Part shown: positions 1-64,000 of the stretch, in pieces
Position numbering within the stretch: the first letter of the stretch is position 1
How the letters are laid out: each line of letters starts with the position of its first letter
Origin: a virus
Lineage: Duplodnaviria; Heunggongvirae; Uroviricota; Caudoviricetes
Length of the DNA: 64,000 bases
Virus record (IMG/VR): IMGVR_UViG_3300037312_000757
Strand: one strand, 5' to 3'
Notes under the pieces: generated by a model
Databases searched by the model: none
What the model saw: only the letters and a program-made list of their open reading frames with translations
What the model was told of the DNA's origin: nothing
Position numbers and translations under genes: made by a program

Positions 1-245
1 GAATCGCAACCACGATTGAAAACAGGCAAGTCTTCCATTCGTTTAATACTTGAAACATCAATAGTTTGATGATCCAAATTCCATGAAGCTGGGTTTGTTG
101 GATCATCTTGGCCAAATCCGTCGCAAGAAAAGTTGCAACCCCAGAAGCGAATCCATACCGTTGGGACGCCAGTGTATCGACCTTCACCCTGGAAGGTGTC
201 ACCGAAGATTTCGCTGTACTTGTATTTTTTGATATGTGTTGTCAT
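1..245 (-). CDS. queE: 7-carboxy-7-deazaguanine synthase (radical SAM QueE-like), N-terminal part; runs off the window
   Basis: Absent from the ORF track. Manual translation from the ATG at 245 gives MTTHIKKYKYSEIFGDTFQGEGRYTGVPTVWIRFWGCNFSC...GCD, the QueE EIF..QGEG..G.P..F(I)R..GCN..C signature. The ATG overlaps the upstream TAA. Confidence 0.88.
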   Translation of the reverse strand, partial: MTTHIKKYKYSEIFGDTFQGEGRYTGVPTVWIRFWGCNFSCDGFGQDDPTNPASWNLDHQTIDVSSIKRMEDLPVFNRGCD

Positions 246-418
246 TATTCTTCTCGTTTTGTCACCAGACGCTCTTGTTCAGTTGCAATCAACTTTGCCA
301 ATGCTTCGATTTCTTTTTGAAGTTCTTCGATGTATGCCGGATGAGCGCCATTTGCCAGAATAGCTTGCTTTTGAGCCAGAAGCGCCTGCCAATATTCCAA
401 TTCGTTTGATGAAGCCAT
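245..418 (-). CDS. small helical hypothetical protein
   Basis: ORF 245..451; likely start is the ATG at 418 (MASSNELEYW). Its stop overlaps the queE start. Confidence 0.6.
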   Translation of the reverse strand: MASSNELEYWQALLAQKQAILANGAHPAYIEELQKEIEALAKLIATEQERLVTKREE

Positions 419-437
419 TTGTGTTCCGAAGGCAAAA

Positions 438-460
438 TGCCAGTCTAGCAAAGACTGGCA
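438..460 (-). terminator. stem-loop downstream of dadA
   Basis: TGCCAGTCT-agcaa-AGACTGGCA, followed by TTTT on the minus strand. Confidence 0.6.
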
Positions 461-469
461 ACCTATGCA

Positions 470-1723
470 TTAAACACCGTTGGCTTTATTCCAAATGAGA
501 TCAGCAATCTCTTTCGATGTTGCCGCACCGAGTGTCCAGCCCAAATGCCCATGACCAGTATTGAACAACACTCGATCACTAGACACTGACTCACGAACAA
601 TGGGGTACATGGTGGGCGTCATAGGACGCAAACCAGCCCATGGCACAGCGTTCTTGACGCTTACATCGGGGAAACATGTACGGACCCAATCCAGCAGTGG
701 CTTGACGCGATCCTGACGGATATCGTAGTTCCAATCCGCCAGTTCTGCTGTACCTGCAACGCGCAGACGATCACCTAGACGCGATGACACAATCTTAGTT
801 GCGTCATCCAGAAGGCTGATCATTGGTGCAGCATTACGGCTAAAACTGCTTTCGAGTGGAACCGTGATGCTGTATCCCTTTACAGGATAGACATTGACTG
901 AGTCATCAACCATCTTTGCAAGCTCATTGCTATCTACACCAGCACAGATGATGACTTGCTCCAAGCGAGCATCAACATTCATCTCGCCATTAGATTCAGT
1001 GGTGACATCGACGAATTGACTATAGGGGCGAATGTCCGTAACAGTAGTATCATACTTGAATACGACGCCATAACGGTCTTTCAAGACTTGCGTCAATTCG
1101 ACACAAAACTTGTGAATGTCACCGCTTGCATCGTCTGGAGTGTACGTACCACCCAGAATAGTATTGCGAATCGGTGCGAGTGATGGTTCCAGCTTCACCA
1201 CTTCATCTGTTGATATCATGTATCGATCAACACCAGCAGCCTTGAAGTATTCGCATGACTTGATTGCAGCGTCATACGTTTTCCGGTCACGATAGAAGTG
1301 TAGGATACCTTGCTTGAGAAGGTCGAACTGAATGTCCTCTTCTTCAGCAATTTCATAATACAGTTCGCGAGCAGCGAGGCCTGTTTGGATGGTAAGGCCC
1401 GTGTATTTGTCGAAGTTAGACTGGCCCTTGATGGTGTTCAGCAAGAAGCCAGCAAGCCATTTGTACTTGGGCATGCTTGGGGTCAAGTCAAAGAGCAGCG
1501 GTGCATCCTTCTTGAACATCCACTTCATGCCCTTCTTGACCGTTGACCAGCTTGTCCAAACCTCTGCGTTACTGACACTAAGCTGCCCACCATTCGCATA
1601 CGAAGTCTGCATAGCAGAATAAGGATGCTTGTCGTAGACCACAACCGAGTAGCCAAGTCTAGCAAGGTAATAGGCGGTGGTAACACCCGTGATGCCAGCG
1701 CCGATGATTCCGATTGAACTCAT
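470..1723 (-). CDS. dadA: D-amino acid dehydrogenase (DadA/DAO family FAD oxidoreductase)
   Basis: GAGITG Rossmann motif, TSYANGGQLS, YPVKGYSIT, LRVAGTAE, WAGLRPMTP, NTGHGHLGWT. Confidence 0.9.
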   Translation of the reverse strand: MSSIGIIGAGITGVTTAYYLARLGYSVVVYDKHPYSAMQTSYANGGQLSVSNAEVWTSWSTVKKGMKWMFKKDAPLLFDLTPSMPKYKWLAGFLLNTIKGQSNFDKYTGLTIQTGLAARELYYEIAEEEDIQFDLLKQGILHFYRDRKTYDAAIKSCEYFKAAGVDRYMISTDEVVKLEPSLAPIRNTILGGTYTPDDASGDIHKFCVELTQVLKDRYGVVFKYDTTVTDIRPYSQFVDVTTESNGEMNVDARLEQVIICAGVDSNELAKMVDDSVNVYPVKGYSITVPLESSFSRNAAPMISLLDDATKIVSSRLGDRLRVAGTAELADWNYDIRQDRVKPLLDWVRTCFPDVSVKNAVPWAGLRPMTPTMYPIVRESVSSDRVLFNTGHGHLGWTLGAATSKEIADLIWNKANGV

Positions 1724-1745
1724 TTATAGTTATTTGGAAATGACA

Positions 1746-1770
1746 ATGCCAGTCTAAACTAGACTGGCAT
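1746..1770 (-). terminator. stem-loop upstream of dadA / downstream of the PRTase
   Basis: ATGCCAGTCTA-aac-TAGACTGGCAT. Confidence 0.55.
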
Positions 1771-1789
1771 CATTTGCTACTGTTTCAGA

Positions 1790-2278
1790 TCAGTATTCCC
1801 AGGGGAAACAAACCCAGACTGGTTTTTCAACTTTGTTGATTTCTTCACCAACATAGTCAGGCTCGAAGTGTCGTCCACCAAGGTTGTGAACCAAGACGGC
1901 ATATTTGACTTGAACAGCTGGTTGTTCAACGTCAGCTTCGAGTGGAGGCAGATTGCGCCGCAATTCATCATCGATCAAACGAAGGGTCTCACCCTCGTCG
2001 CAGATCTCATCAACGATGAGAACACGACGACCTTCGTTTACGAACTTCTGCACTTCAGCGAGTGATTCGATGTGTGCATGATCTCGAAGAGCAATGTGAA
2101 CTGTACGGAGCGGAACGTCAAAGTAATGGCTTGCATGTACAGCGGGAACAAGCCCGCCACGTGTAATGCCCACCACAACATCTGGCTTGAACTCGTCGTT
2201 AGCCATTTGACGGAAGATATTTGCCAGATGTTTCTGGTTCATATCTTCATATGTGATGTAATACTTATTTGTTGACAT
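1790..2278 (-). CDS. type I purine phosphoribosyltransferase (Gpt/Hpt-like)
   Basis: VVGITRGGLVPA, PRPP-binding loop VLIVDEICDEGET, C-terminal WVCFPWE; start taken as MSTNKYY (2278). Confidence 0.85.
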   Translation of the reverse strand: MSTNKYYITYEDMNQKHLANIFRQMANDEFKPDVVVGITRGGLVPAVHASHYFDVPLRTVHIALRDHAHIESLAEVQKFVNEGRRVLIVDEICDEGETLRLIDDELRRNLPPLEADVEQPAVQVKYAVLVHNLGGRHFEPDYVGEEINKVEKPVWVCFPWEY

Positions 2279-2945
2279 TGTTCGCAATCGCCAGGAATTC
2301 ACTACGAACGAGTGCGTCAGTACGGAACTTACCGCCCAGGTAGCTGGTTACAGTGGATGAGCCTGTGTCTTCAACACCACGTGACTTCACGCAGTAGTGT
2401 TGAGCGTTGATAACAACAGCAACGTCATCAGTTTCAAGGATAAACTGCAGAGCAGCAGCGATCTGGTTTGTCAGTCGCTCTTGAATTTGTGGACGCTTTG
2501 CGAAGTATTCAACAACACGATTAATCTTGCTCAGGCCAAGAACCTTCTTGTTTGGCAGATATGCAACAGTAGCCAGACCGTCGATGATAACGAAGTGATG
2601 TTCACAGTTCGATTGAACTGAAACACCCTTTTCTACGACCATTTCGTCGTAACCCATCTTGTTTTCAACGGCTGTACACTTTGGAAAGTTTTCAGGATCA
2701 AGACCCCAGAAGATTTCGCTGCAATACATCTTAGCAACACGGAGTGGCGTTTCAATCAGACTGTCGTCAGTCAGATCAAGACCCAGTGTTTCCATGATTG
2801 CTTTGAAGTGCTTTTCGATCTTGCTGACCTTCTGCTTGACGGTCAGTGTGTTTGGCACTGTTGGAGTTTCGAGACCTTGTGAAACCAGGTGATTGTGAAC
2901 GGCGACGCCCAGAGCGGGATCGCACTTGTTTTTATTGAATGACAT
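2265..2945 (-). CDS. folE: GTP cyclohydrolase I
   Basis: ETPLRVAKMY, SNCEHHF, GLSKINRVV, RPQIQERLT, HYCVKSRGV. Confidence 0.97.
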   Translation of the reverse strand: MSFNKNKCDPALGVAVHNHLVSQGLETPTVPNTLTVKQKVSKIEKHFKAIMETLGLDLTDDSLIETPLRVAKMYCSEIFWGLDPENFPKCTAVENKMGYDEMVVEKGVSVQSNCEHHFVIIDGLATVAYLPNKKVLGLSKINRVVEYFAKRPQIQERLTNQIAAALQFILETDDVAVVINAQHYCVKSRGVEDTGSSTVTSYLGGKFRTDALVRSEFLAIANNVNK

Positions 2946-3027
2946 TGCAACCTCTTATTGCATTATTGTTGTTCTACTACGGCCTCTTACCGTAGAGGAT
3001 GGAGAAGAATTGCTCTTGCTCCACCCA

Positions 3028-3064
3028 TATTTAGTATTTTAAACCAGCTCTTTGAAGCTGTCAA
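3028..3064 (-). promoter_or_regulatory. tandem sigma70-like and late (TAAATA) promoter upstream of folE
   Basis: Minus strand reads TTGACA-N17-TAAAAT (3064-3036), then TAAATA (3033-3028). Confidence 0.7.
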
Positions 3065-3067
3065 AAT

Positions 3068-4183
3068 TTAAATGCCCAGCAACGCGTTATACATCTTATA
3101 CGCCTTGGCATATTCGTGTAAACGTGTCTTGTTGAACTGGTTAATTTGACTCTTGATGGAATCGTAATGCGTCATCGAGAAGCGAATCTTCTTAACCAAT
3201 TCTTCCTTATGTGCCAAGTAAGCATCAAAGCTTTCTGTCCATTCTGATGGATACAGGAAGTTGTTGAAGCCTTCAAAGATCTCAGTATAGCTGAGTCGAT
3301 TTGGCACCAACGAAATGTTCATGGTCATTGGTGCTTCCATGCATGAGGAAATACCAAATGTTTCCTGCAAGTTTGCGCTGAATGTCAACTTACTTTGGCA
3401 AAGCAATGCGTGATACTCAGCCTTCGTCAAACGTTGCTCTTGGCAAGTCACGAATTCGTATTCTGGCAGGGATGCCTTCAGATCTAGGAAGATGTCATGC
3501 TGCTTTTCAGGAGCAATGCGATGCGGGAAGAGGATCATGTCCTTCTTGTTGGCACACGCACCAGAATCTTGAAATGCTTGCAAGTGTGCAATCAGACCTT
3601 CGTGTGGTTGACCTGACAGCATCATTCGATTAAGAATACCTGAAAGGTTGGCATCAGGATCCACATAGTCACCAAATACACCATCGAAGAACAGTTGTTG
3701 ATGGAATACGGTTGCGTAAATGTTCTTGTCGAGTGCCCAGAAAATTGCTTCTTCTGTGCTACGTGCCCAACGCTTGTCTTGAATCAAACGGCCAAGAAAG
3801 TCTTGTGGGTCGTACTGACCAGCATGCCAAATACCATAAAGTTCAGCCTTGATACCAAGCAAGTCAAGCATGTACTTCGTTTGAAGGATGACTGGATTCC
3901 AGGCATCAGTGAACAGGAACTTGTCACCATCCTTGATTTCACCTTCTGAGATCAGCTTTGCAATCTTGATTGACTGCTCACTCTTCCATTTGTTTGTACC
4001 AGCAAAGTTAATGAACGCGCCCGGGGTTGTCAGCTGTTCTTTGTCGTCACCGACAATGTTCACCACGTCAACGTCGACGCTGTAGTCTTCTACGTGCTTG
4101 CGAAGGGCGGTGGGAATACCTTCCAGCCACTCGCAAGTGTAACGGTTAGGAAGGGACTCAAGTGAAACTACGTAAATTGTCAT
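3068..4183 (-). CDS. GT-B fold glycosyltransferase-like protein
   Basis: ILFPHRIAPEK and SANLQETFGIS (GT4-like E-x-F-G donor-binding motif); WHAGQYDPQDFLGR. Confidence 0.7.
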   Translation of the reverse strand: MTIYVVSLESLPNRYTCEWLEGIPTALRKHVEDYSVDVDVVNIVGDDKEQLTTPGAFINFAGTNKWKSEQSIKIAKLISEGEIKDGDKFLFTDAWNPVILQTKYMLDLLGIKAELYGIWHAGQYDPQDFLGRLIQDKRWARSTEEAIFWALDKNIYATVFHQQLFFDGVFGDYVDPDANLSGILNRMMLSGQPHEGLIAHLQAFQDSGACANKKDMILFPHRIAPEKQHDIFLDLKASLPEYEFVTCQEQRLTKAEYHALLCQSKLTFSANLQETFGISSCMEAPMTMNISLVPNRLSYTEIFEGFNNFLYPSEWTESFDAYLAHKEELVKKIRFSMTHYDSIKSQINQFNKTRLHEYAKAYKMYNALLGI

Positions 4184-4590
4184 TTGTTTACACTGTTATA
4201 TGAATGATCTTCAATTGGATACCAGCCAATTTTGTTTAATGCCTCGCGGACTTTAGCAGTAACGTAGCCATATTCAATATTTGCTCGGTAATTGCTACAG
4301 TACCAATCCATGTAATCTTCGCTGGTGCCATGGAACTCATTTCTGAGATCTGCAATTACACCGCCCATCGCTCTAAAGCTGGCGCCCCAAGTTCTATGTT
4401 CGAAGTCTTCAGTCAACGCAAACTCAACCTGTTCGGCGGTTGTTGGCAAAGAAGCATCGTATTTCTTGTACCAATCAACGTTGGCAAACGCAGTCCATAG
4501 TTCACAGCAGAAGTCAGCATCAGCCATAAGTTGAATGAACTCAGGATACTTCTTTACGTCTTCTGTAAAGTCTATGAACTGCTCAGTCAT
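4180..4590 (-). CDS. phage hypothetical protein
   Basis: Start MTEQFIDF (4590) just after the upstream stop; WGASFRAMGGVIADLR...DYMDWYCS; stop overlaps the next start. Confidence 0.7.
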   Translation of the reverse strand: MTEQFIDFTEDVKKYPEFIQLMADADFCCELWTAFANVDWYKKYDASLPTTAEQVEFALTEDFEHRTWGASFRAMGGVIADLRNEFHGTSEDYMDWYCSNYRANIEYGYVTAKVREALNKIGWYPIEDHSYNSVNK

Positions 4591-4592
4591 GA

Positions 4593-5042
4593 TTAGTCCA
4601 GATAAAGACCGCGAGCGTTTGATGATTGTGGGCCGAGATTCACAGGAGCGGCAACTTGGATGACAGGATAAGTCATCAAAGCACCATTCTCGCCATCTTC
4701 GCTGACTTCGATTTGCACCCAACGACCAGGATAACGGTTATTGATTTGACCATACAAATCATCAGACATCATCTCACATGACTTGTAGTCGAGTTGAAGA
4801 ATAGCATCCTTGCCATATAGATTTTCCAGCCAACGCTTGAACTGGATGAATTCGATATCACGATCATTGTGTGTCACTTCAATAGTAACACGGAAATGAA
4901 ACATATGGCGATGTGGATGGCCCAGGAAGCTCACATCATATTCATCGCCGGTCGCCAGGTTAGGATCAGTAAGAGCAGCCGGATACTTGTGAACACCTTC
5001 CTTTTGGAAGGCAACGAAGATCAGTTTGTTAGGTTGTGACAT
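4593..5042 (-). CDS. QueD/PTPS-like T-fold protein with LxxxHRHxF motif (possible DpdL-type CDG decarboxylase)
   Basis: FLGHPHRHMFHF, DRDIEF, SCEM, EVSEDGENGA; lies in the folE/queE cluster. Confidence 0.75.
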   Translation of the reverse strand: MSQPNKLIFVAFQKEGVHKYPAALTDPNLATGDEYDVSFLGHPHRHMFHFRVTIEVTHNDRDIEFIQFKRWLENLYGKDAILQLDYKSCEMMSDDLYGQINNRYPGRWVQIEVSEDGENGALMTYPVIQVAAPVNLGPQSSNARGLYLD

Positions 5043-5448
5043 AAATTGTTCCGTCGTATTTGATGTTGACTTCGAAGAGTGCGGCTTCAGATAGTTCGTA
5101 ACTTAGGTTAGCTAACTTGAAATCTACGATTTCAGGACGTAGTAACTGCACCGTAAGAACTTCCTGATTTGCTTCATTAAACAACGTCACTTCGACGCTC
5201 ACGCCATCTTCAATGTCATGTACTGTTTTGGTTTCCATGATAGCGGTTAACGCCTTGATTACCAAATTGTCAGCATCAGCACGAATATAGAACGTTGCCA
5301 CCTCACCTTTCATAAGAGAAAACCCATCAATACTACAAAGTGACTGGGCCAAAATGTCCATATCAACACCTTGTAATATTGCGGTGAGACTTTTGAAGTT
5401 TGCGGTGAAGCGATAACTCATCACTGGCCGCGGGATATTTGCGCTCAT
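5029..5448 (-). CDS. hypothetical protein, possible tail-tube (gp19-like) paralogue
   Basis: P.MSYRF N-terminus and L.Y..SE...F.V.I.YD C-terminus. Confidence 0.45.
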   Translation of the reverse strand: MSANIPRPVMSYRFTANFKSLTAILQGVDMDILAQSLCSIDGFSLMKGEVATFYIRADADNLVIKALTAIMETKTVHDIEDGVSVEVTLFNEANQEVLTVQLLRPEIVDFKLANLSYELSEAALFEVNIKYDGTIYVTT

Positions 5449-5780
5449 TCAAGAAACTCTGTGAACCATGGCATTGCCAGGCTCGGATTCTTTGCATCTG
5501 GTTTGGCAGTCTTCAGCGACTCATACAAAGTGTCCAAGTCTTGCTCCCAGACGTTGAAGATTTGAATTGAGCTACGTTGCGTGGTTACTGAACGACGACC
5601 ATAAAACAGGCGCTTCTGGCCCAGTCGTTGAGTGAGGCGCGCCACATGCTGAGCAATTTGGTCTTCAGTGGCATTGTTGCCTCGAAGCAATTCGACCGCT
5701 TGTTCGATGTTCTCTTGTGATAGTGGCACCGCATTGGCAATCTCTTCGCCAAAAAGTGCTTTGAATTCGGTTAATGTCAT
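5445..5780 (-). CDS. hypothetical protein
   Basis: Start MTLTEF at 5780 forms an ATGA overlap with the upstream stop. Confidence 0.7.
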   Translation of the reverse strand: MTLTEFKALFGEEIANAVPLSQENIEQAVELLRGNNATEDQIAQHVARLTQRLGQKRLFYGRRSVTTQRSSIQIFNVWEQDLDTLYESLKTAKPDAKNPSLAMPWFTEFLE

Positions 5781-6214
5781 TCTGGCTTTATTATATTTTC
5801 TAACTTCTTGTAATTGAAATCTACGTAGAAACAACTGCGATAAGACTCGCCATATCCTACAGCGCTGATCTGAATACCATCGATCTTCACACCATGTAAC
5901 CGACGGATGCATGGCGAATCGCCGGGTAATGCGTTTAGATATTCGATGTCAATGATGATATCGTGGCCATTTTTAAATTCTTCGATCAATTGTTGCAATG
6001 CCACAACTACATGGCCGTCAACATCATCCTGAATGCGCATAGTGGCTTTGTGGCTATCTTCATTTGAAGCCGAGAACAAAGCTAACCCTTCTATGCGAAT
6101 AATGTTGGGTGTCAACCTATCATATTGGTTAGTTAGTTGGCCAACTACCGTCTTTATCTTCGCTTCGAATCGATCAACACTTCTTGCACGTGGCGCTTTT
6201 GGATGCTCTTTCAT
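5777..6214 (-). CDS. hypothetical protein, possible tail-tube (gp19-like) paralogue
   Basis: ATGA-coupled start at 6214; DRF, IQDD, IDIEYL, L.G..I...YG.S...F.V.F.Y pattern. Confidence 0.45.
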   Translation of the reverse strand: MKEHPKAPRARSVDRFEAKIKTVVGQLTNQYDRLTPNIIRIEGLALFSASNEDSHKATMRIQDDVDGHVVVALQQLIEEFKNGHDIIIDIEYLNALPGDSPCIRRLHGVKIDGIQISAVGYGESYRSCFYVDFNYKKLENIIKPE

Positions 6215-6777
6215 GCTGTTCCTTGACTGTATGACGTCCATAGTTTCAGATCGAAATCAGCAGGCGTCATGTTGTTTTTAGCAGCCAGCTTCAGAAACTC
6301 TTTCTCCAGCTCAAGGTATTGCTTGTCACCTGGTGTTTGCTTTGGCGCCGCAAATCCCTCTGAACGAAGGTATTTGAGGATATGAACGTCAAGCACCGCA
6401 ATGTTCTGGTTGGGACGGGAATGAAGAAGGAAGAAACGTGCAGTCTTGTTACCGATGCCCTTGACCTTCTTGATTTCGTCTAATGTGGCGGTTTTCAGAT
6501 CAAGCTTCAAGCTTTGCTCGAAACCGGCAGCAAGACGATTGTATTGGCCAAGTTTGCTTTCCTTGAGTTTGTCGAGGAGAACGCCGTTGTCAACCATATC
6601 CTGAATGATTTCAAATGGCGTGTCACCATTACCAGCACTCAGAAATGCGTCAAGAAACTTTGCCTGTACCTTGGCTGTTTTGCCCGCAACTGTTTGGCAG
6701 AAAAGAAAGAAAAGTTGCAATTCACCGTCGGCGCGGTCGAACTTAGTTACGTCTGTGGGATCAACTAAGAAGTTCAT
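6211..6777 (-). CDS. HhH DNA glycosylase, 8-oxoguanine glycosylase (Ogg2)-like
   Basis: HhH motif VKGIGNKTARFFL, VLDVHILKYL, Y.ELEK.F, DLKLW; start MNFLVDP (6777). Confidence 0.75.
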   Translation of the reverse strand: MNFLVDPTDVTKFDRADGELQLFFLFCQTVAGKTAKVQAKFLDAFLSAGNGDTPFEIIQDMVDNGVLLDKLKESKLGQYNRLAAGFEQSLKLDLKTATLDEIKKVKGIGNKTARFFLLHSRPNQNIAVLDVHILKYLRSEGFAAPKQTPGDKQYLELEKEFLKLAAKNNMTPADFDLKLWTSYSQGTA

Positions 6778-6790
6778 ATTATTCTCTAAT

Positions 6791-6827
6791 AGTTGCCATA
6801 TTCTACATATGGCAACTGACTGTGCAA
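6791..6827 (-). promoter_or_regulatory. sigma70-like promoter with a palindrome over the -10 box
   Basis: Minus strand TTGCAC-N16-TAGAAT; AGTTGCCATAT-tctac-ATATGGCAACT at 6791-6817. Confidence 0.5.
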
Positions 6828-6837
6828 TATTTTTCGA

Positions 6838-6845
6838 TATAAATA
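6838..6845 (+). promoter_or_regulatory. T4-type late promoter TATAAATA
   Basis: Exact T4 late consensus about 30 nt upstream of the flavodoxin-like gene. Confidence 0.6.
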
Positions 6846-6873
6846 TCGGCATATAACTTTTTACGGGTACAGT

Positions 6874-7506
6874 ATGAAAGCATTGATTTTAAACGGTTCA
6901 CTTCGCAAGGAAGAGGCCCAGTCAAATACGACAGCTTTGAGTCTCATGCTTGCTGACGAGATGAAAAAGTACGATGTCGAAACAGAACATGTATATTTGC
7001 GTGACGTAGACTTATCCCCAGGCGCCAAGCTAAAACCTCAAGAACCAGACCAAAGTCCTGAGCTCTTCAAGAAAGTCCTGGAAACTGATATTCTCGTTTT
7101 TGCTACACCAATTTGGTGGTGTAGCCATTCAAGCTTGATCCAGGCTGTTATCGAGCGTCTGTCATGGGTTGACGACTACTATATCGACAAGGACTTCAGT
7201 CCTCTTTACGGTAAAGTGTTTGGTTGTATCGTTAATGGTGCTGGTGATGGCGTACAGCACATCAACGCATCACTCTTCAACTGGGCATCGCAGCTAGGCT
7301 TCATAATTCCCCCTGAGGCTGGCTTAAACTACCTTGGCGAGGACGGTGAGAAGAACATCAGAGCTAGTAAGACCACAATGATGAAGCTCTCCAAGACTGC
7401 TAGAAACCTGGCATTCTTTGCCGACGTTTCCACTACCCAAAAGCTTGGCTTAGAAGTGCAAACGGAAAAGACAACACCATACACAGGTGTTAAGGTAAGC
7501 GAATAA
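6874..7506 (+). CDS. NAD(P)H-dependent FMN reductase / flavodoxin-like protein
   Basis: LILNGSLR, SNT, DILVFATPIWW, LYGKVFG. Confidence 0.85.
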   Translation: MKALILNGSLRKEEAQSNTTALSLMLADEMKKYDVETEHVYLRDVDLSPGAKLKPQEPDQSPELFKKVLETDILVFATPIWWCSHSSLIQAVIERLSWVDDYYIDKDFSPLYGKVFGCIVNGAGDGVQHINASLFNWASQLGFIIPPEAGLNYLGEDGEKNIRASKTTMMKLSKTARNLAFFADVSTTQKLGLEVQTEKTTPYTGVKVSE

Positions 7507-7507
7507 C

Positions 7508-7533
7508 AAAAGGCTCCCAATTGGGAGCCTTTT
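7508..7533. terminator. bidirectional intrinsic terminator
   Basis: AAAAGGCTCCCAA-TTGGGAGCCTTTT between convergent genes. Confidence 0.85.
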
Positions 7534-7550
7534 CTACAGCAATTGTCTAA

Positions 7551-8303
7551 TTAACGACGACGTGCTGGAAGAATATAGTTGTACTCTGCGTGATCAGTTG
7601 TTACAGCAACCAGCAATGCGCCCTTGCTTGTGATACCAACCTTGTAGTCGTTACCGTCAGCTGACTTCAGGATCGACAGGAACTGGGAAATTGGCCACAA
7701 CAGTTCGCCCTTCAGCTCACCTGTAATTGTTTCTTCGAATACCATGCTTGCACGGTGTGTTGCTGAACCTTCTTCACCGATTGCGAACACCAGTGAACCA
7801 TCCTTCGTCTTCACTGAGAAGAACTGGTCAAACTGTGAATACAGACCGGCCAGACCTTGGAATTCCTGGATCTTTGCCTTTGCTGGTGTGAATTCAACGT
7901 CCCACTTAATGTCAGCAACGAGTGGTTGATCACCAACCAGTTGTGCGCTCATCAGGCGGAAGTTTGCACCCAGGCCCTTTGCATCGCGGAATTCGAATTC
8001 TTCTGGTGTTGACTTACCATTCATGTCACGACGTGTAACGTTGAACGTGGCGTCATCAGTCTTGTATGACGCAAAGTTCAGCAGACCGTTCAGGAGTTGC
8101 AGGTTAGCAACACCAAATTCACCGACCAGATCAGCTTGAGCTTCTTTTGTCTTTGCCTTGATAATCACTGACTTGTCAGCGTCAACTGCTTCGATGCGTG
8201 TTTCATCAGCAGTACCAGTAACCTTGATCTGCTCGACGAAACCCAGACCACCAATCTTCTTCACGATGTCTTGAATGACATTCTTAGTATTTGTGTTGCT
8301 CAT
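7551..8303 (-). CDS. putative DNA polymerase sliding clamp (gp45-like)
   Basis: 250 aa, alternating beta/alpha pattern, C-terminal YNYILPA, position downstream of the DNA polymerase. Confidence 0.6.
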   Translation of the reverse strand: MSNTNTKNVIQDIVKKIGGLGFVEQIKVTGTADETRIEAVDADKSVIIKAKTKEAQADLVGEFGVANLQLLNGLLNFASYKTDDATFNVTRRDMNGKSTPEEFEFRDAKGLGANFRLMSAQLVGDQPLVADIKWDVEFTPAKAKIQEFQGLAGLYSQFDQFFSVKTKDGSLVFAIGEEGSATHRASMVFEETITGELKGELLWPISQFLSILKSADGNDYKVGITSKGALLVAVTTDHAEYNYILPARRR

Positions 8304-8374
8304 TGTTTGGAGTGTCTCCGTTTGTTTATTTTCAGTATTATGCAGCTTGCCAGCTTTTGATACAAATTGTTTTG

Positions 8375-8689
8375 TTAATTTCCGTATGCCAACTTAAAGA
8401 TGGCTGCGGTTTCTTTATCATTAAAGAACCACGAACATGGCCCACCAAAGATGTTGGTGCAATAATATGCACCATCTTGGGCATTTTCGAATACCCATTC
8501 TTCCATTTCTTCAGTATGACCGGTGTCTGTTTTTACTTCATAAAAACATTCGCATTGCCGCAAATAAGCAGTGCAAACGTTCATGCTTTTCATTTCAACC
8601 ATCACTCGGGTGAAATAGTCTCGAACCATTTCACCCTCATGTGGCTTAATTGAAGGACCAATGTCCTTCAGTCCAGCCATTGTCCACAT
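8375..8689 (-). CDS. hypothetical protein
   Basis: ORF immediately after the polymerase; F....A..FKL C-terminal motif common in small phage proteins. Confidence 0.6.
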   Translation of the reverse strand: MWTMAGLKDIGPSIKPHEGEMVRDYFTRVMVEMKSMNVCTAYLRQCECFYEVKTDTGHTEEMEEWVFENAQDGAYYCTNIFGGPCSWFFNDKETAAIFKLAYGN

Positions 8690-8692
8690 ATA

Positions 8693-11680
8693 TCACCAAG
8701 TAAAGAGATCGTTTGACAAATCGTCGTTTGCTTGTGCCAAGTCCCAGTTCAACACTCCCAAGAGGTTCTTGAGCTTCGCATCAATGATGGTGTCTTCCAT
8801 CGTTGTGTGATCGAACGGCAAATCCTTAAACCACTGTGGCAAATGTGGCTCGTCGATTGGATACGCGACTGCGTTCATACCAAGAGGGTTAGGCTTCAGC
8901 TTACAAACGATAGTCTTCGCACCGTCTGTGATACGCATTGAGAACATGTCATTGTGCATCTTGCAAAGCTTGTTCCAGTTCAAACCAGCACGAGCCTGTC
9001 CTGGCATGTTGACCTTGCTCTTAGTGCCAACCTTCAACTTGCGGAAGTCACCACTCACATCAGCTGCTTCTGCTTCTCGTTCCGTGTAATCAGTCAAGCC
9101 GTTAACACGCTTTGGTGTTCCCTTTTCCCAACCTGGTCTGTCGCGAAATTCACGGCGGAACTTGCGGATCATATCGAAGATCTGATCCTGTGTTGAGCCA
9201 GTCAGCAACTTCATCAGCACATCTTCCAAGAAGTCTTGCATGAACTGAGGGGTATCCGAACGCTTCAGGTCAAGACCCATCACCTTCAGCTTACCAGGTT
9301 CACCATCCACGTCGTAGCGCTGATTATCCTTGTCATACATCAGTACCGCATACTTCTTCTTCTTGATGAAGAGACCCTTCGAAGCAACCAGTTCTCGACC
9401 GGCAGCAATAATACTGCCACGTTCCAAACCAGTGTTGAATGCTTTGTTCATGAATTCAGGAAAGCTTGCATTCACTTCTTCACCAATACCATCGTACAGC
9501 TTGATGATATTGTCACGTGTGAACTCGAAGTCTGCAAATTGTGGATCGTTTGCCCATACCTTCTTCGCTGAGAAGTAAGATGAGTCCGTATCCGCGTAAA
9601 TGATCGCTTCGCCCTTATAGTCATACTCACCAGTAATGATCTCATTGATCTTACTGTTCATGTGACGTGCAATGCTTCGACCTGTCAGCGTAACTGACTG
9701 TCCAACGCGCTTGTCGTAGAACTTCATTGATTCATTCAACAAAGCGCCGTACAGTGAGTTCAGCAAAATCTTACGTGCTTGTTGACGCTGATTCCAGAAC
9801 GCCTTCAGGAATTTTGCGTTGTCCTTGTCAACCGCATAAATGTTGTCGCCTTCCAAACGGAAGTTGTATGACACCATGATTTCAGCCACAAGCGGTGCAT
9901 TCTTCGCACGCAGAGCCTTAATGAACTTACCAACATCCACTTCACTCTTCTGTGCTTTTGCCAATTCAGCTTCGAGTTGGGCAATAAACGCGCTTGGATC
10001 TGCGCCATCAAACAGCTTAGTGATTGTTTCATGGTCATCAGTTACGTGAGCATATGTTGTTTCACGCGCCTGCATTTCCTTACGTTGTGAGTACCAGTTC
10101 GCAAGCAGCGACGGAATGATACCAGCCACGTCTGTGCGGAAAATAGTACCGTTTGCCGTGATACACAATGGACGATCTTCATGGAAAATGTAGTCATTGA
10201 GTTCATCTGCACGGAAAGTACGAGTGGTACCATCTTCAAAGTCAACAACGATCTGATTCTTGTTACGGGCCATCACGTGTTCATACTCAAGAGTACAGAA
10301 CACACCTTCCCACAAGTCTGACTTTGCAACACCATCAGCAATACGCTGCTGAATCATTGCTTCAGTCTCCATAGGACGAATATGGCCGATCAGAGTCTCA
10401 GGACTCATGTTCAATGCACGCAGCGTGGACGGATACAGTGAGTTAATGTCACAGCAACCAATTTCCTCTTGAAGACCAGTCTTTGGCTTAGCCACGTAAG
10501 CACCAACCGCGTTCTTCTTTACGTTGCCACCACCACCTTCTTCGTCATCCTCATCATCGTAGTCGTCTTCATCTTCTTCCTCGACCACTTCTGCCTTACG
10601 ATCTGGCACAACCATGCCACGATCATGTGCTTCGTTGATGATAGACTGCTCGATCAGCGCCACTGAACCCATAGTAGTTTTCAGCAGAACGGTGTTGGTA
10701 TGAGCAATCTGGTTCGCAAGTTCGATGAATCGCTTCTTCTTGTCGATCTTGACTAGCAGCATCGTATCCTGACGGTTATACTCGATGAACTTGTGGAAGT
10801 CTTTCTTGTACAAATCGTCAAGTGTGCCCTCATATGGCACCTTATTTTCCTTCACTTCAATCTCACCCACGAAGTCCAGTCGGTATGAGTGCAACTGTTG
10901 TGGGTTGTGCTTCTGGTACAGTTCCAAGTAGTCAAGGTGAGCGCGCCCAACCAGGTCGTATGTTACCGACTTCTTCTTGAACTTGATGTACTCACGGCGC
11001 TTTGGAGCCTGGTTCCACAAGCAGAAGCGTCGTGCTTCATCTTTACCGATCACACGAATGATGCGGTTAACCAGGTATGGAATATCGAAGCCTGTTGAGT
11101 TCCAACCAGACAAAACGTCTGAGTCTTCGATGATGTCCAGGAAGCTTTTCAGCAACGCTGTTTCGTCATCGAACAGGAATGTGTCTTCAAACTTCTCTGT
11201 GACCTTCTCCGCCTCATCCAATGTCATGGTTGGAGGACATAACACCAGAGTGATCAGCTTATTGATGTGGCTGAGATAACAAGTAATAGCTGTTACCTCG
11301 TTGAACGGGTCTTCGGTAGGTGCAAAACCACGTGTTGGGTGGAATGCGACCTCAATGTCGAAGAAGCACAAGTTCAATGCAGGAGCTTCAACACCACGGT
11401 AAGTCTGTTCCAAGCAGCGGAACACCGGGTTAATATCGCTCTCAAACAGTCGCTTCGTACGTTGCACCAACATCTTCTCACGCATGAACGCTTTGTGCGA
11501 ACCTGTGGAGAACATGTTGCAGATGTCACCGTAAATGCTTTTGTATTTGCCTCGTGGATCCGGGTAGTAGAACAGATAATTGGCTGGGTGATCAGTGTAC
11601 ACCCGATTGCCATTTTCATCTCGCCCAACTACATGGATCACATCTTTTTCTTTATTGTAAATCGCGTCGATGTAGCTCAT
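8693..11680 (-). CDS. family B DNA polymerase (gp43-like) with 3'-5' exonuclease
   Basis: Exo motifs FFDIEV, GWNSTGFDIPY, YNRQD; polymerase motifs DINSLYPS, KILLNSLYG, YADTDS, KKKYA. Confidence 0.97.
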   Translation of the reverse strand: MSYIDAIYNKEKDVIHVVGRDENGNRVYTDHPANYLFYYPDPRGKYKSIYGDICNMFSTGSHKAFMREKMLVQRTKRLFESDINPVFRCLEQTYRGVEAPALNLCFFDIEVAFHPTRGFAPTEDPFNEVTAITCYLSHINKLITLVLCPPTMTLDEAEKVTEKFEDTFLFDDETALLKSFLDIIEDSDVLSGWNSTGFDIPYLVNRIIRVIGKDEARRFCLWNQAPKRREYIKFKKKSVTYDLVGRAHLDYLELYQKHNPQQLHSYRLDFVGEIEVKENKVPYEGTLDDLYKKDFHKFIEYNRQDTMLLVKIDKKKRFIELANQIAHTNTVLLKTTMGSVALIEQSIINEAHDRGMVVPDRKAEVVEEEDEDDYDDEDDEEGGGGNVKKNAVGAYVAKPKTGLQEEIGCCDINSLYPSTLRALNMSPETLIGHIRPMETEAMIQQRIADGVAKSDLWEGVFCTLEYEHVMARNKNQIVVDFEDGTTRTFRADELNDYIFHEDRPLCITANGTIFRTDVAGIIPSLLANWYSQRKEMQARETTYAHVTDDHETITKLFDGADPSAFIAQLEAELAKAQKSEVDVGKFIKALRAKNAPLVAEIMVSYNFRLEGDNIYAVDKDNAKFLKAFWNQRQQARKILLNSLYGALLNESMKFYDKRVGQSVTLTGRSIARHMNSKINEIITGEYDYKGEAIIYADTDSSYFSAKKVWANDPQFADFEFTRDNIIKLYDGIGEEVNASFPEFMNKAFNTGLERGSIIAAGRELVASKGLFIKKKKYAVLMYDKDNQRYDVDGEPGKLKVMGLDLKRSDTPQFMQDFLEDVLMKLLTGSTQDQIFDMIRKFRREFRDRPGWEKGTPKRVNGLTDYTEREAEAADVSGDFRKLKVGTKSKVNMPGQARAGLNWNKLCKMHNDMFSMRITDGAKTIVCKLKPNPLGMNAVAYPIDEPHLPQWFKDLPFDHTTMEDTIIDAKLKNLLGVLNWDLAQANDDLSNDLFTW

Positions 11681-11684
11681 TGGA

Positions 11685-12002
11685 TTATTTCAGAAATGCC
11701 ATAATCGTATCAAAGACATGGTACTTGATGCACAAATGCACCATACCAATGAGGTCGATTGATACGAAATATAAGTTGAGTATAACCCAGAACCCATTAT
11801 TGCGCAAATAGCTGGCAATAATCAGGCAAGTGCTGCCAATGATATAAGACAGGTAGATGAAAAAGAATGGCGGATTTGGAACTGTGAGTGCCAATGTACC
11901 GGCAGCAATCATGCCACCTGCAATACCAACTAGCTCAAGCCAGAACAGGACTGGGTTCGTCTTGAAGTCCTTGATCCAGTTGTCAATGATGCCTTTGAAC
12001 AA
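11685..12002 (-). CDS. small membrane protein (about 3 TM)
   Basis: Three hydrophobic stretches; tightly packed upstream of the polymerase. Confidence 0.65.
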   Translation of the reverse strand: MFKGIIDNWIKDFKTNPVLFWLELVGIAGGMIAAGTLALTVPNPPFFFIYLSYIIGSTCLIIASYLRNNGFWVILNLYFVSIDLIGMVHLCIKYHVFDTIMAFLK

Positions 12003-12074
12003 AATGTATCTCCAAGAACGAGCCCCGAAATTCGGGGCTCGTATTTATGTCTGATTCAGACAGTAAGGCACTGA

Positions 12075-12329
12075 TTAGGCGCGACCTGCAACGCGGAGAA
12101 CTTCTTCCAGGTTCTCAACGTCTTCTTGCACTTCCTGAAGGTTACCCTTCTTGGCAACGCGCAATGCTTGCTTAATCACCTTTGGTGAACAACCAATTTC
12201 TTCTGCAACTTTCTTGATTGTATCGTTCAGGCCACCACGCAGATCCGCAATTTCTTCCTCAATCAGAAGACCCTTCTCAATGAGATCGTTAATCTTGATT
12301 TTGTCGTCAGCTGTGAGTTTCATAACCAC
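12075..12329 (-). CDS. T4 DsbA-like dsDNA-binding protein
   Basis: About 80 aa helical protein with the E.I.DL...L.D.IK..AEE.G.SPK.I...L pattern; sigma70-like TTGACA-N18-TAAACT upstream. Confidence 0.6.
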   Translation of the reverse strand: MVMKLTADDKIKINDLIEKGLLIEEEIADLRGGLNDTIKKVAEEIGCSPKVIKQALRVAKKGNLQEVQEDVENLEEVLRVAGRA

Positions 12330-12391
12330 TTCCTTTGTTATTGTTATTATGTGGTGTAGTTTAATTTGTATGAGTGAGGTGTGTCAAAATA

Positions 12392-13423
12392 TTAGTTCTT
12401 GAAGATGCCTTTCCGCACTCCCTGATCTACCAATTGTTGAGAAGCCAAATTCTTACTCTTCGCTTCCACTTCAATATCCATCCAACTAGCATGAGAAAGT
12501 GCCCAATCATTAGCTGCTATGTTCCAGCAACCATCACTATGAGCCCTAATGTCCCTGATGGTTTTCTTCTGATCCCGTAATGCCTTAAAGTCAGGCAACT
12601 TGTCTTCGGGATATCCCACCATGAGACTATTCGATGACACCGAATAATGTCCAAGAGGACGTACACCACGCCAACTATCCTTCACGTATTGGATACGCGG
12701 ATCGTCCGGAGTGATATACTGTCCCTCACTGTACACCCATTCGTGGTGTATATCGAGTACCAGTGCAATATGTTCTGCCAGAGGCTCAACATCACTCAGT
12801 CCAAAGCCAATTTCATCATTCTCGATTGTCAGGAGGTTGCGGGCGTCTTCACTGAGACTGCGAAACCCAGAGAGAAGTCCTTGAATTCCGCCAGCCTTGC
12901 TACCAACGTGAATGTTGATAGCCGCACCATGAGGGTGCCATCCGCCCGTATAACCCATCAGACGCATCATTTCAACATGGTACTCAAGCTCCTCGATTGC
13001 TCGAGCTTGAGTAATCTCGCTAACTGAATTCAGTACACAATACTGACCAGGGTGAAATGAGAGTCTGACTCCTGCTTTTCGTGCAGCTTCCCCAATTTCT
13101 GCAAACTTGGCTTCCACTACACTACGAATAACCGGTTCATCATAAGCCCAGCGTGCCACTTCATGCGTATATGCAGGAAGCAGCTCTGAGCCTAAGCGAA
13201 GCAGTCGTTGATGCCTGGGTAGCGTTCCTACCCAGTTAACTAGATTCTTGGTGGAATCCAAATTGTGATTCACCAGACCCAGCAGTTTGTCAATCAGCTT
13301 GGAATCGTTGAGTCGTGACAGGCAAGCGATGGTTGTGGTCTTGTGGTTCATGAGTTCTTCAGCGTCATTGTCACTTGAAGGGCTAACCCATTTGCAGCAA
13401 AAACCAATCTTACCGTCAGTCAT
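12392..13423 (-). CDS. uvsE: UV DNA damage endonuclease (UvsE/UVDE)
   Basis: IGFCC, LRLGSELLP, RLSFHPGQY.VL, NIHVG, LTIENDE, LVLDIHH, AHSD, EVEAK.K. Confidence 0.93.
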   Translation of the reverse strand: MTDGKIGFCCKWVSPSSDNDAEELMNHKTTTIACLSRLNDSKLIDKLLGLVNHNLDSTKNLVNWVGTLPRHQRLLRLGSELLPAYTHEVARWAYDEPVIRSVVEAKFAEIGEAARKAGVRLSFHPGQYCVLNSVSEITQARAIEELEYHVEMMRLMGYTGGWHPHGAAINIHVGSKAGGIQGLLSGFRSLSEDARNLLTIENDEIGFGLSDVEPLAEHIALVLDIHHEWVYSEGQYITPDDPRIQYVKDSWRGVRPLGHYSVSSNSLMVGYPEDKLPDFKALRDQKKTIRDIRAHSDGCWNIAANDWALSHASWMDIEVEAKSKNLASQQLVDQGVRKGIFKN

Positions 13424-13544
13424 AAGTCCAAATTCCTAAGTATGCCACATTATAGTTTTGAGAAACTTGGCATTGCAATAAATCCCCGATCACAAATCAA
13501 TCGGGGATTTCGTTATTTAGAAACTTTGGAATTAACTGCGCAGA

Positions 13545-14423
13545 TTACCACGGATTTCGGTTTCGACCGAATGGGTGGTCGAGCATTTGTTTGAGATCGA
13601 CTTCAGCTTGACGCTGTTCAACATGAGCGCGGATCAATCGCTCAAGCTTTTTGTGCTTGAATTGGTTACCATCTTCATCAACAAAGAAGATAGGATCACC
13701 TTCACGCCAACGATAGGCTTGTTTGATGAGATGCTCCAACGTAGTTTCATCTACGTCAGAGATTTCTCGATCTTCATCTTTTGGACGATTGCCGACTTCA
13801 TCCAATTCTTCGTCGTCAGCAATGCAACATTCGTCGTATTCGTCCCACTCTTCATCTACTAACTCGGAATAGTCTTCACCATCATCTTCGTCGTCATCAA
13901 AAGAATTACTTTTTGTGTTTAGGCTTTCTAGCTTTTTTTTAGCGCTGGTAAGCTCAGATTGAGCCTTGGCAAGGGCGGCTTCTGCCTCCTTCTTCCGGTG
14001 CTCTGCTTCTTGAATGTGCTTTGGAGGACGCTCTGGATCGTATGGCGTTAGATTGACGATGAGCTCGGAAAACTTCAACTTGAACAACATCATTTCTGAT
14101 TCATCTTGGAAGTAAAACTGTTCGTGGTCCCAGTTTACTTCTCGGGTATCCCAGTCCCAACGATGTGAACCCTTGGGCATGTAGTAATACGTGCTGTAGT
14201 TGATGCGTTTCACATCGTGAATTACCACGTCGTCGCAACTGTCCTTAACGAACTTGCGAATCTCGATCTTCTCTTTGGGTGTAAGCTTGTCCGATCTAAT
14301 GTACAGGACGTGAGGGTAGGTGGTGCTTGGTAGTTCGACGTTGCCCTTGAAGTCGACATCAACGTCGTACCAGTCAAGACCAAGTCCAACCTTCATCTCT
14401 TTGAGAGTTAATAGTTGACCCAT
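13545..14423 (-). CDS. hypothetical protein with coiled-coil and acidic tract
   Basis: Start MGQLLT (14423) with AAGGAA RBS; D/E-rich segment. Confidence 0.75.
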   Translation of the reverse strand: MGQLLTLKEMKVGLGLDWYDVDVDFKGNVELPSTTYPHVLYIRSDKLTPKEKIEIRKFVKDSCDDVVIHDVKRINYSTYYYMPKGSHRWDWDTREVNWDHEQFYFQDESEMMLFKLKFSELIVNLTPYDPERPPKHIQEAEHRKKEAEAALAKAQSELTSAKKKLESLNTKSNSFDDDEDDGEDYSELVDEEWDEYDECCIADDEELDEVGNRPKDEDREISDVDETTLEHLIKQAYRWREGDPIFFVDEDGNQFKHKKLERLIRAHVEQRQAEVDLKQMLDHPFGRNRNPW

Positions 14424-14494
14424 GACGCATTCCTTTGCGTTCTTATTATGATTGAAGCCCCGGACTAGCCGGGGCACCTACTGCTTTGAAGCTT

Positions 14495-15874
14495 TTACAG
14501 CTTTTCACCAGGCTGCGTGCCGCGGAAGCCCTTCACACGTGGGAACCGCAGTGACCAGATGTCATTGCTGTTCTGTTCCTTCGTGAAACAGTCAGCTTTC
14601 ACTTCGAGAATGAAACCCATTTTGTTCATGCGATCACGCCAGACTTCATCTCGATCTTCATCTGACCAGCCCGTACCAACATTGCTGATCACGTGTCGCC
14701 CGCCTGTTTCTTCGCAGGGCAGTGTCTCGCAGATTACCGCGCCCAGCTTGCCGACGTTCTTGCCAGTTCCTTCTTCGAAGCCAATGATCGTCATCGAAAG
14801 TTCGATGAATGGCTTGATCTTCAGCCACGACGCAGTGCGCTTCGTTTCGTACGGAGCTTCAGGGTCCTTGACCATGATGCCTTCGTAACCAGCTTTCACG
14901 GTTTCGGCGTTGAATTCCTTGAACTGCTTCTGGCCTTCAGGGGTATTGAGATCGACCGTGATCTTCGGGATCACGTACACTGATCCTTGCGTATGCTGTT
15001 GGAACGCACCCATGAAACTACTCAGGACCGTATGGCGATCCTTCTGCTTCATCGAACACTTGCCCTTCTTGAAGTCTGCCAGTGGCACAATGTCGAACAG
15101 TGCCAACTTTGAGCTGTCTGACTTCACTTCCTTCGTGTTGACCATCTTCATAAGGTCTTGGAAGGATTTTGCCACGATCTCGCCGTCAAGCACCATACTC
15201 GTCGGTAGTAGATCGAGGAAGGGTTCCAGTGCTTTCGTGATGTGAGGGAAGTTTGTGTTCACCTTCCCGTTACGAGTGTACTGGGTGACCGTGCGCTCAT
15301 CCTTGTCGATGATCGTCAGCAAGCGAACGCCGTCCAGCTTGGGGTCGAGCATCTTCTTGCCCGACACCTTCTTGACGTTTGCCGGATCATTACCGTCCTT
15401 CGCCAGCTGGCAGCCGAAAACAGGCACGATGTAGTCAAGAGCCGTTTTGTCGCTCTTCGACAGCTTCTCGAGCATCTTGTTGACCGTCGAGTCGCTGATG
15501 CCAGCACGCAAGTCCTTCAGCAGCACGCGACGGTAGAATTCGTTCCACACGTCGAAATCGCTCTTGAGCGCTGCTTCGTTAAGCGCATCACGCGCCGCGT
15601 TGCCGCTCAGTTCGCGAACACCGTTCTTCTTTTGCAGTTTGCCGGCCAGCGCCTTGAAATCTGCAAACTTAAACGAACCAGGTTGCCCGTCATCTTCGGC
15701 GAGTTCAGGCACCTTCTTGACGCCAAAGCTGATGAGGATGTCATACGCGAGCTGACAGCCCACGAAAAAGTCCCGTTCACCGTTCATCCAGGCGTCTACG
15801 ATGAGCTGCTCTTTCTCGGTGCGGGAGGAGGTTGCCGCGAGATTTCGCAGCAAGGTAACGGTTTGTTGTGACAT
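14495..15874 (-). CDS. ATP-dependent DNA ligase
   Basis: Motif I PKLDGVR, VLDGEI, LFD, EGIMVK, WLKIKP, SLRFP. Confidence 0.96.
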   Translation of the reverse strand: MSQQTVTLLRNLAATSSRTEKEQLIVDAWMNGERDFFVGCQLAYDILISFGVKKVPELAEDDGQPGSFKFADFKALAGKLQKKNGVRELSGNAARDALNEAALKSDFDVWNEFYRRVLLKDLRAGISDSTVNKMLEKLSKSDKTALDYIVPVFGCQLAKDGNDPANVKKVSGKKMLDPKLDGVRLLTIIDKDERTVTQYTRNGKVNTNFPHITKALEPFLDLLPTSMVLDGEIVAKSFQDLMKMVNTKEVKSDSSKLALFDIVPLADFKKGKCSMKQKDRHTVLSSFMGAFQQHTQGSVYVIPKITVDLNTPEGQKQFKEFNAETVKAGYEGIMVKDPEAPYETKRTASWLKIKPFIELSMTIIGFEEGTGKNVGKLGAVICETLPCEETGGRHVISNVGTGWSDEDRDEVWRDRMNKMGFILEVKADCFTKEQNSNDIWSLRFPRVKGFRGTQPGEKL

Positions 15875-15945
15875 TCGCTCCTCATTATGAGTTAAATTAA
15901 CTCATATGATACGCGAAAATGGCGCCTAGTCAAGCGCCATTCATG

Positions 15946-16590
15946 TTAACGGATGTTACGTAGCAATTGAATAAGGCTACCGAGCTCTTCCTTACGGACG
16001 ACGGCGTAACCTTGATTGTTGAGGAAGTTGAGGAAATTTTCAGGACTGCCAGTATCGACATTCTTGTACTGGTCGGGGAGATCTGCCCAAGGACGTAGCA
16101 TTGGATGCGTCTTGTTGACAACGCTGATAGTTGGTCCGTATCTCCAACCCATTTCAACTTTGTCCTTCATCCAGTTCTCGTGTTGACGTTTCGCCAACTC
16201 TGAGCACAAACCCATGTACTCGTCGTGTGGCATTGTGATGTCAGCAACCTTGTCTTGGAGACGGTCGGCTTGGCTACTGTTTGAACGAACTGAATACTTA
16301 CCCGACGGGCAAACTTCAGTCCACTTGCGAGTGATAGTCTCAACCTCATCGGGCAAGAGATCACGTGTGATCGGAACGATTAGTGATGTTTCGCCATCTT
16401 CATTGCGACGAACCATTCGATATGATGCGGGTTTACCACCCAGACCGACCATATCGATACTTGAAAGCACGCCTTGAGGTGCCGTGTCCAAGACAGTTTT
16501 ATACCAGAGGCGAGCATCTTCCATTGAGATGTGATCTGGACTCACCAGCTTTACATAGCGAGGAATATCGATATTATTCATTCGTGTCAT
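15946..16590 (-). CDS. RyR-domain protein
   Basis: LAKRQHENWMKDKVEMGWRYGP...KTHPMLRPWADLP is the ryanodine-receptor repeat signature. Confidence 0.8.
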   Translation of the reverse strand: MTRMNNIDIPRYVKLVSPDHISMEDARLWYKTVLDTAPQGVLSSIDMVGLGGKPASYRMVRRNEDGETSLIVPITRDLLPDEVETITRKWTEVCPSGKYSVRSNSSQADRLQDKVADITMPHDEYMGLCSELAKRQHENWMKDKVEMGWRYGPTISVVNKTHPMLRPWADLPDQYKNVDTGSPENFLNFLNNQGYAVVRKEELGSLIQLLRNIR

Positions 16591-17143
16591 CCGGGTTCAC
16601 GATGTCAAGCTTTGGACCAGCCGAGACTGCATCTGTCTTCTGGGTGTTCACAGGCTGCGCACCACTCATTGGTGCGTATGGATGTGAATGTCCGCCGAAT
16701 TGACTACCGTAGTTGTTATATCCACCAAATTGTTGTTGCTGGTATGGTTGCGATGGAAAGCCACCATACCCGCCACCGTAACTACCACCAAAGCCGGGGT
16801 AGCCGGTGTTCATCATCATGGTCTTTTCTTGACCACGGGTATATGCTGCCACACCAAGGATTGCACCGAACGCAATGTGAAACATACCGTTACCTTGCAG
16901 AGTGAGCGGAACCCATACACGCGCTTGGCGCAATGTATGAAGAGCTTCAATCTGAGCGGCCGCATCTTTGAATTTCAAAGCCAGGTCAACCAATTGCTGG
17001 TTTGTGATGCTTTGATTGATCATTTCATAGATGACTGGCATGACACCGAAGTCCAGAACGCAGATGCCAAGATAGACAAATGCAGCGAGTGGACGCCAGA
17101 GTTCTTTCCAGAGAGGTTCTTTTCTGTGGTGGTGATGTGACAT
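16574..17143 (-). CDS. holin-like membrane protein (3TM/GTA holin family) with G/Y/Q-rich tail
   Basis: WRP...Y..IC..DF, W.PLTLQG.G.FH...GAILGV.A..RGQEK; TAAATA late motif upstream. Confidence 0.65.
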   Translation of the reverse strand: MSHHHHRKEPLWKELWRPLAAFVYLGICVLDFGVMPVIYEMINQSITNQQLVDLALKFKDAAAQIEALHTLRQARVWVPLTLQGNGMFHIAFGAILGVAAYTRGQEKTMMMNTGYPGFGGSYGGGYGGFPSQPYQQQQFGGYNNYGSQFGGHSHPYAPMSGAQPVNTQKTDAVSAGPKLDIVNPDDTNE

Positions 17144-17184
17144 AATACCAAGTATCGTCGTATATAGTTTACTTGGTATTTATT

Positions 17185-17709
17185 TCAAACGTATTGGAGA
17201 CCGAACGAAGACGAATCTAGGACACGCCAACCGTTGGCAGAATTGAAAAATACTAGATCAATCGTTGCATTTGCAGTTGAAACCAGTAAACTCTTTCCTG
17301 TTTGGCCCATAATAGTGGTGCCAGTAGGTGTAATAGTTAAATTGTTTGTTGAAAAGTAGCCAGTACCATCAACGATTGTGATACGGTCACCCAAATTTGG
17401 AGAAGCGGGTAAAGTTACCGTAATTGCACCAGATGTGGTATCAACCATGTAGTTTGTATTGATTGCAATAGTCTGGTTGGTCAAAACCACATCCCATTCT
17501 GGCAGAGGAGAAAGGGCTGTCCAAACGGACCCACTGTACTGCAATACCTTTGGCGTGGCTCCAGTTTTAATGAATAGATCGCCAACCTGAGGATTAGCGA
17601 TACCATCGGTTGATGCGCCTTGGTACAAAGTTGCGCCTTTCAAACCGATAGTAAAGCTACTAACAGATGTGCCTTTAATTTTTGCTACAGATGTCATGCC
17701 CTTCGCCAT
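17185..17709 (-). CDS. virion structural / fibre-associated protein
   Basis: Y.VDTTSGAITVTLPASP..GD.I.I.D beta module typical of tail fibre and baseplate proteins. Confidence 0.65.
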   Translation of the reverse strand: MAKGMTSVAKIKGTSVSSFTIGLKGATLYQGASTDGIANPQVGDLFIKTGATPKVLQYSGSVWTALSPLPEWDVVLTNQTIAINTNYMVDTTSGAITVTLPASPNLGDRITIVDGTGYFSTNNLTITPTGTTIMGQTGKSLLVSTANATIDLVFFNSANGWRVLDSSSFGLQYV

Positions 17710-17804
17710 TAAACTAGAGTTTTATTCTATTTAGTGAATGACGAAAACGCAAAATTCCATGAAGAATGGCACCACTAGGGTGCCATTCTAGCTTCTTGTA
17801 AGGA

Positions 17805-19115
17805 TTAACCTTGGATGAAGTCGATCATTACACGTGCTTGACCAGCAGCTGGTGTGCCGCCGATTGTTGCGATGATTTGTGTTGCTGATGTGAAGTTTAC
17901 GTCAACTTGGAATGTGTACAGACCAGCTGTTGACTCGTCGATGCTCCAGCTATCGCAGAGTGCTGTTGGTCCTTGTGATGTACCAATGCTGATAGTGCCA
18001 CCTGCTGAGTAAGGTGTCAGAATTTCTACTGTAACGTAGCGAACACGGCCTGTAACTGCTGAGCCGACGTTGCCTGTTGCTGTTGAAATTGTGGCTGTTA
18101 GGTTCTGGAGAGAACCTACCTTGCTTGTTGTGATTGCTGTGTTTGTTGTTGCAATCTGTGTGTCAACATAGTTCTTTGTTGCAGCATCTTGCGCATTTGT
18201 TGGATCCTGAACATTGTGGATCGCTGCGCCTGAAACGTTAACCGCGCCCGTGCCCTTTGGAGCCAGAACCAGATCAGCGTTTGCTGCTGTGCTATCAACT
18301 GAAACCGTAGCTTGGCCAACACCGTTTGATGCTGTCAGGTTTGAGTCAGCGCCTGTAACACCAGCAATCTTCAATGTCAGTTGGCCGTTGCTGTCTTCCA
18401 GCTTAACGTTACCATCGGTCATGCCTGATGCTGTTGTGTGACCACCACGCAGAATAATGTCACCGGCATTTGTGGTTGTTGAATCACCACCAGCCAGTGT
18501 CAGTGACTGACCATCATCAGCTTGCAATGCTGAATCTGCTTGGCCATTACCAATGTAAACACGACCATTACCTTGTGGGTTAATGAAAACGTTTACATCT
18601 GATGACGTTGCGCTATAAGCATCGATGCTGACCGCACCAGCAACTTCATTGTGGATGTTCAAGCTTGAGTCACTTGCTGCACCACCTGTGAATGTTGCAA
18701 TACGCTTGCCTGTTGTGCCGTTTGATACGTCAATTGTAACTGCACCGGAAACTTCGTCAGTAGCGACTTGAGCCTTTGGAGCAGCATTGTTATCACGAAT
18801 GTGTGCTGTACCATTTGTCACAACCGCATTCAAAGCTGCCTGAACTGTCGTTGGGGCGCCTGGAATGTTTGCTGTTGTGTTGTCAAATGCGACTTGAGAG
18901 GCTGTCAGAGCGTTGATCAGACCGTCAACGTATTGTTTACTTGTGGCGTGGCTCGCTGCTGTAGGTGTAGCCGCAATCTCAACTGATACCAGGTTTGTGT
19001 TTGTTGCATCGCGGAAAGCGAAAGCGCCGCTATCCTGAGCGATTTGCAAACCACCCTTACCAAATTGAACCTGTGGACCAACACCAACAAGATTGAAGCT
19101 CTTGATACTTGCCAT
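17805..19115 (-). CDS. virion fibre protein (paralogue of 19249..21120)
   Basis: N-terminal IK.F.L.GVG..VQFGK.G shared with its neighbour; DAATKNYVD and LAPKGTG motifs. Confidence 0.7.
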   Translation of the reverse strand: MASIKSFNLVGVGPQVQFGKGGLQIAQDSGAFAFRDATNTNLVSVEIAATPTAASHATSKQYVDGLINALTASQVAFDNTTANIPGAPTTVQAALNAVVTNGTAHIRDNNAAPKAQVATDEVSGAVTIDVSNGTTGKRIATFTGGAASDSSLNIHNEVAGAVSIDAYSATSSDVNVFINPQGNGRVYIGNGQADSALQADDGQSLTLAGGDSTTTNAGDIILRGGHTTASGMTDGNVKLEDSNGQLTLKIAGVTGADSNLTASNGVGQATVSVDSTAANADLVLAPKGTGAVNVSGAAIHNVQDPTNAQDAATKNYVDTQIATTNTAITTSKVGSLQNLTATISTATGNVGSAVTGRVRYVTVEILTPYSAGGTISIGTSQGPTALCDSWSIDESTAGLYTFQVDVNFTSATQIIATIGGTPAAGQARVMIDFIQG

Positions 19116-19203
19116 GTTGTTTTCTCCTGTTACTGCTATAGATCTAGCAGGTACTGTATTTATGCGTATTTCTGTGATATTTAACTATCACAGAAATCAT
19201 ACG

Positions 19204-19232
19204 AAAAAGGCGGGGAAAGCCCCCGCCTTTTT
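19204..19232. terminator. intrinsic terminator
   Basis: AAAAAGGCGGGG-aaagc-CCCCGCCTTTTT. Confidence 0.85.
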
Positions 19233-19248
19233 ACTACCTTAGATCAGC

Positions 19249-21120
19249 TTAGATCCACTCGATTACAACGTAACCAGCACCAGCTGTTGATGTACCAGCT
19301 GCGATGTTGATAACCAGATCAGCTGCTGCAACTGGAGTTGCCAGTTCAACAACGTAAGCTGCTGCAACTGTTGCGTCTGTGTCTGATGATGCAACCAGAG
19401 CGTTAGCAACTGCTGTACCACCGATCACTGTACCAACTTGAATACCTGCTGATGCGTCGTCGAACGCTGTGTTAACGTAAACCTTAACGCGGTGAACGAA
19501 ACCTGTCACTGCTGAAGCAACTGTAACTGCTGTATCTGTGTAAGCAAATGCTGAGTAAGCTGCACGACCTGCGTTTGCTGTACCTGCTGAAACATGTGAT
19601 GAGATTTGGCTGTCAACGTATTGCTTGTTTGCAGCATCAGCGTTAGCTGATGGAGCAGCCAGACCTGTCAGCATTGTTGCGCCGATTGTCAGACCTGATG
19701 TTGCAAAACCTGTTGCTGTCAGAACGCCAGTTGATGAGTTAAATGTCAGTGCTGAGCTGTCTGTCAGTGCGCCAGCTGTACCAGCGAAAACAACTTGACC
19801 TGCTGTCAGGTTTGAAGCTGTAACTGAAGCTGCTGTCAGTGCGCCTGTTGATGTTGCGCCAGTAACTGTCAGTGTACCACCGATTGAACCGTTACCTGTT
19901 GCTGACAGTGTGTCTGTTGTCAGACCACCTGTAACACCTGTTGCACCCAGAGTTGTTGCGCCAGCTGTCAGACCTGCCAGTGTTGTTGCGCCTGTAACAG
20001 CAAATGTACCACCGATTGAACCGTTACCAGTTGTTGTGATTGATGTAGCATCAACACCTGCCAGAGTTGACAGACCTGAAACGCTCAATGTACCTGTGAT
20101 TGTTGTGTCACCTGCACCCAGTGTACCGACTGTTGTGTTGCCCAGTGTTGAAGCACCAGCTGCCAGTGTACCTGTTGTGCTGAATGAACCAGCAACGATT
20201 TCAGCAGTTGTTGTGACCTTACCTGTACCATTTGGTGCCAGAACTAGGTCAGCGTTTGTTGTCAGTGTTGAAATTGTGTCACCACTGATTTCGATGTCGC
20301 CGAATGTACCAGTTGTTGCTGTTACGTTAGCAGCGGAACCACCTGCAACCAAGTTACCGTTTGCATCAACAGAAACTGAACGTGTACCTGTACCAGCCAG
20401 GTTAGTAACCTGTGCTGAAGCTGCTGTCAAAGCGCCTGTTGAAACAGCGCCTGAAGCTGTAACTGTATCAACTGTCAGACCACCTGTAACACCTGTTGCG
20501 CCCAGTGTTGTTGCACCAGCTGTCAGACCTGCCAATGTTGTTGCACCTGTAACACCCAGTGTACCACCAACTGTTGTGTTACCTGTAACTGCCAGTGTTG
20601 AACCAGCTGTAACTGCGCCGTCGAGAGCTGATGTGCCAACAACGTGCAGTGATGTCAAGTTACCAACGCTTGTCAGTGATGAGTTAACAACGCCTGAACC
20701 CAGTGTTGTTGCGCTCAAAACATCTGTACCAGCAACCTTGTATGTCTTGCCTGTTGCCAGGTCCATGTTTTCGGATGATGTCCATGACTTTGTAGCGTTC
20801 AGCCATTCGAAAGTCTTTTGTGTTGTACCATCCAGTGTCAGACCACCGCCATCAGCTTGAGCATCTGTTGTTGAACCATTGCCCAACTCGATGTTCTTGT
20901 CGGCGATTGTAACTGTTGTTGAGTTAACAGTTGTTGTTGTACCGGAAACTGTCAAGTCACCAGCCAGGTTCAAGTTACCAGCAGCGATATCTGCCCAGTC
21001 TGTGCCGTTAGCAGCGTGGAACTGGAAAACGCCTGAAGCGTTGATCAGACGAGGACCGCTCTTACCAAACTGTACGTCTGAGCCTACACCAATCAGGCCG
21101 AAATTCTTGATATTTGCCAT
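19249..21120 (-). CDS. virion fibre protein with G/T/A-rich beta repeats
   Basis: GDLTVSGTTTTVNSTT..I.DK.I.L motif; internal duplication of TGATTLAGLTAGATTLGATGVTGGLT. Confidence 0.75.
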   Translation of the reverse strand: MANIKNFGLIGVGSDVQFGKSGPRLINASGVFQFHAANGTDWADIAAGNLNLAGDLTVSGTTTTVNSTTVTIADKNIELGNGSTTDAQADGGGLTLDGTTQKTFEWLNATKSWTSSENMDLATGKTYKVAGTDVLSATTLGSGVVNSSLTSVGNLTSLHVVGTSALDGAVTAGSTLAVTGNTTVGGTLGVTGATTLAGLTAGATTLGATGVTGGLTVDTVTASGAVSTGALTAASAQVTNLAGTGTRSVSVDANGNLVAGGSAANVTATTGTFGDIEISGDTISTLTTNADLVLAPNGTGKVTTTAEIVAGSFSTTGTLAAGASTLGNTTVGTLGAGDTTITGTLSVSGLSTLAGVDATSITTTGNGSIGGTFAVTGATTLAGLTAGATTLGATGVTGGLTTDTLSATGNGSIGGTLTVTGATSTGALTAASVTASNLTAGQVVFAGTAGALTDSSALTFNSSTGVLTATGFATSGLTIGATMLTGLAAPSANADAANKQYVDSQISSHVSAGTANAGRAAYSAFAYTDTAVTVASAVTGFVHRVKVYVNTAFDDASAGIQVGTVIGGTAVANALVASSDTDATVAAAYVVELATPVAAADLVINIAAGTSTAGAGYVVIEWI

Positions 21121-21225
21121 TGCAAAACTCCTAGAAGTTATTTTTCTCCGAATTGGAAAAGCGAGATGGCAATCTCGCTTCCAACTCTACCGTTATTTAT
21201 GTGATGACCTCGAGCAATAAAATGC

Positions 21226-23226
21226 TCACAAATATGAAACAATTACTGTTGCCGATCCTGTTGTTGCAGCACCAGACAGATAAACGTAAATGTCAACATC
21301 AGTGCCATCAGTTGTAGATGCAACAAATGATGAAGAGGTTTCGTATGTTCCCAATACAGTCAAATCGGCATTTTGTGAATCAAAAATTGCATTAGGTGAT
21401 CCTGATGTACCAACTGTGATTGTGGGAGTACCATCAAATACCGTATCAACTCGGATGGCAATATCGACAATTCGAGTACCAGAACTGATATTGCCAAGTA
21501 GGATTGGTCCAGTTGCAGTGTTTGATATTTGAACTTCTAGAGTTTTTGCATCGGTGCTTGCTGAGTCTGCATTTGCAATCTTTGTCCATCCGGTAGGGAC
21601 CTTGACATACAGCGCCCATTCGCCATCCAAATCAGATTGAACGTAGACTTGGTCACCAGAACGTAAATTAGCCAGAACGTCTCGATCTGCAATCGTATTA
21701 ACCATGTAGCTCGCATTTGCATACATTGCCTGATCCACAACTAATGCCAGTGGCAATGTGCCATTTGCTGAACTTGTTATACCAGCATTTGCAAAGAATG
21801 ATCCAACGGTATCAGAAATAATTATCTGTCCACCATCAGAACGTGTGAGTTTCAATTTGCTTGCCGTTGCTGGCTGATTGTTCAGAGCTACACCAACGGT
21901 ATCAGTGAATGTGGAAATTCCCCCAGCTGACGTCGTTGGAGTGACGTTGGCAAATACAATCGCCTCACCAGCCGCGTGTTCAAAACTCATGAATCCGGTG
22001 TTGGGATCCACCGTTGCAAATACGCCGTGTTCTGCTGTGTGTTCATTAATACTTCGAACAAAATCCCACCAGCCAACTGTCCCAGAATTACCAAAGGTAA
22101 TGCTTGGAGGAGCAACCGCGATCGTTACATTGTTTAATGTAAACACCATGTTAGGGCTAACATTGGTTGATGGGAATGAAACCGTTCCCACAACCTTGTT
22201 TACTGGTGAACCCATACTTGCAGTTACACCATGATCGACAGTCAGATTATTGATGGCGGTGATAACATCTGATGTTGGAATCGCATCTGCGCCACCATGA
22301 ATATTAACTGCCACTTTATTGATGGTGAAACCAAAACCATCGTATGCCACCGGATTATCAACAGTGCCAATAGTGAATGAAGCAATTGGATCAGTCATCT
22401 GGATGTAGACTGGAACCTTGCTGTTGTTTGGTGTTGTCGTCATCTCACCTGTTGTTGAATCCAACCAAATAACACTACCGACAGTGCCAGGCAATCCAGG
22501 TTCAAGATCAGTAATGAATTTTGTAGTTGGCGCCATATAGAAATAATTAGGGCCAGGTCCTACTGAAACGACCGTACCAACACGAAAAATATCAGTGCTG
22601 GTTGAGTTTTCAAACATTTTTGTCGCAGGATTGAGCTTCAGAACACTACCTTCGACAAAGCCGTGATTGACTTGATAGAATCGATATTCGTTATTTGGAT
22701 TGAAAACCTTAAAACGAGATTCGATCTGAACTACCAAACTAGGATCAACCGCAATCGGCAATGGATCCAATTTAGGCAATCCGTCATCACCTAGCGTGTA
22801 GAATATGATACTGCTAGGATAGCCAAAAATACCATTACCACCGCTTGTTGGATCTCTGAATGTGTTGTATCGATTTACGTCTTCTACAACGCATTGAATA
22901 GAACCGGTTGTTTGGCTGATAATTGAGTCAATACGAACCGATGTAGAATCTGATGAGGAACAAATCCACATACCCGGGGTCACGTCCAAACCGTTATACA
23001 AATATGGTTGTTGAGTCAGATGACTACTATGAGTCACCTGATTCACTGTTGCGGTTAGAATCCATTTGCAAGGGAGCCCACCAGCTCCCTGCCACCATGG
23101 ATCACTAGTGCCATCATCGTACAGCCAGCTTTCAAGTGGTTTAATACTTGTGGACTGCCCAGAAATTACTTTGCTGGGCAGATACTTACTAAGAGAACCA
23201 TACGAATTGGTATTCGTTACTGCCAT
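21226..23226 (-). CDS. virion structural protein
   Basis: Beta-rich; AINN...GV.AS flagellin-hook IN-like motifs; C-terminal domain similar to the neighbouring fibre genes. Confidence 0.65.
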   Translation of the reverse strand: MAVTNTNSYGSLSKYLPSKVISGQSTSIKPLESWLYDDGTSDPWWQGAGGLPCKWILTATVNQVTHSSHLTQQPYLYNGLDVTPGMWICSSSDSTSVRIDSIISQTTGSIQCVVEDVNRYNTFRDPTSGGNGIFGYPSSIIFYTLGDDGLPKLDPLPIAVDPSLVVQIESRFKVFNPNNEYRFYQVNHGFVEGSVLKLNPATKMFENSTSTDIFRVGTVVSVGPGPNYFYMAPTTKFITDLEPGLPGTVGSVIWLDSTTGEMTTTPNNSKVPVYIQMTDPIASFTIGTVDNPVAYDGFGFTINKVAVNIHGGADAIPTSDVITAINNLTVDHGVTASMGSPVNKVVGTVSFPSTNVSPNMVFTLNNVTIAVAPPSITFGNSGTVGWWDFVRSINEHTAEHGVFATVDPNTGFMSFEHAAGEAIVFANVTPTTSAGGISTFTDTVGVALNNQPATASKLKLTRSDGGQIIISDTVGSFFANAGITSSANGTLPLALVVDQAMYANASYMVNTIADRDVLANLRSGDQVYVQSDLDGEWALYVKVPTGWTKIANADSASTDAKTLEVQISNTATGPILLGNISSGTRIVDIAIRVDTVFDGTPTITVGTSGSPNAIFDSQNADLTVLGTYETSSSFVASTTDGTDVDIYVYLSGAATTGSATVIVSYL

Positions 23227-26200
23227 TAGAATGTTACCTTAACGTAAACGGTACCATTACCAACAGATCCCGCCGTTGCGCTGGTCACTGTAATAATGAA
23301 TTGCGTTGTGCTTGGTGTAAAGCTACCTGAATCTGGAATCTGGAAGCTACCACCAGAAGATGTTTGGTCAGCATTTCGGATCTTGAACGGACCAGCTGTC
23401 GCTGATGTAGAACCAAACATTGTTGCTGATGTTGGCCATGAACCAACAGTGTGTGTCACGGTAATAACACCGGAACCACCGTCTACTGCGGTCCAACCAG
23501 ATGGCAAGTTAGTAATCGCGCTTGTTGCTGTACCACCTGTGTTCAGTGTAACCTTGAACATAAACCAACCTGGTGATGTTGAACCTGCTGGGCCGCTACC
23601 ACTTGCTGGTGTTGTCCAAGTAACGTTTGTACCGTTGTATGACAGCACTTGACCTGATGCGGTTGGTGCAGCTACTTGTGAAATCGTGTTAGAAGCACCG
23701 CCGATCAATACACCGTTCGCAGTAGTTGTTGATAAACCAGTACCACCGTGTGTAGCAGCCAATGTGCCTGTCATTGTGCTGATATCCATCTGTGTGGTAT
23801 CAACATCAACAGTAATGCTACCTGATGATGTAATTGGACCGCCACTTACTGTTACCTTGCTTGATCCTGCTGTCAAGTTCACGCTTGTAACTGTACCACT
23901 ACCGCCTGTTGCACTCAGAACACCGGTACCGTCGATTGACAAGTTTGCACCAACCTTAATACCACCCAGAACAGTCGCTGACGCTGTTGGGAGTGAATAT
24001 GCGGCTGGGGTACCAGTCAGATCAGAGTACGCACCTGTTGTCGCAACAGTTGCTAATGTTGGCTTGTTCAGAATCTGCGCAACACCTGATGTTGCGTTCC
24101 AGTCTGAATTTACCTGTGCTGCTGGAATTGTTGGCTTGTTTGACAAATCAGTGTATGAACCAGATGTTGCCACTGTTGCCAGACCTGATACATCTGCTGC
24201 CGCCAATGCTGCCCATTCAAGAGCAGTTGCACCAGCATTCACGCGCAGATATTGCTTTGCTGTGCCCAGAGCGGTCAGACCCGTACCACCACGTGTCACA
24301 CCCAGGGTACCAGTCATTTGTGAAATATCCAAGTTGGCTTGGTTCACATCAACCGTGTATGTACCGCTCGTTGTAATTGGACTACCACCGATTGAAACCT
24401 TGCTAGAACCAGCAGCCAATGTAACTTGTGTCACTGTGCCTGTTGCTGGCGCCGCAAATGCGTAACCTGTGCTATCGCTGTTGACAACCAACATCTGACC
24501 TGGTGTACCGAGGCTTGATGTGCCTGTACCACCATTTGTGACCTTAACGATACCACCCATATTACCCAGGTTCAAAGCACCTTCAGATACGTCAACAGTA
24601 ATGCTACCACTTGTCGTAATTGGTGAACCTGAAACTGTAATCTTGCTTGAACCTGCTGTCAAACCAACTGATGTAACAGTACCTGTGCCTGACGCTGGTG
24701 TTGTCCAGACCAGAGCGTCGCCTGTCCCGTTTACCGCAAGAATTTGACCAGCGGTACCAATTGATGTCAATCCAGTACCACCGTGAGTTGTACCCAGGGT
24801 ACCTGTCATGTTGCCAACATTCAGTGCGCTTTCGTTCACTGTAAGGTTAATAGTACCGCTGTTCGTAATTGGTGAACCGCTTACTGACAGCTTGGAATCA
24901 GTGCTTGCTACTGCCACTGATGTAACCGTACCACCACCTGTACCTGCTGATTGGTCAACAAATGTGAAGCCTGTACCTGCTGGGTTGACCGCGAGCAATT
25001 GACCCGCTGTACCGAGAGCTTGGATGCCAGTACCACCGTGAGGAATACTCAGGACACCAGTCATTGTGCTGATATCCATCTGTGTGGTATCAACATCGAC
25101 TGTTGCAACACCGTTAGTTGTTGAAACTGTAACCTTACTTGAACCAGCTGACACTGCGCTGAATGGCGTCTTCCACTGCAGAGCATTTGCTGTTGAGTTA
25201 ACAGTCAGAACTTGACCAGCCGTACCCAATGCAGTCAGACCTGTACCGCCCTTTGTTGTTGGTAGAGTACCACTCAACTGTGTGATATCCAGACCGGATT
25301 CGATCACATCAACGTTAATTGTGCCGCTTGATGTGATTGGTGAACCAGTCACCGCAACACGACCTGATGAACCTGTTACCGCTACTGATGTAACTGTACC
25401 ACCTGTTTGGTTAGCGTTCTGCCATACCAAACCAGTACCTGTACCGTTGACCGCGAGGATTTGACCTGCTGTACCCATTGCTGTCAAACCTGTACCACCG
25501 CTTGTTACTGGCAGTGTGCCACCGATGTTTGCCAGGTTCAGATTTGCTTCATTTACGTCAACAGTGATTGTGCCACTTGTAGTAATTGGTGAACCTGAAA
25601 CTGCCAGCTTGTTAGAGCCTGCTGCAACAGCAACGCTTGTAACTGTGCCAGTGCTTGTTGGCAACGCAGCCCATGCGAATTCTGTACCATCCCATGACAA
25701 CACTTGATTTGCTGTAGTCGGTGCAGCGGTTGATGCCAAAGCACCAGTACCGTTACCGATCACAACACCATTTGTTGCGAACGTATTTGTACCTGTACCA
25801 CCCTTCGGAACACTGAGTGTGCCGTTGAAGTTGTTCAGATCCAAATCTGCTTGGTTAACAGAAACCGTGATTGTACCAATTGATGTTACTGGACCACCTG
25901 TTGCGGTAATACCTGTACCACCTTGAACATTGACGCTTGTCACACCGCTGCTTGAACTTGCTGGCGTTGTCCAACTATAAGCATTACCATCCCACGTCAG
26001 AACTGTGCCAGCTGATGATGGAACTGAAATTGTTGCAAGTGCATCAGTACCAGTACCAACCAGAAGTGCATTTGCTGAGACTGCCGTAATACCTGTACCA
26101 CCCTTGGATACGCCAACTGTACCACCAATTGAACCGAGATTCAATTGTGATTGGTCAATCTGCATATTGAATGTTGGTTGACCACCAACGTCTGTTCCTG

Positions 26201-28337
26201 TGATAACGCTCAATGGGCTCTGGGCCGTAATTGTGACGTCTGATATTGAACGGACGAAACTGTATTGGGTGCCATCCCACGCAAGAGCTGTATTTGCTGT
26301 GGTTGGAGCAATTGCTGTGACAGCATTTGTACCATTACCGATCAGGATACCGTTCTGTGCGAGTGTTGTAGCTCCTGTACCACCCTGTGATACACCTACT
26401 GTACCAACGTCAAGCGTTACGTCTTGTGCATTTTGTGTGACTGTCAGTGCTGAAGAACCAGCCTTCAGTGGGCGGAAGTTCAGTGTGTTGCCTGAAACTG
26501 TGTTGTCATAAATCGCTGCGCCGCCGCTGTAGTTTGATGCACTTGCTACTGGAAGAATACCGTTTGCAGCCGCAGTGACACGACCAGTCTGATCAACTGT
26601 AATTGTTGGGAATGTGTATGTGCCGGAAGTTACGCCGCTATTTGCAACGCCGATGGTAACCGTTGAATTGCTTGATGTGACATTTCCGTTTGTCACCAAC
26701 ACTGAGCTATCGCCAGCGATTGTGAAGCTGTTGATAGAACCTGTTGGGAAAGCTGACCATACAAAACCTGTGCCGTTCCACACCAGAGTGGTGTTCGCTG
26801 TTGTTGGTGCGGCCACTGTTGTCAATGTACCTGTACCATTACCAACCAGAACACCGTTCTGAGTGAATGTTGTTGCGCCAGTACCACCCTTAGTAACACT
26901 CAATGTGCCACCAATGTTATTCAGGGATGTTTGTGTTGAATCATAACCTAGAACGAATGATGGCTGGTTCTGCGCATCAACGCTCTGGCTTACTGTGATA
27001 CCGTTCGTACCTGTGACACCAACGTGTGTCAGAGCGGTTGCCCATGCAAAGCCTGTACCGTTCCATGTCAATGCTGCGCCCGTTGTTGTTGGAGCAGGTG
27101 TTGTTGTAACTGCACCAGCACCGTTACCAACTAGCAGACCATTTGAAGTCAGGATTGTTGCGCCAGTACCACCCTTTGCGACTGGAACTGTGTTCAAGTC
27201 GAGCATCACGTAACCAGTGTTTTCTGTGACACTGATTGATGAGCCGGTCTGGATGCGACGGAAGTTAAATTGTGTGCTTGTTGATGACGTGTCATCAAAA
27301 ATACGAGCACCACCGCCGTTGTTTTCATTAACCGCGATAATTGACGCTTGAACCGCACCATTGGCTGCAGAAACGACACGACCATATTGATCGACTTGGA
27401 TGTTTGCGTTTGTATATGAGCCCGGTGTAACGCCGCTTGGCTGCGTCGCCAATGTGTATGCCACACTGTTTGCGCTTGTGGCACCGCCTGTTACATTGAC
27501 TACCGCATCACCATTGACGACAACAGATGTCAGGATATTTGATGGAACAGTTTCTGGTGTTGTCCACGCGAATGCTGCGCCGTCATAGCTAAGAACTTGT
27601 CCTGCTGTGGTTGGGGCAGCAATAGTCTGTACGGAGCCTGTGCCGTTACCGTACATGATGCCCTTAGAAGCAAGAGTTGTCGCGCCTGTACCACCCTTAG
27701 TCACGCTAAGAGTGCCACCCAGGTTATTCAGCATCAGAGAACCAACATTCAAGTCGACAGTAATTGTGCCACTTGAAGTAATTGGAGAACCAGTTACAGA
27801 GATCAGACCACTAGCACCAGGAGTCACAGCGACACTTGTCACTGTACCATTTGAACCAACTTGAATGGTGCTCCACACATAGCTAGTGCCGTTCCATGAC
27901 AAGTATTGACCTGTCGTTGTAGGCAGAGGAATAGTCGTAAGTGCGCTTGAGCCTTGGCCAACAACCAGAGCATTTGCAAGGAAATTTTGCGCCCCAGTAC
28001 CGCCCTTCGCTACACTAAGGATACCACCCAATTCATTGAGGTTCGATGATACGGCACCTGTTGAGGTGATTGTCAGTGTTTCGGCATCTGAGTTGATGGC
28101 GATACCAGAACCAGCGATCAGTGTTTTGAAGTCGAGGGTTAGTGCGCTAGAGCCACTTGTGCCAGCGTAAAGACCCAAACCGTCGCCTAGGTTGATACCA
28201 CCGATATTGCGAATGCTGTTATTGGATGAGCTGTCTGTGCTCGTGGTGGATGAAGCGATACTGGTAGTATCGGTTGCATCTGGGAACGTAATTTTGCCCG
28301 TACCTGCGGCAATGCTGCCGGAACTTGTTGTTGGCAT
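23226..28337 (-). CDS. long repetitive fibre protein (1703 aa)
   Basis: Many GTVTSV...GSPIT.SGTI and V..GGTG...L..NG repeats. Confidence 0.8.
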   Translation of the reverse strand: MPTTSSGSIAAGTGKITFPDATDTTSIASSTTSTDSSSNNSIRNIGGINLGDGLGLYAGTSGSSALTLDFKTLIAGSGIAINSDAETLTITSTGAVSSNLNELGGILSVAKGGTGAQNFLANALVVGQGSSALTTIPLPTTTGQYLSWNGTSYVWSTIQVGSNGTVTSVAVTPGASGLISVTGSPITSSGTITVDLNVGSLMLNNLGGTLSVTKGGTGATTLASKGIMYGNGTGSVQTIAAPTTAGQVLSYDGAAFAWTTPETVPSNILTSVVVNGDAVVNVTGGATSANSVAYTLATQPSGVTPGSYTNANIQVDQYGRVVSAANGAVQASIIAVNENNGGGARIFDDTSSTSTQFNFRRIQTGSSISVTENTGYVMLDLNTVPVAKGGTGATILTSNGLLVGNGAGAVTTTPAPTTTGAALTWNGTGFAWATALTHVGVTGTNGITVSQSVDAQNQPSFVLGYDSTQTSLNNIGGTLSVTKGGTGATTFTQNGVLVGNGTGTLTTVAAPTTANTTLVWNGTGFVWSAFPTGSINSFTIAGDSSVLVTNGNVTSSNSTVTIGVANSGVTSGTYTFPTITVDQTGRVTAAANGILPVASASNYSGGAAIYDNTVSGNTLNFRPLKAGSSALTVTQNAQDVTLDVGTVGVSQGGTGATTLAQNGILIGNGTNAVTAIAPTTANTALAWDGTQYSFVRSISDVTITAQSPLSVITGTDVGGQPTFNMQIDQSQLNLGSIGGTVGVSKGGTGITAVSANALLVGTGTDALATISVPSSAGTVLTWDGNAYSWTTPASSSSGVTSVNVQGGTGITATGGPVTSIGTITVSVNQADLDLNNFNGTLSVPKGGTGTNTFATNGVVIGNGTGALASTAAPTTANQVLSWDGTEFAWAALPTSTGTVTSVAVAAGSNKLAVSGSPITTSGTITVDVNEANLNLANIGGTLPVTSGGTGLTAMGTAGQILAVNGTGTGLVWQNANQTGGTVTSVAVTGSSGRVAVTGSPITSSGTINVDVIESGLDITQLSGTLPTTKGGTGLTALGTAGQVLTVNSTANALQWKTPFSAVSAGSSKVTVSTTNGVATVDVDTTQMDISTMTGVLSIPHGGTGIQALGTAGQLLAVNPAGTGFTFVDQSAGTGGGTVTSVAVASTDSKLSVSGSPITNSGTINLTVNESALNVGNMTGTLGTTHGGTGLTSIGTAGQILAVNGTGDALVWTTPASGTGTVTSVGLTAGSSKITVSGSPITTSGSITVDVSEGALNLGNMGGIVKVTNGGTGTSSLGTPGQMLVVNSDSTGYAFAAPATGTVTQVTLAAGSSKVSIGGSPITTSGTYTVDVNQANLDISQMTGTLGVTRGGTGLTALGTAKQYLRVNAGATALEWAALAAADVSGLATVATSGSYTDLSNKPTIPAAQVNSDWNATSGVAQILNKPTLATVATTGAYSDLTGTPAAYSLPTASATVLGGIKVGANLSIDGTGVLSATGGSGTVTSVNLTAGSSKVTVSGGPITSSGSITVDVDTTQMDISTMTGTLAATHGGTGLSTTTANGVLIGGASNTISQVAAPTASGQVLSYNGTNVTWTTPASGSGPAGSTSPGWFMFKVTLNTGGTATSAITNLPSGWTAVDGGSGVITVTHTVGSWPTSATMFGSTSATAGPFKIRNADQTSSGGSFQIPDSGSFTPSTTQFIITVTSATAGSVGNGTVYVKVTF

Positions 28338-28360
28338 AGATCTCTCCGGATTTTGAATGC

Positions 28361-28789
28361 TCAGTTATTTAGTAGGATGTGATCCACATAACCAAGTGCA
28401 AAAATGTCTTGCTGTTGTGTTGGCGTTGGTTGAATGTAAGAACGATCTACTCGAGCACGAAGCCATGTGTAGTTTCCAATGAGGTTCAGGCCAAATGTTG
28501 CTGAATCACCATAACCGCTAGTGCCTGTTGGGCGAAGCGGATCTTTCGGAAACTGAATATAAGGAGCGGTGTCGTTGCCGCTAATCGTTACTGGGAACCA
28601 ATCTCCATCTGTAGGAGTGTCAGCAATACTTGCTTCAATCCACAGACGGCCAGTGAAATTTACAATATAGATAGCCAATGTGTGAAGACCATCAGAAAAG
28701 CCATACCAGCCATCTGCTCTGATAGCATCACCTGCGATATTCAATTCGCCTTGTGTGTTTGTTAACATCAATACGCTAGTCTTGCTCAT
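28361..28789 (-). CDS. probable virion structural protein
   Basis: First gene of a late operon (TAAATA at 28813-28818); G.YG..DGLHT...FTG...EAS....P...DWF motif. Confidence 0.6.
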   Translation of the reverse strand: MSKTSVLMLTNTQGELNIAGDAIRADGWYGFSDGLHTLAIYIVNFTGRLWIEASIADTPTDGDWFPVTISGNDTAPYIQFPKDPLRPTGTSGYGDSATFGLNLIGNYTWLRARVDRSYIQPTPTQQQDIFALGYVDHILLNN

Positions 28790-28873
28790 AGGTCCTCACC
28801 AATGCTTTTGAATATTTATTAGATATTTGGTGTGACACGGCTTTACCATACAGGTAAAGTATCAGGCAAAACA

Positions 28874-29563
28874 ATGACAACAAAACTGATTAGCCAACAG
28901 GCACCCACAAACCCCACTCAGAACTTACTCCATACGCTGGAGAAATTCATTAAGTTCTATCAGCCCAATGTCGACTTTTTTCTCGCAGGTGGTGCTGTTC
29001 TCAAGGCATACAATCAAGAACAACTCACCACATCAGACCTCGACATCTTCTTTACCAACAACGAAGACTTCAACAAGGTCTCGGAGCTTCTGCAACAATA
29101 TGGCGACGGTCCAACCCACCATCAAAACTGCTTGATGTTCAAAATGCACCACTATGGTGACAGTGTGTTTACCAAAGAGCAGATCACTAATGCAAACGTC
29201 TGCGGTAAGCAGGATGGTGCTATTAAGATGCGGAATCACGTACCAGTGCAAGCCATCAAGGGAACGTTCTGGAAAACTCCTGAATATCTACTTGAGCATT
29301 TTGATTTCACAATATGCCAGATGATTTACAGACGCGGTTCATACATCATGACGCAAGAAGCGTATGAAGATAATCAGAACAAGATTATCCGTTTCAGTGA
29401 ACAAGCTGATATGCGGAAATTCAAACACCGCAGACTTCTGAAGTATTGCAAGCGTGGTTACACCCCAGACATCGATACGTTCAAGCGTTTGTTCTTGGAC
29501 ACTGATGCCCTACATCAAGGAGACTTTTTAGCAAATGACAGCTCAGATGACTATGACCTCTAA
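28874..29563 (+). CDS. Pol-beta superfamily nucleotidyltransferase (PAP/CCA head-like)
   Basis: AGGAV...SDLDIFF...FDFTICQ...R..KY..RGY; GTGACA-N17-TAAAGT upstream. Confidence 0.7.
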   Translation: MTTKLISQQAPTNPTQNLLHTLEKFIKFYQPNVDFFLAGGAVLKAYNQEQLTTSDLDIFFTNNEDFNKVSELLQQYGDGPTHHQNCLMFKMHHYGDSVFTKEQITNANVCGKQDGAIKMRNHVPVQAIKGTFWKTPEYLLEHFDFTICQMIYRRGSYIMTQEAYEDNQNKIIRFSEQADMRKFKHRRLLKYCKRGYTPDIDTFKRLFLDTDALHQGDFLANDSSDDYDL

Positions 29564-30056
29564 TCAGATTCGAGAAGTACAAAACGCAATGGTCATGAGT
29601 AAACTGGCCGAAAGCATTGAATGCGTTCAAATCCCAGACGCCACACCTTCACAACTTGTGATCGTGAGTGGTATGCCGTTTTCTTTCCGTGCTTTTGTTC
29701 TGTTCAGCACTGGCCTCCTCCGCAGTGAAGGGAAGAGCATTTACGACAAAAGCACTTTGGACGACATTAGAGCACTCTGGGAGGCTCTAGAATACAAGTA
29801 CGAGCCCAGGGAGCAGAACTGGGCGAAAAAGGCCACAGCGTCAGGATGGCGGCCATCGCCAGAGTATTTGGAAAAACTGCCAGACAACAAGATGATTGAT
29901 ACGATTCTGCTTGTTATTCGTGGTATGGCGAAGAAAATCGCAGGGGATGAGGAGGATGACAAAGATCCGATTGGGTCTTTGTTTAACTACAATTATAGGG
30001 CCGTAGACTACAAGCCATTGATGCAAGCAGTCTACGACAAACTCATCGAGTATTAA
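29535..30056 (+). CDS. hypothetical protein
   Basis: Overlaps the NTase stop; convergent with the next gene. Confidence 0.65.
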   Translation: MTAQMTMTSNQIREVQNAMVMSKLAESIECVQIPDATPSQLVIVSGMPFSFRAFVLFSTGLLRSEGKSIYDKSTLDDIRALWEALEYKYEPREQNWAKKATASGWRPSPEYLEKLPDNKMIDTILLVIRGMAKKIAGDEEDDKDPIGSLFNYNYRAVDYKPLMQAVYDKLIEY

Positions 30057-30292
30057 ACTTGAAAGTCTAGTTCGACAATCAAATTATTGTCACCAAGCAG
30101 CTCGCGGACGAAAGTCTCGAGCTGTTCTGCCACCTGAGCAATGGTTTGCTCTGCCAGCATTGCAACTACCAACTGTTGAATTTGTTCTTGAACCTCTGGT
30201 TCGATATCAGCGATTACGACGTTTGATTTGACCAGACGGTGGATGTTGACTTGAATTTGTACTGGTACTGATTGTGTAATAAGTTGTGCCAT
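30053..30292 (-). CDS. hypothetical protein
   Basis: ORF with AAGG RBS. Confidence 0.6.
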   Translation of the reverse strand: MAQLITQSVPVQIQVNIHRLVKSNVVIADIEPEVQEQIQQLVVAMLAEQTIAQVAEQLETFVRELLGDNNLIVELDFQV

Positions 30293-30337
30293 TTTATTGC
30301 CTTAATAAGAAATGAGAGGGGATTACTCCTCCATTCC

Positions 30338-30598
30338 TTATTTAGCGATGTGCGGCAACTTATGAAAGATCTCTTGAAGCTGCGCCAGATGTGACTGGGA
30401 GTTCTCGATCTGATTCTTGTGAAGGGAAATGATATCCATCATCAACAGCTTCAGCATGTCGTTCACCGCAGAGATCGACGCGAGTTGATTCTGCAGTTCT
30501 TCAATTTGAAGCTGTTGTGTCTGGATGATTTTGTCACGCTCCTCAAGATCGTTCTGGAACTTGAGGAGGGATGAGCCTAGATCAATAATGTTGGACAT
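30338..30598 (-). CDS. coiled-coil hypothetical protein
   Basis: Heptad pattern; abuts the upstream stop. Confidence 0.65.
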   Translation of the reverse strand: MSNIIDLGSSLLKFQNDLEERDKIIQTQQLQIEELQNQLASISAVNDMLKLLMMDIISLHKNQIENSQSHLAQLQEIFHKLPHIAK

Positions 30599-30952
30599 TT
30601 ACTCTTGAGTATCGCGAATCTTGGGTTTGCGCCCGCGTCGCTTCTTTAAGCGTTCAATGCCATCTGCACTGACACCTTTAGCGACCGCAAAGCGTTGGGG
30701 CTTTTGGCCATCAATGGTCAGTACGTCATACGAGAAGATAACTGCTTCACTGCCATCATCCGTATTTACAACATTCAAAATCAACGAAGGATGAAGCGGA
30801 GTTGACGTGACACTCTTCACATTGAACGTTGTGCGCTTCTTTGGACGCATCGTGCCGTCCTCGTTAACGCCAATGTAATCTGCTTCGATCTTTGTTGTTT
30901 CTTTAATGAGCTTCTTCTCAACTAGCTTAGCCAGCAGGGTCTCTTTAATCAT
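30599..30952 (-). CDS. hypothetical protein with basic C-terminus
   Basis: IDG..P.R.A and KKRRGRKPK (AT-hook-like); coupled to both neighbours. Confidence 0.65.
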   Translation of the reverse strand: MIKETLLAKLVEKKLIKETTKIEADYIGVNEDGTMRPKKRTTFNVKSVTSTPLHPSLILNVVNTDDGSEAVIFSYDVLTIDGQKPQRFAVAKGVSADGIERLKKRRGRKPKIRDTQE

Positions 30953-31569
30953 TATGGTGTCTCTGTGATAAGTGTTTCAGTCAATACTACCTTTTCGATC
31001 TTGCGGATACGGCCGCTTTGTGCCAATTTCACCATCAGAACATCTGATTCATCGCACAAATATAGCTTGATGTGCCGCCCATCGCTGTAATGCAAGCGAT
31101 CATTGACTAGCGGGCCTTCTTCAACTTCAAAGAAGCCTGCCGTCCAGTCCCGGATCTCGTCCCGAACCATGCGGTCACAAAGCTGTAACGTCACGCACCA
31201 ATCGAATTTGCCATAAAACAACTTCTCACGAACCACCAGCTTATGGTCGTCGTTGTGCAGTTCAGTTTGCTTTTCGCTAAGAGGTTTCCAAACCTCTCTG
31301 ATATTCCCTTTAAATTTTTCGATGAAGTGGTCGAAATCATCTTGGTGTTCAAAGAACACCACCACATTATCGTAATTTGAGATGTACCGCCAGGACTTTA
31401 CTTCTTCATCTGGGCAATGCTTAAGAACTGTGACCAGTTCTTTACTGCGCTTTGCTGCATCCCACCAATTAGAATAAGTGGTCTTCATGGACACAACAAT
31501 TTTAAATGAATACTTGCCCCAGAAAAGATGAGTGATTGTTTTTGTTGGGTATTGCGATTTAGTTGCCAT
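30952..31569 (-). CDS. hypothetical protein
   Basis: Two internal LF(W/Y)GK(Y/F) repeats. Confidence 0.7.
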   Translation of the reverse strand: MATKSQYPTKTITHLFWGKYSFKIVVSMKTTYSNWWDAAKRSKELVTVLKHCPDEEVKSWRYISNYDNVVVFFEHQDDFDHFIEKFKGNIREVWKPLSEKQTELHNDDHKLVVREKLFYGKFDWCVTLQLCDRMVRDEIRDWTAGFFEVEEGPLVNDRLHYSDGRHIKLYLCDESDVLMVKLAQSGRIRKIEKVVLTETLITETP

Positions 31570-31667
31570 TACTTCATACTGCGCCGAATTCAGCCACGGG
31601 TGGTCTAGCCACCCGTGTGTTCAGTCTATTAGTGTTTAGGTACTGCCTACCGCCCTAAGGCTGTCTC

Positions 31668-33980
31668 TTAGACAGCCACAGCTTCTTCAGCTGCTTTCGT
31701 TGTCTCGGCAACTCGGACAACGATTTCACCATCGACCAGTGCAACTTCGATCGTCGTGCCTTCCTTGTGACCACCAAACAGGATTTCACGCGACAGCGGT
31801 TGCTTGACCTTGGTATCGATCACGCGACTGAGGGGACGTGCGCCCATCTGCGGATCGTAACCCAGAACTGCCAGCTCTGCCATTGCTTCGGGTGTAACCG
31901 TCAGCGTAATGCCCTTCTTCGCAGCCTTCGTGATCGTCTGTGAGAGGAACTTCTGCACAATGCTGATCATGTTGATCGATTGCAGACGACCAAACTTCAC
32001 AACAGCATCCAGACGATTGCGGAATTCAGGCGAGAACGTCTTTTCAACCGCCTTGTCGACTTCACCAGAACGCGTTTCTGTAGCGAAGCCAACTGCCTTG
32101 CCTGCTGCCATCGTTGCGCCCGCGTTCGACGTCATGATAACATAGACGTTGTTGAAATACACGGTCTTGCCATTGCTGTTGGTAATCTTGCCGTCATCAA
32201 ACACCTGGAGCAGAATGTTGTAGATGTTCGGGTGCGCCTTCTCGAACTCGTCGAGCAGCAACACGCAACTTGGCGACTGTTCGATCGCGTTCGTCAGCAA
32301 GCCGCTACCAGCACCACCTTCACCGTGGCCAACATAACCAGGAGGTGAACCGATCAGCTTCGACACCGAGTGTTGTTCCATGTACTCAGACATGTCAAAC
32401 TTCACCAGCGGAATGCCCATTGTGTCAGCCAGGGTACGCGCCATTTCCGTCTTACCGACGCCGGTCGGACCAACGAACAAGAACACACCAGCAGGCTTGT
32501 TATCTTCACGCAGACCAGCACGCGACAGATACACAGCGTTCGTCAGCGATTCGATCGCTTGATCTTGACCGAACACATTCTTACGCATGTTGGGATCCAG
32601 CATACGCAGCTTCGAGACTTCATCTTCTGCCACGTCAGTCGACGGAATGTTACCCAGCTTCGCTACTTCGAACATGATCTGTTCGACGTCGATCACACGG
32701 AGACGGTTTTCTTCACCTCGAGCACGGTCACGCGCGCCAGCTTGGTCGATTGCGTCGAATGCCTTGTCCGGCAGGAATTGGTTCGGGATGTATTGTGCAG
32801 TCAGTTCAACTGCCTTGTCGATCGCTGCTTCAGTGTACGTGACACCATGGTGCTTTTCGAAACGTTCCTTCACACCACGCAGAATCAGCTTTGCTTCTGC
32901 GATCGTCGGTTCGTTCACCATGATCTTCTTGAAGCGACGGAGCAGTGCGCGATCCTTCTCGAACTTTGCACGGAACTCGTCATACGTAGTGCTACCGATC
33001 ACACGCAGTTGTCCGCGCGCCAATGCCGGTTTCAGCAAGTTCGACACGTCCATCGAACCCTGCGAGCCACCACCTGCACCCATGATCATGTGGATTTCGT
33101 CGATGAAGAGAATCGGCTCTTCGATCAGTTCAAGCGCTTTCAGGATGTTCTTCATGCGCTCTTCGAAGTCGCCACGGAACTTCGTACCAGCGACCAGTGC
33201 GCCAACGTCGAGGCTGTAAACCGTCGAATTATGCAGCACTTCCGGCACCTCCTTGTTCACGATCTTCAGCGCAAGACCTTCGGCGATTGCCGTTTTACCG
33301 ACACCAGGTTCACCAACCAGCACAGCGTTGTTCTTCGTGCGACGCGCAGTGATCACAACCAACTGATCAACTTCTTCCTCGCGGCCGATCATCGGATCAA
33401 GCTTGTCTTCTGCTGCCAACTCGTTGAGGTTCTTCGCATATTGCGCGAGATACGCAATCGCGTCTTCCTTCGTCTTGATCTGAACTTGCTGACCACCTTC
33501 GCCACCCATGCCTGCAGGTGCGCGACCTTGAGATGCACCAGTCGAACCAGTGCCATGCGACAGGTAGCTCTTGACTGCTTCCAGCGTGATACCTTCTTCG
33601 AGAAGGAAGACCGCAGCGTGGCTGTTGTCTTGTTGCAGAATCGTCACGATCAGGTCAGTAGCGCGTACTTCTTTGCGGCTGCTGAAAATCACTTGCGCGA
33701 CAGCGGTTTGCACAACACGTTTCAACGCGTCAGTGTCGATGGGTTCTTGACCAGCCGAAACCGTCGGGACCATGCCGTGATCGAAGAACTGGGTGAGACG
33801 AGCGTTGATTTCGCCTTCATCGCCATTCAGCTCCTTGATCAGCTTCTGGACGTCTGGTTCCACCATCAGCGCCTGAAGCAAGTGTTCCAGGGTGACGTAT
33901 TCGTGCTTGAGCGTAGCTGCGAGATCGTATGCGACCTTGAGAACTCGCGAGATGTCGCTCATATTGATATCATTACTCAT
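31668..33980 (-). CDS. clpA: ClpA-type AAA+ unfoldase
   Basis: Clp N-domain [10 protein letters not shown]; Walker A motifs GEPGVGKT and GPTGVGKT; [11 protein letters not shown]; DMSEYME; PPGYVG; VGF ClpP-docking loop. Confidence 0.95.
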
Positions 33981-34484
33981 GTGCGCATGTTCCTCTTCAA
34001 TTTGCTTTGGCGCTGTCTTGCAATCTGGAGCGATGCTCCTCCGACCTTAGATGTGAATACGATGCCATCTAAATGTTCAAGTTCGTGCAAAAAAACATCT
34101 TGCATCGATACCTTGCAACGATTCTACAACAAAATTGCCAGTTGTGTTTTGATATTTGCCAGTTATTTTTTCTGGCCGTTTCACACCCAGGTAAAGAAGT
34201 GGGAAACTTAGACATCCTTCCGTCCCAGATTGGGCTTCCTCTGAGACTTCCAGAATTTCTGGGTTGTAGCAAGTGATGAACGTGCCATCTTGCTTCTGCA
34301 TGACGAAGAAGCGCTCGCTAATACCAACTTGGGGAGCGGCGAGACCAATGCCACTACTTGCTTGCATCGCCTCTACCATTTGACCTTCGAGAGTAGATCG
34401 TTCTTCTTCAGTCGACTGGCTGAAATCATACTCAGTCGTTTTCTGCTTCAAAACAGGGTTATTCTCGTCTACTAATTTGAGCAT
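33977..34484 (-). pseudogene. def: peptide deformylase with a 1-nt frameshift in a homopolymer (artefact or slippage site)
   Basis: GIGLAAPQVG and EGCLS are in frame. HELEHLDG appears only if the A7 run at 34089-34095 is read as A6. The corrected ORF ends in an ATGA overlap with clpA. Confidence 0.85.
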
Positions 34485-34839
34485 TCGATAAGTTGCTATC
34501 TAAAATGGCGCGCACTTTATTGATTGCGCTTTCAGCTATTCTAGCACAATTTGGCACATTGCCTAGATGCGTGATGTGCCGTATGTCAAATCTTTCTTGC
34601 AAAGTGGCTTGCCAAATCTTCTGGCGTATGTTTGCCACTTCTTCAAAAGTCATCGTGTTTTCTTTTCTAACGCCAACCTCCTGATCATGCAGGTAGTATT
34701 CGGCGTTCATGATCTCAGTATCGATCTGTTGGGTATAGCCGGCGCAGTCAAGAATGTCTCTCGACTGCGCATGGACTGAAAAGCTGATGAAACACAATAG
34801 AACGGCAAAAATTCGCACGGTTCCCTCCGGTGTAATCAT
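34459..34839 (-). CDS. hypothetical exported protein
   Basis: Signal-peptide-like N-terminus ending in VHA; two Cys in the predicted mature part. Confidence 0.6.
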   Translation of the reverse strand: MITPEGTVRIFAVLLCFISFSVHAQSRDILDCAGYTQQIDTEIMNAEYYLHDQEVGVRKENTMTFEEVANIRQKIWQATLQERFDIRHITHLGNVPNCARIAESAINKVRAILDSNLSNAQISRRE

Positions 34840-34874
34840 TCACTCACCAGATGATTACACCGTTGGAAATAAAG

Positions 34875-35789
34875 TCAATAGTCGAGGTTTTGGATTTCAG
34901 CTGCGAGTGCTGAATTGACAGAATCAGGCCAATGCATGTTCAGCTCAACGAAAAGGTCCCCACGGACCTTCGTGTTCATTACTGACATGCCGTGCCCTGG
35001 GATACGAATGCGCGTGCCTGGCTTTGTTCCAGGACGAATGGTGATGTCGAATTCGGTGTCATCGATCGTACCAATTCGAACTTGCGATCCGCCGAGAAGA
35101 TCCAGCACGTGAATGTCTTTCTTCAGAACCAAGTTCTGAGCTTCACGTATGAATTCTTTGTGTTCGGTGACTGTAATGTGAACGTAAAGGTCGCCAGCAG
35201 GACGGCGAGTGTTTCGACGTGAACCAGCTGCCGCACAGCGAATCTTCTTACCAGTGTCGATACCAGCAGGAATGTTCAACAACACTGAGCGACGTTCACC
35301 GTCGATGGTGTAGGTGACAGTGGTCTGTTTACCCTTGAACGCTTCTTCTAGGGTGATTTGCATGTCGAAGTATGCGTGCTCGTTTGCTCGTTCGTATTCG
35401 TAATCATAGTAGCTTTGCCTACCTTGATTCGTCTTACGCATCCATTCATCTGCATCATAGGACCAGTTGGCGTTTCGGTCAGCTTCCTTGAAGTCTTTGA
35501 AGATGTCGTCCCAGTTATAGCGCCGTCCCGTCGAGTATTGGGAGTCGTTGTCATTGAACTTAGTGCTGTACTTGGAACGACGCTTACGGTCATAGACCGC
35601 GCGCTTTTCTGTCGTTTCGACAGTCTCGAACGCTTCTTTCACACGTTTGAAATTCTTCTCAGCTTCCTCGATGTTATCGGGGTTCCGATCCGGGTGCCAT
35701 TTCATGGCAAGCTTGCGATACGCCTTCTTGATCTCGTCGTCGTTCGCAGTCTCGGCTACTCCTAGAATTTCATACGCACTTTCGTTCAT
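34875..35789 (-). CDS. DnaJ/CbpA-type co-chaperone (no zinc finger)
   Basis: J-domain KKAYRKLAMKWHPDRN; C-terminal ITLEEAFKG, IPAG, GDLYV, GDLFV. Confidence 0.92.
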   Translation of the reverse strand: MNESAYEILGVAETANDDEIKKAYRKLAMKWHPDRNPDNIEEAEKNFKRVKEAFETVETTEKRAVYDRKRRSKYSTKFNDNDSQYSTGRRYNWDDIFKDFKEADRNANWSYDADEWMRKTNQGRQSYYDYEYERANEHAYFDMQITLEEAFKGKQTTVTYTIDGERRSVLLNIPAGIDTGKKIRCAAAGSRRNTRRPAGDLYVHITVTEHKEFIREAQNLVLKKDIHVLDLLGGSQVRIGTIDDTEFDITIRPGTKPGTRIRIPGHGMSVMNTKVRGDLFVELNMHWPDSVNSALAAEIQNLDY

Positions 35790-36190
35790 TTGGCTTTTTT
35801 GTCAGTAGTCGCTGGGGTTGCCACCGCTTGCGGGGTGCCACTTTGTTGCGACTTTAACACATCTGCCAAATAATCAATAGTCTTCTTTTGTTCGAGAATG
35901 TATCGACGAAGTTCCTGCACGTTTGAGATCATGATCTCCATATTGGAACGATCAAGTACGTAGAACTGGGCCGTAGGGTTGGCCTGAAGTTGTGACTGGA
36001 AAGTACCAAATGTTTGCGCAGTAACCAACTGATACTTCATGTTTTGCAAGTTAGTTGGTGTAGGAACAGGGATTGAAACTGGTGGACGATCAGCAATCGT
36101 AGTCACTGCGACTGGTTGCTGTGTTGCACAACCAGCCATAACGGCAACTGCGCCAATTACTGCCAGCCATTTACTGACGTGACGCATCAT
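35786..36190 (-). CDS. o-spanin-like lipoprotein
   Basis: Lipobox VMAGC followed by a Pro-rich segment; overlaps the i-spanin end. Confidence 0.7.
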   Translation of the reverse strand: MMRHVSKWLAVIGAVAVMAGCATQQPVAVTTIADRPPVSIPVPTPTNLQNMKYQLVTAQTFGTFQSQLQANPTAQFYVLDRSNMEIMISNVQELRRYILEQKKTIDYLADVLKSQQSGTPQAVATPATTDKKAK

Positions 36191-36614
36191 TTACATCCTG
36201 AAAAAGTTGATTGATGTTTGTATTGATCTGGCTTTCTGCCTCAGTTGGCTTTGACTTAACCAGATTCTGATACTGTTGACTGTTGAAAGTAGTCGAAACC
36301 TTGTTGGAATTCATACGGATTTCAGCAATCTGCTTGTTATAGCTGTCAGTCAAGATCTTCAGGTTAGCCAGATCACTCTTCATCAAAGCCTGAGCCGCAT
36401 TGGCTTGGTTGATGGCGATCTGTTGTGCTTCAATCTGCTTTGTCAGAGTGTCAATCTTGTTCTGCTCATAGCTGAGGTACCATCGAACGCCGAAGAATCC
36501 AGCAACAATGGCTCCCAGGAAAAACAGCGTCAGGTATAGCTTGGCACTGGTGAAGATAGCTCCGATCGGGGTTGCCTTTGCAGCAACTTCTACGGCTTCT
36601 GTAGTTACGCTCAT
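36171..36614 (-). CDS. i-spanin-like protein
   Basis: Single N-terminal TM followed by a long coiled coil; late motif upstream. Confidence 0.7.
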   Translation of the reverse strand: MSVTTEAVEVAAKATPIGAIFTSAKLYLTLFFLGAIVAGFFGVRWYLSYEQNKIDTLTKQIEAQQIAINQANAAQALMKSDLANLKILTDSYNKQIAEIRMNSNKVSTTFNSQQYQNLVKSKPTEAESQINTNINQLFQDVNDASRQ

Positions 36615-36724
36615 AATTTGCTCCAAAAATATGGTCCCGGTATTTATGCCGGGACCCTTACGTACAGCTTACATTTTGTTACGATTGCGGAAGCTTAGAA
36701 GATCAAAGCTCTTTGATGGTTACA

Positions 36725-38668
36725 TTATGACGCCAAACCCAAGAGTGTTACTGATACTGATGCAATAGTCGCATCGGCTGATGCTGGTGCGGTAACCGTC
36801 AGCACTTGACCAGGACTCAACGAGAACGATGAACTTGCAGTAAATGTTGCAGTATTCGATCCAGCGGCAAATACCATTGTGCCAACGTCTGTGCCATTTG
36901 CATTAATCGTGAACGTAGTTGATGCGGTTGGAACAACGGCTGCATAACCTTGAGAGTTGGTCAATCCAGCAGGGAATGTTACGGTGCGTCCACTAACAAA
37001 CTGAACAATCAGTTGATTTGCAGCAATTGCACCAAAAGCGCGATCTTTCACGTCATAGTATTTCTGTGCCTGAACAAACGCTGTTGTGGCCAGTGTGGTT
37101 GAGCTATCAGTCAGACGTGGCGTTGGAGCAGTTGGAGAACCGCTGAATGCAGGGCTTGCCAATAGAGCACCACCAGCATTTGCAATATCTGCTTGTTGAA
37201 GAGACACGGCCCCGGCACGTCCATTAAAAGATGTCACAGCGCTACTGGAAATAGCAGTCGCAACGAATGCAGTTGTTGCCAGATTTGCTGAATTATCCCC
37301 TGCCGCTGGTGTAGGTGCTGTTGGTGTGCCACTAAAAGCTGGACTCACAATATTCGCTGGTGTGAAGCCAATAGCGGTAGTCACGTCATCCGACGTCAAC
37401 GTAACAGGACCCAATCGAGTATTGAACGAGGTCACTGAGTTGTTCGCAATTGCAGACTTAACGAACTGAGTATTCGCCAAGACATGTGAATTATCAGCAG
37501 CTGACGCCGTTGGTGCAGTTGGTGTACCACTGAATGCTGGCGAAGCCAACAATGCACCACCCGCTGAAGTAATGTCGTTACCATTGAACGTAACTGCACC
37601 AGTACGGGTATTGAATGATGTTACTGCACCAGATACAGCAGTTGATACAGCTGATGTAACGAATTCTGTTGTTGCAATCTGAGTTGTGTTTGTGCCTGCC
37701 GTCGCAGTTGGAGCCGCTGGAGCTCCAGTAAATGTTGGTGATTCAATCAAAGCACCACCAGCATTAGTCAAGTCAGCAGAAGTAAGCGTAACGTTACCGC
37801 TTCGTGTGTTAAACGAAACCACACCCGTCGCCGCCGGCTTGTTGATCAGATCATTGTAGTCACCTGAGTAAGCCGCATTTGCAAGGAACAGACCAACCCA
37901 CTTGCTTGAATTCTTGTCAAACGCCAAAACCTTCTTGTCATCGGCGGCTGTTTCTGTGACATTTACGTCGGTCAAACCTGAAAGAGCACTAACGGTTGGC
38001 ACAGTCAAAGTTCCATCTGCGGTAATGTTTACACCATTACCAGCCTTGACGCCACCAAGGATAGTGTTCGTAGCAACAGGAAGAGAATATGGCGCTGGGG
38101 TGTTTGCAAGGTCAGTGTATGATCCTGATGTTGCCACCGCAGACAATGATGGCAAATTCTGCAAATCTGAGTAAGAACCAGTCTTTGCCACCGCAGCCAG
38201 TTGTTGAGCCACCCATTTTGTTTGGCTATTGCTGAATGCTAGGAAATATCCGTCAATACTTGCACCTTCCGTCACTAGAACGTCAGTCAATTGCTCAAGT
38301 TGCTGCGCCCCCGAATCGATATGCAAGTTTGCAATAGCGCTTGTAACAAATGCGGTGGTAGCAATCTGTGTTGAGTTAGCACCAGGTGTTGCAGTGGGTG
38401 CTGTTGGAGTACCAGTAAAGGCTGGCGAATTGGTTCCAATCGGAGTATAACCAAGTGCGAGGGTCACGTCTGAGGATGTCAGAGTAATATCACCCCTACG
38501 TTGGTTGAAAGAAGTAATACCACCAACCTGTACCATTTGGCCAGTAGTTCCATTCTTCTTGACGATATAAAGCGCACCATCAGCATTGTTGATAGCAATG
38601 TCAGTGAGTGCCATCTGGCTTGGTGCTGGAACTTCACCAGACACCAATGAATTTCTAATAATACCCAT
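36725..38668 (-). CDS. tail fibre protein
   Basis: Repeated SPAF(S/T)G.PTAPT...ATTAFV and VTSFN.R.G.V.L units. Confidence 0.8.
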   Translation of the reverse strand: MGIIRNSLVSGEVPAPSQMALTDIAINNADGALYIVKKNGTTGQMVQVGGITSFNQRRGDITLTSSDVTLALGYTPIGTNSPAFTGTPTAPTATPGANSTQIATTAFVTSAIANLHIDSGAQQLEQLTDVLVTEGASIDGYFLAFSNSQTKWVAQQLAAVAKTGSYSDLQNLPSLSAVATSGSYTDLANTPAPYSLPVATNTILGGVKAGNGVNITADGTLTVPTVSALSGLTDVNVTETAADDKKVLAFDKNSSKWVGLFLANAAYSGDYNDLINKPAATGVVSFNTRSGNVTLTSADLTNAGGALIESPTFTGAPAAPTATAGTNTTQIATTEFVTSAVSTAVSGAVTSFNTRTGAVTFNGNDITSAGGALLASPAFSGTPTAPTASAADNSHVLANTQFVKSAIANNSVTSFNTRLGPVTLTSDDVTTAIGFTPANIVSPAFSGTPTAPTPAAGDNSANLATTAFVATAISSSAVTSFNGRAGAVSLQQADIANAGGALLASPAFSGSPTAPTPRLTDSSTTLATTAFVQAQKYYDVKDRAFGAIAANQLIVQFVSGRTVTFPAGLTNSQGYAAVVPTASTTFTINANGTDVGTMVFAAGSNTATFTASSSFSLSPGQVLTVTAPASADATIASVSVTLLGLAS

Positions 38669-38677
38669 TTGCTATCC

Positions 38678-39844
38678 TTATGCGAATGTTGAGTTCATTG
38701 AGAACCAAGTTGCACCGTCAGAACAGAATACCAACTGTGATTGGTTAGGCATCGAGAGACCCACGTTCACAGCTTGGTAATTCACGTAATTACCAGATGG
38801 TGGGTAAACAATGATTGTCTGGCCAGAATTGTTCACAACAAAGCACGTCGCACCAGCAACGGCTGATGGCATAATCACACCAGCATTTGCAGCACTTGCG
38901 CTAGTCACAAAACAGCATTCTGTTGTCATAGCTGTGGCGGTGCCTTGAGTTGTGCCCGCTGCCGCATACGTACTGTTTGAACGAATTGTGCGGGCGGCGA
39001 ATGTTGTCGTAGTTTGGAAAGTGGTACCGGCCGTGTTAGAAAACGTAACTTGTGGCACTGTATTACATGTGATACCAAACACACCATCTGAAATATGGTA
39101 CAAACCCGTATCGATCGCACCATCATTCACGAACGACAGACCAGGAGCACTAGCTGAGCCTTCAGGGATATACACACGACCTGTGAAAGTTGGATTGGCC
39201 AGTGTCGCGTAATTGCTTGGTGTGAAGTTACCAGCATCCCACGCCAGATTGCCATTGAATGTAGGACGTACTGATGTGTTGATTGCGGTAACCGCATTAC
39301 CAGAACGAGTTGCAGACAACCAAGGTACACCAGTTGTCCAAGCATCGTCAATCGTACGGAAAGACAATACGGTGGGACTAGTGTTGATATCCCATTTCTT
39401 GGAATCGGTGGCGCCAGAGCCATTAATTAGTAGGACTGAACCGCCGCCGTTAACACCAATTGACGTAGCTGAAGCACTCTGGGTGGTATAAAGACCACCC
39501 GTGAAATTGGTAAGACCAGTAAATGTGCCAGTAGTACCAGAAATAGTGCCACCGGCAATATTTGCAGTTATGGTACCAGCTGAGAAGTTACCAGACGCAT
39601 CTCTTGAAACAATCGTATTTGATGTTAGGTTAGGAGTCGCGTTTGTGCTCACTTGGATAGTACCAGCACCGTTTGTCAGTGAGATACCATTTGCCCCTGT
39701 TAGCGAACCAACGGACCAACGATTATTTGTGGCGTCACCGATCATCAACTGACCGTTATTTGGGGTAGAGCCACCAACACTTGTAATGTAGCCTGAAATT
39801 TGCAGGCCATTGTTTACGACAAAATCTTTTGTATAGACTGTCAT
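38678..39844 (-). CDS. tail fibre protein
   Basis: TIVSRDASGNFSAGTITA, WDAGNF.P, GSASAPGLSF..D..DTG; N-terminus shared with 39947..41554. Confidence 0.75.
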   Translation of the reverse strand: MTVYTKDFVVNNGLQISGYITSVGGSTPNNGQLMIGDATNNRWSVGSLTGANGISLTNGAGTIQVSTNATPNLTSNTIVSRDASGNFSAGTITANIAGGTISGTTGTFTGLTNFTGGLYTTQSASATSIGVNGGGSVLLINGSGATDSKKWDINTSPTVLSFRTIDDAWTTGVPWLSATRSGNAVTAINTSVRPTFNGNLAWDAGNFTPSNYATLANPTFTGRVYIPEGSASAPGLSFVNDGAIDTGLYHISDGVFGITCNTVPQVTFSNTAGTTFQTTTTFAARTIRSNSTYAAAGTTQGTATAMTTECCFVTSASAANAGVIMPSAVAGATCFVVNNSGQTIIVYPPSGNYVNYQAVNVGLSMPNQSQLVFCSDGATWFSMNSTFA

Positions 39845-39946
39845 TTGATTTCCCTTTCCATCAAATGTTTAAGTCAGTTATTTATTAACTACCACGTTAT
39901 AGTCAGACGTAGAAAGAGCGAGTATTCCTACTCGCTCTTCATTTGA

Positions 39947-41554
39947 TTACGCTACTAGCAATGTGGCTACTACAGTTACCGTCATAGCAGTGGATGATGC
40001 AGGAGTGAACATCAATGACCAGGTGCCTGTTACGATCTGTGCAGAGAATGAACCAAGCGTACCATTTGATGCAATGATGTCATACGTTGTCAACCAGATG
40101 TTTGTCGCATCAGTAATCATCATGACCTCGCAGGACTGGATATTGTTTGATGCATCCACCACCTGAACCATAAACTTGGCAGTGCTTGAAGTCGTAACCG
40201 CGGTAGAATACACTGCTGTTGGTGTGGTTGATGAAGTAGAAGTAGTTGCTGTATCTAGTGTCGCCTTCTCGATCTTCACTGGGCCGTTGAAAGTAGCGCC
40301 GCCACCGCCTGGTGTTACACCAGCGTTGGTCAGAGCAGTTGTCACAAACGCTGTTGTGGCGATTGATGTGTCGTTATCACCAGCTGCTGGAGTCGGAGCA
40401 GTTGGGTTACCAGTCAATGCTGGGCTTGCCAGAGGAGCAGCACCTGATACGTCTGCCACTGCAAGAACAACGTTACCAGTACGACCTGCCACCGTGACCA
40501 CGTTTGCAGTCAATACACCAGAGCCGTTTACCGTCAGACCAGTGCTGACTGATACTGCACCAACAGCTGACGATGTTGCCAGAGGCATATCAGCAGAAAC
40601 CAATGTGCGGTATGCCACCGCACCATTTGCTGATGAAGGAGCAGCCAGGAATGTGTTCTTTGTTTGGTTACCCCAAGCAGTGATCATATCGGTGGACAAT
40701 AGAATCACGTCTCCGGTACGATCAAACACTGATGTCACTTCTGATGCTACACCATCAATCTTGTCCCATGTGGAACCATTAAACGCGATAATATCGCCAA
40801 TATTCCACTGGGAGATACCGTCGATCGGCGTGGTGCCAGCCACTGAAACTTTGTACATCCAACCCTTTGTACCAACACCACTAGCCAATGATGGTGAGTT
40901 GGTTGACGCGTTCCAAGTACCCTGATAATTCAGACCGCCAACCACGGCTGGAGGCATCTGGCCCATAGGCACGTAGCCGCTTGAATCCAAGCTCGCCACC
41001 CCTCCGGCTACCGCGATGACGTTCGGGTTGACTGGTGTGTAACCAAGCGCACCAGTGACGTCTGATGACTGCAGAACGACTGTTCCTGTGCGACCAAAGA
41101 CTGTTTGGATTGGCGCTGCGGCAGAAGCACGAGCGTTAGTAAAGTACAGGTTTGTACCTTCTGCCACGGCAGAAGTTGTAAAGCTGATGTTTGCTGTACC
41201 GTCGAATGACACACCATTGATAGTACGCGCGGTTTGGAGCTTTGCTGCAGATGTTGCATTGCCTGACAGTGCAGCGGTGATTGTACCAGCTGTGAAGTTA
41301 CCAGACGCATCACGTGAAACAATTGTCGAAGCAGTATTGTTTGATGTTGCGTTTGAAGTCAGAGAGATGGTACCTGGGCCAGGCGTAAAAGTCAGACCGT
41401 TAGTTGCGGTCAGGCTACCAACCGAGAAGCGACCGTTTATTGCATCGCCGATCATGAGCTGGCCGTTTGTTGGAACGACACCGCCTACGGATGTGACATA
41501 TCCACCAAGCTGCAAACCATTTAGGAGAACAAAATCTCTATTGTTCGTTGACAT
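39947..41554 (-). CDS. tail fibre protein
   Basis: A.KLQTARTINGV.FDGTANI, EGTNLYFT, YQGTWNA, PALTG.PTAPT motifs. Confidence 0.8.
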   Translation of the reverse strand: MSTNNRDFVLLNGLQLGGYVTSVGGVVPTNGQLMIGDAINGRFSVGSLTATNGLTFTPGPGTISLTSNATSNNTASTIVSRDASGNFTAGTITAALSGNATSAAKLQTARTINGVSFDGTANISFTTSAVAEGTNLYFTNARASAAAPIQTVFGRTGTVVLQSSDVTGALGYTPVNPNVIAVAGGVASLDSSGYVPMGQMPPAVVGGLNYQGTWNASTNSPSLASGVGTKGWMYKVSVAGTTPIDGISQWNIGDIIAFNGSTWDKIDGVASEVTSVFDRTGDVILLSTDMITAWGNQTKNTFLAAPSSANGAVAYRTLVSADMPLATSSAVGAVSVSTGLTVNGSGVLTANVVTVAGRTGNVVLAVADVSGAAPLASPALTGNPTAPTPAAGDNDTSIATTAFVTTALTNAGVTPGGGGATFNGPVKIEKATLDTATTSTSSTTPTAVYSTAVTTSSTAKFMVQVVDASNNIQSCEVMMITDATNIWLTTYDIIASNGTLGSFSAQIVTGTWSLMFTPASSTAMTVTVVATLLVA

Positions 41555-41568
41555 GAATTAATCCTCAA

Positions 41569-42222
41569 TTAAGTCGTGACATAGGTCGCCACAATGGTTA
41601 CCTTCTTTGTGGACGCCGCTGTTGCTTGGAAAGTCAGAATCACATTACTACCTGACATGGATACGTCGAATGATCCAAGAGGGTTTTGGGTAGTCACCAC
41701 CGCAAAACCTGTCATATCCAATGTTGAACCGTCCGTCACAACCAAAAGCTCCTCTGAGTGGAAAGCATTGGTTGAGGTATCTTGAACCTGGCACATGAAC
41801 TTAACCGTACCACCGGTTGTCGTGTTGAATGTATAGACGGTTGTTACTGCTGTATCGGTAACTGAAGTTTGTTGAGTATCAATGGTTGCATTCTTGACGC
41901 TCAAAGCACTACTAAATGAACCACTTGAGGAGTTAGCGGGGACATAGCCAAGAATGGTACTGATATCACCTGCCGTGATAGCATGCCATTCGAGTGTATT
42001 GGCTGTTGTACTAACTCTGAGGAAGGATCCAGTGGTTGCACCCGTGGCTGGCCAAATCTGGCCATTCAATGCCACTGCACTTGTTGAGAGTTGCAGAGGA
42101 GCTTGCAAACCAGTTCCGTCCTCGACCAGACGTAGGATACCATCTAAGCCACCATTAGTGTTGTTGAGTGTCAACAACGACTTAAAGGTGGAAGCAGGCG
42201 TCTTACCTGAAAGATTTGGCAT
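41569..42222 (-). CDS. fibre adaptor-like structural protein (paralogue family A)
   Basis: N-terminal LL.L.N...GLD..LR.VEDG.G module shared with 46045 and 51832; C-terminal domain similar to that of 39947..41554. Confidence 0.65.
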   Translation of the reverse strand: MPNLSGKTPASTFKSLLTLNNTNGGLDGILRLVEDGTGLQAPLQLSTSAVALNGQIWPATGATTGSFLRVSTTANTLEWHAITAGDISTILGYVPANSSSGSFSSALSVKNATIDTQQTSVTDTAVTTVYTFNTTTGGTVKFMCQVQDTSTNAFHSEELLVVTDGSTLDMTGFAVVTTQNPLGSFDVSMSGSNVILTFQATAASTKKVTIVATYVTT

Positions 42223-42254
42223 TTCTTATCTCCTCGAACGATTAGTGATATTTA

Positions 42255-42610
42255 TGCCAAGTTTAAGGAGTTCTGCCTGGGTTTGATAGACTCAGACTAT
42301 TATCAGTGAGTAATTGATAGTCTTATAACCTCCATGAATATTCCTGGAAGGATGACAATATCTTGGTATCTTCCTCAGAGATGGTTGATAGGAGGAAGTT
42401 ATTGAGTATAACCACTATGGGGAATTTGTGGAGTTCTCTCTGGGTTTCGTAATCATCTAGAGTGTTGATTGATTAACCTCCATGAATTGTCCTATGAACA
42501 ATTGATCTCATAGATGGTTATATCTGAGTTGTTTGTGGGGAAGGAACCACTAATGGGGATATGGTTATGTGGGAAAGCCACCAGTGGATAGTGGCTTTGT
42601 TGTGTGGGGA
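42255..42610. repeat. non-coding G/T-skewed region with short repeats (CTCAGA/TCTGAG, TAACCTCCATGAAT x2, AACCACTA(A)TGGGG x2)
   Basis: Repeats read directly; no credible ORF. Confidence 0.55.
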
Positions 42611-43051
42611 TTACAGTTTTGTTTTGAGTAATGGACTCAGATATAGGTCACGTGGAGTGACTCTGTTCAGTTGTTGTGCGTTCAGCAGTGGGGTGTTGAT
42701 GTATTCGAAGCCGGCGGCGATGAGTTCTGAGCAGAACCATCGTTTGTCGTTATTCCAATCTGATCTAAATGGCATTCCTGCGATAGCCATGAAGTCATAT
42801 GGTTTGCCGATTTGGTTGTAGAACCAGGCCATCAGGGATTGTTCTAGTTCTAGTGGGAGTTCGATGTATCGGATTTCTTCTTTGATGACTGGGGTGTAGT
42901 TCCAGGGGCGGATTTGGACGCCGCCATTAGCTCGTGCTCCTAGCCATCCTTCTAATGTTTTGACGTCGACGTGAGACCAGTCGCCCCAAGTCCAGAATTT
43001 GATGAATTCTGATACTGGGCCTGTGCCGTCTACGAAGCGGATTTCGATCAT
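42611..43051 (-). CDS. permuted papain-like amidase (YiiX/YebB-type NlpC/P60)
   Basis: WSHV, GKPYDF, WFCSEL with His preceding Cys. Confidence 0.85.
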   Translation of the reverse strand: MIEIRFVDGTGPVSEFIKFWTWGDWSHVDVKTLEGWLGARANGGVQIRPWNYTPVIKEEIRYIELPLELEQSLMAWFYNQIGKPYDFMAIAGMPFRSDWNNDKRWFCSELIAAGFEYINTPLLNAQQLNRVTPRDLYLSPLLKTKL

Positions 43052-43135
43052 AGTTGATCTCCCCAAGTTGTTTTTCCTTAAAAATATTTATGGGGAATTC
43101 GGTCGAAATGAAGTACTCAGATAATGCGTGGATGG

Positions 43136-43168
43136 TCGAAGAGCCACTCATAATGAGTGGCTCTTCGA
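43136..43168. terminator. stem-loop after the FliD-like gene
   Basis: TCGAAGAGCCACTCA-taa-TGAGTGGCTCTTCGA, perfect 15-bp stem. Confidence 0.75.
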
Positions 43169-43183
43169 GAATAGTTGGTAGAC

Positions 43184-43783
43184 TTAGATCTGGATAGTTT
43201 GTGTGATGCCAACTGCTTGTTGGTTAACCACCAGAGTGTAGTTAGGAATCACATCTTTGATCATGTTTGTTGGGCTGTCGATAGCTACACCATTTACGGT
43301 AAGAGCTGCATCGCAAGCTGCGAAAGTTTGAGTCCAAGATGTTGGAGTGTAAATTGACGACATTGTGCTAGTTGTCGATGTGACGGACAAGCTGGAAATA
43401 CCATTATCGTTTGAGACATTAGATACAGTAATATTGATTACATTTGACACGCCGGTAGTCAAGCAAGCCAGAATTAAATGTGTGCCATCTGTACCTGGCA
43501 GCGCATATGCGATCAAATGTTGACTGAGTGGTGACGCATTGATTGCTTGGATGATGCCAGCAATGGTATCGTTTGTTGAATCAATAGTTATCTCAACGCT
43601 TTGTGAATTCACGGAGATATTAAGTGTGCCATTGCCCAATTGTGCTTCTGAACTAAAAGCAGCAGATGTCAGGGTTTGAGCTTGCGCCACTTGTGTTACT
43701 TCGACGTTATATGATGTTGTTGGAATTTCAGCAGCAGGGATCAGTTGAATTCCGGTGCCATTAATAATTGAATACGTGCTCAT
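43184..43783 (-). CDS. flagellar cap protein FliD (HAP2) middle/head-domain homologue
   Basis: Y.VEVTQVAQAQTL.S..F, LG.GTL.I, IDSTNDT.AGI..AIN.S, GTDG.HL.L...TG..N.I, A.DA.LTVNG..I.S.TN.I.DVI...TL correspond to FliD D2-D3 segments; both coiled-coil termini are absent. Confidence 0.75.
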   Translation of the reverse strand: MSTYSIINGTGIQLIPAAEIPTTSYNVEVTQVAQAQTLTSAAFSSEAQLGNGTLNISVNSQSVEITIDSTNDTIAGIIQAINASPLSQHLIAYALPGTDGTHLILACLTTGVSNVINITVSNVSNDNGISSLSVTSTTSTMSSIYTPTSWTQTFAACDAALTVNGVAIDSPTNMIKDVIPNYTLVVNQQAVGITQTIQI

Positions 43784-43864
43784 TTTAAACCTCTAGTTAG
43801 TAGGGAATATTTATCCAAAAGAAAAGAGCCATCCTTAGGATGGCTCTTTATACCTCATATCTGT

Positions 43865-46033
43865 TTATGTTGCTTTGATTACGAACTTTGTGAATGGCAA
43901 AGCAGAAGGAATCAAAGGAGTGCGATATGATGTGGTGTCTGGTACCAGGAAGTTGGTGATGTTATTATTACCACCAGCGATTGATAGCATACCGTTATTA
44001 CCCATAAGCGTCCAAGATTGGATCATGTCAGAGGTGGTACCAGTAACACCTTGGCTCCAGTTAATGCCGTCATTGCCATACCAATAGCTACCGCCACCGC
44101 CGTAAATCACGAAGTAACCGTTGATATAAGCGACGCCCTTCGCGTTAGTTGAAATTGGTGCTGGGAAAGTACGTTGAACCCAAGTATTACCACCGTCAGA
44201 TGAGTAAACGTAAGTTGAGTTGCCTGATGAGTTGATTGTCAGCAGAGCTTTGCCGTTACCATAAGCTACGCCGGTGATAATGGCACTTGTAATTGAAGTG
44301 ATACTACCGGAAATCCAAGTTACACCGAGGTCGTTTGACACTGAAACACCACCACCAATAACGGTAATGTCTACCAGTGTATTTCCAAGACTGAACATCG
44401 TAATACCAGTAGTGGAACCAACAGAGTTGTTGTTTGGCCAAGGCATTGAAGTTTTTGCTACTGTGGTGACACCGTAGTCGGCAGTCATTACGAAGTTAGC
44501 CCCGATTTGACCACCAATAAAAATGTTTTCGCCAACATTACATACGGATGATGGGACCCAAGTTAGTGTAGGTGAGTTTATTGTCCAGTTTACGCCATCT
44601 GATGACGAAGCAATAAACACACCATTACCAGTAACTGGTGTACCCCACAAAATAAATTTTGTTGGGGTCACGAATGCTTGGCGCCAGTAAATAGGCACAG
44701 TTTGGCTTGTGATAGCTGAATATGTCCATGAAGCACCGCCATTAGTGGTGATAGCTACTGGAACGGAAACAGAAATTTGGTTAAATTGTGTGTTTTCGAA
44801 TGTGATCCATGTATTACCAACACTCATCATTGGATAGAACACTGGTAATGCCGTTGTCATAGTCAGAGGAACAATACCACCCAATGTTGACATGTCATTT
44901 GTCCAGTTTACCACAATTTGAGCACCGCTGGCATAATAACCTACGTTTACAAGTTGATTGCCGTAAACATGAGGGCTACCAAATGCTGTTGTGAAGAACG
45001 GGCCGCCGGAGGTATACAACGAAGCTTTAGATGTCCAAGTAATACCATCTGTTGAATACTGTGTGTTAGTCGTAGTGGCGTTAACAATAGTAACAATCAT
45101 CGCACCATTTGTCATAACTTCTACGTTGGCAAACGTGTTGCTGATTGCACCAGTGCGAGCAGTCCAGGTAACACCATCTGGTGAAGTATTGATGGTTGTA
45201 GATGCCGTGCCTGATGGGCCAACAAAGATAGAGAGTACTGAATTCCAACGGAGTGATGAAAAGCCTACTGTTGGACCACTGCGAACAGTCCAAGTTGTAC
45301 CATCTGGTGAAGTAGCGGTGTTATTAGTGCTAGTACCAGAAGTAACATAAACCCATGATGAACCGTTCCAATCCAAGCCTTTTGGGGTATATGTGGAAGT
45401 TGTACCAACAGTAACTGATGCAAATGTTACACCATCTGTACTTTTATAGACAACGTTATTGGTACCGTTTGTGTACTGAGCCAAATAAACGCCATTACCG
45501 TAACGAACAATACCAACAAAGTTGCTAAGTGGAAATGTAATTGAGGTTGCTGAAGACAGATTTAAATCTGAGTACATGTACCAAGTTGTGGAACTCAGGA
45601 ATGCAACATAGATATTGCCATTCGCCACGTTGATACTGTTAATCGTTGTTACGCCTGATGGGAATGTCAAAGTTTTCAGATAGGCGAGAGATGACAAATT
45701 ACCACCAGTTGTTCTGAACACTACACCAGTTAGACCAATAACAAAATATTCGCCACCGTAAGAGAAACCGATTGGGTTAGAACCCATATTATTGGTCGTG
45801 GCCTGTTTTGGCAAAGCTGATGGAATGCTTGTCTTTGTCCAATAGTCACCCATAAATGTTGGGGGAGTAATGGCAGCCAGAGCAGGATATGTAGAGGCGC
45901 TAAACTTAGCGCCGCTATCCACATAATTTGAATTTGAAAAGCCTGTTGGTACTTGCAATAGTTGGCCTGTTACAAGTGTTGAAGCACTAGTGGAAGCATT
46001 GCTTACTGAACCACCAAATGTAGAAATACCCAT
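43865..46033 (-). CDS. beta-propeller (BNR/Asp-box repeat) tail/receptor-binding protein
   Basis: Many S.DG.TW Asp-box repeats. Confidence 0.75.
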   Translation of the reverse strand: MGISTFGGSVSNASTSASTLVTGQLLQVPTGFSNSNYVDSGAKFSASTYPALAAITPPTFMGDYWTKTSIPSALPKQATTNNMGSNPIGFSYGGEYFVIGLTGVVFRTTGGNLSSLAYLKTLTFPSGVTTINSINVANGNIYVAFLSSTTWYMYSDLNLSSATSITFPLSNFVGIVRYGNGVYLAQYTNGTNNVVYKSTDGVTFASVTVGTTSTYTPKGLDWNGSSWVYVTSGTSTNNTATSPDGTTWTVRSGPTVGFSSLRWNSVLSIFVGPSGTASTTINTSPDGVTWTARTGAISNTFANVEVMTNGAMIVTIVNATTTNTQYSTDGITWTSKASLYTSGGPFFTTAFGSPHVYGNQLVNVGYYASGAQIVVNWTNDMSTLGGIVPLTMTTALPVFYPMMSVGNTWITFENTQFNQISVSVPVAITTNGGASWTYSAITSQTVPIYWRQAFVTPTKFILWGTPVTGNGVFIASSSDGVNWTINSPTLTWVPSSVCNVGENIFIGGQIGANFVMTADYGVTTVAKTSMPWPNNNSVGSTTGITMFSLGNTLVDITVIGGGVSVSNDLGVTWISGSITSITSAIITGVAYGNGKALLTINSSGNSTYVYSSDGGNTWVQRTFPAPISTNAKGVAYINGYFVIYGGGGSYWYGNDGINWSQGVTGTTSDMIQSWTLMGNNGMLSIAGGNNNITNFLVPDTTSYRTPLIPSALPFTKFVIKAT

Positions 46034-46044
46034 GATTTAATCCT

Positions 46045-46917
46045 TTAGAAACCAGTTACCATAATCGACATATTGGCACTGGAACCAATAACTGTCACTG
46101 TCCAGCCCGCCGGCAGAACTGTAGAAAGATCACACAGAAGTGTTGTATTCGCCGAAACGGTCACATTGTTCAGATACGCATTCGCTGCACTAGCTGCACC
46201 ACCATTTGTGAAGTTCACAGAAATAGTCTGATCAGAACCAGATGAGTTACAAATGATCAATGAATTGACAGTTTCAGTCTTACCTGTTGGGACTGTATAT
46301 ACGACTGTAGAAGAGGTCGGCATCGCACCAAAGTACAGGCGTTGAATGTTTGAGGAGCCATTGCCAGAAACGTTAATAGTGACGCCAGTAGCACTTGCCG
46401 AACCCACTAAGCTACCACCATTGAGAATAACCATCTCAGTTGAAATCACCACAGTCTGGCCAGCAGCCACAGAACCATTTGAGAAAATAGCATTTGCAGC
46501 ACTAGCAGAACCACTCTGAGGAACAATATTTAGATTAACTGTAATGGCTGAACTAGTAGTATTCACCAATGTGATCTGAGTGAGCAACGTATCCTGACTA
46601 GCAGTTGCCAATGTAGCAGATGAAGTACCCAATACACCCTGATATGTCAGAACTGGAACTACTGATGACCCATTGGCGTTTGACCATGTCAATTGATTAC
46701 CAGTGCTTACTGACAATACTTGACCAACACCAGGTGTGACTGTAGGCCAAATCAGACCATTCAGAGCAATCTGAGTGGATGAAAGACTGAGAGGAGCAAC
46801 AGTACCATTGCCATCCTCCACAGTACGAAGCGTTGAGTCAAGTCCTGCACCCGTATTAGTGAGCTTCAACAACTCCTTATACGAATCCATCACTCGACGA
46901 TTGAATAATGATGGCAT
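46045..46917 (-). CDS. fibre adaptor-like structural protein (paralogue family A)
   Basis: Start MPSLFNRR with AGGAGG RBS; YKELLKLTN...GLDSTLRTVEDG.G module plus two tandem beta domains. Confidence 0.7.
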   Translation of the reverse strand: MPSLFNRRVMDSYKELLKLTNTGAGLDSTLRTVEDGNGTVAPLSLSSTQIALNGLIWPTVTPGVGQVLSVSTGNQLTWSNANGSSVVPVLTYQGVLGTSSATLATASQDTLLTQITLVNTTSSAITVNLNIVPQSGSASAANAIFSNGSVAAGQTVVISTEMVILNGGSLVGSASATGVTINVSGNGSSNIQRLYFGAMPTSSTVVYTVPTGKTETVNSLIICNSSGSDQTISVNFTNGGAASAANAYLNNVTVSANTTLLCDLSTVLPAGWTVTVIGSSANMSIMVTGF

Positions 46918-46979
46918 TCTTTCCCTCCTAATGAGATATAATACCATCAATATTTATGGTGAACCTTACAGGATATTAC

Positions 46980-48900
46980 AACCACTATTGCTCAGAAGAA
47001 CTATATACCATCTTCCTCCTCAGAGGAAAGAACTCTCCATCCTCAGAGGAAAGAAACATGGCACCCGAGATTCTTTTAGAAAACTCGAAATTCTTTTAGA
47101 AATCCCCCTATAACGACCTTCCACCCGAGATTCTTCAATTCTCCCTCAGAGGAACCAACTACCATCCTCAGAAGAAAATACTAACCACCTCCACCCCTCG
47201 AGGAATCCTCAGAGGAAAGAACTCCAATAACCATCTTCCCTCAGAAGAACATAACCACAATTTCTTATACCCTCAGAGGAAAACCACAAAAAACATTTAC
47301 CAGCCACTAAAATCAATTACAAATCACACTTATGGCTTAAAATCAATTACCACCCTCAGAGGAAAGAACCGGTCATATACCATCCTCAGAGGAAGATAGT
47401 TTGTTGAATACATTTCCTCAGAGGAACTATCTTTCCTCCTCAGAGGAAGAAACCTGGTTTACAACTTGAATGCCACTTTTCCCCGAAAGAGTCCTACCAA
47501 GTTCACAAAAATATTGACGACACAGACAAAGAACACTATGGTGACGTGATTTTCGTTAATATGATGTACACACGGCGTCATCCTTTTACCATCTTTGATT
47601 CATCCTCAGAGGAAAAGATGAACTTCATCCTAGTTTCACCATTTCACCTACTGTTTCGTTATCGTGAATGACAGTTGGTGACGGTTCGCCTAACCGTTCA
47701 AATACTGTTCCATTACGAAAAAACGCGTCATCGCGGTATCGTTAACATGGCATTGAATAAGCATTGCTAAATATCATCACGAATATTTCATTCATGCTTC
47801 AAAATGTGTTCTAAACGATGCACCATGTTCATATTCCTTTCATCCTCTGAGGTTTCCTCAGAGTCGCTATCTGAGTTGTTCCTCTTCCTCCTCTAGTCTT
47901 TTCATTCACTCATTCTGTCCTCTGAGTAATTTTCATTACCACAGTTTCTAATCCTCTTTGATCTCTGAGGATTATCACTACTGTCGCTCTCATTGCTTTT
48001 ATTATCTGAGTTGGTATTGCTGTTCTCTTAGGAAAAAGTCTGTATTTAATTTTGCGTCTTTTAGTGACGTATAACAGTGAGTGTTATCTGAGATGTGGTT
48101 ATCTGAGAAATGGTCGGGGCCATTATTCTTGATATTGGTGATTTTCAAGTCTGAGGTGGTATTATCATTTAAGCTCTGAGGGATTTTCGCGGTGAAGTTT
48201 TTCTCAGAATTGCGGTAATCATCTGAGTGGGTGTTAAGTTCTTGGTGATGTTTGCGCGGGAAATTTATTTGGTAGCTCCTTCAGATTGGCTTTTCTTTTC
48301 GCGCGTGGTATTTGAATTTTGCGGAGAATTATTTCCAGAATGGTGCGGAGAATCGAACTGTGATTATGATGAAAACCTTTGAAAACCGTAGAAGAGCCTT
48401 GGTGGGGAAGCAGTGTGGGATCTGAGTGCAGAGCTGAGCGTGGTAGCGGAGAAGCGTGGTGAGCCTTGTGCGCGTGATGGTGCGGGAAATGATGTGAGGA
48501 GAATGACCCATAGAATGGGGAAGAGAATGGGGAAGGGAATTGGCTCTTGCGCGTGGGGAGCATTTTCCAGAATGAAGTCTAGAATGGGAGGGTGAAAAGA
48601 ATCATTTTGCCACTGAAATTGGGGAATGGCTGTATAAAAATTTCGCCAGCTTTACGCCAAATTTCGGGATTTAGGGTTTTGGCCCGAAAGACTTCCTGGA
48701 AAAAGCCAAAATTCTGGTCGCCGTGAAATCGTGAATTCCAGAAAATGACATGTCAAGAAATCGCCTATGGAGCGATTTTCACGTTTTCCAGAATGAGTCT
48801 AGAATTGAGTCAGAATATCATCTAGAATGAAACCAGAATAGAAACAGAAACCGCCATACCAGCCATCTACCACTCTTTCACCAGAATATCTTCTATGGCG
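46980..48900. repeat. ~2 kb non-coding locus with oppositely oriented CCTCAGAGG / TCTGAG repeats and a skew switch; candidate replication origin
   Basis: Ten exact CCTCAGAGG copies at 47018-47612; about 11 reverse-oriented TCTGAG copies at 47844-48426; AGAAT repeats at 48500-48890. Confidence 0.8.
47514..47542 (+). promoter_or_regulatory. sigma70-like promoter inside the non-coding locus
   Basis: TTGACG-N17-TATGGT with no downstream ORF. Confidence 0.4.
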
Positions 48901-48985
48901 AATTTTTCTTTGAAATTTTCTTTTGAAAGAATGGGCCATTATTAATGGCCCATTTATGCAGCAAGATAGTTAGTATTACAAACTA

Positions 48986-49555
48986 TCAAGTGGTTGGTAG
49001 ATTATATCCATTAGCGTCTGGTTGATTGGAACCTACTGGTGATATCCATGTTACGTTTGTGATTTGATCGTAATCGGTCATAGCATTTATTTGAGTAGCC
49101 AGAGTTGCCTTTTGTTGTAGGCAGGCCAGTATTTGTGCTTTACCGTCTCTGCCTACTTGTTGGATCTGGGTGGTGTTGTGACTAAGATATGACCAGGTAT
49201 TGGTTGAGTTAGCGCACCAGAATGGGGTTGACCAGGATGTTTCGTTTGCTTGGACTGCCAGTACTGAGTCGAGGACTGAGGCTGAGAGGTTCTGTTGGTC
49301 CAGGTCTTCAGCGGGATAATGTAGCCAGGTTCCTGTAGCGTTTGAGTTGAAGCCCAGATAGATTTCGCTCTTGCAGGCGTCGTTCATCTGTTGGATCTTC
49401 CATGCTTTGTGATCGTCTAGTGAGTAGATTGGATCTGGTGTATTGCCATCGGATAGCCATGTTTCGTAATCATCCCAGTGACGAGAGCCTTGCGGGATGA
49501 TTTCATTTGTATCCTCGTTGATAACGATAGTTGGATCTGCTGTTAGTTTGTACAT
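48986..49555 (-). CDS. tail fibre assembly chaperone-like protein (DUF4376-like)
   Basis: Y..WL.DGNTP.P; YP...DQ.NL; FWC; H...QIQQVG.D; downstream of a fibre gene. Confidence 0.7.
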   Translation of the reverse strand: MYKLTADPTIVINEDTNEIIPQGSRHWDDYETWLSDGNTPDPIYSLDDHKAWKIQQMNDACKSEIYLGFNSNATGTWLHYPAEDLDQQNLSASVLDSVLAVQANETSWSTPFWCANSTNTWSYLSHNTTQIQQVGRDGKAQILACLQQKATLATQINAMTDYDQITNVTWISPVGSNQPDANGYNLPTT

Positions 49556-49567
49556 AGTTAGGAGTCC

Positions 49568-51832
49568 TTATAGATCAGCGTCAGCGGTGGCGTGGATCAC
49601 ATAGGTATTATTAGCCGCGATTGTGGTTGGTGTGCCTACTGTTACGCCTGCTGCTGATATCTTTGAAACTGGTAGAGTTTGCGCCTGTACTGCGCCTGAA
49701 AGATTTGTCCAATATGGGGTCGAGTTATTACCGACTGTGTAGAGCGTTACGGTTGGTAGTCCTCGCATTGGTACATCAAATGACCAGTTAGCCCATTGTG
49801 AGAAGCCGGTTGAACCTTGGCTGATTGTTAGAGGTGTAGAGTAGATACCAGTGTTTGCTGCTGGTGTGGTAGCAGTTGGGAATGTTTTGCGGTAGAAGCG
49901 CAGACACTGCATGATTTCTTGATGTGTAGTTTGCACCATGTATGGTGTTGCTGCTGGTCCTGCTTCCAGTTGAACCTGTACCAGGTAGAATGAGAATGCT
50001 TGGCTTGTTGGTAGAACGAATTGGAGTGCCAGATAATCGTTACCGTTTGTACCGAGCGTGCCTGTTGTGGTTGGTAGGTTGAATGTGGCGGTTAGACGTG
50101 TGAAAGTTGAGCTGTTAACGGTAAAGTATTGAGTTGGTGTAGTAACGGTTGGTGATGGAGAACCGCCTGTTCCGAAGCATTGTGCTAAGTTTACACCAAG
50201 CTGGAATGAGCTTTGGGAACCAGCACCAAGAGCGACGCTGAATGAAACCGTACAAGTTTGACCGTTCAGAACGTAAATGCCTTCACAGCGGTGACTCAAC
50301 ATCAAAGATGTGAGGTTTGGGGCCACTGTTTGATTCCAAGAATACACACCGTATGGTCCAAGAGATGCGGTGAGACCAGCTGGTTGTGTTCCGGCCAGTG
50401 CTTGGCCGATCGTGAACGTGCCTGGTGATGTGCCCGCGTAATCAATGCGCCATTTGTCTGCCGTGTATGTACCTGACGCTGGAGTTGTCCAAGAGTTACC
50501 ACGCTGCCAGACGTCAAATTGGCCATTCAGAATACGATTTCTGCGGTACGGGACTGACTGAACAAATGCGGTTGAAGCAATTGAGTTATCGTTCTTCCCT
50601 AGTGGGACCACATTTGTCATTGTGTTGGTGATGTTCACACCTGAAGAATTCGAAATCACTTCTGACGAATCACCTGGTGTGATCAATGTGGTATTCGCAT
50701 TACCATTTGAAAGAACCAGTGAAAAACCGCCTGTGGTATTGTTGACGACTATCCACCATCCTTGTGATGGGAGAGTGACAGTTGCATTAGCGGTAAGTGT
50801 TCCTGAAATCTGCAGACAGGCATAATTGTATTGATTTGCAGCCAATATCGTATCGCCTGAAATTGTTATTGCAGTGGTACTGTTGCTCACTATCTGAACG
50901 AATTGTGTGGTTGCAATTTTGTGGCTGCTATCACCAGCTGGTGGTGTTGGTGCTACTTGGCTTGAAAGGAAAATACCGTAAGTATTGTGTAGGATTGCGA
51001 AACAAGACTCACCAGGTTGCAAGGTTAATGGTGAACCTGCTCCATTCGACATGACGAAAGTAATAGGTTGTGAACCACCATTCCAGAGAGTTGCCGAATC
51101 TGATTGACCAATACTTGGTGGTACTGATGGAAGCGTAATCGTTGCTGCGGTTGAACCCTGGAAATACAGAACTGAATACGCACATTCGTCTGGGGTCAAT
51201 GTCAGGTCACCAGTAACCGTAAAGGTATTCACCCCAGTTAATACTTGGGCAAGCCATCCCATGCTAACTGGTGCGAGACTAGGACTTAGCAGTGTGGTGG
51301 CGGGAACAACTGAGTTTGAGAAAGCCAATCCGGTACTCAAACCAATAACAGGTGCAACTGATGATTGCGGAATTACGATCGAACCGCCATTTGCAGTCGT
51401 TAGGGTAATAGAAAAAGCACCTGATGTTTCATTAACAACTAACCATTGACCTGCATTTGGTAGCGTAACAGTCACATTAGTGGTAAGAGTTCCGTTCAAA
51501 ACGATAGTGCTAGAACCAGCTTGGGCGGTAGACAGAATCACATTAGCGTTTGATAGCGTAATGTTTGATACACCTTTGGCTATGTTTTGAACGAACGCCG
51601 TGGTAGCGTAAAGAGTAGAACTGTCACCAGAAGTAGCTGTAACGCCGGTTGGTGAATTCATACCACCATAGGCGAGTGAATTCCAGGCTGTTGTGCCGTC
51701 TCCGATTTTGAAGTATTTGGTGTCAAGCTCAAGACCCAGTTCGCCTACTGCTAGAATCGGATTTGATGCTGTCCATTGTGCCGCATTTTGTCTGCGGAAT
51801 TGAATAGTGCCTTGATATGTGAATGCTGCCAT
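49568..51832 (-). CDS. tail fibre / receptor-binding protein with Mtd_N-like N-terminus
   Basis: IQFRR..A..W...NPIL..GE.G.E.DT..FKIGDG...W..L.Y; RNRILNG.FDVWQRG carbohydrate-binding-like domain; QLE.G..ATP. Confidence 0.8.
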   Translation of the reverse strand: MAAFTYQGTIQFRRQNAAQWTASNPILAVGELGLELDTKYFKIGDGTTAWNSLAYGGMNSPTGVTATSGDSSTLYATTAFVQNIAKGVSNITLSNANVILSTAQAGSSTIVLNGTLTTNVTVTLPNAGQWLVVNETSGAFSITLTTANGGSIVIPQSSVAPVIGLSTGLAFSNSVVPATTLLSPSLAPVSMGWLAQVLTGVNTFTVTGDLTLTPDECAYSVLYFQGSTAATITLPSVPPSIGQSDSATLWNGGSQPITFVMSNGAGSPLTLQPGESCFAILHNTYGIFLSSQVAPTPPAGDSSHKIATTQFVQIVSNSTTAITISGDTILAANQYNYACLQISGTLTANATVTLPSQGWWIVVNNTTGGFSLVLSNGNANTTLITPGDSSEVISNSSGVNITNTMTNVVPLGKNDNSIASTAFVQSVPYRRNRILNGQFDVWQRGNSWTTPASGTYTADKWRIDYAGTSPGTFTIGQALAGTQPAGLTASLGPYGVYSWNQTVAPNLTSLMLSHRCEGIYVLNGQTCTVSFSVALGAGSQSSFQLGVNLAQCFGTGGSPSPTVTTPTQYFTVNSSTFTRLTATFNLPTTTGTLGTNGNDYLALQFVLPTSQAFSFYLVQVQLEAGPAATPYMVQTTHQEIMQCLRFYRKTFPTATTPAANTGIYSTPLTISQGSTGFSQWANWSFDVPMRGLPTVTLYTVGNNSTPYWTNLSGAVQAQTLPVSKISAAGVTVGTPTTIAANNTYVIHATADADL

Positions 51833-52230
51833 TACGATGTTCCTCCGTCTATGACGACAATTTGGTAGAACAATGCATTGGTACTCGCATCCCCGCCGTC
51901 AAAGTTCAAAATTGGTGTGTTTACCAGATCATTGTAGTCACCACTTGTAGCCACATTTGCCAATCCATTTATGTCATTTGCGATCAAACAATGCCATTCA
52001 AAGGCATTGTTTGCTGGATTGATTCTTAGAACTTTGTTTGCGGCGAAGCCATTTGCCGGTATATGATAACCGTAAAGGCCAATTGCGTTGGTGCCTAGTT
52101 GAAGACCTGAAGGATTTCCTGCGCCATCTTCAACATTTCTGAGCGTTGCATCTAAACCAGTACCAGGATTGGTGACTTTTAGGAGTTCCTGATAAGCAGA
52201 ACTAGGCGAACGCCCTTTGAGAGATGACAT
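51832..52230 (-). CDS. fibre adaptor-like protein (paralogue family A)
   Basis: Start MSSLKGRSP; YQELLKVTN...GLDATLRNVEDG.G; LANVATSGDYNDL. Confidence 0.7.
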   Translation of the reverse strand: MSSLKGRSPSSAYQELLKVTNPGTGLDATLRNVEDGAGNPSGLQLGTNAIGLYGYHIPANGFAANKVLRINPANNAFEWHCLIANDINGLANVATSGDYNDLVNTPILNFDGGDASTNALFYQIVVIDGGTS

Positions 52231-52331
52231 TAAAAGCTCCTTTATTTTCACATATTTAGCAACTATTTGTTGTCAAAATTGCAATAAAAAGGGCTCCCGT
52301 TTGGGAGCCCTTTTCTAGTTAGGAGAACTTA

Positions 52332-52826
52332 TTACCAGCTGATTGCCATGACCGTTGCTGAGTCAGTAGCGGACATGATCTGATTGATGAGATCTTGCTT
52401 CTTTGTGAGGATGGCATTTACGCCTGTGAAGAGGTCAGCACCTGCTTGTTGAATCTGTGGAATGCCGTGCTGAAGATAAGCCCAGACGCCGCTTGAATTT
52501 TGCACTAGCATTGGCATTGTAGTTTGACCTTGCAATTGTGGCAGCATTGATGCGGCTACGACTGAATTGTAATGTACCATGTCTGAGTCTTCGCCTGAAT
52601 ATGTGTATGTTGAACCCAGTGCATTTGACGTGATACCAGCTGCTTTCGCAGTGTCTGCAGCAGAAACGATGATGCCATATTTGTATTGCTGCGCGTCTGC
52701 CAGAGCGATTGGTTCTGGAGTATTACCATCAGCCAACCAAGCTTGGTAATCACCGTTTGAAACGTCTACGTATGAACCATCGGTCAGATTGATGACGGTA
52801 TTTTGATCGGTCGTAAGTTGGTACAT
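52332..52826 (-). CDS. tail fibre assembly chaperone-like protein (DUF4376-like)
   Basis: YQAWLADGNTPEP; H...QIQQ.G.D. Confidence 0.7.
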   Translation of the reverse strand: MYQLTTDQNTVINLTDGSYVDVSNGDYQAWLADGNTPEPIALADAQQYKYGIIVSAADTAKAAGITSNALGSTYTYSGEDSDMVHYNSVVAASMLPQLQGQTTMPMLVQNSSGVWAYLQHGIPQIQQAGADLFTGVNAILTKKQDLINQIMSATDSATVMAISW

Positions 52827-52924
52827 GATATTCCTTAAAAGTTTGTGGCTTCGAGAGCCTCATCTATTTAAACTAATGAATGAAAAGAGCGATCATTCGA
52901 TCGCTCTTTGAAAGTAAGCTCTGT

Positions 52925-55900
52925 TTACTGGTTAGGGAATGCGCTTGATGGAACTGTGAAGTTACTTGTGTATCGAGCGACACCGTTTGTGATACGGAAA
53001 TCATCGATATAGCCATTCCACGGAGAACCACCCGCAGAATAGTTCTGAGACGTACCACCAACAATGAATGGACCTGAGTTGTACAACAGTGATCCACTCA
53101 ATGTACCGGTGGCCACGCTAGTGCCATTCAAATACATTGTGAACGTATTACCGTTTCTAACGACGGCAATATGATACCATGTACCAAGTGTAAGAGTTGG
53201 TGTATTCAACTGCAGAGGCCAAGAACCCGATGCGGTTGTTGCATAGAATGACAGAATATTCGTCGCACTATATTGCATTTCGCATTGAGTATATTCAGTA
53301 GAAGCATTTCGCTTACCAAACAAACCACCAGAAGCCACAGACGCTGACGCATTGAACCAACATTCGACGGTGAAGTTGTTTGAATAGAAGTTCAGATGTG
53401 GTGCATCTGCCAGCCACAAACCACTGTTTGAACCATCGAAATACATAGCAGAACTACCGTATTTTACTTGTGTGGTTGATACCTTAGTATTGCCTACCGT
53501 TGCCACATCGTTTTGCATTGCATTGTCGATCACACCCGTAGCACTTGCTGATTGCGCTTGATACAGAAGAACTGTATTTGGCACGTTTGTTGCTGGTGTT
53601 GTGCTTGGTGTAAAATTAGCAGTGTACAAAGCAGTACCGTTCACAATGCGAACATCCGTCATGTAACCTGCTGTATATTCGTTGATAGAACCAGAAGCGT
53701 TGCTTACGCCGATATACAGAGGGTTTGATGAAGTATTGTTGAGCGTACCACTAATAGAACTAGTTGTTGTATCTTGGACACCATTTACGAAAATACGTGC
53801 TACTGTGCCCTTTCGAGTAATAGCAACGTGATTCCAAGCGCCTGGAATAACCTTAGCAGTTGTACCAGTAAAACCAGTATTTGTTCCCCCAATACCGTAT
53901 GAGAACGCAATGAAACCAGAAGTGGTTACTTCAATACGGAATGCACACGCAGTTGCGGTGCCAGATGTCCAATAGGACATGTGGCTGGTAGTCGCCGCAA
54001 TAGACTTCTGATACACCCAGTATTCGATAGTAAAGTCATCAGTAAACTGATAGCTAGTGCTGTTTGGTGCTGTCAAATAACCCGTTGAACCATCGAGATA
54101 CAGTGAACCTCCATATGCTGTTGCATTATATGGTGTTGCATTATCACCGAATGGATTGAAACGTGTAACTGCCATACTTCCTGATGGGGTAATTGCCCAA
54201 GCATTCGTTGACGTATCAACAAAACTGTTTGATTGGCAAGTCAACAAGTTGGTACCTGTAATCGCAGTAAGTGGTGCTTTAGATGGTGTAAATGCTGATG
54301 TGTAAACTTGAGAACCAAATACCACACGCAAGTTGCTGATGTAACCTTGCCAAGCAGGGTTTGTGCCAGTGTTGTTGTTACCAATAGCAGCTGATCCAGT
54401 TCCAACGAACATGTTCGTAACACCGTGGCTCATAGAGCCACCACTCGTTCCATTGAACCAAAAGTTTGTAACACCAGAGCCACCAACCTGCGTAATTGCA
54501 AAGTGATTCCATGTACCAGCAGTCAGACTAATGTTTGATGAATTCGCAGTTGCAATAGTTGTGCCATTACTTGAAACTTGGCAAAGAATTTGATATGCGC
54601 TGCCAGTATATTGAACACCCCAAGCTAATTCAAAATTGCTGGTGCCAGTTCTTCCTTTTTGCCAAATAACAAATTCACCATTTGAACCTGTCGTTGTTGG
54701 TAATGTGGTAAAGTTAACCCAGCATTCTATCGCGAACGTCTGGTTTGCCATACCAGCAGATGTGGAAGCTCCATATGTCAAATACGACACAGGAGATGAA
54801 GCCAAAGAGGTTGACCAGTTTGTACCATAAGGAGTGAATGTTCCTTCAGCTGTTGGTGTACCAGTCTTTGTCAATGCAGTAGATGTGATAGCTGATGAAG
54901 AAAACGTAGCTGATAACCCCGTATTTGCGGCACCGTTTGAACCATCACCATGAATCAACATTGAAACGTAGTTGAAGTATGGATCGGTTGCCATACTGTT
55001 GCCAAAGGCAGTTGATGATGGTGTAAAGTTGGCCGTGTAACGTGCGATGCCATTTGTGACGCGTACTTCATCAATATAGCCGTTGAAGGTCCACAATGCA
55101 CCGCCAGAGGTACCAGTTACACCAATAACCGTTGGTGCAACCTGAGTCATCAAATTGCCACTATATGAAGCAGAACCGATGGAAACACCATCAAGGTAGA
55201 GCGTGACTGTTCTGTTGTTGCTGACCGCAGCTACGTGGTGCCATGCATTCGCGCTAGGAGCAGTTGAACCACTTAGCTGGAAAGCCCAGCTACCACCTGT
55301 AGAACACCAAACTTGCAAACTACCACCATTTAGAGTAAACAGAACAGGGGCATAGTCGGTACTGGTATTTGCTCGTGTTGACAGAATACCACCACTAATG
55401 TTTGCTGCTGCTGGATAGATCCAAGCTTCTACTGTCCAGTTCGGTCCGAATGGCACCGCTTCAGAAACTGGCATCTGGAGGAAGTTCGTTGATGTACCGT
55501 TGAATGACAGACTACCACCGCCAAACTTGGATTGTGCTGTGCTAATTTGCGCAATGCCTTGTGTTACGACGTTCTGTTGTACTGCTGAATCGTAAATGCC
55601 TGACGTACGAGCAGTTGAACCGTTATACAAGAAAACTGTGTTTGTGGTTGCGGTTAATGGTGCTGTATTCGGTGTAAATGCTGCGGTGTACAGAGCGGTG
55701 CCGTTCACAATACGAACGTCAGTCATATAACCGTTGAAATAATTGAATGGTGATGCATAGCGAGCACCAATAGTTGTTGTTGTTCCAACCGTATATACCG
55801 TTGAATCTGTTGCAGACGCTACCAGCTTTCCATTGATGAACATGCGATTGGTCGCCCCTTGACGTGAATATGCAACATGGTTCCACGTATATTTTGGCAA

Positions 55901-57688
55901 ATCGGTCGATGATACATCCGTTAGAACAGCCGTAGAACCATAGCCCCAGCTCAACGTTCCTGATGTTGCATTAAGGCCAATACCAAAATACCAGCCATTT
56001 GTAGCAGAGGCAGAGCGAGAATCAATTATAAACGTGGTCAATCCAGATTGTGGAACATTCAGATAAATCCATGCCTCAACCGTAAAATCACCAGAAAAAG
56101 CCACGTTGCTTCCTGCCGATGAAGTCAAATAACCAGTAGAGCCATCAAACCATGCTGAATTGCCGGTTGATGCAACCGGAGCAGAACCAGCAACCGTACT
56201 GAAAGGGTTGAAACGTAATACTGGAACCGAACCCGTTGTGGTAAAGGAAAATGCGTTTGAACTGTTATCAACCACACTTCCATTCTGCAGTGTCAACAGT
56301 GATGTACCACTTACGGCTGTCAATGGACCTGTTGGTGGTGTGAATGCCGATGTGTAAAGAGCGGTACCTTTCACAACACGGAAGTTTGACATATAACCCA
56401 TGATACCATATTGAGTTCCCAATACGGCTTGACCGATCATACATGGCTGATTTGAGCCCAAATCATCTTGGTTAGAGCTTGTGCCTACTTGAGTACCATT
56501 TTTGAACAGACGCCAAACACCTGAAGCATCACGCGTCAGGGCTACGTGATACCATACACCAATAGTCATTGCTGTAGCATCAGAGACCACATTGTTTGCT
56601 GGGCCATCGAAATATGAAAGATGTCCAGTTCCATCAACACGGAATGTCAGTGCTGTACTTGTGCCACCAGTGCGAAGATCACAAATATCACCAATATTTG
56701 AATTGAACGCGGTGTTATTGATCCAACATTCAATCGTAAATGCACCAGTACCGAAACCAAATGCGGTGCTTGATGCTACAGTCAAATTGGTACCACCACC
56801 TGCAAAATATGCGGACCAATCGTTACCACCAGTGAGGTTGTCTGCAAATGGCCCTGGACGCATAGTTTGTGGCGAACCACTAACGGTCAACGTGGCGGCA
56901 TTGGTACTATTGTCAACGAAATAGCTGTTCTGGCACGTCAGAAGACTCGTGCCACTTACGGCTGTCAATGGACCAGTAGGAGGTGTAAATGCAGCGGTGT
57001 AAAGCGCTGTTCCCTTTACCACTCGAACGTTGGAAATATTACCAGCAACCCAGGTTGACGTATTATCAATCGTTTGTCCGATGCGAACTGTTTGTGTTGA
57101 GCCTAAATCGTCTACCGCAGTAGTTGTTGCTACTTGAGCCCCGTTTTTGAACAGACGCCATACTCCGCTTGCATCTCTAGTCAAAGCGATATGATACCAT
57201 TGACCAAGAGCTAATGCTGTTGTGTCTGTTACAGTTGCATTATTTGGACCGTCATAGAAATATAGTTGGTTGCTGGTGTTAATGGCGATTGCTGTACCTT
57301 GATGTGCGCTTGGGGTTGTTCGCACGTCAATAATACCGCCATAGGTTGATGTGTTTGTGGCAGTTTGCAAAAACCAACATTCAATTGTAAACGCACCTGT
57401 ACCAAAACCAAATGCAGTAGATGCGGCTAGAGAAAGATAATTTGTACCACTACTTGAAAAAAATGTGGACCAATTTGAACCGTAAGGTGAGAATGAACCT
57501 TCGGTCATTGTGCCATTTTTGGTAACATATGGTGAGCTTGATGCAACAAATGTATTGTTCGCAGCGTTGTTTGTGCCATCACCGTGCAAAAGTGCTGCCA
57601 CATTGCTGAAGTTGGCATCTGTTGGAGTGGTTCCGCCACCGCCACCAAGAGTGCCTTTGACCGCAGCCATGAGTAGTTGATTGCTCAT
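52925..57688 (-). CDS. LamG/concanavalin A-like lectin repeat virion protein (7 modules)
   Basis: Seven (F/W)(T/A)(I/V)E.W ... W.H.A ... GY....R...G.A.YT..F modules. Confidence 0.85.
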   Translation of the reverse strand: MSNQLLMAAVKGTLGGGGGTTPTDANFSNVAALLHGDGTNNAANNTFVASSSPYVTKNGTMTEGSFSPYGSNWSTFFSSSGTNYLSLAASTAFGFGTGAFTIECWFLQTATNTSTYGGIIDVRTTPSAHQGTAIAINTSNQLYFYDGPNNATVTDTTALALGQWYHIALTRDASGVWRLFKNGAQVATTTAVDDLGSTQTVRIGQTIDNTSTWVAGNISNVRVVKGTALYTAAFTPPTGPLTAVSGTSLLTCQNSYFVDNSTNAATLTVSGSPQTMRPGPFADNLTGGNDWSAYFAGGGTNLTVASSTAFGFGTGAFTIECWINNTAFNSNIGDICDLRTGGTSTALTFRVDGTGHLSYFDGPANNVVSDATAMTIGVWYHVALTRDASGVWRLFKNGTQVGTSSNQDDLGSNQPCMIGQAVLGTQYGIMGYMSNFRVVKGTALYTSAFTPPTGPLTAVSGTSLLTLQNGSVVDNSSNAFSFTTTGSVPVLRFNPFSTVAGSAPVASTGNSAWFDGSTGYLTSSAGSNVAFSGDFTVEAWIYLNVPQSGLTTFIIDSRSASATNGWYFGIGLNATSGTLSWGYGSTAVLTDVSSTDLPKYTWNHVAYSRQGATNRMFINGKLVASATDSTVYTVGTTTTIGARYASPFNYFNGYMTDVRIVNGTALYTAAFTPNTAPLTATTNTVFLYNGSTARTSGIYDSAVQQNVVTQGIAQISTAQSKFGGGSLSFNGTSTNFLQMPVSEAVPFGPNWTVEAWIYPAAANISGGILSTRANTSTDYAPVLFTLNGGSLQVWCSTGGSWAFQLSGSTAPSANAWHHVAAVSNNRTVTLYLDGVSIGSASYSGNLMTQVAPTVIGVTGTSGGALWTFNGYIDEVRVTNGIARYTANFTPSSTAFGNSMATDPYFNYVSMLIHGDGSNGAANTGLSATFSSSAITSTALTKTGTPTAEGTFTPYGTNWSTSLASSPVSYLTYGASTSAGMANQTFAIECWVNFTTLPTTTGSNGEFVIWQKGRTGTSNFELAWGVQYTGSAYQILCQVSSNGTTIATANSSNISLTAGTWNHFAITQVGGSGVTNFWFNGTSGGSMSHGVTNMFVGTGSAAIGNNNTGTNPAWQGYISNLRVVFGSQVYTSAFTPSKAPLTAITGTNLLTCQSNSFVDTSTNAWAITPSGSMAVTRFNPFGDNATPYNATAYGGSLYLDGSTGYLTAPNSTSYQFTDDFTIEYWVYQKSIAATTSHMSYWTSGTATACAFRIEVTTSGFIAFSYGIGGTNTGFTGTTAKVIPGAWNHVAITRKGTVARIFVNGVQDTTTSSISGTLNNTSSNPLYIGVSNASGSINEYTAGYMTDVRIVNGTALYTANFTPSTTPATNVPNTVLLYQAQSASATGVIDNAMQNDVATVGNTKVSTTQVKYGSSAMYFDGSNSGLWLADAPHLNFYSNNFTVECWFNASASVASGGLFGKRNASTEYTQCEMQYSATNILSFYATTASGSWPLQLNTPTLTLGTWYHIAVVRNGNTFTMYLNGTSVATGTLSGSLLYNSGPFIVGGTSQNYSAGGSPWNGYIDDFRITNGVARYTSNFTVPSSAFPNQ

Positions 57689-57743
57689 TTGAAATTCCTT
57701 CCTAGATATGAAATGGGCCCGTAGAAGAACTACGAGCCCTCTT

Positions 57744-57812
57744 TCATGGATTTATTACCAACCCTGTGTCAACGTTAAGGACGGTATTCTATTCCGTAGT
57801 GAGTTGGTACAT
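57744..57812 (-). pseudogene. remnant of a fibre-chaperone gene 5' end
   Basis: Translates as MYQLTTE*NTVLNVDTGLVINP*, matching MYQLTTDQNTVINLTDG of 52332..52826; late motif upstream at 57851-57856. Confidence 0.65.
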
Positions 57813-57954
57813 CGTAATTCATTTAAATCACTGCCCTTTTGAGCTACTACTATTTACACTACAAAAGCATGCGTCTAAAAAGTATGTATTACATAATGAT
57901 TACCAAATAAAAAGAGCGATCTTTTCGATCGCTCTTTTTGATAGTAAGGGAAAC

Positions 57955-60900
57955 TTACTGGTTAGGGAATGCTGTTGTTGGAGGAGTAAAGTTGGCTGTA
58001 TATCGGGCTAGACCGTATGTAATACGGAAATCTTGTCCAAAACCATTTAGAACATAATCAGTACCTGTTGTGAACGTGGTACTACTAGCTCCTACAACTA
58101 ATGGCGCAACTGGATTCATAAGAGCCGCACTTGTTGTGAGGGTTGCAATCGAAGTACCGTTTAGATAAAGTGTGATTGTAGAACCATTTCGAACTACGGC
58201 AACATGGAACCATGAACTCAAAGGGATACTAGCAGTAGATACAACGTCTAAGTCCCAAGAGCTTCCTGTCGTAGATCCAGCCATTTCGAATTGACCTTGG
58301 TTTGTTCCCAAATATATAGGTGAATATTGAGCGACTGCACTACGATAGGCAAAAAAACCATCATGGTTTGGGTTGGTTGAACTAACACCATTCACATAAA
58401 ACCATCCTTCAATAGTAAAGTTTCTTGAACCGAGTGGCATATTTTCTGTTCCTTTAAGCGCCACCATTCCTGTATGAGTTCCGGTCGATGTCGCAAACTG
58501 AATGGAACTACCACCAAATTTGTACTTTGATGTACTAATTTGGGCACCTAGTGTTTCAACAAGCTGTTGCATGGCATTGTCATATATACCAGCATTTTGT
58601 GCCTTGTATAAGAAGTTAGTACCAATGTTTGCAGTCAATGGCGTAGTTGGCGGTGTAAATGTTGCGGTATACAACGCGCGCCCATTCGTAATTCTCAAAT
58701 CTGAAATATAACCATTGAAATAAGTGGATGTACCATTAATTGATTGACCAATCAAAAGTGGCTGGCTAGAACCCACGTTGTCTGCTGCTGTACTTGTTTG
58801 AACCTGGCTACCATTTTTGAATAATCGCCATATACCGAATGCATCTCTTGTTAATGCGACATGGTACCAAGTATTTAACGATAGTGCCGTTGTATCGCTA
58901 TATGTTGTATTGTTAGGACCATCATAATAATACAAATGACCAGTGCTATCGATTGAAACTGATAATGCTGTTGAACTTACCGATGCTCTTAAATCGACAA
59001 TCGCACCATTATTAGGACAAAATGCATTTACATATACCCAGGCTTCAATTGTAAATGCACCAGTACCAAATCCAAATTGAGCTGATGACGCATAACTCAA
59101 ATTGCTACCTGAACCAGCAAACCAACATGAACCGCCATATGTTGTGGTTGAATATGGGGTTGCATTATCACCGAATGGATTAAAACGAGTTTTAATCATT
59201 GGACCATTTGCAGTAATTGCCCAAGCATTAGGTGAATTATCAATATAGGTGCTTGATTGGCAAGTAAGAACATTTGTACCAGTAATGGCTGTTAGCGGCG
59301 CCGAAGATGGTGTGAAGGTGGATGTATACACTTGGGAACCAAACACAACACGAATATTGCTAATATAACCCTGCCATGTTGGGTTAGTACCTGTGCTGTT
59401 ATTGCCAATTGCGGCTAATCCTGTCCCCACAAACATATTGGCAATGCCGTGGCTCATAGAACTAGCACTTTGACCATTAAACCAAAAATTGGTAGTACCT
59501 GAACCACCAACCTGCGTAATTGCAAAATGATTCCATGTTCCGGCTGTTAGGCTGATGTTAGAAGAATTGGCACTAGCAACGGTTGTGCCATTACCAGATA
59601 CTTGGCATAGTATTTGATATCCACTACCTGTATTTTGAACACCCCAGGCCAATTCAAAATTCGATGTTCCTGTTCTACCTTTTTGCCAAATTACAAATTC
59701 ACCATTTGACCCTGTAGTTGTTGGTAATGAATCAAACATCACCCAAGCTTCCATGGTAAATGTTTGATTTGCTGGGCCGGCCGATGTTGATGCTCCATAT
59801 GTCAAATATGATGAAGTGGAGGTCGATGACAAGAAATCCGACCAATTAGATCCATATGGAGTAAATGAGCCTTCTGTCAACGTACCAGCTCTGGTTAGAG
59901 ACAACGAACTTTGTGGCATAGTTGCCACAGCAACACTATTGTTATATGCATTTTGGCCAGTACCATGAATTAATAATGCTACATAATTGAAATATGGATC
60001 ACTAGAAATACTATTTGGAAATGCACTGGTTGGCGCAGTAAAGGTGGCCGTGTAACGTGCAACCCCAATAGTGATGCGTGCTTCTGTTATATAACCAGTA
60101 AACGGTAAACCGGTTGATAGTGAATCAGCACCAATCGTGAAGTTGTCGCCCGTTCCGACACCAATCGAACCAGTTAGAGTTGTTGACCCAGCCAAGGTAC
60201 CATTTACAAACAAATATAGAGTAGATCCTGAACGTGTAGCTGCAACGTGTGACCAAGCATTAACTGTTGGTGACGTAGATGATGTAAAATCAGATGAGTT
60301 ATTCCAATGGAATCCCAATTTACCAGCATTTAGATAAAAGAGCCAATCGGTGTTCACTCCGTTCTTTTGAATACCTAAAATCTGGCCGGACTGACTAGAA
60401 GCAGTTGGGTAAATCCAAGCTTCTACCGTGAAGTTGGATGAATTCAACTGCAATGCTGACCCAGGTGTTCTCAAACTAGGATATACACTATTTGTAAGTG
60501 TACCATTGAAATACATTGATGAGCTGCTGAATTTGGCTTGGGCATTGCTTATTTGAGCAGTACCAATTGTTTGGATATCTTGTTGCATGGCATTATCGTA
60601 AATGCCAATAGAGCCACCACTTTGTGCATTATACAATAATGTTGTATTTGTGACTGATGATAATGGGGCGGTATTTACTGTAAAATTACCTGTATACAAA
60701 GCCGTACCATTTACAATTCGCACATCAGACATATAGCCAGAAAAATATTTCTGAGCGGTGAAACTAGAATTATTATTGTCTGCCCCAATAAACAAAGGTT
60801 GTGGCGAATTATTGAACGAACCAGAAGCTGTTGCGGTAGTCGCATCTTGTATACCATTAACGAACAAACGAATAGTGGATCCTTGACGAGTTACAGCAAT

Positions 60901-62043
60901 ATGGTTCCAAGCATTAAAGGACATTTTGGCTGTTGTGCCGGTCACACCAGAATTGGAAGATCCAATTCCATATGAAAGGCTAAGGAAATTACCAGAATTA
61001 CCAAAAAGGAAGGCACAAGAGGAGGCTACACCAAAATCCCAATAACTTACAAAGGAAACTGATGACGACGATGTTGGATATATCCATGCCTCTATAGTGA
61101 AATCACCAGTAAATTGATAATTGGTGCTTGAAGGAGCAGTCAAATATCCGGATGATCCATCAAACCATGCTGATCCACCATATGTTGATATGCCATAAGA
61201 TGTTCCATTGTCACCGAAAGGATTAAAGCGTTGAGCCTTAACAGTGCCATTTGCCGTTACTGAATATGAATTTGAGCTTTTATCAAGTATAGCGTTTGAC
61301 TGGCATGTCAAAAGAACAGTATTTGTGACAGCAGTTAATGGTGAAGTTGAAGGTGTAAAAGCTGCGGTATACAGAGCTGTGCCATTCACAACACGCAAGT
61401 TACTTATAAATCCATTCCAAAAGTTGGCGACGCTATATCTAGCACCAATAGTGGTAGTAATTCCGGCCACATAATTGGTTGAATCAGTAACGGTTGAAAC
61501 TACAGAGCCGTTAACAAACAGTTTACCAGTGGTACCATGGCGTGAATATGCCACATGCGTCCATGTTCCAACTGGAATATCGGTAGACGACGGATCTGAA
61601 GTAATATTTCCAGCATTATTACCCCAGCTCAAACCCGTAGCGCTATTTAACGCTGTACCAAAGTACCAACTAGTAGTTTGTGCTGAAGTACGAGAATCGA
61701 TAATGAACATAGGCGTTGTCTGCGCAGTCAGCAAAAATACCCAACATTCAACTGTGAAATCGTTAGTACCAAATGCTAATGAACTTCCAGTTGGCGCAGT
61801 CAAATAACCAGTTGAACCGTCAAATTGATTGCTCCAATTTGAGCCGTATGGTGTAAATGTACCCTCTGTTGTACCATTTCTTGATAAAACAGAGACGCTG
61901 GTGGCCACTGATGTGTTATTGGCTGCCGTATTCGAGCCATTTCCATGTATCAACGCCGATACATAATTGAAATTGGCGTCTGTTGGGGCAGAATTTCCAC
62001 TACCTTTTTGTCCAGATGCCATCAAAAGTTTTAAATTACTCAT
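57955..62043 (-). CDS. LamG/concanavalin A-like lectin repeat virion protein (6 modules), paralogue of 52925..57688
   Basis: Same termini (PTDANF..V.AL.HG; AFPNQ) and shared modules. Confidence 0.85.
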   Translation of the reverse strand: MSNLKLLMASGQKGSGNSAPTDANFNYVSALIHGNGSNTAANNTSVATSVSVLSRNGTTEGTFTPYGSNWSNQFDGSTGYLTAPTGSSLAFGTNDFTVECWVFLLTAQTTPMFIIDSRTSAQTTSWYFGTALNSATGLSWGNNAGNITSDPSSTDIPVGTWTHVAYSRHGTTGKLFVNGSVVSTVTDSTNYVAGITTTIGARYSVANFWNGFISNLRVVNGTALYTAAFTPSTSPLTAVTNTVLLTCQSNAILDKSSNSYSVTANGTVKAQRFNPFGDNGTSYGISTYGGSAWFDGSSGYLTAPSSTNYQFTGDFTIEAWIYPTSSSSVSFVSYWDFGVASSCAFLFGNSGNFLSLSYGIGSSNSGVTGTTAKMSFNAWNHIAVTRQGSTIRLFVNGIQDATTATASGSFNNSPQPLFIGADNNNSSFTAQKYFSGYMSDVRIVNGTALYTGNFTVNTAPLSSVTNTTLLYNAQSGGSIGIYDNAMQQDIQTIGTAQISNAQAKFSSSSMYFNGTLTNSVYPSLRTPGSALQLNSSNFTVEAWIYPTASSQSGQILGIQKNGVNTDWLFYLNAGKLGFHWNNSSDFTSSTSPTVNAWSHVAATRSGSTLYLFVNGTLAGSTTLTGSIGVGTGDNFTIGADSLSTGLPFTGYITEARITIGVARYTATFTAPTSAFPNSISSDPYFNYVALLIHGTGQNAYNNSVAVATMPQSSLSLTRAGTLTEGSFTPYGSNWSDFLSSTSTSSYLTYGASTSAGPANQTFTMEAWVMFDSLPTTTGSNGEFVIWQKGRTGTSNFELAWGVQNTGSGYQILCQVSGNGTTVASANSSNISLTAGTWNHFAITQVGGSGTTNFWFNGQSASSMSHGIANMFVGTGLAAIGNNSTGTNPTWQGYISNIRVVFGSQVYTSTFTPSSAPLTAITGTNVLTCQSSTYIDNSPNAWAITANGPMIKTRFNPFGDNATPYSTTTYGGSCWFAGSGSNLSYASSAQFGFGTGAFTIEAWVYVNAFCPNNGAIVDLRASVSSTALSVSIDSTGHLYYYDGPNNTTYSDTTALSLNTWYHVALTRDAFGIWRLFKNGSQVQTSTAADNVGSSQPLLIGQSINGTSTYFNGYISDLRITNGRALYTATFTPPTTPLTANIGTNFLYKAQNAGIYDNAMQQLVETLGAQISTSKYKFGGSSIQFATSTGTHTGMVALKGTENMPLGSRNFTIEGWFYVNGVSSTNPNHDGFFAYRSAVAQYSPIYLGTNQGQFEMAGSTTGSSWDLDVVSTASIPLSSWFHVAVVRNGSTITLYLNGTSIATLTTSAALMNPVAPLVVGASSTTFTTGTDYVLNGFGQDFRITYGLARYTANFTPPTTAFPNQ

Positions 62044-62140
62044 TGTTTCTCTCTAAAACCCATTGTGATGATAATTAGTTTGGTATTTATTGAATAGTAA
62101 AAGAGCCCCATTTGGGGCTCTTTATTACTCAAAGAATGAT

Positions 62141-62710
62141 TTACCAGCCAGTTGAATAATCATAAGATGCAACAGCAGCTACAGTAGTTAAAGCCATAAT
62201 ATTGTCATGATGTGCTTTTTCATTTGTGAATGCACCTTGCACTTGCGTCTGGATTTGATCAATCAAAGCTTTTGCATCGCTAGGAGCCATACTCAACCAA
62301 CCATTAATACCTTTGAAGTCGATTGTGGCTGTACCATTTGAAACCACATTAAGAATTGACATAACATCAGAGTCAACTGGAATCGAAACACTATTGTAGA
62401 CAACAGGTTTATATGCAACTCCATATCGATAAGCCGCAACCTTATTCAACAAGATTTGTTGAGCTTGATCTAGTGGTAAATCTGTTTGAATCCAAGTTAT
62501 TGAATAGGTACCATCGGGATTCTGTGTTGGTGTACCTTGCGAGAATGATGAAAATTCAGACGTTGGGCAAGGAGTGAATAGTAATTCTGCTACCCCAAAG
62601 CCAGCAATATCTGCAGGTGAAAGAACTGCTGGGAATGAAACCAATGGATTGCGAGCACGGAATTCTTGCTCTGAAATTGGTTGCATCGTTGTTAAATCGA
62701 GTAAGTTCAT
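62141..62710 (-). CDS. tail fibre chaperone-like protein (DUF4376-like C-terminus)
   Basis: P.VSFP..L...D...FG; A.YRY; FK..NGW; VQ.AF..E; terminal GW. Confidence 0.65.
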   Translation of the reverse strand: MNLLDLTTMQPISEQEFRARNPLVSFPAVLSPADIAGFGVAELLFTPCPTSEFSSFSQGTPTQNPDGTYSITWIQTDLPLDQAQQILLNKVAAYRYGVAYKPVVYNSVSIPVDSDVMSILNVVSNGTATIDFKGINGWLSMAPSDAKALIDQIQTQVQGAFTNEKAHHDNIMALTTVAAVASYDYSTGW

Positions 62711-62720
62711 TTAGAAATCC

Positions 62721-64000
62721 TTATTGAATATTCAGGCCGATCACGAAGACCATGTAAGTTGAAGTTGTGACGTCATACTTCACACCCAACATGTCAACGC
62801 CTGCTGATGTGAGAGTTGGAGCAGTACCTGCAGCAAACTTTGTGGAAGCTGGCCATGTGATTGCGGCTGAACCACCGTTTGTCACACGCAGATAAACCAC
62901 TTCGCCACGGTTAGCGGCCAATGTGTTTGTGAATGCGAATGTTGTCGCACCAGTAATTGTCATTGTCCACTCTGTAGCTGCTGACAGATCAAGTGTTTGA
63001 GTGCCTGAAACGTTACCCAAAGCTGAAACCGTGTAGCTGTATGAATCACTCTGTGTACGACCAGTTATTACTGGTGATGATGCTGATGCTCGAGAAGTAT
63101 CAGTTGGGTGAACGTGATCCGCACGAGCAAATGTCGTACCGGTACCAACTGCTGCCGTACCAGCTTGCAATGGTGTGGTTGATGATGCTTGACCCAACAC
63201 GAATGCAGTTGTTGCCAACTGTGTGGTATTGGTATTGACTGCTGCGGTTGGTGCGGTGGGTGTCCCAGTCAGAGCAGCTGAAGCCGGATTTACTGGTGTG
63301 TAAGTCAACGCTGTGGTTACGTCTGAACTTTGCAGTGTGACGGCACCAGTACGCGTATTGAATGACGAAACACCTGAGGCATTCACAGCACTTGTTACGA
63401 ATGCTGTAGTCGCAATCTGCGTTGTATTCGTGCCTGCCGTTGCTGTGGGCGCTGTTGGCGTACCTGTTAGAGCGGCTGAGGCTGGGTTTACTGGTGTGTA
63501 TGTCAAAGCTGTGGTGATGTCTGAGCTTTGAAGTACGATTGCACCAGTACGACCGAATACTGATGTGACTGGGGCGGAACCAGCACCAGCAATATTACGC
63601 CAAGCTGTGCCATCGAAGAATACGTAATCGCCGACGTTGAATGTTGTGATGCCATCCAAATAACTTGTGAACGAGAACGGACCACCAGTAATTACACTGA
63701 CTGTTCGATCAACTGTAATACCCACGCCAGGGTTAATATTTATGATGATACCCAAGAATGTACTTGAGCTGCTGTCTGTAACACCCATACCAAGTGAAAG
63801 ACCGGTTGTGCTATTCAATTGATATGAATTGAACGAACCGCTAATACCATGTGGAATACCGATCGACAATGATGCGCCAGCTGTTGAAACCTTGTACAGT
63901 TTACCAGCTGTGCCGGCACTAGACATCAACTGTGGTGTGTTCGTAGTCGCATTCCATGTACCAGTATAGTTCAGCATGCCTGAGTCATTTGACAGCTGAC
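62721..64000 (-). CDS. tail fibre protein, 5'-truncated by the window edge
   Basis: The frame stays open to position 64000 (..QLSNDSG-MLNYTGTWNA); duplicated AALTGTPTAPT..ATTAFV unit; FARADHVHP; ITWPAS.KFA.GTAP.L. Confidence 0.8.
   Translation of the reverse strand, partial: QLSNDSGMLNYTGTWNATTNTPQLMSSAGTAGKLYKVSTAGASLSIGIPHGISGSFNSYQLNSTTGLSLGMGVTDSSSSTFLGIIININPGVGITVDRTVSVITGGPFSFTSYLDGITTFNVGDYVFFDGTAWRNIAGAGSAPVTSVFGRTGAIVLQSSDITTALTYTPVNPASAALTGTPTAPTATAGTNTTQIATTAFVTSAVNASGVSSFNTRTGAVTLQSSDVTTALTYTPVNPASAALTGTPTAPTAAVNTNTTQLATTAFVLGQASSTTPLQAGTAAVGTGTTFARADHVHPTDTSRASASSPVITGRTQSDSYSYTVSALGNVSGTQTLDLSAATEWTMTITGATTFAFTNTLAANRGEVVYLRVTNGGSAAITWPASTKFAAGTAPTLTSAGVDMLGVKYDVTTSTYMVFVIGLNIQ

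Follow-up and report, generated by a model that had tools for sequence, protein, structure and literature searches.

Phage 7-deazaguanine modules that lack QueC are known from phiST and ACP17. They encode DpdL, a paralogue of QueD in which LxxxHRHxF replaces the CxxxHGH signature of QueD (Cui, Hutinet et al. 2023, PMC10516641). The decarboxylase activity of DpdL is a proposal, and DpdL with DpdA from phiST and ACP17 yielded no dDG in E. coli; the main text of that paper mentions neither a glycosyltransferase nor a PRTase (PMC10516641). The same gene set as that described below is present in the Pseudomonas jumbo phage PA5oct (Wroclawvirus), whose gp316–gp322 comprise a DpdA-like protein, a glycosyltransferase (40% identical to the one studied here), DpdL (57%), an epimerase fragment, a PRTase and QueE. 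PA5oct DNA withstands restriction enzymes whose sites contain G, and this phage is a target of nucleases that sense modified G (PMC12191111). The literature we found does not say what its modified G is chemically, nor did we find a description of a sugar-bearing 7-deazaguanine DNA base. To our knowledge, the natural 7-deazaguanine bases of DNA all have small groups at C7, and none has a sugar.

The locus analysed here, in a 64-kb stretch of viral DNA (the window), is a QueC-less, DpdL-type 7-deazaguanine DNA-modification module of the kind known from phiST and ACP17. It shares with them FolE, QueE and a DpdL with the LxxxHRHxF motif. In the window's relatives a TGT-fold enzyme and QueD are found, and no QueC was detected in the four that were searched. 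Unlike the phiST/ACP17-type module, the cluster in the window has neither dpdA nor queD, and unlike the phiST cluster it includes a glycosyltransferase. It also differs from PA5oct, where the DpdA-like gene adjoins the glycosyltransferase gene; neither an Ogg2-type glycosylase nor a dehydrogenase gene was seen in the PA5oct cluster.

Layout of the locus and its 7-deazaguanine genes

This part of the module lies in a jumbo phage's block of replication genes and is adjoined by the DNA polymerase gene. All the genes named in the original prediction were recovered on the minus strand. They encode an Ogg2-type glycosylase, a QueD paralogue of DpdL type, FolE and a truncated QueE, together with a GT-B glycosyltransferase and a purine PRTase, and they mostly overlap, with 4–14 base overlaps between gene starts and stops from the Ogg2 gene through to the glycosyltransferase gene. 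A D-amino-acid dehydrogenase gene between those for the PRTase and QueE, and four small ORFs in the interval between the Ogg2 and glycosyltransferase genes, had been overlooked. Unless stated otherwise, features are described by their window coordinates on the minus strand.

The DpdL-type protein (4593–5042), a T-fold QueD paralogue and proposed 7-carboxy-7-deazaguanine (CDG) decarboxylase, carries the family signature as LGHPHRHMF at residues 40–48, and its His18, Glu90 and Glu115 are invariant in an alignment of DpdL and QueD proteins. In tblastn comparisons it is 34% identical to phiST gp040 (7e-10), 57% to ACP17 ASD50405 (1e-38) and 68% to its Phosso counterpart, and it matches PHROG 17812 (4e-34). 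The motif and the homology to phiST and ACP17 bear out its predicted membership of the DpdL family as defined in PMC10516641. FolE and QueE are encoded with it in the window, and in the closest relative QueD and DpdA are encoded elsewhere and QueC is absent. FolE (2265–2945) is a GTP cyclohydrolase I by Pfam (1.5e-61) and by the NCBIfam FolE equivalog (319 bits). The QueE-like radical SAM gene leaves the window at its start, so that, as predicted, the window edge falls inside queE and only the N-terminal 81 aa (3–245) are present. Their translation has the expected start with FQGEG and C-x3-C, and they are 86–91% identical to 339-aa QueE-like proteins at the related loci L006 and L008. In a full-length relative (P0241) the cysteines are spaced C-x3-C-x38-C and a GGE motif is present; this protein scores 28–41 bits against NCBIfam QueE models, far under their cut-offs (206 for the 41-bit match); homologues in Phosso, PA5oct and ACP17 are annotated as QueE.

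The original prediction had seen no dpdA, queC or canonical queD, and none was detected by tblastn, tblastx or Pfam searches of the entire 64-kb window. In the closest large relative (G001; PolB 91% identical), a DpdA-like gene lies at 240 kb (E 5e-67) and QueD at 217 kb. A distant DpdA-like gene was found in three of four large relatives (G001, G006 and Phosso), a complete one of 462 kb among them, and a distant QueD is encoded by all five searched. The 90%-complete, Ogg2-bearing relative G005 gave no DpdA-like match, and QueC was not found in the four relatives searched for it, G001 among them. The DpdA-like family retains DSGGFQ and FDCASP motifs, and the top structural matches of the modelled G001 copy are all tRNA-guanine transglycosylases (E about 5e-8), which points to a TGT fold for this relative's protein. 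In glycosyltransferase-bearing phages the DpdA-like protein has about 500 aa, against 259–264 aa in phiST and immuto, and it resembles the DpdA3 proteins of these phages weakly (hhalign probability 28%, E 6e-4). The presence of dpdA and queD in the phage studied here, of which 64 kb were read, is thus an extrapolation from its relatives. Because three of four large relatives encode a distant DpdA-like protein, the missing dpdA is no argument for a DpdA-free route. Nor is it evidence for a pre-replicative route, since a DpdA-like gene also occurs within the cluster at 65 of 83 related loci.

The glycosyltransferase and PRTase as members of the module

The glycosyltransferase (3068–4183; 371 aa) belongs to a phage-specific family and had no Pfam match. 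Its AlphaFold2 model (pLDDT 92, pTM 0.90) predicts a GT-B fold with two Rossmann-like domains and a GT4-like character, the best Foldseek matches in the PDB being glycogen synthase, BshA, MshA, GlgM and LmbT (GT4/GT5; probability 1.00). In the BFVD the best match is the ACP17 homologue (TM 0.86), and T4-type DNA alpha-glucosyltransferases appear as distant matches (rank 41–43). H221, R222, E226, K227, E274 and E283 are invariant among 43 sequences (HR..PEK and E274...E283); we take the Arg/Lys pair and the two Glu residues to be the GT4 donor-binding motifs of the C-terminal domain. The Glu spacing exceeds the classical EX7E by one residue. Indirect hints at the donor sugar come from the UDP-GlcNAc enzymes BshA and MshA among the top structural matches and from genes for PIG-L, an epimerase and oxidoreductases that neighbour it in relatives. 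In the gap between the glycosyltransferase and FolE genes, a promoter-like site (3036–3064; TTGACA, 17 nt, TAAAAT; 11 of 12 consensus matches) is a lead only, because such sites are no more frequent in the region than in shuffled sequence.

The PRTase (1790–2302, with a probable true start at 2278) matches PF00156 (1e-15) and is of the 6-oxopurine type, closest to archaeal purine PRTases and Gpt. It aligns to the purine PRTase 1vdm (1e-11; 8e-27 for the family profile) and to E. coli XGPRT (1e-5). By sequence it is a type I PRTase whose PRPP loop, an acidic pair and then D-x-G-x-T, reads VDEICDEGET; all family members share D87, D91, G93 and T95. Against the NCBIfam xanthine PRTase model it scores 53 bits, far under the cut-off of 138, and therefore no equivalog could be assigned.

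We surveyed 83 IMG/VR viral contigs carrying the glycosyltransferase for module genes within 10 kb. DpdL is present at 79 of the 83 loci, a TGT-fold DpdA-like gene at 65, the PRTase at 63, FolE at 56 and QueE at 52, and gene order is kept, running in Phosso, PA5oct and ACP17 as PolB, clamp, (DpdA), DpdL, glycosyltransferase, FolE, PRTase, QueE. All 17 cultured-phage records with a glycosyltransferase homologue (identity at least 24%, query coverage at least 73% from the N-terminal end) also have DpdL, and in ACP17 the two homologues are side by side. The PRTase is likewise encoded within, or close to, the deazaguanine clusters of PA5oct, BUCT-ZZ01 and immuto_2-6A. The glycosyltransferase family extends to more than 600 viral contigs and about 7,000 metagenome proteins. 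Its link to the module is by neighbourhood only. The predicted tie of glycosyltransferase and PRTase to the que genes is thus found in the relatives; the description of the two as unusual partners does not hold, as they are core members and the rule in a very common QueC-less DpdL module. Sugar-tailoring genes occur in related clusters, namely NAD epimerase/dehydratase (26 loci), GFO/IDH/MocA (18), ADH_N (18) and HIT (34), with a PIG-L deacetylase at one locus; none of these is present in the window itself.

The Ogg2-type glycosylase and other neighbours

The HhH DNA glycosylase/AP lyase (6211–6777) matches Pfam Ogg-HhH (PF22175; 4e-9, 36.6 bits, above the cut-off of 27) and PDB 9o00 (7e-11), whose catalytic Lys and Asp align with its GIGNKTA and LDVH motifs; the Lys position is backed by the K-to-S mutant entry 9o02. 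NCBIfam NF002305 (N-glycosylase/DNA lyase) is hit at 8e-14 with 51.6 bits, not reaching its cut-off of 183, and PHROG 11575 at 7e-62, and the sequence represents a divergent phage branch corresponding to this PHROG. The original start at 6777 is the likely one because relatives' proteins have 188–192 aa. Homologues 46–48% identical occur beside ligase or polymerase genes in an Erythrobacter phage and in 30 records of phiCbK-like Caulobacter phages, and none of these carriers gave a DpdL or glycosyltransferase match. The link between Ogg2 and the module is weak because phiCbK-like phages carry the enzyme without such matches. The idea that it sorts modified from unmodified G finds no comparative support, the gene being present at 5 of the 83 loci and common in phiCbK-like phages.

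The D-amino-acid dehydrogenase-like FAD enzyme (470–1723; 417 aa) matches Pfam DAO (2e-65) and the NCBIfam equivalog NF009074 (529 bits, cut-off 494). It is found only in the window and the related loci L005 (98.6% identical) and L008, being absent from L006, L007 and L020, and it is an accessory insertion outside the core of the module. Directly 3′ of its gene is a terminator-like hairpin (438–460) with a 9-bp stem and a T run, identified by consensus match only. A 136-aa lineage-specific protein (4180–4590), translationally coupled to the glycosyltransferase and 57–80% identical in L005–L008, had no match in Pfam, NCBIfam or PHROG and a low-confidence Atlas model. A 139-aa protein (5029–5448) probably stands outside the pathway; an Atlas structure search relates its predicted fold, as a lead only, to tail-tube and T4 gp19-like clusters (TM about 0.8). 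Its 145-aa paralogue (5777–6214; same BLAST cluster) and a 111-aa ORF (5445–5780), which had no family match in Pfam or PHROG, were called from an identical 4-kb metagenome contig.

A proposed pathway and its alternatives

Taking the gene families together with their conserved linkage and the predicted glycosyltransferase fold, we infer a pathway in which FolE would convert GTP to dihydroneopterin triphosphate, QueD, encoded outside the window, would yield CPH4, and QueE would form CDG. DpdL would convert CDG, by the published proposal to 7-deazaguanine. The base would be swapped for guanine in phage DNA by a DpdA-like transglycosylase of TGT fold, whose gene probably lies outside the window, as it does in the closest relative, and the GT4-like glycosyltransferase would then put a sugar on the deazaguanine-derived base or its precursor. 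The PRTase may clear the guanine freed by base exchange and return it to GMP and to GTP, from which the pathway itself starts, or may make a deazapurine nucleotide in the manner of TubE. The Ogg2 glycosylase, the dehydrogenase and the small ORFs would be lineage-specific passengers of the replication block. We consider it probable, with some reserve, that the module and its glycosyltransferase act in this way on a deazaguanine-derived base or precursor by a DpdA-like route. A sugar-decorated deazaguanine in phage DNA is plausible but unproven, and the predicted modification beyond the described ones is plausible in view of the sugar-tailoring enzymes encoded in related clusters. More tentatively, and somewhat short of probable, there may be a common type of phage with sugar-bearing 7-deazaguanine DNA made by DpdL, the large DpdA-like protein and the GT4-like enzyme, in which the sugar varies and the PRTase may feed a TubE-like branch. 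A hydroxymethyl-pyrimidine acceptor is unlikely, since two complete glycosyltransferase-carrying relatives have no thymidylate-synthase/hydroxymethylase family genes. Host glycosylases attack 7-deazaguanine phages (bioRxiv 10.1101/2025.10.29.685425), which would give a selective reason for further decoration of the base.

The PRTase invites a pre-replicative reading, in which a TubE-like enzyme would join CDG or 7-deazaguanine to PRPP, DpdL would act on the nucleotide, kinases of host or phage and ribonucleotide reductase would produce deaza-dGTP for the phage polymerase to incorporate, and the glycosyltransferase would act afterwards. As in the phage cluster, the purine-type PRTases of the tubercidin and toyocamycin pathways, TubE and ToyH, are encoded next to homologues of GCH I, QueD and QueE; TubE is specific for CDG, and its cluster, with a decarboxylase and without QueC, follows the same gene logic (PMC6112128). 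These are bacterial secondary-metabolism enzymes that lead to free nucleosides, and they are likened to the phage PRTase by gene context and not by sequence. Retention of the PRTase at 63 of 83 loci, its occurrence in or near clusters related to the complete-G-replacement phages of the immuto_2-6A and phiST groups (PMC10516641), the NTP pyrophosphohydrolase and kinase-like genes in the clusters of those groups, and the failure of DpdL and DpdA alone in E. coli all fit such a route. We nevertheless regard it as unlikely: it would leave no role for the conserved DpdA-like gene of TGT fold, in which both catalytic Asp motifs are kept, the PRTase retains the PRPP-loop Asp and C-terminal Trp typical of ordinary 6-oxopurine enzymes, and neither a dGTP-removing enzyme nor a nucleotide kinase is encoded in the cluster (1–8700 scanned).

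Two other readings concern what the glycosyltransferase and Ogg2 act upon. The acceptor of an O-glycosyltransferase is left unexplained because 7-deazaguanine has no obvious hydroxyl, and the DNA might instead carry plain 7-deazaguanine as in phiST, the sugar going to a pterin intermediate, a protein or a cofactor. Cyanobacterial pteridine glycosyltransferases do glycosylate pterins, FolE with a PTPS/QueD-like protein also opens pterin pathways, BshA, MshA and LmbT, among the best structural matches, have small-molecule substrates, and the T4-type DNA enzymes are only distant structural matches. This is quite unlikely given that the gene adjoins DpdL at 79 of 83 loci and a DpdA-like gene at most, is accompanied by DpdL in each of the 17 cultured-phage records above, lies within the replication block and belongs to a phage-borne family, and has variable sugar-tailoring neighbours, a pattern of DNA hypermodification arms races. 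It is least probable that Ogg2 is a working part that cuts unmodified G out of the DNA of host or phage, or that replaces DpdA where dpdA has left the cluster. The enzyme heads the translationally coupled gene run with its catalytic Lys and Asp intact, all five of its loci are without a DpdA-like gene within 10 kb, G005 has no DpdA-like match at all, and in Phosso the same position holds a different protein annotated as glycosylase (no Pfam match). Against this stand its rarity among the loci, the phiCbK-like and Erythrobacter phage carriers, and the distant DpdA-like gene retained by three of four Ogg2-bearing large relatives.

The DpdA-like route followed by glycosylation, which we prefer, has a parallel in T4, whose alpha- and beta-glucosyltransferases are likewise GT-B enzymes that a phage encodes along with a base-modification pathway, and we propose by analogy that a sugar atop the modified base would evade host enzymes that target the modification. 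The T4 enzymes belong to other families, whereas the one in the window matches GT4/GT5 best and has a DNA activity that is proposed only; their partner base is 5-hydroxymethylcytosine, whereas the base here would be an analogue of a purine, with no known hydroxyl. Across hundreds of viral contigs the glycosyltransferase is locked to DpdL, and this predicts purine hypermodification of a new class, which, if true, would be the purine counterpart of glucosyl-hydroxymethylcytosine, and PA5oct, ACP17, Phosso and BUCT-ZZ01 are cultured carriers of the enzyme. The conserved PRTase raises anew the matter of whether G is completely replaced after replication or before it, or whether removal of the released guanine drives the replacement. 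Such a modification would bear on phage evasion of restriction enzymes and of the recently described host glycosylases and END nucleases that detect modified G, on the behaviour of PA5oct-type phages against these host defences, and on new DNA-modifying enzymes for biotechnology.

The minus-strand gene run and its accessory genes

A co-oriented run of minus-strand genes spans positions 1–6852 of the window, immediately downstream of the genes for a family-B DNA polymerase (PolB; 8693–11680) and a clamp-like protein (7551–8303). In transcription order, it comprises an Ogg2-type HhH glycosylase (6211–6777), three small ORFs (5777–6214, 5445–5780, and 5029–5448), a QueD paralogue (4593–5042), a 136-aa ORF (4180–4590), a 371-aa protein (3068–4183), FolE (2265–2945), a PRTase (1790–2302), a D-amino-acid dehydrogenase (470–1723), and a QueE-like gene truncated at the window edge after its first 81 codons (3–245). 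An identical 4-kb metagenome contig yielded the same gene boundaries, with overlaps of 4–14 bases from the Ogg2 gene through the gene for the 371-aa protein. Families were assigned by searches of Pfam, NCBIfam, PHROG, and PDB sequences, and the gene list of the original prediction is accordingly correct, although it had left out the dehydrogenase. A megablast search with positions 1–8000 returned no match among cultured phages, and the nearest relative among viral contigs is 81% identical. An exact copy of the 371-aa protein was seen on a single 4-kb read-archive contig, and an exact 41-mer had no match among the metagenome contigs. Elsewhere, the window contains genes for a UvdE UV endonuclease (12392–13423), an ATP-dependent DNA ligase (14495–15874), and a full DnaJ chaperone (34875–35789), together with many unknown, probably structural genes.

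The dehydrogenase is full-length and scores 529 bits against its NCBIfam equivalog model (cut-off 494). It lies between the PRTase and QueE genes, with a terminator-like hairpin after it (438–460, minus strand). Of 83 relatives of the cluster surveyed, only two carry it; in locus L005 it is 98.6% identical while its neighbours there are 73–93% identical, and it is absent from L006, L007, and L020. It is a lineage-specific insertion and, judged by these identities, resembles an accessory gene acquired by recent exchange. No relative that might indicate its origin was found in a scan of genome contigs.

The window glycosylase keeps the Lys and Asp residues that are catalytic in Ogg2 enzymes. Homologues that are 46–48% identical occur in 30 phiCbK-like Caulobacter phage records devoid of DpdL or glycosyltransferase matches, and only five of the 83 loci (L005, L007, L008, L050, and L095) encode Ogg2; we read it as a probable repair gene of the replication block. 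None of these five loci has a DpdA-like gene within 10 kb, and the other 78 loci lack Ogg2. In phage Phosso, a different protein, annotated as a glycosylase but without a Pfam match, occupies the place of Ogg2 beside DpdL. A tail-tube-like (T4 gp19-type) fold is predicted for the paralogous ORFs at 5029–5448 and 5777–6214, even though these lie in the replication block, between Ogg2 and DpdL. Nothing usable was returned for the 136-aa protein from the Atlas, Pfam, NCBIfam, or PHROG.

The QueE-like gene belongs to the same lineage as P0241, a 339-aa protein of locus L008 (14809–15828) that scores far below the cut-offs of all NCBIfam QueE models and has a C-x3-C-x38-C motif, which is not the usual radical SAM spacing. 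An NADPH-dependent FMN reductase (flavodoxin-like; 6874–7506, plus strand; Pfam 3e-19), 86% identical in the closest relative, is the sole opposite-strand gene in this region. It might, speculatively, supply electrons to the radical SAM enzyme QueE.

DpdL and a GT-B glycosyltransferase are parts of a widespread module

The QueD paralogue carries the motif L-GHP-HRH-M-F plus His and Glu residues common to QueD, and matches phiST gp040 and ACP17 ASD50405. DpdL is defined by exactly this LxxxHRHxF-type motif (Cui, Hutinet et al.; PMC10516641), and by sequence the paralogue is assigned to DpdL. DpdL is the proposed decarboxylase of 7-carboxy-7-deazaguanine (CDG), leading to 2′-deoxy-7-deazaguanine (dDG), which fully replaces dG in phiST; E. 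coli carrying DpdL and DpdA of phiST and ACP17 produced no dDG (PMC10516641).

The 371-aa protein has no match in Pfam, NCBIfam, or PHROG. Its AlphaFold2 model, built on 43 homologues (pLDDT 92, pTM 0.90), has a predicted GT-B fold, and the top structural matches in the PDB are GT4/GT5 enzymes, namely glycogen synthase, BshA, MshA, GlgM, LmbT, and PimB′. An Arg/Lys pair (HR..PEK), E274, and E283 are invariant among the 43 homologues, at positions where we would expect the GT4 donor-binding motifs. In a viral structure library, the nearest neighbour is the homologue from phage ACP17 (TM 0.86), while T4-type DNA alpha-glucosyltransferases are distant matches. The position beside DpdL had raised the suspicion that the protein is a DpdA3; this was rejected, as phiST gp042 shows no similarity, the ACP17 homologue has weak Glycos_transf_1 matches, and the fold is GT-B. 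The family is very large: ~7,000 matching proteins were found in metagenomes, and it is present on more than 600 IMG/VR contigs.

From these contigs, 83 loci were scanned with profiles built for this analysis, including flanks of up to 10 kb in both directions. DpdL was detected in 79 of the 83, a large DpdA-like protein in 65, the PRTase in 63, FolE and PolB in 56 each, and QueE in 52; many loci without a given family, such as three of the four without DpdL, have a short flank where the gene would be expected. The conserved order is PolB, DpdA-like, DpdL, glycosyltransferase, PRTase/FolE, and QueE. Related clusters in cultured phages run polymerase, clamp, glycosylase, DpdL, glycosyltransferase, FolE, and QueE (Phosso); 540-aa protein, glycosyltransferase, DpdL, epimerase fragment, PRTase, and QueE (PA5oct); and QueD, FolE, two unknowns, glycosyltransferase, DpdL, and QueE (ACP17). 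The glycosyltransferase is also encoded by the cultured phage BUCT-ZZ01, but not by phiST. The original prediction had viewed the partners of the 7-deazaguanine genes as unusual. The counts and conserved order make them instead standard parts of a widespread module; the linkage of the glycosyltransferase and PRTase to the que genes holds in relatives.

An unknown family of ~173 aa without a Pfam match is present in 66 of the 83 loci (e.g., L046, 7226–7747) and in ACP17 (ASD50402), and is absent from the lineage of the window; in most relatives its gene separates the DpdA-like gene from DpdL. In L020 and L021, whose glycosyltransferases are 79% identical, three opposite-strand DUF723 genes, which we presume may be homing-endonuclease-like, are inserted within and beside the cluster.

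Location of the DpdA-like and QueD genes

A search of all 64 kb of the window found no DpdA-like gene and no QueD, in line with what had been noted from the sequence. In PA5oct, ACP17, and most metagenomic relatives, a DpdA-like protein of ~420–540 aa is encoded next to the glycosyltransferase; it retains the motifs DSGGFQ, LQG, HFLG, and FDCASP. When the copy of the closest large relative, a 290-kb contig whose PolB and DpdL are 91% and 86% identical to those of the window, was modelled, only tRNA-guanine transglycosylases came out as top matches (probability 1.00, E ~5e-8). Because the protein only weakly resembles the short DpdA3 of phiST and immuto (hhalign probability 28%, E 6e-4, with the motifs aligned), we name it “DpdA-like” and give no subfamily.

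In this relative, the DpdA-like gene is ~200 kb and QueD ~175 kb from the cluster. A distant DpdA-like gene is also present in a complete 462-kb relative and in Phosso, with no match in one 90%-complete relative, and a distant QueD scores above the Pfam cut-off in all five large relatives searched. QueC was not found in the closest large relative nor in three others searched. Given these distant genes, the absence of dpdA and queD is most simply explained as an effect of window size, and is no proof of a DpdA-free pathway.

Possible roles of the PRTase and the putative sugar

The PRTase belongs to the 6-oxopurine group, matching the Pyrococcus purine PRTase 1vdm (family profile, 8e-27), Sulfolobus GpT-1/GpT-2, and E. 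coli XGPRT; its PRPP loop and C-terminal Trp are invariant in the family. Detectable homologues among cultured phages occur in the phiST group, in the immuto_2-6A group (between QueE and FolE in immuto_2-6A), and in BUCT-ZZ01 (adjoining QueE); PA5oct also has a PRTase. Complete replacement of G has been reported for phages phiST and immuto_2-6A (PMC10516641). The PRTase could have either of two roles, inseparable by computation. One is guanine removal and salvage: base exchange would free one guanine per modified site, and the PRTase would convert it to GMP, pulling the exchange forward and regenerating GTP, the substrate of FolE. The other is nucleotide formation, for which TubE of the tubercidin pathway may be a model. 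The gene for this CDG-specific PRTase is accompanied by those for homologues of GCH I, QueD, and QueE and for a decarboxylase, but not for QueC (PMC6112128).

When all ORFs of the 83 loci were clustered, the recurrent but variable neighbours included a HIT domain protein (34 loci), an NAD-dependent epimerase/dehydratase (26), a GFO/IDH/MocA oxidoreductase (18), a zinc alcohol dehydrogenase-like protein (18), and, adjoining the glycosyltransferase at a single locus, a PIG-L deacetylase; the window has none of these genes. A GT4 enzyme followed by a PIG-L deacetylase is reminiscent of the pairs MshA/MshB and BshA/BshB. In the distant relative L010, a radical SAM/SPASM protein (7464–8180) and a PIG-L (LmbE-like) deacetylase (8610–9239) lie between DpdL and the glycosyltransferase. 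The lack of a PF00303 (thymidylate-synthase/hydroxymethylase) gene in two complete genomes that encode the glycosyltransferase speaks against an acceptor of the hydroxymethyl-pyrimidine type. The evidence supports, but does not show, a putative sugar on a deazaguanine-derived base or precursor. PA5oct DNA is reportedly resistant to enzymes whose sites contain G and a target of nucleases sensing modified G, the base not being named there (PMC12191111). In the literature, we found no description of a glycosylated 7-deazaguanine, and no glycosyltransferase or PRTase named as part of a DpdL/DpdA system.

The system is of a known kind, DpdL-type 7-deazaguanine DNA modification, in a glycosyltransferase and PRTase variant that is common and that we did not find described; the gene set noted in the original prediction is confirmed, and its interpretation holds in part. 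Host glycosylases that attack 7-deazaguanine phages have recently been described (bioRxiv 10.1101/2025.10.29.685425), and would provide a selective reason for further decoration.

Follow-up and report, generated by a model that had tools for sequence, protein, structure and literature searches.

A free-standing D2-D3 head of the flagellar cap protein FliD encoded as a cassette in the tail-fibre module of a probable jumbo myophage

Both the signal for flagellar export and the site that binds FliT lie in the termini of the full-length flagellar cap protein FliD. In native caps, the D2-D3 heads of FliD form an outer star-shaped plane in which each D3 lies stacked against the D2 next to it (PMC12221982). 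Although exposed, this head is not essential: D2-D3 proved "entirely dispensable" for capping and exchangeable for tags or for heads from elsewhere, and compatibility with the filament is set by D1 and the terminal helices (PMC8533109). FliD-D3-like domains also decorate the sheaths and other virion proteins of contractile-tailed phages, such as the InD of the Vibrio phage XM1 sheath (PMC10457771) and the lateral domain of Pakpunavirus/phiTE-type sheaths (PMC12846349). Each of these plug-ins is a single domain of ~90-100 aa that forms part of a sheath, nozzle or capsid protein, and their kinship with FliD is by structure only. Jumbo phages of the Atu_ph07/Phosso/RaK2 supergroup have been called "hairy", and their many fibres are thought to help attachment (PMC7824862).

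Here we describe a phage gene that encodes a complete D2-D3 head as a protein of its own. The protein shares with the bacterial heads (5FHY, P. aeruginosa; 5H5W/5H5V, E. coli; 5XLJ, S. marcescens) the same two-domain fold and arrangement (TM 0.80-0.90), and with Burkholderiaceae FliD heads a collinear homology over the whole 199 aa (41-47% identity) and the same K/R-poor, S/T/N-rich make-up. Unlike bacterial FliD, it has no D0/D1 and hence no capping or flagellin-chaperoning parts, and its gene lies in a fibre cluster, not beside fliS/fliT. Like the plug-ins, it places a flagellar outer-domain fold in a contractile-tailed phage, but it is a complete, free-standing D2+D3 with clear sequence kinship to the FliD of one bacterial family, and Foldseek matched it only weakly to plug-in sheaths (E ~0.015-0.03, TMq ~0.3). 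As with morons and late accessory cassettes, the gene forms a terminator-bounded unit with a promoter-like element (in this phage) and is present or absent at one exact site; classic morons, however, are prophage-expressed genes of temperate phages, whereas this gene carries a late/structural motif in an apparently lytic, T4-related jumbo phage. As with the T-even gp38 adhesins and the Mu/P2 Tfa proteins, it directly follows a fast-evolving fibre gene and shows co-elevated divergence, but it has no sequence or fold relation to them, does not always accompany the fibre gene, and gave no Tfa/gp38-type match in PHROG or Pfam. The literature yielded no account of a phage with a free-standing FliD head; in one survey of rumen viromes, fliD appears among the automatically labelled AMGs (PMC11740651). 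The original prediction, a reading of the DNA without database searches, knew of no such phage system; this stands for the free-standing two-domain head but not for single FliD-D3-like virion domains, which have been described (PMC10457771, PMC12846349). The free-standing two-domain head appears to be new, and flagellar outer domains on phages and late-region host-gene cassettes are known kinds. The fold kinship of flagellar outer domains and phage surface domains was already known; what the locus adds is a datable, sequence-level link, with the whole FliD head of one bacterial family kept as a separate gene in the adsorption cluster of soil jumbo phages.

The gene was examined in a window of 64,000 nt (the whole stretch of DNA analysed, from IMG/VR record IMGVR_UViG_3300037312_000757), in which it is arranged with its neighbours as follows.

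42611..43051, minus strand: downstream neighbour, gene for a ~146-aa permuted papain-like (YycO/C92-type; amidase) protein, assigned by Pfam/PHROG matches
43136..43168, minus strand: second hairpin of the same sequence type (15 bp), after the FliD-head gene; right cassette boundary
43184..43783, minus strand: FliD-head coding sequence, 199 aa (P0001), ATG start, assigned by sequence and structure matches
43790..43793, minus strand: GAGG, Shine-Dalgarno-like, 7 nt 5' of the ATG, read from the sequence
43808..43814, minus strand: ATAAATA, candidate T4-late-promoter-like motif, its function suggested by 7-mer enrichment and placement
43823..43849, minus strand: intrinsic-terminator hairpin (12-bp stem and U-run) after the BNR-propeller gene; left cassette boundary
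43865..46033, minus strand: upstream neighbour, gene for a 722-aa BNR/Asp-box double beta-propeller of fibre/receptor-binding type, assigned by Atlas structure matches
46045..46917, minus strand: conserved gene for a 290-aa protein of fibre adaptor type, the first of the module, assigned by its orthologues and shared N-terminus

The original prediction had named a 199-aa ORF with its own TAAATA late promoter and a strong downstream hairpin, inserted among tail-fibre genes, and every one of these elements was found where it had placed them. The ORF is real, with an ATG start and the GAGG 7 nt upstream, and the TAAATA 6-mer lies 5' of it at 43808-43813. The hairpin at 43136-43168 has 15 bp and a folding energy of -26.6 kcal/mol (z -7.95) and lacks a U-run. 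The flanking genes are of tail-fibre type. The 722-aa upstream protein matched BNR, Sortilin-Vps10 and PSII_BNR clusters of the Atlas at TM 0.61-0.63 and was nearest by features to viral fibre clusters; it is hypervariable, with 34-52% identity among five lineages. The downstream papain-like gene, which likely starts at the ATG at 43051, matched Pfam PF05708 weakly and phrog_1128 at E 2.8e-26, and its protein is 70-76% conserved within the phage clade. Phage homologues of this (151-aa) gene were mostly from Ralstonia phages, and that of Ralstonia phage RSA1 lies directly after the tail-fibre genes, i.e., in a post-fibre accessory slot. The 290-aa adaptor shows 72-82% identity to its orthologues in the related loci L001, L120 and L121, and its N-terminus is common to the 217-aa and 139-aa fibre proteins. 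The N-terminal anchor common to the cluster's fibre genes is absent from the FliD-head protein, on whose own N-terminus no signal peptide was read.

The ATAAATA motif occurred 14 times in the window against 6.06 copies expected, a count reached by 0 of 100 shuffles. Thirteen of the 14 copies were on the coding strand, and 11 lay ~15-45 nt 5' of an ORF start. All genes preceded by the motif are of fibre/structural type (K+R 2-6%, S+T+N 22-36%), and none of the window's replication or chaperone genes has it. The bare TAAATA 6-mer was not enriched in the window (31 copies against 24.6 expected). In L001, ATAAATA was present at orthologous sites yet absent before the FliD-head gene; it was likewise missing from the FliD-head leader of a third locus, L122, and these two loci share another conserved leader. 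The late promoter of the original prediction therefore holds in part: a motif of the structural-gene family is present in this phage, but it is missing from the homologous leaders of L001 and L122.

By its gene content, the window belongs to a ~520-kb jumbo myophage of the Atu_ph07/Phosso/RaK2 type. The contig of the FliD-head protein itself is ~524 kb long, and the T4-type DNA polymerase of the window is 53% identical to that of Sinorhizobium phage Phosso (469 kb), 49% to that of Agrobacterium phage Atu_ph07 (490 kb) and 43% to that of RaK2. Besides a long series of fibre genes, the window has genes for a DNA ligase and for a Clp-type ATPase (phrog_4871, "ATP-dependent protease").

The 199-aa protein was then compared with FliD in sequence and structure. 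The collinear D2-D3 similarity to FliD/HAP2 that the original prediction had recognised proved to be far beyond chance. A phmmer search of PDB sequences matched six FliD entries, collinear over residues ~21-186, the best being 5FHY of P. aeruginosa (E 1.3e-9) and the D2-D3 structure 5XLJ of S. marcescens (E 9.8e-9). BLASTP against residues 102-310 of Paraburkholderia rhizosphaerae FliD gave 34% identity (E 2e-22). An HMMER search of 1.84 billion cluster representatives returned 712 proteins at E<=1e-3; the top matches were 41-43% identical and covered positions ~100-300 of ~500-aa FliDs, and those that were named were Paraburkholderia FliDs. The motifs quoted in the original prediction are visible in alignment A3. 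A single-sequence AF2 model (pLDDT 43) was set aside, and a model from a 45-row alignment was used (pLDDT 92.4, pTM 0.85); since this alignment consists mostly of bacterial FliD heads, its confidence says little about phage-specific changes. Foldseek ranked FliD D2-D3 structures first (5fhy, E 5.6e-14, TMq 0.80), with 35 PDB chains at E<=0.001 and, among the matches listed, FliD entries throughout. Supportively, the ESM Atlas aligned 198 residues of the protein to a FliD cluster with TM 0.90 and an rmsd of 2.0 Å.

The legs of FliD were looked for in the same way. Pfam FliD_C (PF07195) scored 18 bits against a cut-off of 25.4 and aligned at profile positions 1-37 of 236 only, and FliD_N (PF02465) did not match the protein. 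When seven full-length FliDs were searched against the 64-kb window by tblastn, only their residues ~92-310 matched, and the rest of the window gave nothing at E below 0.08; the same search of L001 likewise found the head segment only. No flagellar gene neighbourhood surrounds the gene, its neighbours being phage fibre genes. Because homology and fold cover D2-D3 and only the head segment was matched by full-length FliDs, the 199-aa protein is a cleanly excised D2-D3 head with both its start and its end at the D1/D2 boundaries, and the proposed loss of the D0/D1 legs is borne out.

Searches for relatives of the stand-alone head gave no match in 50,697 phage records (tblastn), no family in PHROGs, no match in BFVD (whole-protein TMq <=0.42), no phage match in large ESM Atlas clusters and no related locus in IMG/VR, and a scan of metagenome contigs returned bacterial-type fliD fragments only. 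A large protein collection, however, contained a cluster of "215-aa" proteins under the JGI label flagellar hook-associated protein 2. The most widespread member (P0157, the L001 type) was present in 52 collection blocks on contigs of up to 522 kb, and 24 contigs with the L001-type protein were read. The L001-type proteins are probably 187 aa long, with their true start at the ATG 28 codons further in, since the N-terminal extension overlaps a terminator hairpin. The 522-kb contig of L001 is syntenic with the window: adaptor, BNR, FliD-head and amidase genes are followed by more fibre genes and then by DnaJ, peptide deformylase and the Clp-type ATPase. Further lineages were fetched through the conserved amidase gene. 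Of these, L122 has a FliD-head gene in the corresponding position, with a product of 190 aa (E 1.5e-26 to the protein of L001, E 2e-12 to a bacterial FliD). In L120 and L121, where adaptor, BNR and amidase genes are likewise present, no gene separates the latter two. Amidase homologues in L118, L119 and L123 lie in other contexts, without a FliD head. Three short FliD-like proteins (P0067, P0102 and P0149) were considered as phage heads and rejected, as they look like frameshifted or truncated bacterial genes.

Three lineages (window, L001, L122) thus carry the cassette, and two (L120, L121) lack it at exactly this site. In a DNA alignment of the empty sites, the stop codon of the BNR gene is followed by a single hairpin (AAAGAGCCA..TGGCTCTTT), then by the conserved segment CATTATCTGAGTACTTCATTTC and by ATAAATA, and finally by the amidase gene. 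The filled sites have the same hairpin type twice, bracketing leader and ORF. In the window, hairpin 43136-43168 is followed by the conserved CATTATCTGAGTACTTCATTTC..ATAAATA segment, just as the single hairpin of the empty sites is, and the type of hairpin at 43823-43849 is the sole hairpin at the empty sites of L120 and L121. L001 also has hairpins on both sides of its FliD-head gene. Filled and empty sites are therefore a clean insertion/deletion polymorphism, which illustrates how cassettes enter and leave the fibre module between duplicated terminator hairpins. In the 535-aa fibre gene, L120 is the lineage closest to the window (77% identity); since L120 is empty, the cassette was probably lost at least once or else moved laterally.

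To place the phage heads among bacterial FliDs, a genome search pattern was built from an alignment of the top matches, which had themselves come from the unbiased HMMER search. The best 80 matches, with one genome per species, were all from Burkholderia, Paraburkholderia, Caballeronia or Trinickia, with identities up to 46-47%, and the best bacterial matches, at 41-47% identity, were all from Burkholderiaceae, in agreement with the Burkholderia-type FliD of the original prediction. Careful ML analysis united the two phage heads in a clade (94/93), which was attached through a basal polytomy to the main group of Burkholderiaceae (90/74); when L122 was included, the three phage heads formed one clade (93/91; 92% of bootstrap trees). 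A quick tree had nested the phage clade inside Burkholderiaceae, but this placement was not retained, as a constrained tree with the phages outside was likelier (p-AU 0.87), and the AU test did not distinguish a position "inside" the Burkholderiaceae rows from one "beside" them. By sequence, then, the phage heads are placed either with the main group of Burkholderiaceae FliDs or at its base. Their branches are long, at 0.7-2.6 substitutions per site; the median over all terminal branches is ~0.37, and most Burkholderiaceae branches stay well below 0.3. By branch length, phage heads diverge at 5-10 times the rate of bacterial ones. Genomes of Burkholderiaceae exceed 60% GC. The GC content of the FliD-head gene, ~42%, equals that of its flanks, which argues that the capture is old. 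We regard the identity of the phage FliD head and its history as a single capture by the clade ancestor as practically certain.

Next, the constraint on the gene was assessed. Between the window and L001, the FliD-head genes gave pS 0.66, which is saturated, and dN 0.56, so that dN/dS is at most 0.35; the conserved neighbours gave 0.13-0.21 and the BNR gene 0.41. Neither a stop codon nor a frameshift interrupts the ORF in the three lineages, and the family-core residues are kept in the window's head. An intact ORF in three lineages with saturated synonymous sites, together with dN/dS <=0.35, speaks against the neutral decay that would have undone the original prediction. Among near-identical L001-type variants, three synonymous and three non-synonymous substitutions were counted, which are tiny counts. 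Judged from these substitution patterns, the FliD-head gene is under purifying selection yet fast-evolving. Fast evolution is usual for host-interaction genes. The FliD-head gene and the upstream BNR gene are the fastest-evolving of the module.

What the protein does can be narrowed from its parts. Because D0/D1 is missing, it should be unable to cap a filament, to be exported through the flagellum or to bind flagellin. Its S/T/N-rich, K/R-poor composition resembles that of fibre proteins, and an adaptation to the fibre was considered on this ground but rejected: Burkholderiaceae FliD heads have the same make-up, so the composition is inherited and is no argument for a fibre role. We tentatively favour, at somewhat less than even probability, a role as an accessory surface/adhesion module of the fibre apparatus, because the gene lies in the fibre module, has a structural promoter motif in this phage, diverges at a BNR-like rate and is dispensable in sister lineages. 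The D2-D3 head was captured once by a jumbo-myophage ancestor and has since adapted fully to phage base composition. As a discrete cassette of leader, ORF and hairpin, it is inserted 3' of the BNR terminator and 5' of the fibre-associated papain-like gene. The head would most likely be made late, together with the fibre genes, and may serve as a non-essential accessory of the virion's fibre apparatus that contributes to adsorption or host range, like the FliD-D3-like surface decorations of other phages. These plug-ins are the most plausible functional analogy, and by this analogy the phage head would probably be exposed on the virion surface. Several observations go against the fibre-module reading: L120 and L121 do without the head, so that the BNR fibre and the amidase can evidently function in its absence; the late-promoter motif is not kept in L001 and L122; no fibre anchor is shared; and the 3:3 substitutions in the L001 population fit weak constraint.

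A more specific role, unlikely in our estimate, is that of an assembly or tip accessory of the upstream BNR-propeller fibre in the manner of gp38 or Tfa. In all three lineages the gene is directly downstream of the fibre gene, and the two genes evolve fastest within the module. L120 and L121, however, have orthologous BNR genes without a FliD head, a terminator separates the two genes, and the fold is unrelated to known fibre chaperones.

About as improbable is that the phage shows a copy of the host's flagellar tip on its own fibres as a functional mimic for host finding. Such a head might bind what the cap binds (root, fungal or mucilage glycans), much like the "adherence to mucus" by capsid Ig domains, or alternatively might dock onto the cap itself and start flagellum-guided adsorption. 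If this were true, it would be a case of host-organelle mimicry for host finding, with natural lineages with and without the gene as controls. The docking form, in which a free or virion-borne head binds the host cap ring by D2-D3 stacking, or competes for cap binders, and so either starts a flagellotropic adsorption pathway or blocks competing flagellotropic phages, was given a slightly lower probability still. The head derives from the FliD of the probable host family itself, its gene sits in the cluster of the adsorption apparatus, and head-head contacts exist in principle because D3 stacks on the neighbour's D2 in native caps (PMC12221982). Against this, the D2/D3 stacking surfaces are already occupied in the assembled pentameric cap, the phage heads have diverged to 28-47% identity on very long branches with no sign of a host-matched interface, and related phages lack the gene.

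Similarly doubtful is that the gene is a passenger, a captured fragment with little or no function that has been kept by chance and is on its way out. Absence from two of the five comparable lineages, fast evolution and the 3:3 ratio of non-synonymous to synonymous changes among near-identical L001-type variants fit such a passenger. It accords poorly with an ORF kept intact in three lineages despite saturated synonymous sites, a between-lineage dN/dS of at most 0.35, retained family-core residues, the conserved leader of L001 and L122, and a pLDDT of 92, although the alignment behind the latter is dominated by bacterial FliD heads.

Least probable is interference inside the cell, in which the protein would poison cap assembly or flagellar regulation and halt motility during infection: the lack of a signal peptide would keep it cytoplasmic until lysis unless it were built into virions, and the cassette is moron-like with its own hairpins, but the export and FliT-binding termini are missing, so it cannot reach the filament tip or titrate FliT, and the promoter motif is of the structural-gene type, not early. 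The dominant-negative cap poison of the original prediction is disfavoured for a further reason, as capping, flagellin compatibility and the oligomer-leg contacts have been traced to D1 and the terminal helices, and loss or exchange of the head leaves function intact (PMC8533109).

The close relatives with filled and empty sites are a clean natural experiment on what a flagellar-cap head binds. The contigs that aligned to the window were near-identical and held no usable variation, and no RNA runs were listed among the sequencing runs matching the sequence. Near-identical DNA was found in two rhizosphere runs from two studies, one of which may be where the window itself comes from; its very high depth there hints that an enrichment or an isolate exists. 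For this uncultured jumbo-phage clade, the head gives a clue to the host, Burkholderiaceae; the hint at a flagellated betaproteobacterial host fits the Burkholderiaceae matches of the head, the Ralstonia-phage homologues of the neighbouring gene and the rhizosphere origin of these runs.

The cassette that carries the FliD-head gene (leader, ORF and hairpin) was flanked on both sides by copies (n = 2) of a terminator hairpin built from the same words, AAGAGCCA..TGGCTCTT or AAGAGCGAG..CTCGCTCTT, and hairpins of these words were found repeatedly between the fibre genes of the window. Recombination between the two bracketing copies could lead to loss of the cassette. The features concerned are as follows.

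Window 43823-43849, 43136-43168 and also 39914-39939: terminator hairpins with common words
L001 10040-10084; L122 4275-4317: conserved leader 5′ of the FliD-head ATG
Window 43865-46033; L001 7675-9972; L120 2775-4871; L121 2785-4878; L122 2034-4193: BNR/Asp-box double beta-propeller fibre protein gene
Window 42611-43051: permuted papain-like (YycO/C92-type) protein, ~146 aa
L118 5779-10438; L123 5791-10435: TerD/TerD/TerC/vWA-TerF/TelA cluster (tellurite-resistance type)
Window 37324-37776 and 54128-55900: contig joints and small indels in contigs of two runs

L001 and L122, the related phage loci with a FliD head, shared a leader (AATCATAAT..AAAGGAAAACAT) before the FliD-head ATG. The T4-late-promoter-like ATAAATA motif was absent from this conserved leader in both loci, and the leader may represent another, putative promoter class.

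On one side of the cassette, the BNR/Asp-box double beta-propeller protein retained just 34-52% identity across five lineages (the window, L001, L122, and L120 and L121, where the same site is empty), with 54-82% for the genes flanking it in the same lineages. The BNR-propeller gene is hypervariable and of receptor-binding type. On the other side, conservation of the papain-like protein was 70-76% across the five syntenic lineages and 54-69% to three relatives further off. Its named-phage homologues were chiefly from Ralstonia phages; that of the P2-like phage RSA1 occupies the post-tail-fibre slot and is annotated as "enoyl-CoA hydratase-like," probably a misnomer.

In L118 and L123, two jumbo-phage relatives further off, the tellurite-resistance-type cluster adjoins the amidase (papain-like) homologue. 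In the P0179 locus, from a 523,572-bp relative, the amidase homologue is preceded by a stretch of ~2 kb in which no genes are called, reminiscent of the window's own non-coding repeat region at 47-49 kb.

Over window 36000-55900, two "rhizosphere metagenome" runs, X1 and X2, contained near-identical sequence at a word depth of ~1,500 in one and 6,000-26,000 in the other; such depths suggest that the phage had been enriched or isolated rather than being scarce in the community. In the contigs of these runs, joints, a step back of 181 bases with 17 inserted letters, and small indels fell within fibre and LamG genes; these are either repeat-driven assembly variants or true length variants of the fibre genes.

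Follow-up and report, generated by a model that had tools for sequence, protein, structure and literature searches.

A conserved locus of ~2 kb, free of genes and poor in ORFs, is best explained as a composite non-coding control region of an uncultured jumbo phage of the T4 superfamily. It lies in a stretch of 64,000 nucleotides, analyzed as a whole and hereafter called the window, which forms the start of a genome of ~524 kb. The left arm of the locus (arm B) very probably constitutes, as judged from its sequence, a DNA-level docking array for a putative protein, while the right arm (arm A) looks like a broken, codon-structured and decaying small ORF on the gene strand. The two arms are different things and the locus does not consist of two mirror-image binding arrays. 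We tentatively consider that it serves as a unique docking platform between divergent late promoters, which would control or insulate the late transcription of tail-fiber cassettes.

Layout and conservation of the locus

The features of the locus and its borders are the following, in window coordinates:

46951 to 46956, minus strand: TAAATA late-promoter word (CATAAATA), preceding the 290-aa cassette gene by ~30 nt
46984 to 47612, minus strand: arm B, with 12 boxes and one degenerate copy
47613 to 47843: core, free of boxes, with blocks conserved in relatives
47681 to 47697: core hairpin ACGGTT-CGCCT-AACCGT, from sequence and alignment
47768 to 47773, plus strand: antisense TAAATA (GCTAAATA), candidate late promoter pointing rightwards into arm A
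47844 to 47863: inverted pair CCTCTGAGG-TTT-CCTCAGAG, an 8-bp hairpin if present in plus-strand RNA
47864 to 48240, minus strand: arm A, in which TCTGAG on the plus strand corresponds to AAC-TCA-GAT (Asn-Ser-Asp) codons on the gene strand
48043 to 48048, minus strand: gene-strand TTAAATACAGAC block, at the GC-skew flip
48110 to 48123, minus strand: ATGGCCCCGACCAT, conserved small-ORF start (MAPTIS...) and palindromic word
48250 to 48900, plus strand: distal part, G-rich with many G runs, CGCGTGGTA words and four AGAAT runs
48930 to 48954: hairpin with a perfect 12-bp stem (AATGGGCCATTA / TAATGGCCCATT), directly after the DUF4376 gene

No frame of the locus contains an ORF of more than 112 aa. 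The exact box CCTCAGAGG occurs 11 times per 64 kb, ten times on the plus strand and once on the minus strand at 47844, against 0.25 copies expected and a maximum of 2 in dinucleotide-shuffled sequences; every copy lies within 47018-47852 and none was found beyond the locus in the window. All positions given for this word in the original prediction were exact, and the other elements that it named are present as well: the CCTCAGAAG variants (at 47166 and 47239), a motif-free core with a plus-strand TAAATA (47768), the inverted pair at 47844-47863, 11 plus-strand copies of TCTGAG in the right arm and a cluster of AGAAT (15 in 48325-48883 for 0.94 expected). It had also rightly set CRISPR aside: a CRISPR array has identical, regularly spaced repeats of 24-48 bp separated by unique spacers of much the same length, whereas the boxes measure 13 bp and follow each other at irregular distances of 22-166 bp. 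The locus matched no known RNA family of Rfam at the gathering score or at E<=5, and no tRNA or tmRNA was found.

A syntenic array, for which a search in relatives had been proposed, was found in six metagenomic relatives that share the same ~2-kb ORF-poor locus, its layout, the order of its parts and its GC-skew inversion, and whose flanking protein is 67-83% identical. The seven loci are flanked by tail-fiber, chaperone, LamG, SPRY and unassigned cassette genes, all co-oriented, and gene content varies between relatives on either side; at its distal border, locus L011 retains a remnant of the L008 SPRY gene, from its 3' end. Sequence L127 is the same as L016 and adds no locus, and pattern scans of IMG/VR and metagenomes for further relatives returned only coding repeats or a locus already known. 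Among isolated phages, neither megablast nor blastn found a DNA match to the locus, the 290-aa and 722-aa flanking proteins had no match, and Sinorhizobium phage Phosso, whose DNA polymerase is 53% identical, contains zero copies of TCCTCWGAGGA.

Several other identities were considered and rejected. The region 42255-42610, a candidate 'smaller sister' locus, carries a different repeat family (TTCATGGAGGTTA / AACCCAGAGAGAACTCC) and one degenerate box. A neighboring gene encodes an Mtd_N domain, but a diversity-generating retroelement is contradicted by the lack of a reverse transcriptase in the flanks and of a template-like repeat within the locus. Coding under code 11, in which the long neighboring genes are open, or with one reassigned stop was dismissed since the relatives share no common open frame.

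Two different arms

On the gene strand, the arm B box has the consensus TTCCTCWGAGGRT; it contains the 11-bp palindrome TCCTC-N-GAGGA between asymmetric flanks and is quasi-palindromic over its 13 bp. The box logo was drawn from 103 sites. Each locus holds 12-17 boxes in uniform orientation on the same helical face. Their spacings are irregular but comprise whole turns (2-16): distances between adjacent boxes are multiples of 10.4 bp, with a pooled Rayleigh power of 44 (74 being possible) against a maximum of 13.6 under the jitter null, and this phasing holds locus by locus (P<=0.03 in each). In 7/7 loci the boxes keep their absolute helical register over 576-815 bp, or 55-78 helical turns, at a period of 10.40-10.50 bp (R=0.78-0.94, each P<=0.005); in the window itself, the period is 10.45 bp and R reaches 0.91 over 586 bp (P<0.003). 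Box sequences are invariant, but spacer identity amounts to only 41-59% between loci whose neighboring genes share 88% identity. With a period-3 power of ~1 and only 35/96 spacings divisible by 3, arm B is considered non-coding. The 'protein-loading centre' initially proposed is thus well supported for the left arm by the single helical face used across the array in seven independent loci.

In L006, L008 and L011, the TAAATA of the next gene directly adjoins the final box. In L015, small genes are inserted in the proximal end of the array and extra boxes flank them. The flanking and inserted genes matched no DNA-binding family, and the small genes inserted in the relatives' arrays, which have neither a Pfam family nor a homologue in the window, were rejected on these grounds as candidates for the binding protein.

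The copies of CTCAGA in arm A behave otherwise. Their spacings are divisible by 3 in 43/54 cases and no helical phasing was detected; being unphased, confined to a single reading frame and codon-like in structure, they look like the remnants of a small gene. The description of the locus as bipartite with mirror-oriented binding sites is consequently not supported. A 1-nt deletion right after ATGGCCCCGACCAT breaks the frame of the small ORF in the window, and its 97-aa form has no homologues. Purifying selection on this ORF was rejected because substitutions between L008 and L011 display no codon-position bias. A genome-wide polar word (Chi/KOPS-like) that would flip at the locus was also discarded: counted outside the locus, TCTGAG exceeds CTCAGA on the plus strand on both sides (27 versus 10), with no flip. 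The apparent 'mirror symmetry' links a docking array and a decaying small gene that are unrelated to each other, which calls for caution in reading similar loci.

The remaining parts are well conserved. The distal part, arm A and core together are 87.8% identical between L008 and L011 and 71% between L008 and L006, values that equal those of adjacent coding genes; the right arm and distal part lie downstream of the antisense word, without an ORF, and are conserved like neighboring genes. The distal part, whose AGAAT runs are spaced by 11-12 bp in the window, is predicted to form the body of an antisense late RNA, and the hairpin at 48930-48954 is likely a two-way terminator and the end of this RNA. 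No conserved RNA fold was found for the distal part (consensus of -14 kcal/mol over 562 columns, covariation term ~0). As read from the alignment, the site of the core hairpin is ATGGT.C/GGAACCAT or ATAG/CTAT in relatives, with two stem pairs changed on both sides together; the hairpin is missing from L011 and L015.

Late transcription and competing explanations

Arm B is flanked by two divergent late-promoter words of the T4 type. One, ahead of the 290-aa gene (ATG at 46917), serves the downstream receptor-binding cassette, and the opposite-pointing one stands in the core. TAAATA is found ahead of 17/49 minus-strand genes in the window and occurs per 64 kb 28 times on the minus strand versus three times on the plus strand; besides the core copy, another of these three precedes the sole plus-strand gene. 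The core carries an anti-strand TAAATA in 7/7 loci, at an independent position in L015, from which a non-coding late RNA of ~1.1 kb is predicted. Transcription from this core word is predicted from 6-8 nt alone. The TTAAATACAGAC block reads TAAATA in three loci and TAAGTA in three, which makes it doubtful as a promoter, and sigma-70-like matches number 4 for 7.7 expected from shuffling. The core is flanked by box-bearing repeats and was considered as an invertible-promoter switch; this was rejected because its orientation is identical in 7/7 loci and for want of a nearby recombinase gene.

In the control of late transcription that we tentatively favor, a sequence-specific and probably dimeric protein of the phage (or host) would bind the boxes. 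Since these lie on one face, the bound dimers could contact each other or a common scaffold and would assemble into one large nucleoprotein complex. Such a complex would act locally on late transcription by setting how active the two divergent late promoters are and/or by forming a boundary, a road-block to the DNA-tracking sliding clamp of T4-type late transcription and to read-through. The core promoter would produce a G/U-rich non-coding late RNA of ~1.1 kb, extending from ~47780 to 48955. T4 late promoters, however, are not known to require upstream sites. A single target of 600-800 bp carrying 12-17 sites would also be more usual for an origin, a copy-control locus or a centromere than for an operator, which speaks against late control.

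A T4-type replication origin appears unlikely. The phased boxes would here be iterons for an initiator or loader, and the core transcript would form a persistent R-loop in the flank, which is G-rich with many G runs, and prime DNA synthesis. Such an origin agrees with the unique, phased and iteron-like array, with the promoter word inside a conserved core, with RNA leaving the center G-rich both ways and with the distribution of G3+ runs, peaking at 48001-49000 on the plus strand, and of C3+ runs at 47001-47500. The AGAAT runs of the window at 11-12 nt spacing also fit, as does the lowest GC content (33%), located at the skew flip (47925-48074); this minimum lies ~300 bp from the nearest arm B box and is not markedly A+T-rich. 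The skew inversion for which a bidirectional origin had been proposed is real and conserved in relatives, and its sign on the plus strand (C>G then G>C) is that of an origin, but its sign changes at ~48000, ~150 bp to the right of the 'switch point' originally placed at the inverted pair, 47775-47999 being still C>G. The flip is purely local, plus-strand skew being positive on either side (42-46 kb and 49-53 kb). Within the 64-kb window, cumulative skew reaches its minimum at ~35 kb; the locus is thus not at the skew extremum of the window and the skew gives an origin no support. With a strength of +/-0.4-0.55, the local skew is sequence design, far too strong for replication skew. An origin is further opposed by the co-orientation of all flanking genes, by the presence of an adjacent initiator gene in 0/7 loci with no replication family matched, and by the small genes lodged within the proximal array end of L015. 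T4 origins also fire early, which sits poorly with a late-class promoter word. R-loop origins of the T4 oriF/oriG type combine a middle-mode promoter (MotA box and -10) with a downstream unwinding element; the promoter word conserved in the core is late-class only.

The register of 10.45 bp, absolute over 600-800 bp, would allow all boxes to touch one straight scaffold or surface. This property invites the idea, quite unlikely in our view, of a cis-acting genome-handling site (centromere-like, pac or positioning) with a ring or filament protein running along one DNA face. The number (12-17) and span of the boxes resemble those of the plasmid centromeres F sopC and R1 parC, and the array is unique within the window, but no partition ATPase, ParB-like, tubulin-like or terminase gene lies in the window or beside the relatives' arrays: ParA/ParB/ParR/TubZ-like genes were absent from the window and the relatives' loci, and the window ORFs scanned gave no terminase match. 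T4-type phages, moreover, package by headful without a strong pac site, and it is not obvious why a lytic jumbo phage would need a centromere. A wider proposal, which we also hold to be unlikely, is that the DNA serves as a straight track along which a rigid partner (filament, ring stack or surface) reads it, defining a new genome-handling site of half-megabase phages for replication start or for positioning and anchoring, equipped with a transcription shield. This shield would be built in, since transcripts that come in from either side are rich in C and poor in G, making them good substrates for Rho, and RNA leaving the center is G-rich. The absence of any present function, be it a graveyard of decayed cassette genes, a palindrome spread by slippage or a selfish repeat, is likewise quite unlikely. 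It would suit the broken, codon-structured ORF of arm A and its substitutions without codon-position bias, the SPRY gene remnant retained in L011 and the variable gene content on both sides. Random indels, however, would soon destroy a register that is kept in seven loci with different spacing series; the boxes stay invariant while spacers drift, the non-coding distal part and core are conserved like genes, and the locus is retained while its neighbors are swapped. Least probable of all is a function of the repeats at the RNA level, whether in a long non-coding RNA or protein sponge or through pairing of words of the SD/anti-SD kind. GAGGAUG words recall the CAGGAUG words found in CsrB-type RNAs, promoter words exist on both strands, the transcribed part is conserved and folding energies fall below those of shuffles (z=-5.2 on the gene strand of arm B, -4.6 for core and arm A). 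Low z-scores are nevertheless expected of any sequence with many self-complementary words, CCUC-U-GAGG is unable to form its own hairpin, neither a conserved fold nor covariation is seen in the distal part, and a 10.45-nt register over 700 nt is meaningless in single-stranded RNA. A sponge RNA of the CsrB/RsmZ type, an abundant small RNA that displays many GGA words in hairpin loops, was set aside, with no Rfam match even at E<=5 and a DNA helical register that argues against constraint at the RNA level.

Relation to known systems

To our knowledge, essentially no map exists of the cis-acting sites of jumbo phages of the T4 superfamily, origins and packaging signals included. The locus is unique and conserved across the clade, and its physical property of keeping the boxes on one helical face through rapid spacer turnover is precise and testable; its 13-bp box provides a defined bait for finding the binding protein.

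Plasmid centromeres offer one point of comparison. F sopC is made of 12 units of 43 bp, each with a 16-bp palindrome, and R1 parC of two blocks of 11-bp repeats around a promoter. The array shares with them its unique locus and its dozen or so palindrome-bearing boxes, which are uniformly oriented and occupy a single helical face, and the flanking of a promoter core by repeat blocks recalls parC in particular. It differs by the lack of nearby partition genes, by spacing that is irregular and not tandem, and by its occurrence in a lytic-type T4-like jumbo phage. The lambda origin, where the O-some assembles, contains four iterons of 19 bp, located within the initiator gene and adjoining an A+T-rich region. 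Its boxes are likewise dyad-symmetric, direct and phased, with half-sites (TCCCTC...GAGGGA) that look alike, but the present array counts 12-17 boxes with a 1-bp center, has no initiator gene and is 400 bp away from the spot of lowest GC. The pac region of SPP1/SF6, organized as pacL-pacC-pacR and bound by the small terminase, covers ~250 bp next to terS. Two repeat-bearing arms around a core, short phased boxes and a presumed placement of the DNA on a protein ring are common traits; the locus described here, in contrast, occupies 2 kb among tail-fiber cassettes and its second arm is no binding array.

T4-type phages provide two further cases. The PeSL (promoter-early stem-loop) cassettes of T4-type phages are reportedly dispersed units of 50-70 nt combining an early promoter and a hairpin. 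Both are non-coding modules found in T4-type genomes at the borders of swappable gene cassettes, but here a single unique 2-kb locus carries late-promoter words and a phased array. Finally, the iterons of phage T4 oriE are 12-nt, evenly spaced direct repeats (PMC3016281). The resemblance includes a cluster of short direct repeats in a T4-type genome, an adjoining promoter, a role that is still undefined and conservation at syntenic places in relatives (PMC3016281). Unlike oriE, the present locus has no adjacent repE-like genes and its promoter word is late-class; even spacing of 11-12 nt is limited to the AGAAT runs of the window, whereas the boxes are 13-bp quasi-palindromes spaced irregularly by whole turns (2-16) over 600-800 bp.

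Genomic setting and conservation of the locus

The window encodes a family-B DNA polymerase sharing 53% identity with that of Sinorhizobium phage Phosso and 49% with that of Agrobacterium phage Atu_ph07, both giant T4-superfamily myoviruses, together with a ligase, a Lon-like protease and a long series of tail-fibre, LamG and chaperone genes. Almost all genes lie on the minus strand, hereafter the gene strand. Between 16000 and 32000, the plus strand carries 30 copies of the heptamer TACCACC (48 in the whole window), which reads GGTGGTA on the gene strand and presumably reflects a repeated peptide motif of the large structural genes found there. The locus under study carries no ORF exceeding 112 aa in any frame between 46951 and 48985 and is bordered by two genes:

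46045-46917, minus strand, gene for a 290-aa protein, family not assigned
48986-49555, minus strand, DUF4376 fibre-chaperone-like gene

Homologues of the 290-aa protein (61-83% identity) are encoded on metagenomic contigs, the longest of which reaches 523,837 bp. Six distinct loci from these relatives were compared (L006, L007, L008, L011, L015 and L016). The syntenic array sought in relatives was recovered in all six: each has, at the corresponding place, some 2 kb poor in ORFs, with its parts arranged in an unchanged order. In the gene direction, the parts common to all seven loci are:

1. C/A-rich distal part (48250-48900 in the window)
2. AACTCAGATA array, called arm A (47864-48240)
3. box-free core (47613-47843)
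4. array of 12-17 TTCCTCTGAGGATGG boxes, called arm B (46984-47612)
5. late promoter of the next gene

The flanking genes vary, with SPRY or LamG upstream and one to three unrelated genes downstream; since gene content differs on both sides, the locus is kept while its neighbours are exchanged. At its distal border, L011 contains a non-coding remnant (3360-3470) of the 3' end of a SPRY-domain gene, of which L008 has the intact form (4413-5012); this shows that cassettes are lost and replaced at this border. Nothing resembling the locus was found in isolated phages, and Phosso contains zero copies of the arm B box. A second, dispersed repeat family, separate from the CCTCWGAGG boxes, occupies the minus-strand gap 42255-42610 upstream of a 217-aa cassette gene, with two copies each of TTCATGGAGGTTA and AACCCAG(A/G)(G/C)AGAACTCC; the corresponding gap of L006 (7340-7570) contains both words again.

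The relatives also share the skew inversion. In the window the predicted change of sign exists, at about 48000 and not at the inverted pair (47844-47863) where it had been placed. The flip is confined to the locus: the plus strand has a positive skew to either side of it, in 42-46 kb as in 49-53 kb, and the 64-kb window reaches its cumulative GC-skew minimum near 35 kb (about 34000-36000), not at the locus. The genes on either side of this minimum share one strand. Runs of G peak on the plus strand at 48001-49000 and on the other strand at 47001-47500; transcripts running outwards from the centre of the locus would be G-rich both ways, and those running in from the genes on either side would be rich in C and poor in G. 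Rho acts readily on untranslated RNA of the latter kind, and R-loops form more easily where the non-template strand is G-rich; either effect could be relevant here.

Helical phasing of the arm B boxes

The repeats of the original prediction are borne out. All 11 copies of CCTCAGAGG in the 64-kb window fall within 47018-47852, against a mean of 0.25 and never more than two in dinucleotide-preserving shuffles. Also present as described are the variant boxes, the core free of boxes, TAAATA on the plus strand at 47768, the inverted pair, 11 copies of TCTGAG on the plus strand and the cluster of AGAAT. The last comprises 15 copies at 48325-48883 (0.94 expected), arranged in four runs of three to five spaced by 11-12 bp; several read TAGAAT, a good -10-like hexamer. 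This sub-array is the window's own and is not common to the relatives.

The 103 arm B boxes of the seven loci yield the logo TTCCTC[T>A]GAGG[A/G]T, in which an 11-bp palindrome, free at its centre, is held to a single orientation by asymmetric flanks. Neighbouring boxes are irregularly spaced (20-261 bp in the scanned intervals), yet by whole multiples of about 10.4 bp, in classes of 21-23, 30-33, 40-44, 51-53, 61-66, 73, 83-85, 94 and 103-105 bp. For the pooled spacings, the Rayleigh power at 10.4 bp amounts to 44, where 74 is the highest value possible and 2000 jittered controls reach at most 13.6, and phasing is significant in each locus separately, with best periods of 10.3-10.6 bp. The absolute register holds over the full 576-815 bp (R = 0.78-0.94 at 10.40-10.50 bp, P<=0.005 in 7/7 loci), at the helical repeat of relaxed B-DNA. 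Only 35/96 spacings are divisible by three and period-3 power stays at the non-coding level, near 1. Between L008 and L011 the adjoining genes are 88% identical and arm B aligns at just 41-59%; their spacing series differ, and boxes and helical register persist. Because random indels would erase such a register, it is maintained by selection. It makes sense only for double-stranded DNA contacted on one side, and arm B is very probably a DNA-level docking array for a putative binding protein.

Arm A and the predicted antisense RNA

Arm A had been regarded as a mirror-oriented set of binding sites, a view that its structure does not support: the CTCAGA copies lack helical phasing and are codon-structured instead. 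Their spacings are divisible by three in 43/54 cases (P = 4e-12), nearly all copies of a given relative share one frame as AAC-TCA-GAT, and every third base of their flanks is A. In L006, L008 and L011 period-3 power is at coding level (4-9); L015 (about 3) and the window (2-3) give lower values, and the distal part and core lie near 1. The small ORF starts at a conserved ATGGCCCCGACCAT (MAPTIS...) and has a length of 91 aa (L006) or 97 aa (L007); stops interrupt it in L008 and L011, and a 1-nt deletion shifts its frame in the window. No homologues were found, and the arm A substitutions that separate L008 from L011 are not biased towards any codon position. No stop-codon reassignment opens a frame common to the relatives. 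These sequence features suggest that arm A is a rapidly decaying gene whose peptide would be rich in Asn, Ser and Asp. The two arms nevertheless share the CTCAGA hexamer in opposite orientation, and in every locus the k-mer content of arm B resembles that of arm A and the distal part taken together and reverse-complemented (cosine 0.22-0.29 vs 0.06-0.11); chance seems an unlikely source of this sharing.

TAAATA, the T4 late promoter core, precedes 17 of the 49 minus-strand genes of the window, mostly as (C/A)ATAAATA. The minus strand has 28 copies in all, the plus strand only these three:

6840, plus strand, just upstream of the sole plus-strand gene (6874-7506)
plus strand, within a coding region
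47768, plus strand, in the core of the locus

Every relative has one such anti-strand word in its core, five sharing the window's aligned GCTAAATA site and L015 carrying CATAAATA at a different core position; beyond the cores, about 85 kb contain 10. This predicts a late RNA of plus-strand sense that would start near 47780, take in arm A and the distal part, and finish at this feature:

48930-48954, perfect 12-bp hairpin, predicted end of the RNA

The predicted RNA has neither a conserved ORF nor a conserved fold, and conservation of the DNA it would cover, compared over distal part, arm A and core, equals that of neighbouring genes (L008 vs L011, 87.8% identity, including 98% across 308 bp of the distal part; L008 vs L006, 71%). 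In three relatives the distal part contains a second (C/T)TGAAAA-N17-18-ATGGCCCCNACCAT module (L006 832, L008 5343, L011 3793), about 320 bp upstream of the copy starting the small ORF; ATGGCCCCNACCAT is also a palindrome with a 4-5-bp stem.

Possible functions of the array

Helical register and conservation disfavour both a function at the RNA level, which is very unlikely, and junk or selfish repeats, which are decidedly improbable. The long straight register and the number of boxes would suit a centromere-like, packaging or positioning site, but cognate genes are not in view, and such a role is improbable. Our tentative preference is for transcription control or insulation, because arm B lies between two divergent late-promoter words (46956 leftwards, 47768 rightwards) and boxes occur at cassette gene borders. 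In three relatives the final box is 2-4 bp from the next gene's TAAATA. In L015, two small genes without family are inserted at the proximal end of the array (7085-7339 and 7567-7869; 84 and 100 aa), each with additional boxes on its flanks, and in both the GAGG of a box doubles as ribosome-binding site.

A T4-type replication origin is rather unlikely: no initiator gene adjoins the locus, the window has its skew extremum at another place, and the promoter word belongs to the late class. In its favour are the uniqueness of the phased array, the promoter word within the conserved core, the G-rich outgoing strands and the precedents known from T4 itself, namely the iterons of oriE, R-loop origins that depend on promoters and origins located at compositional shifts (PMC3016281).
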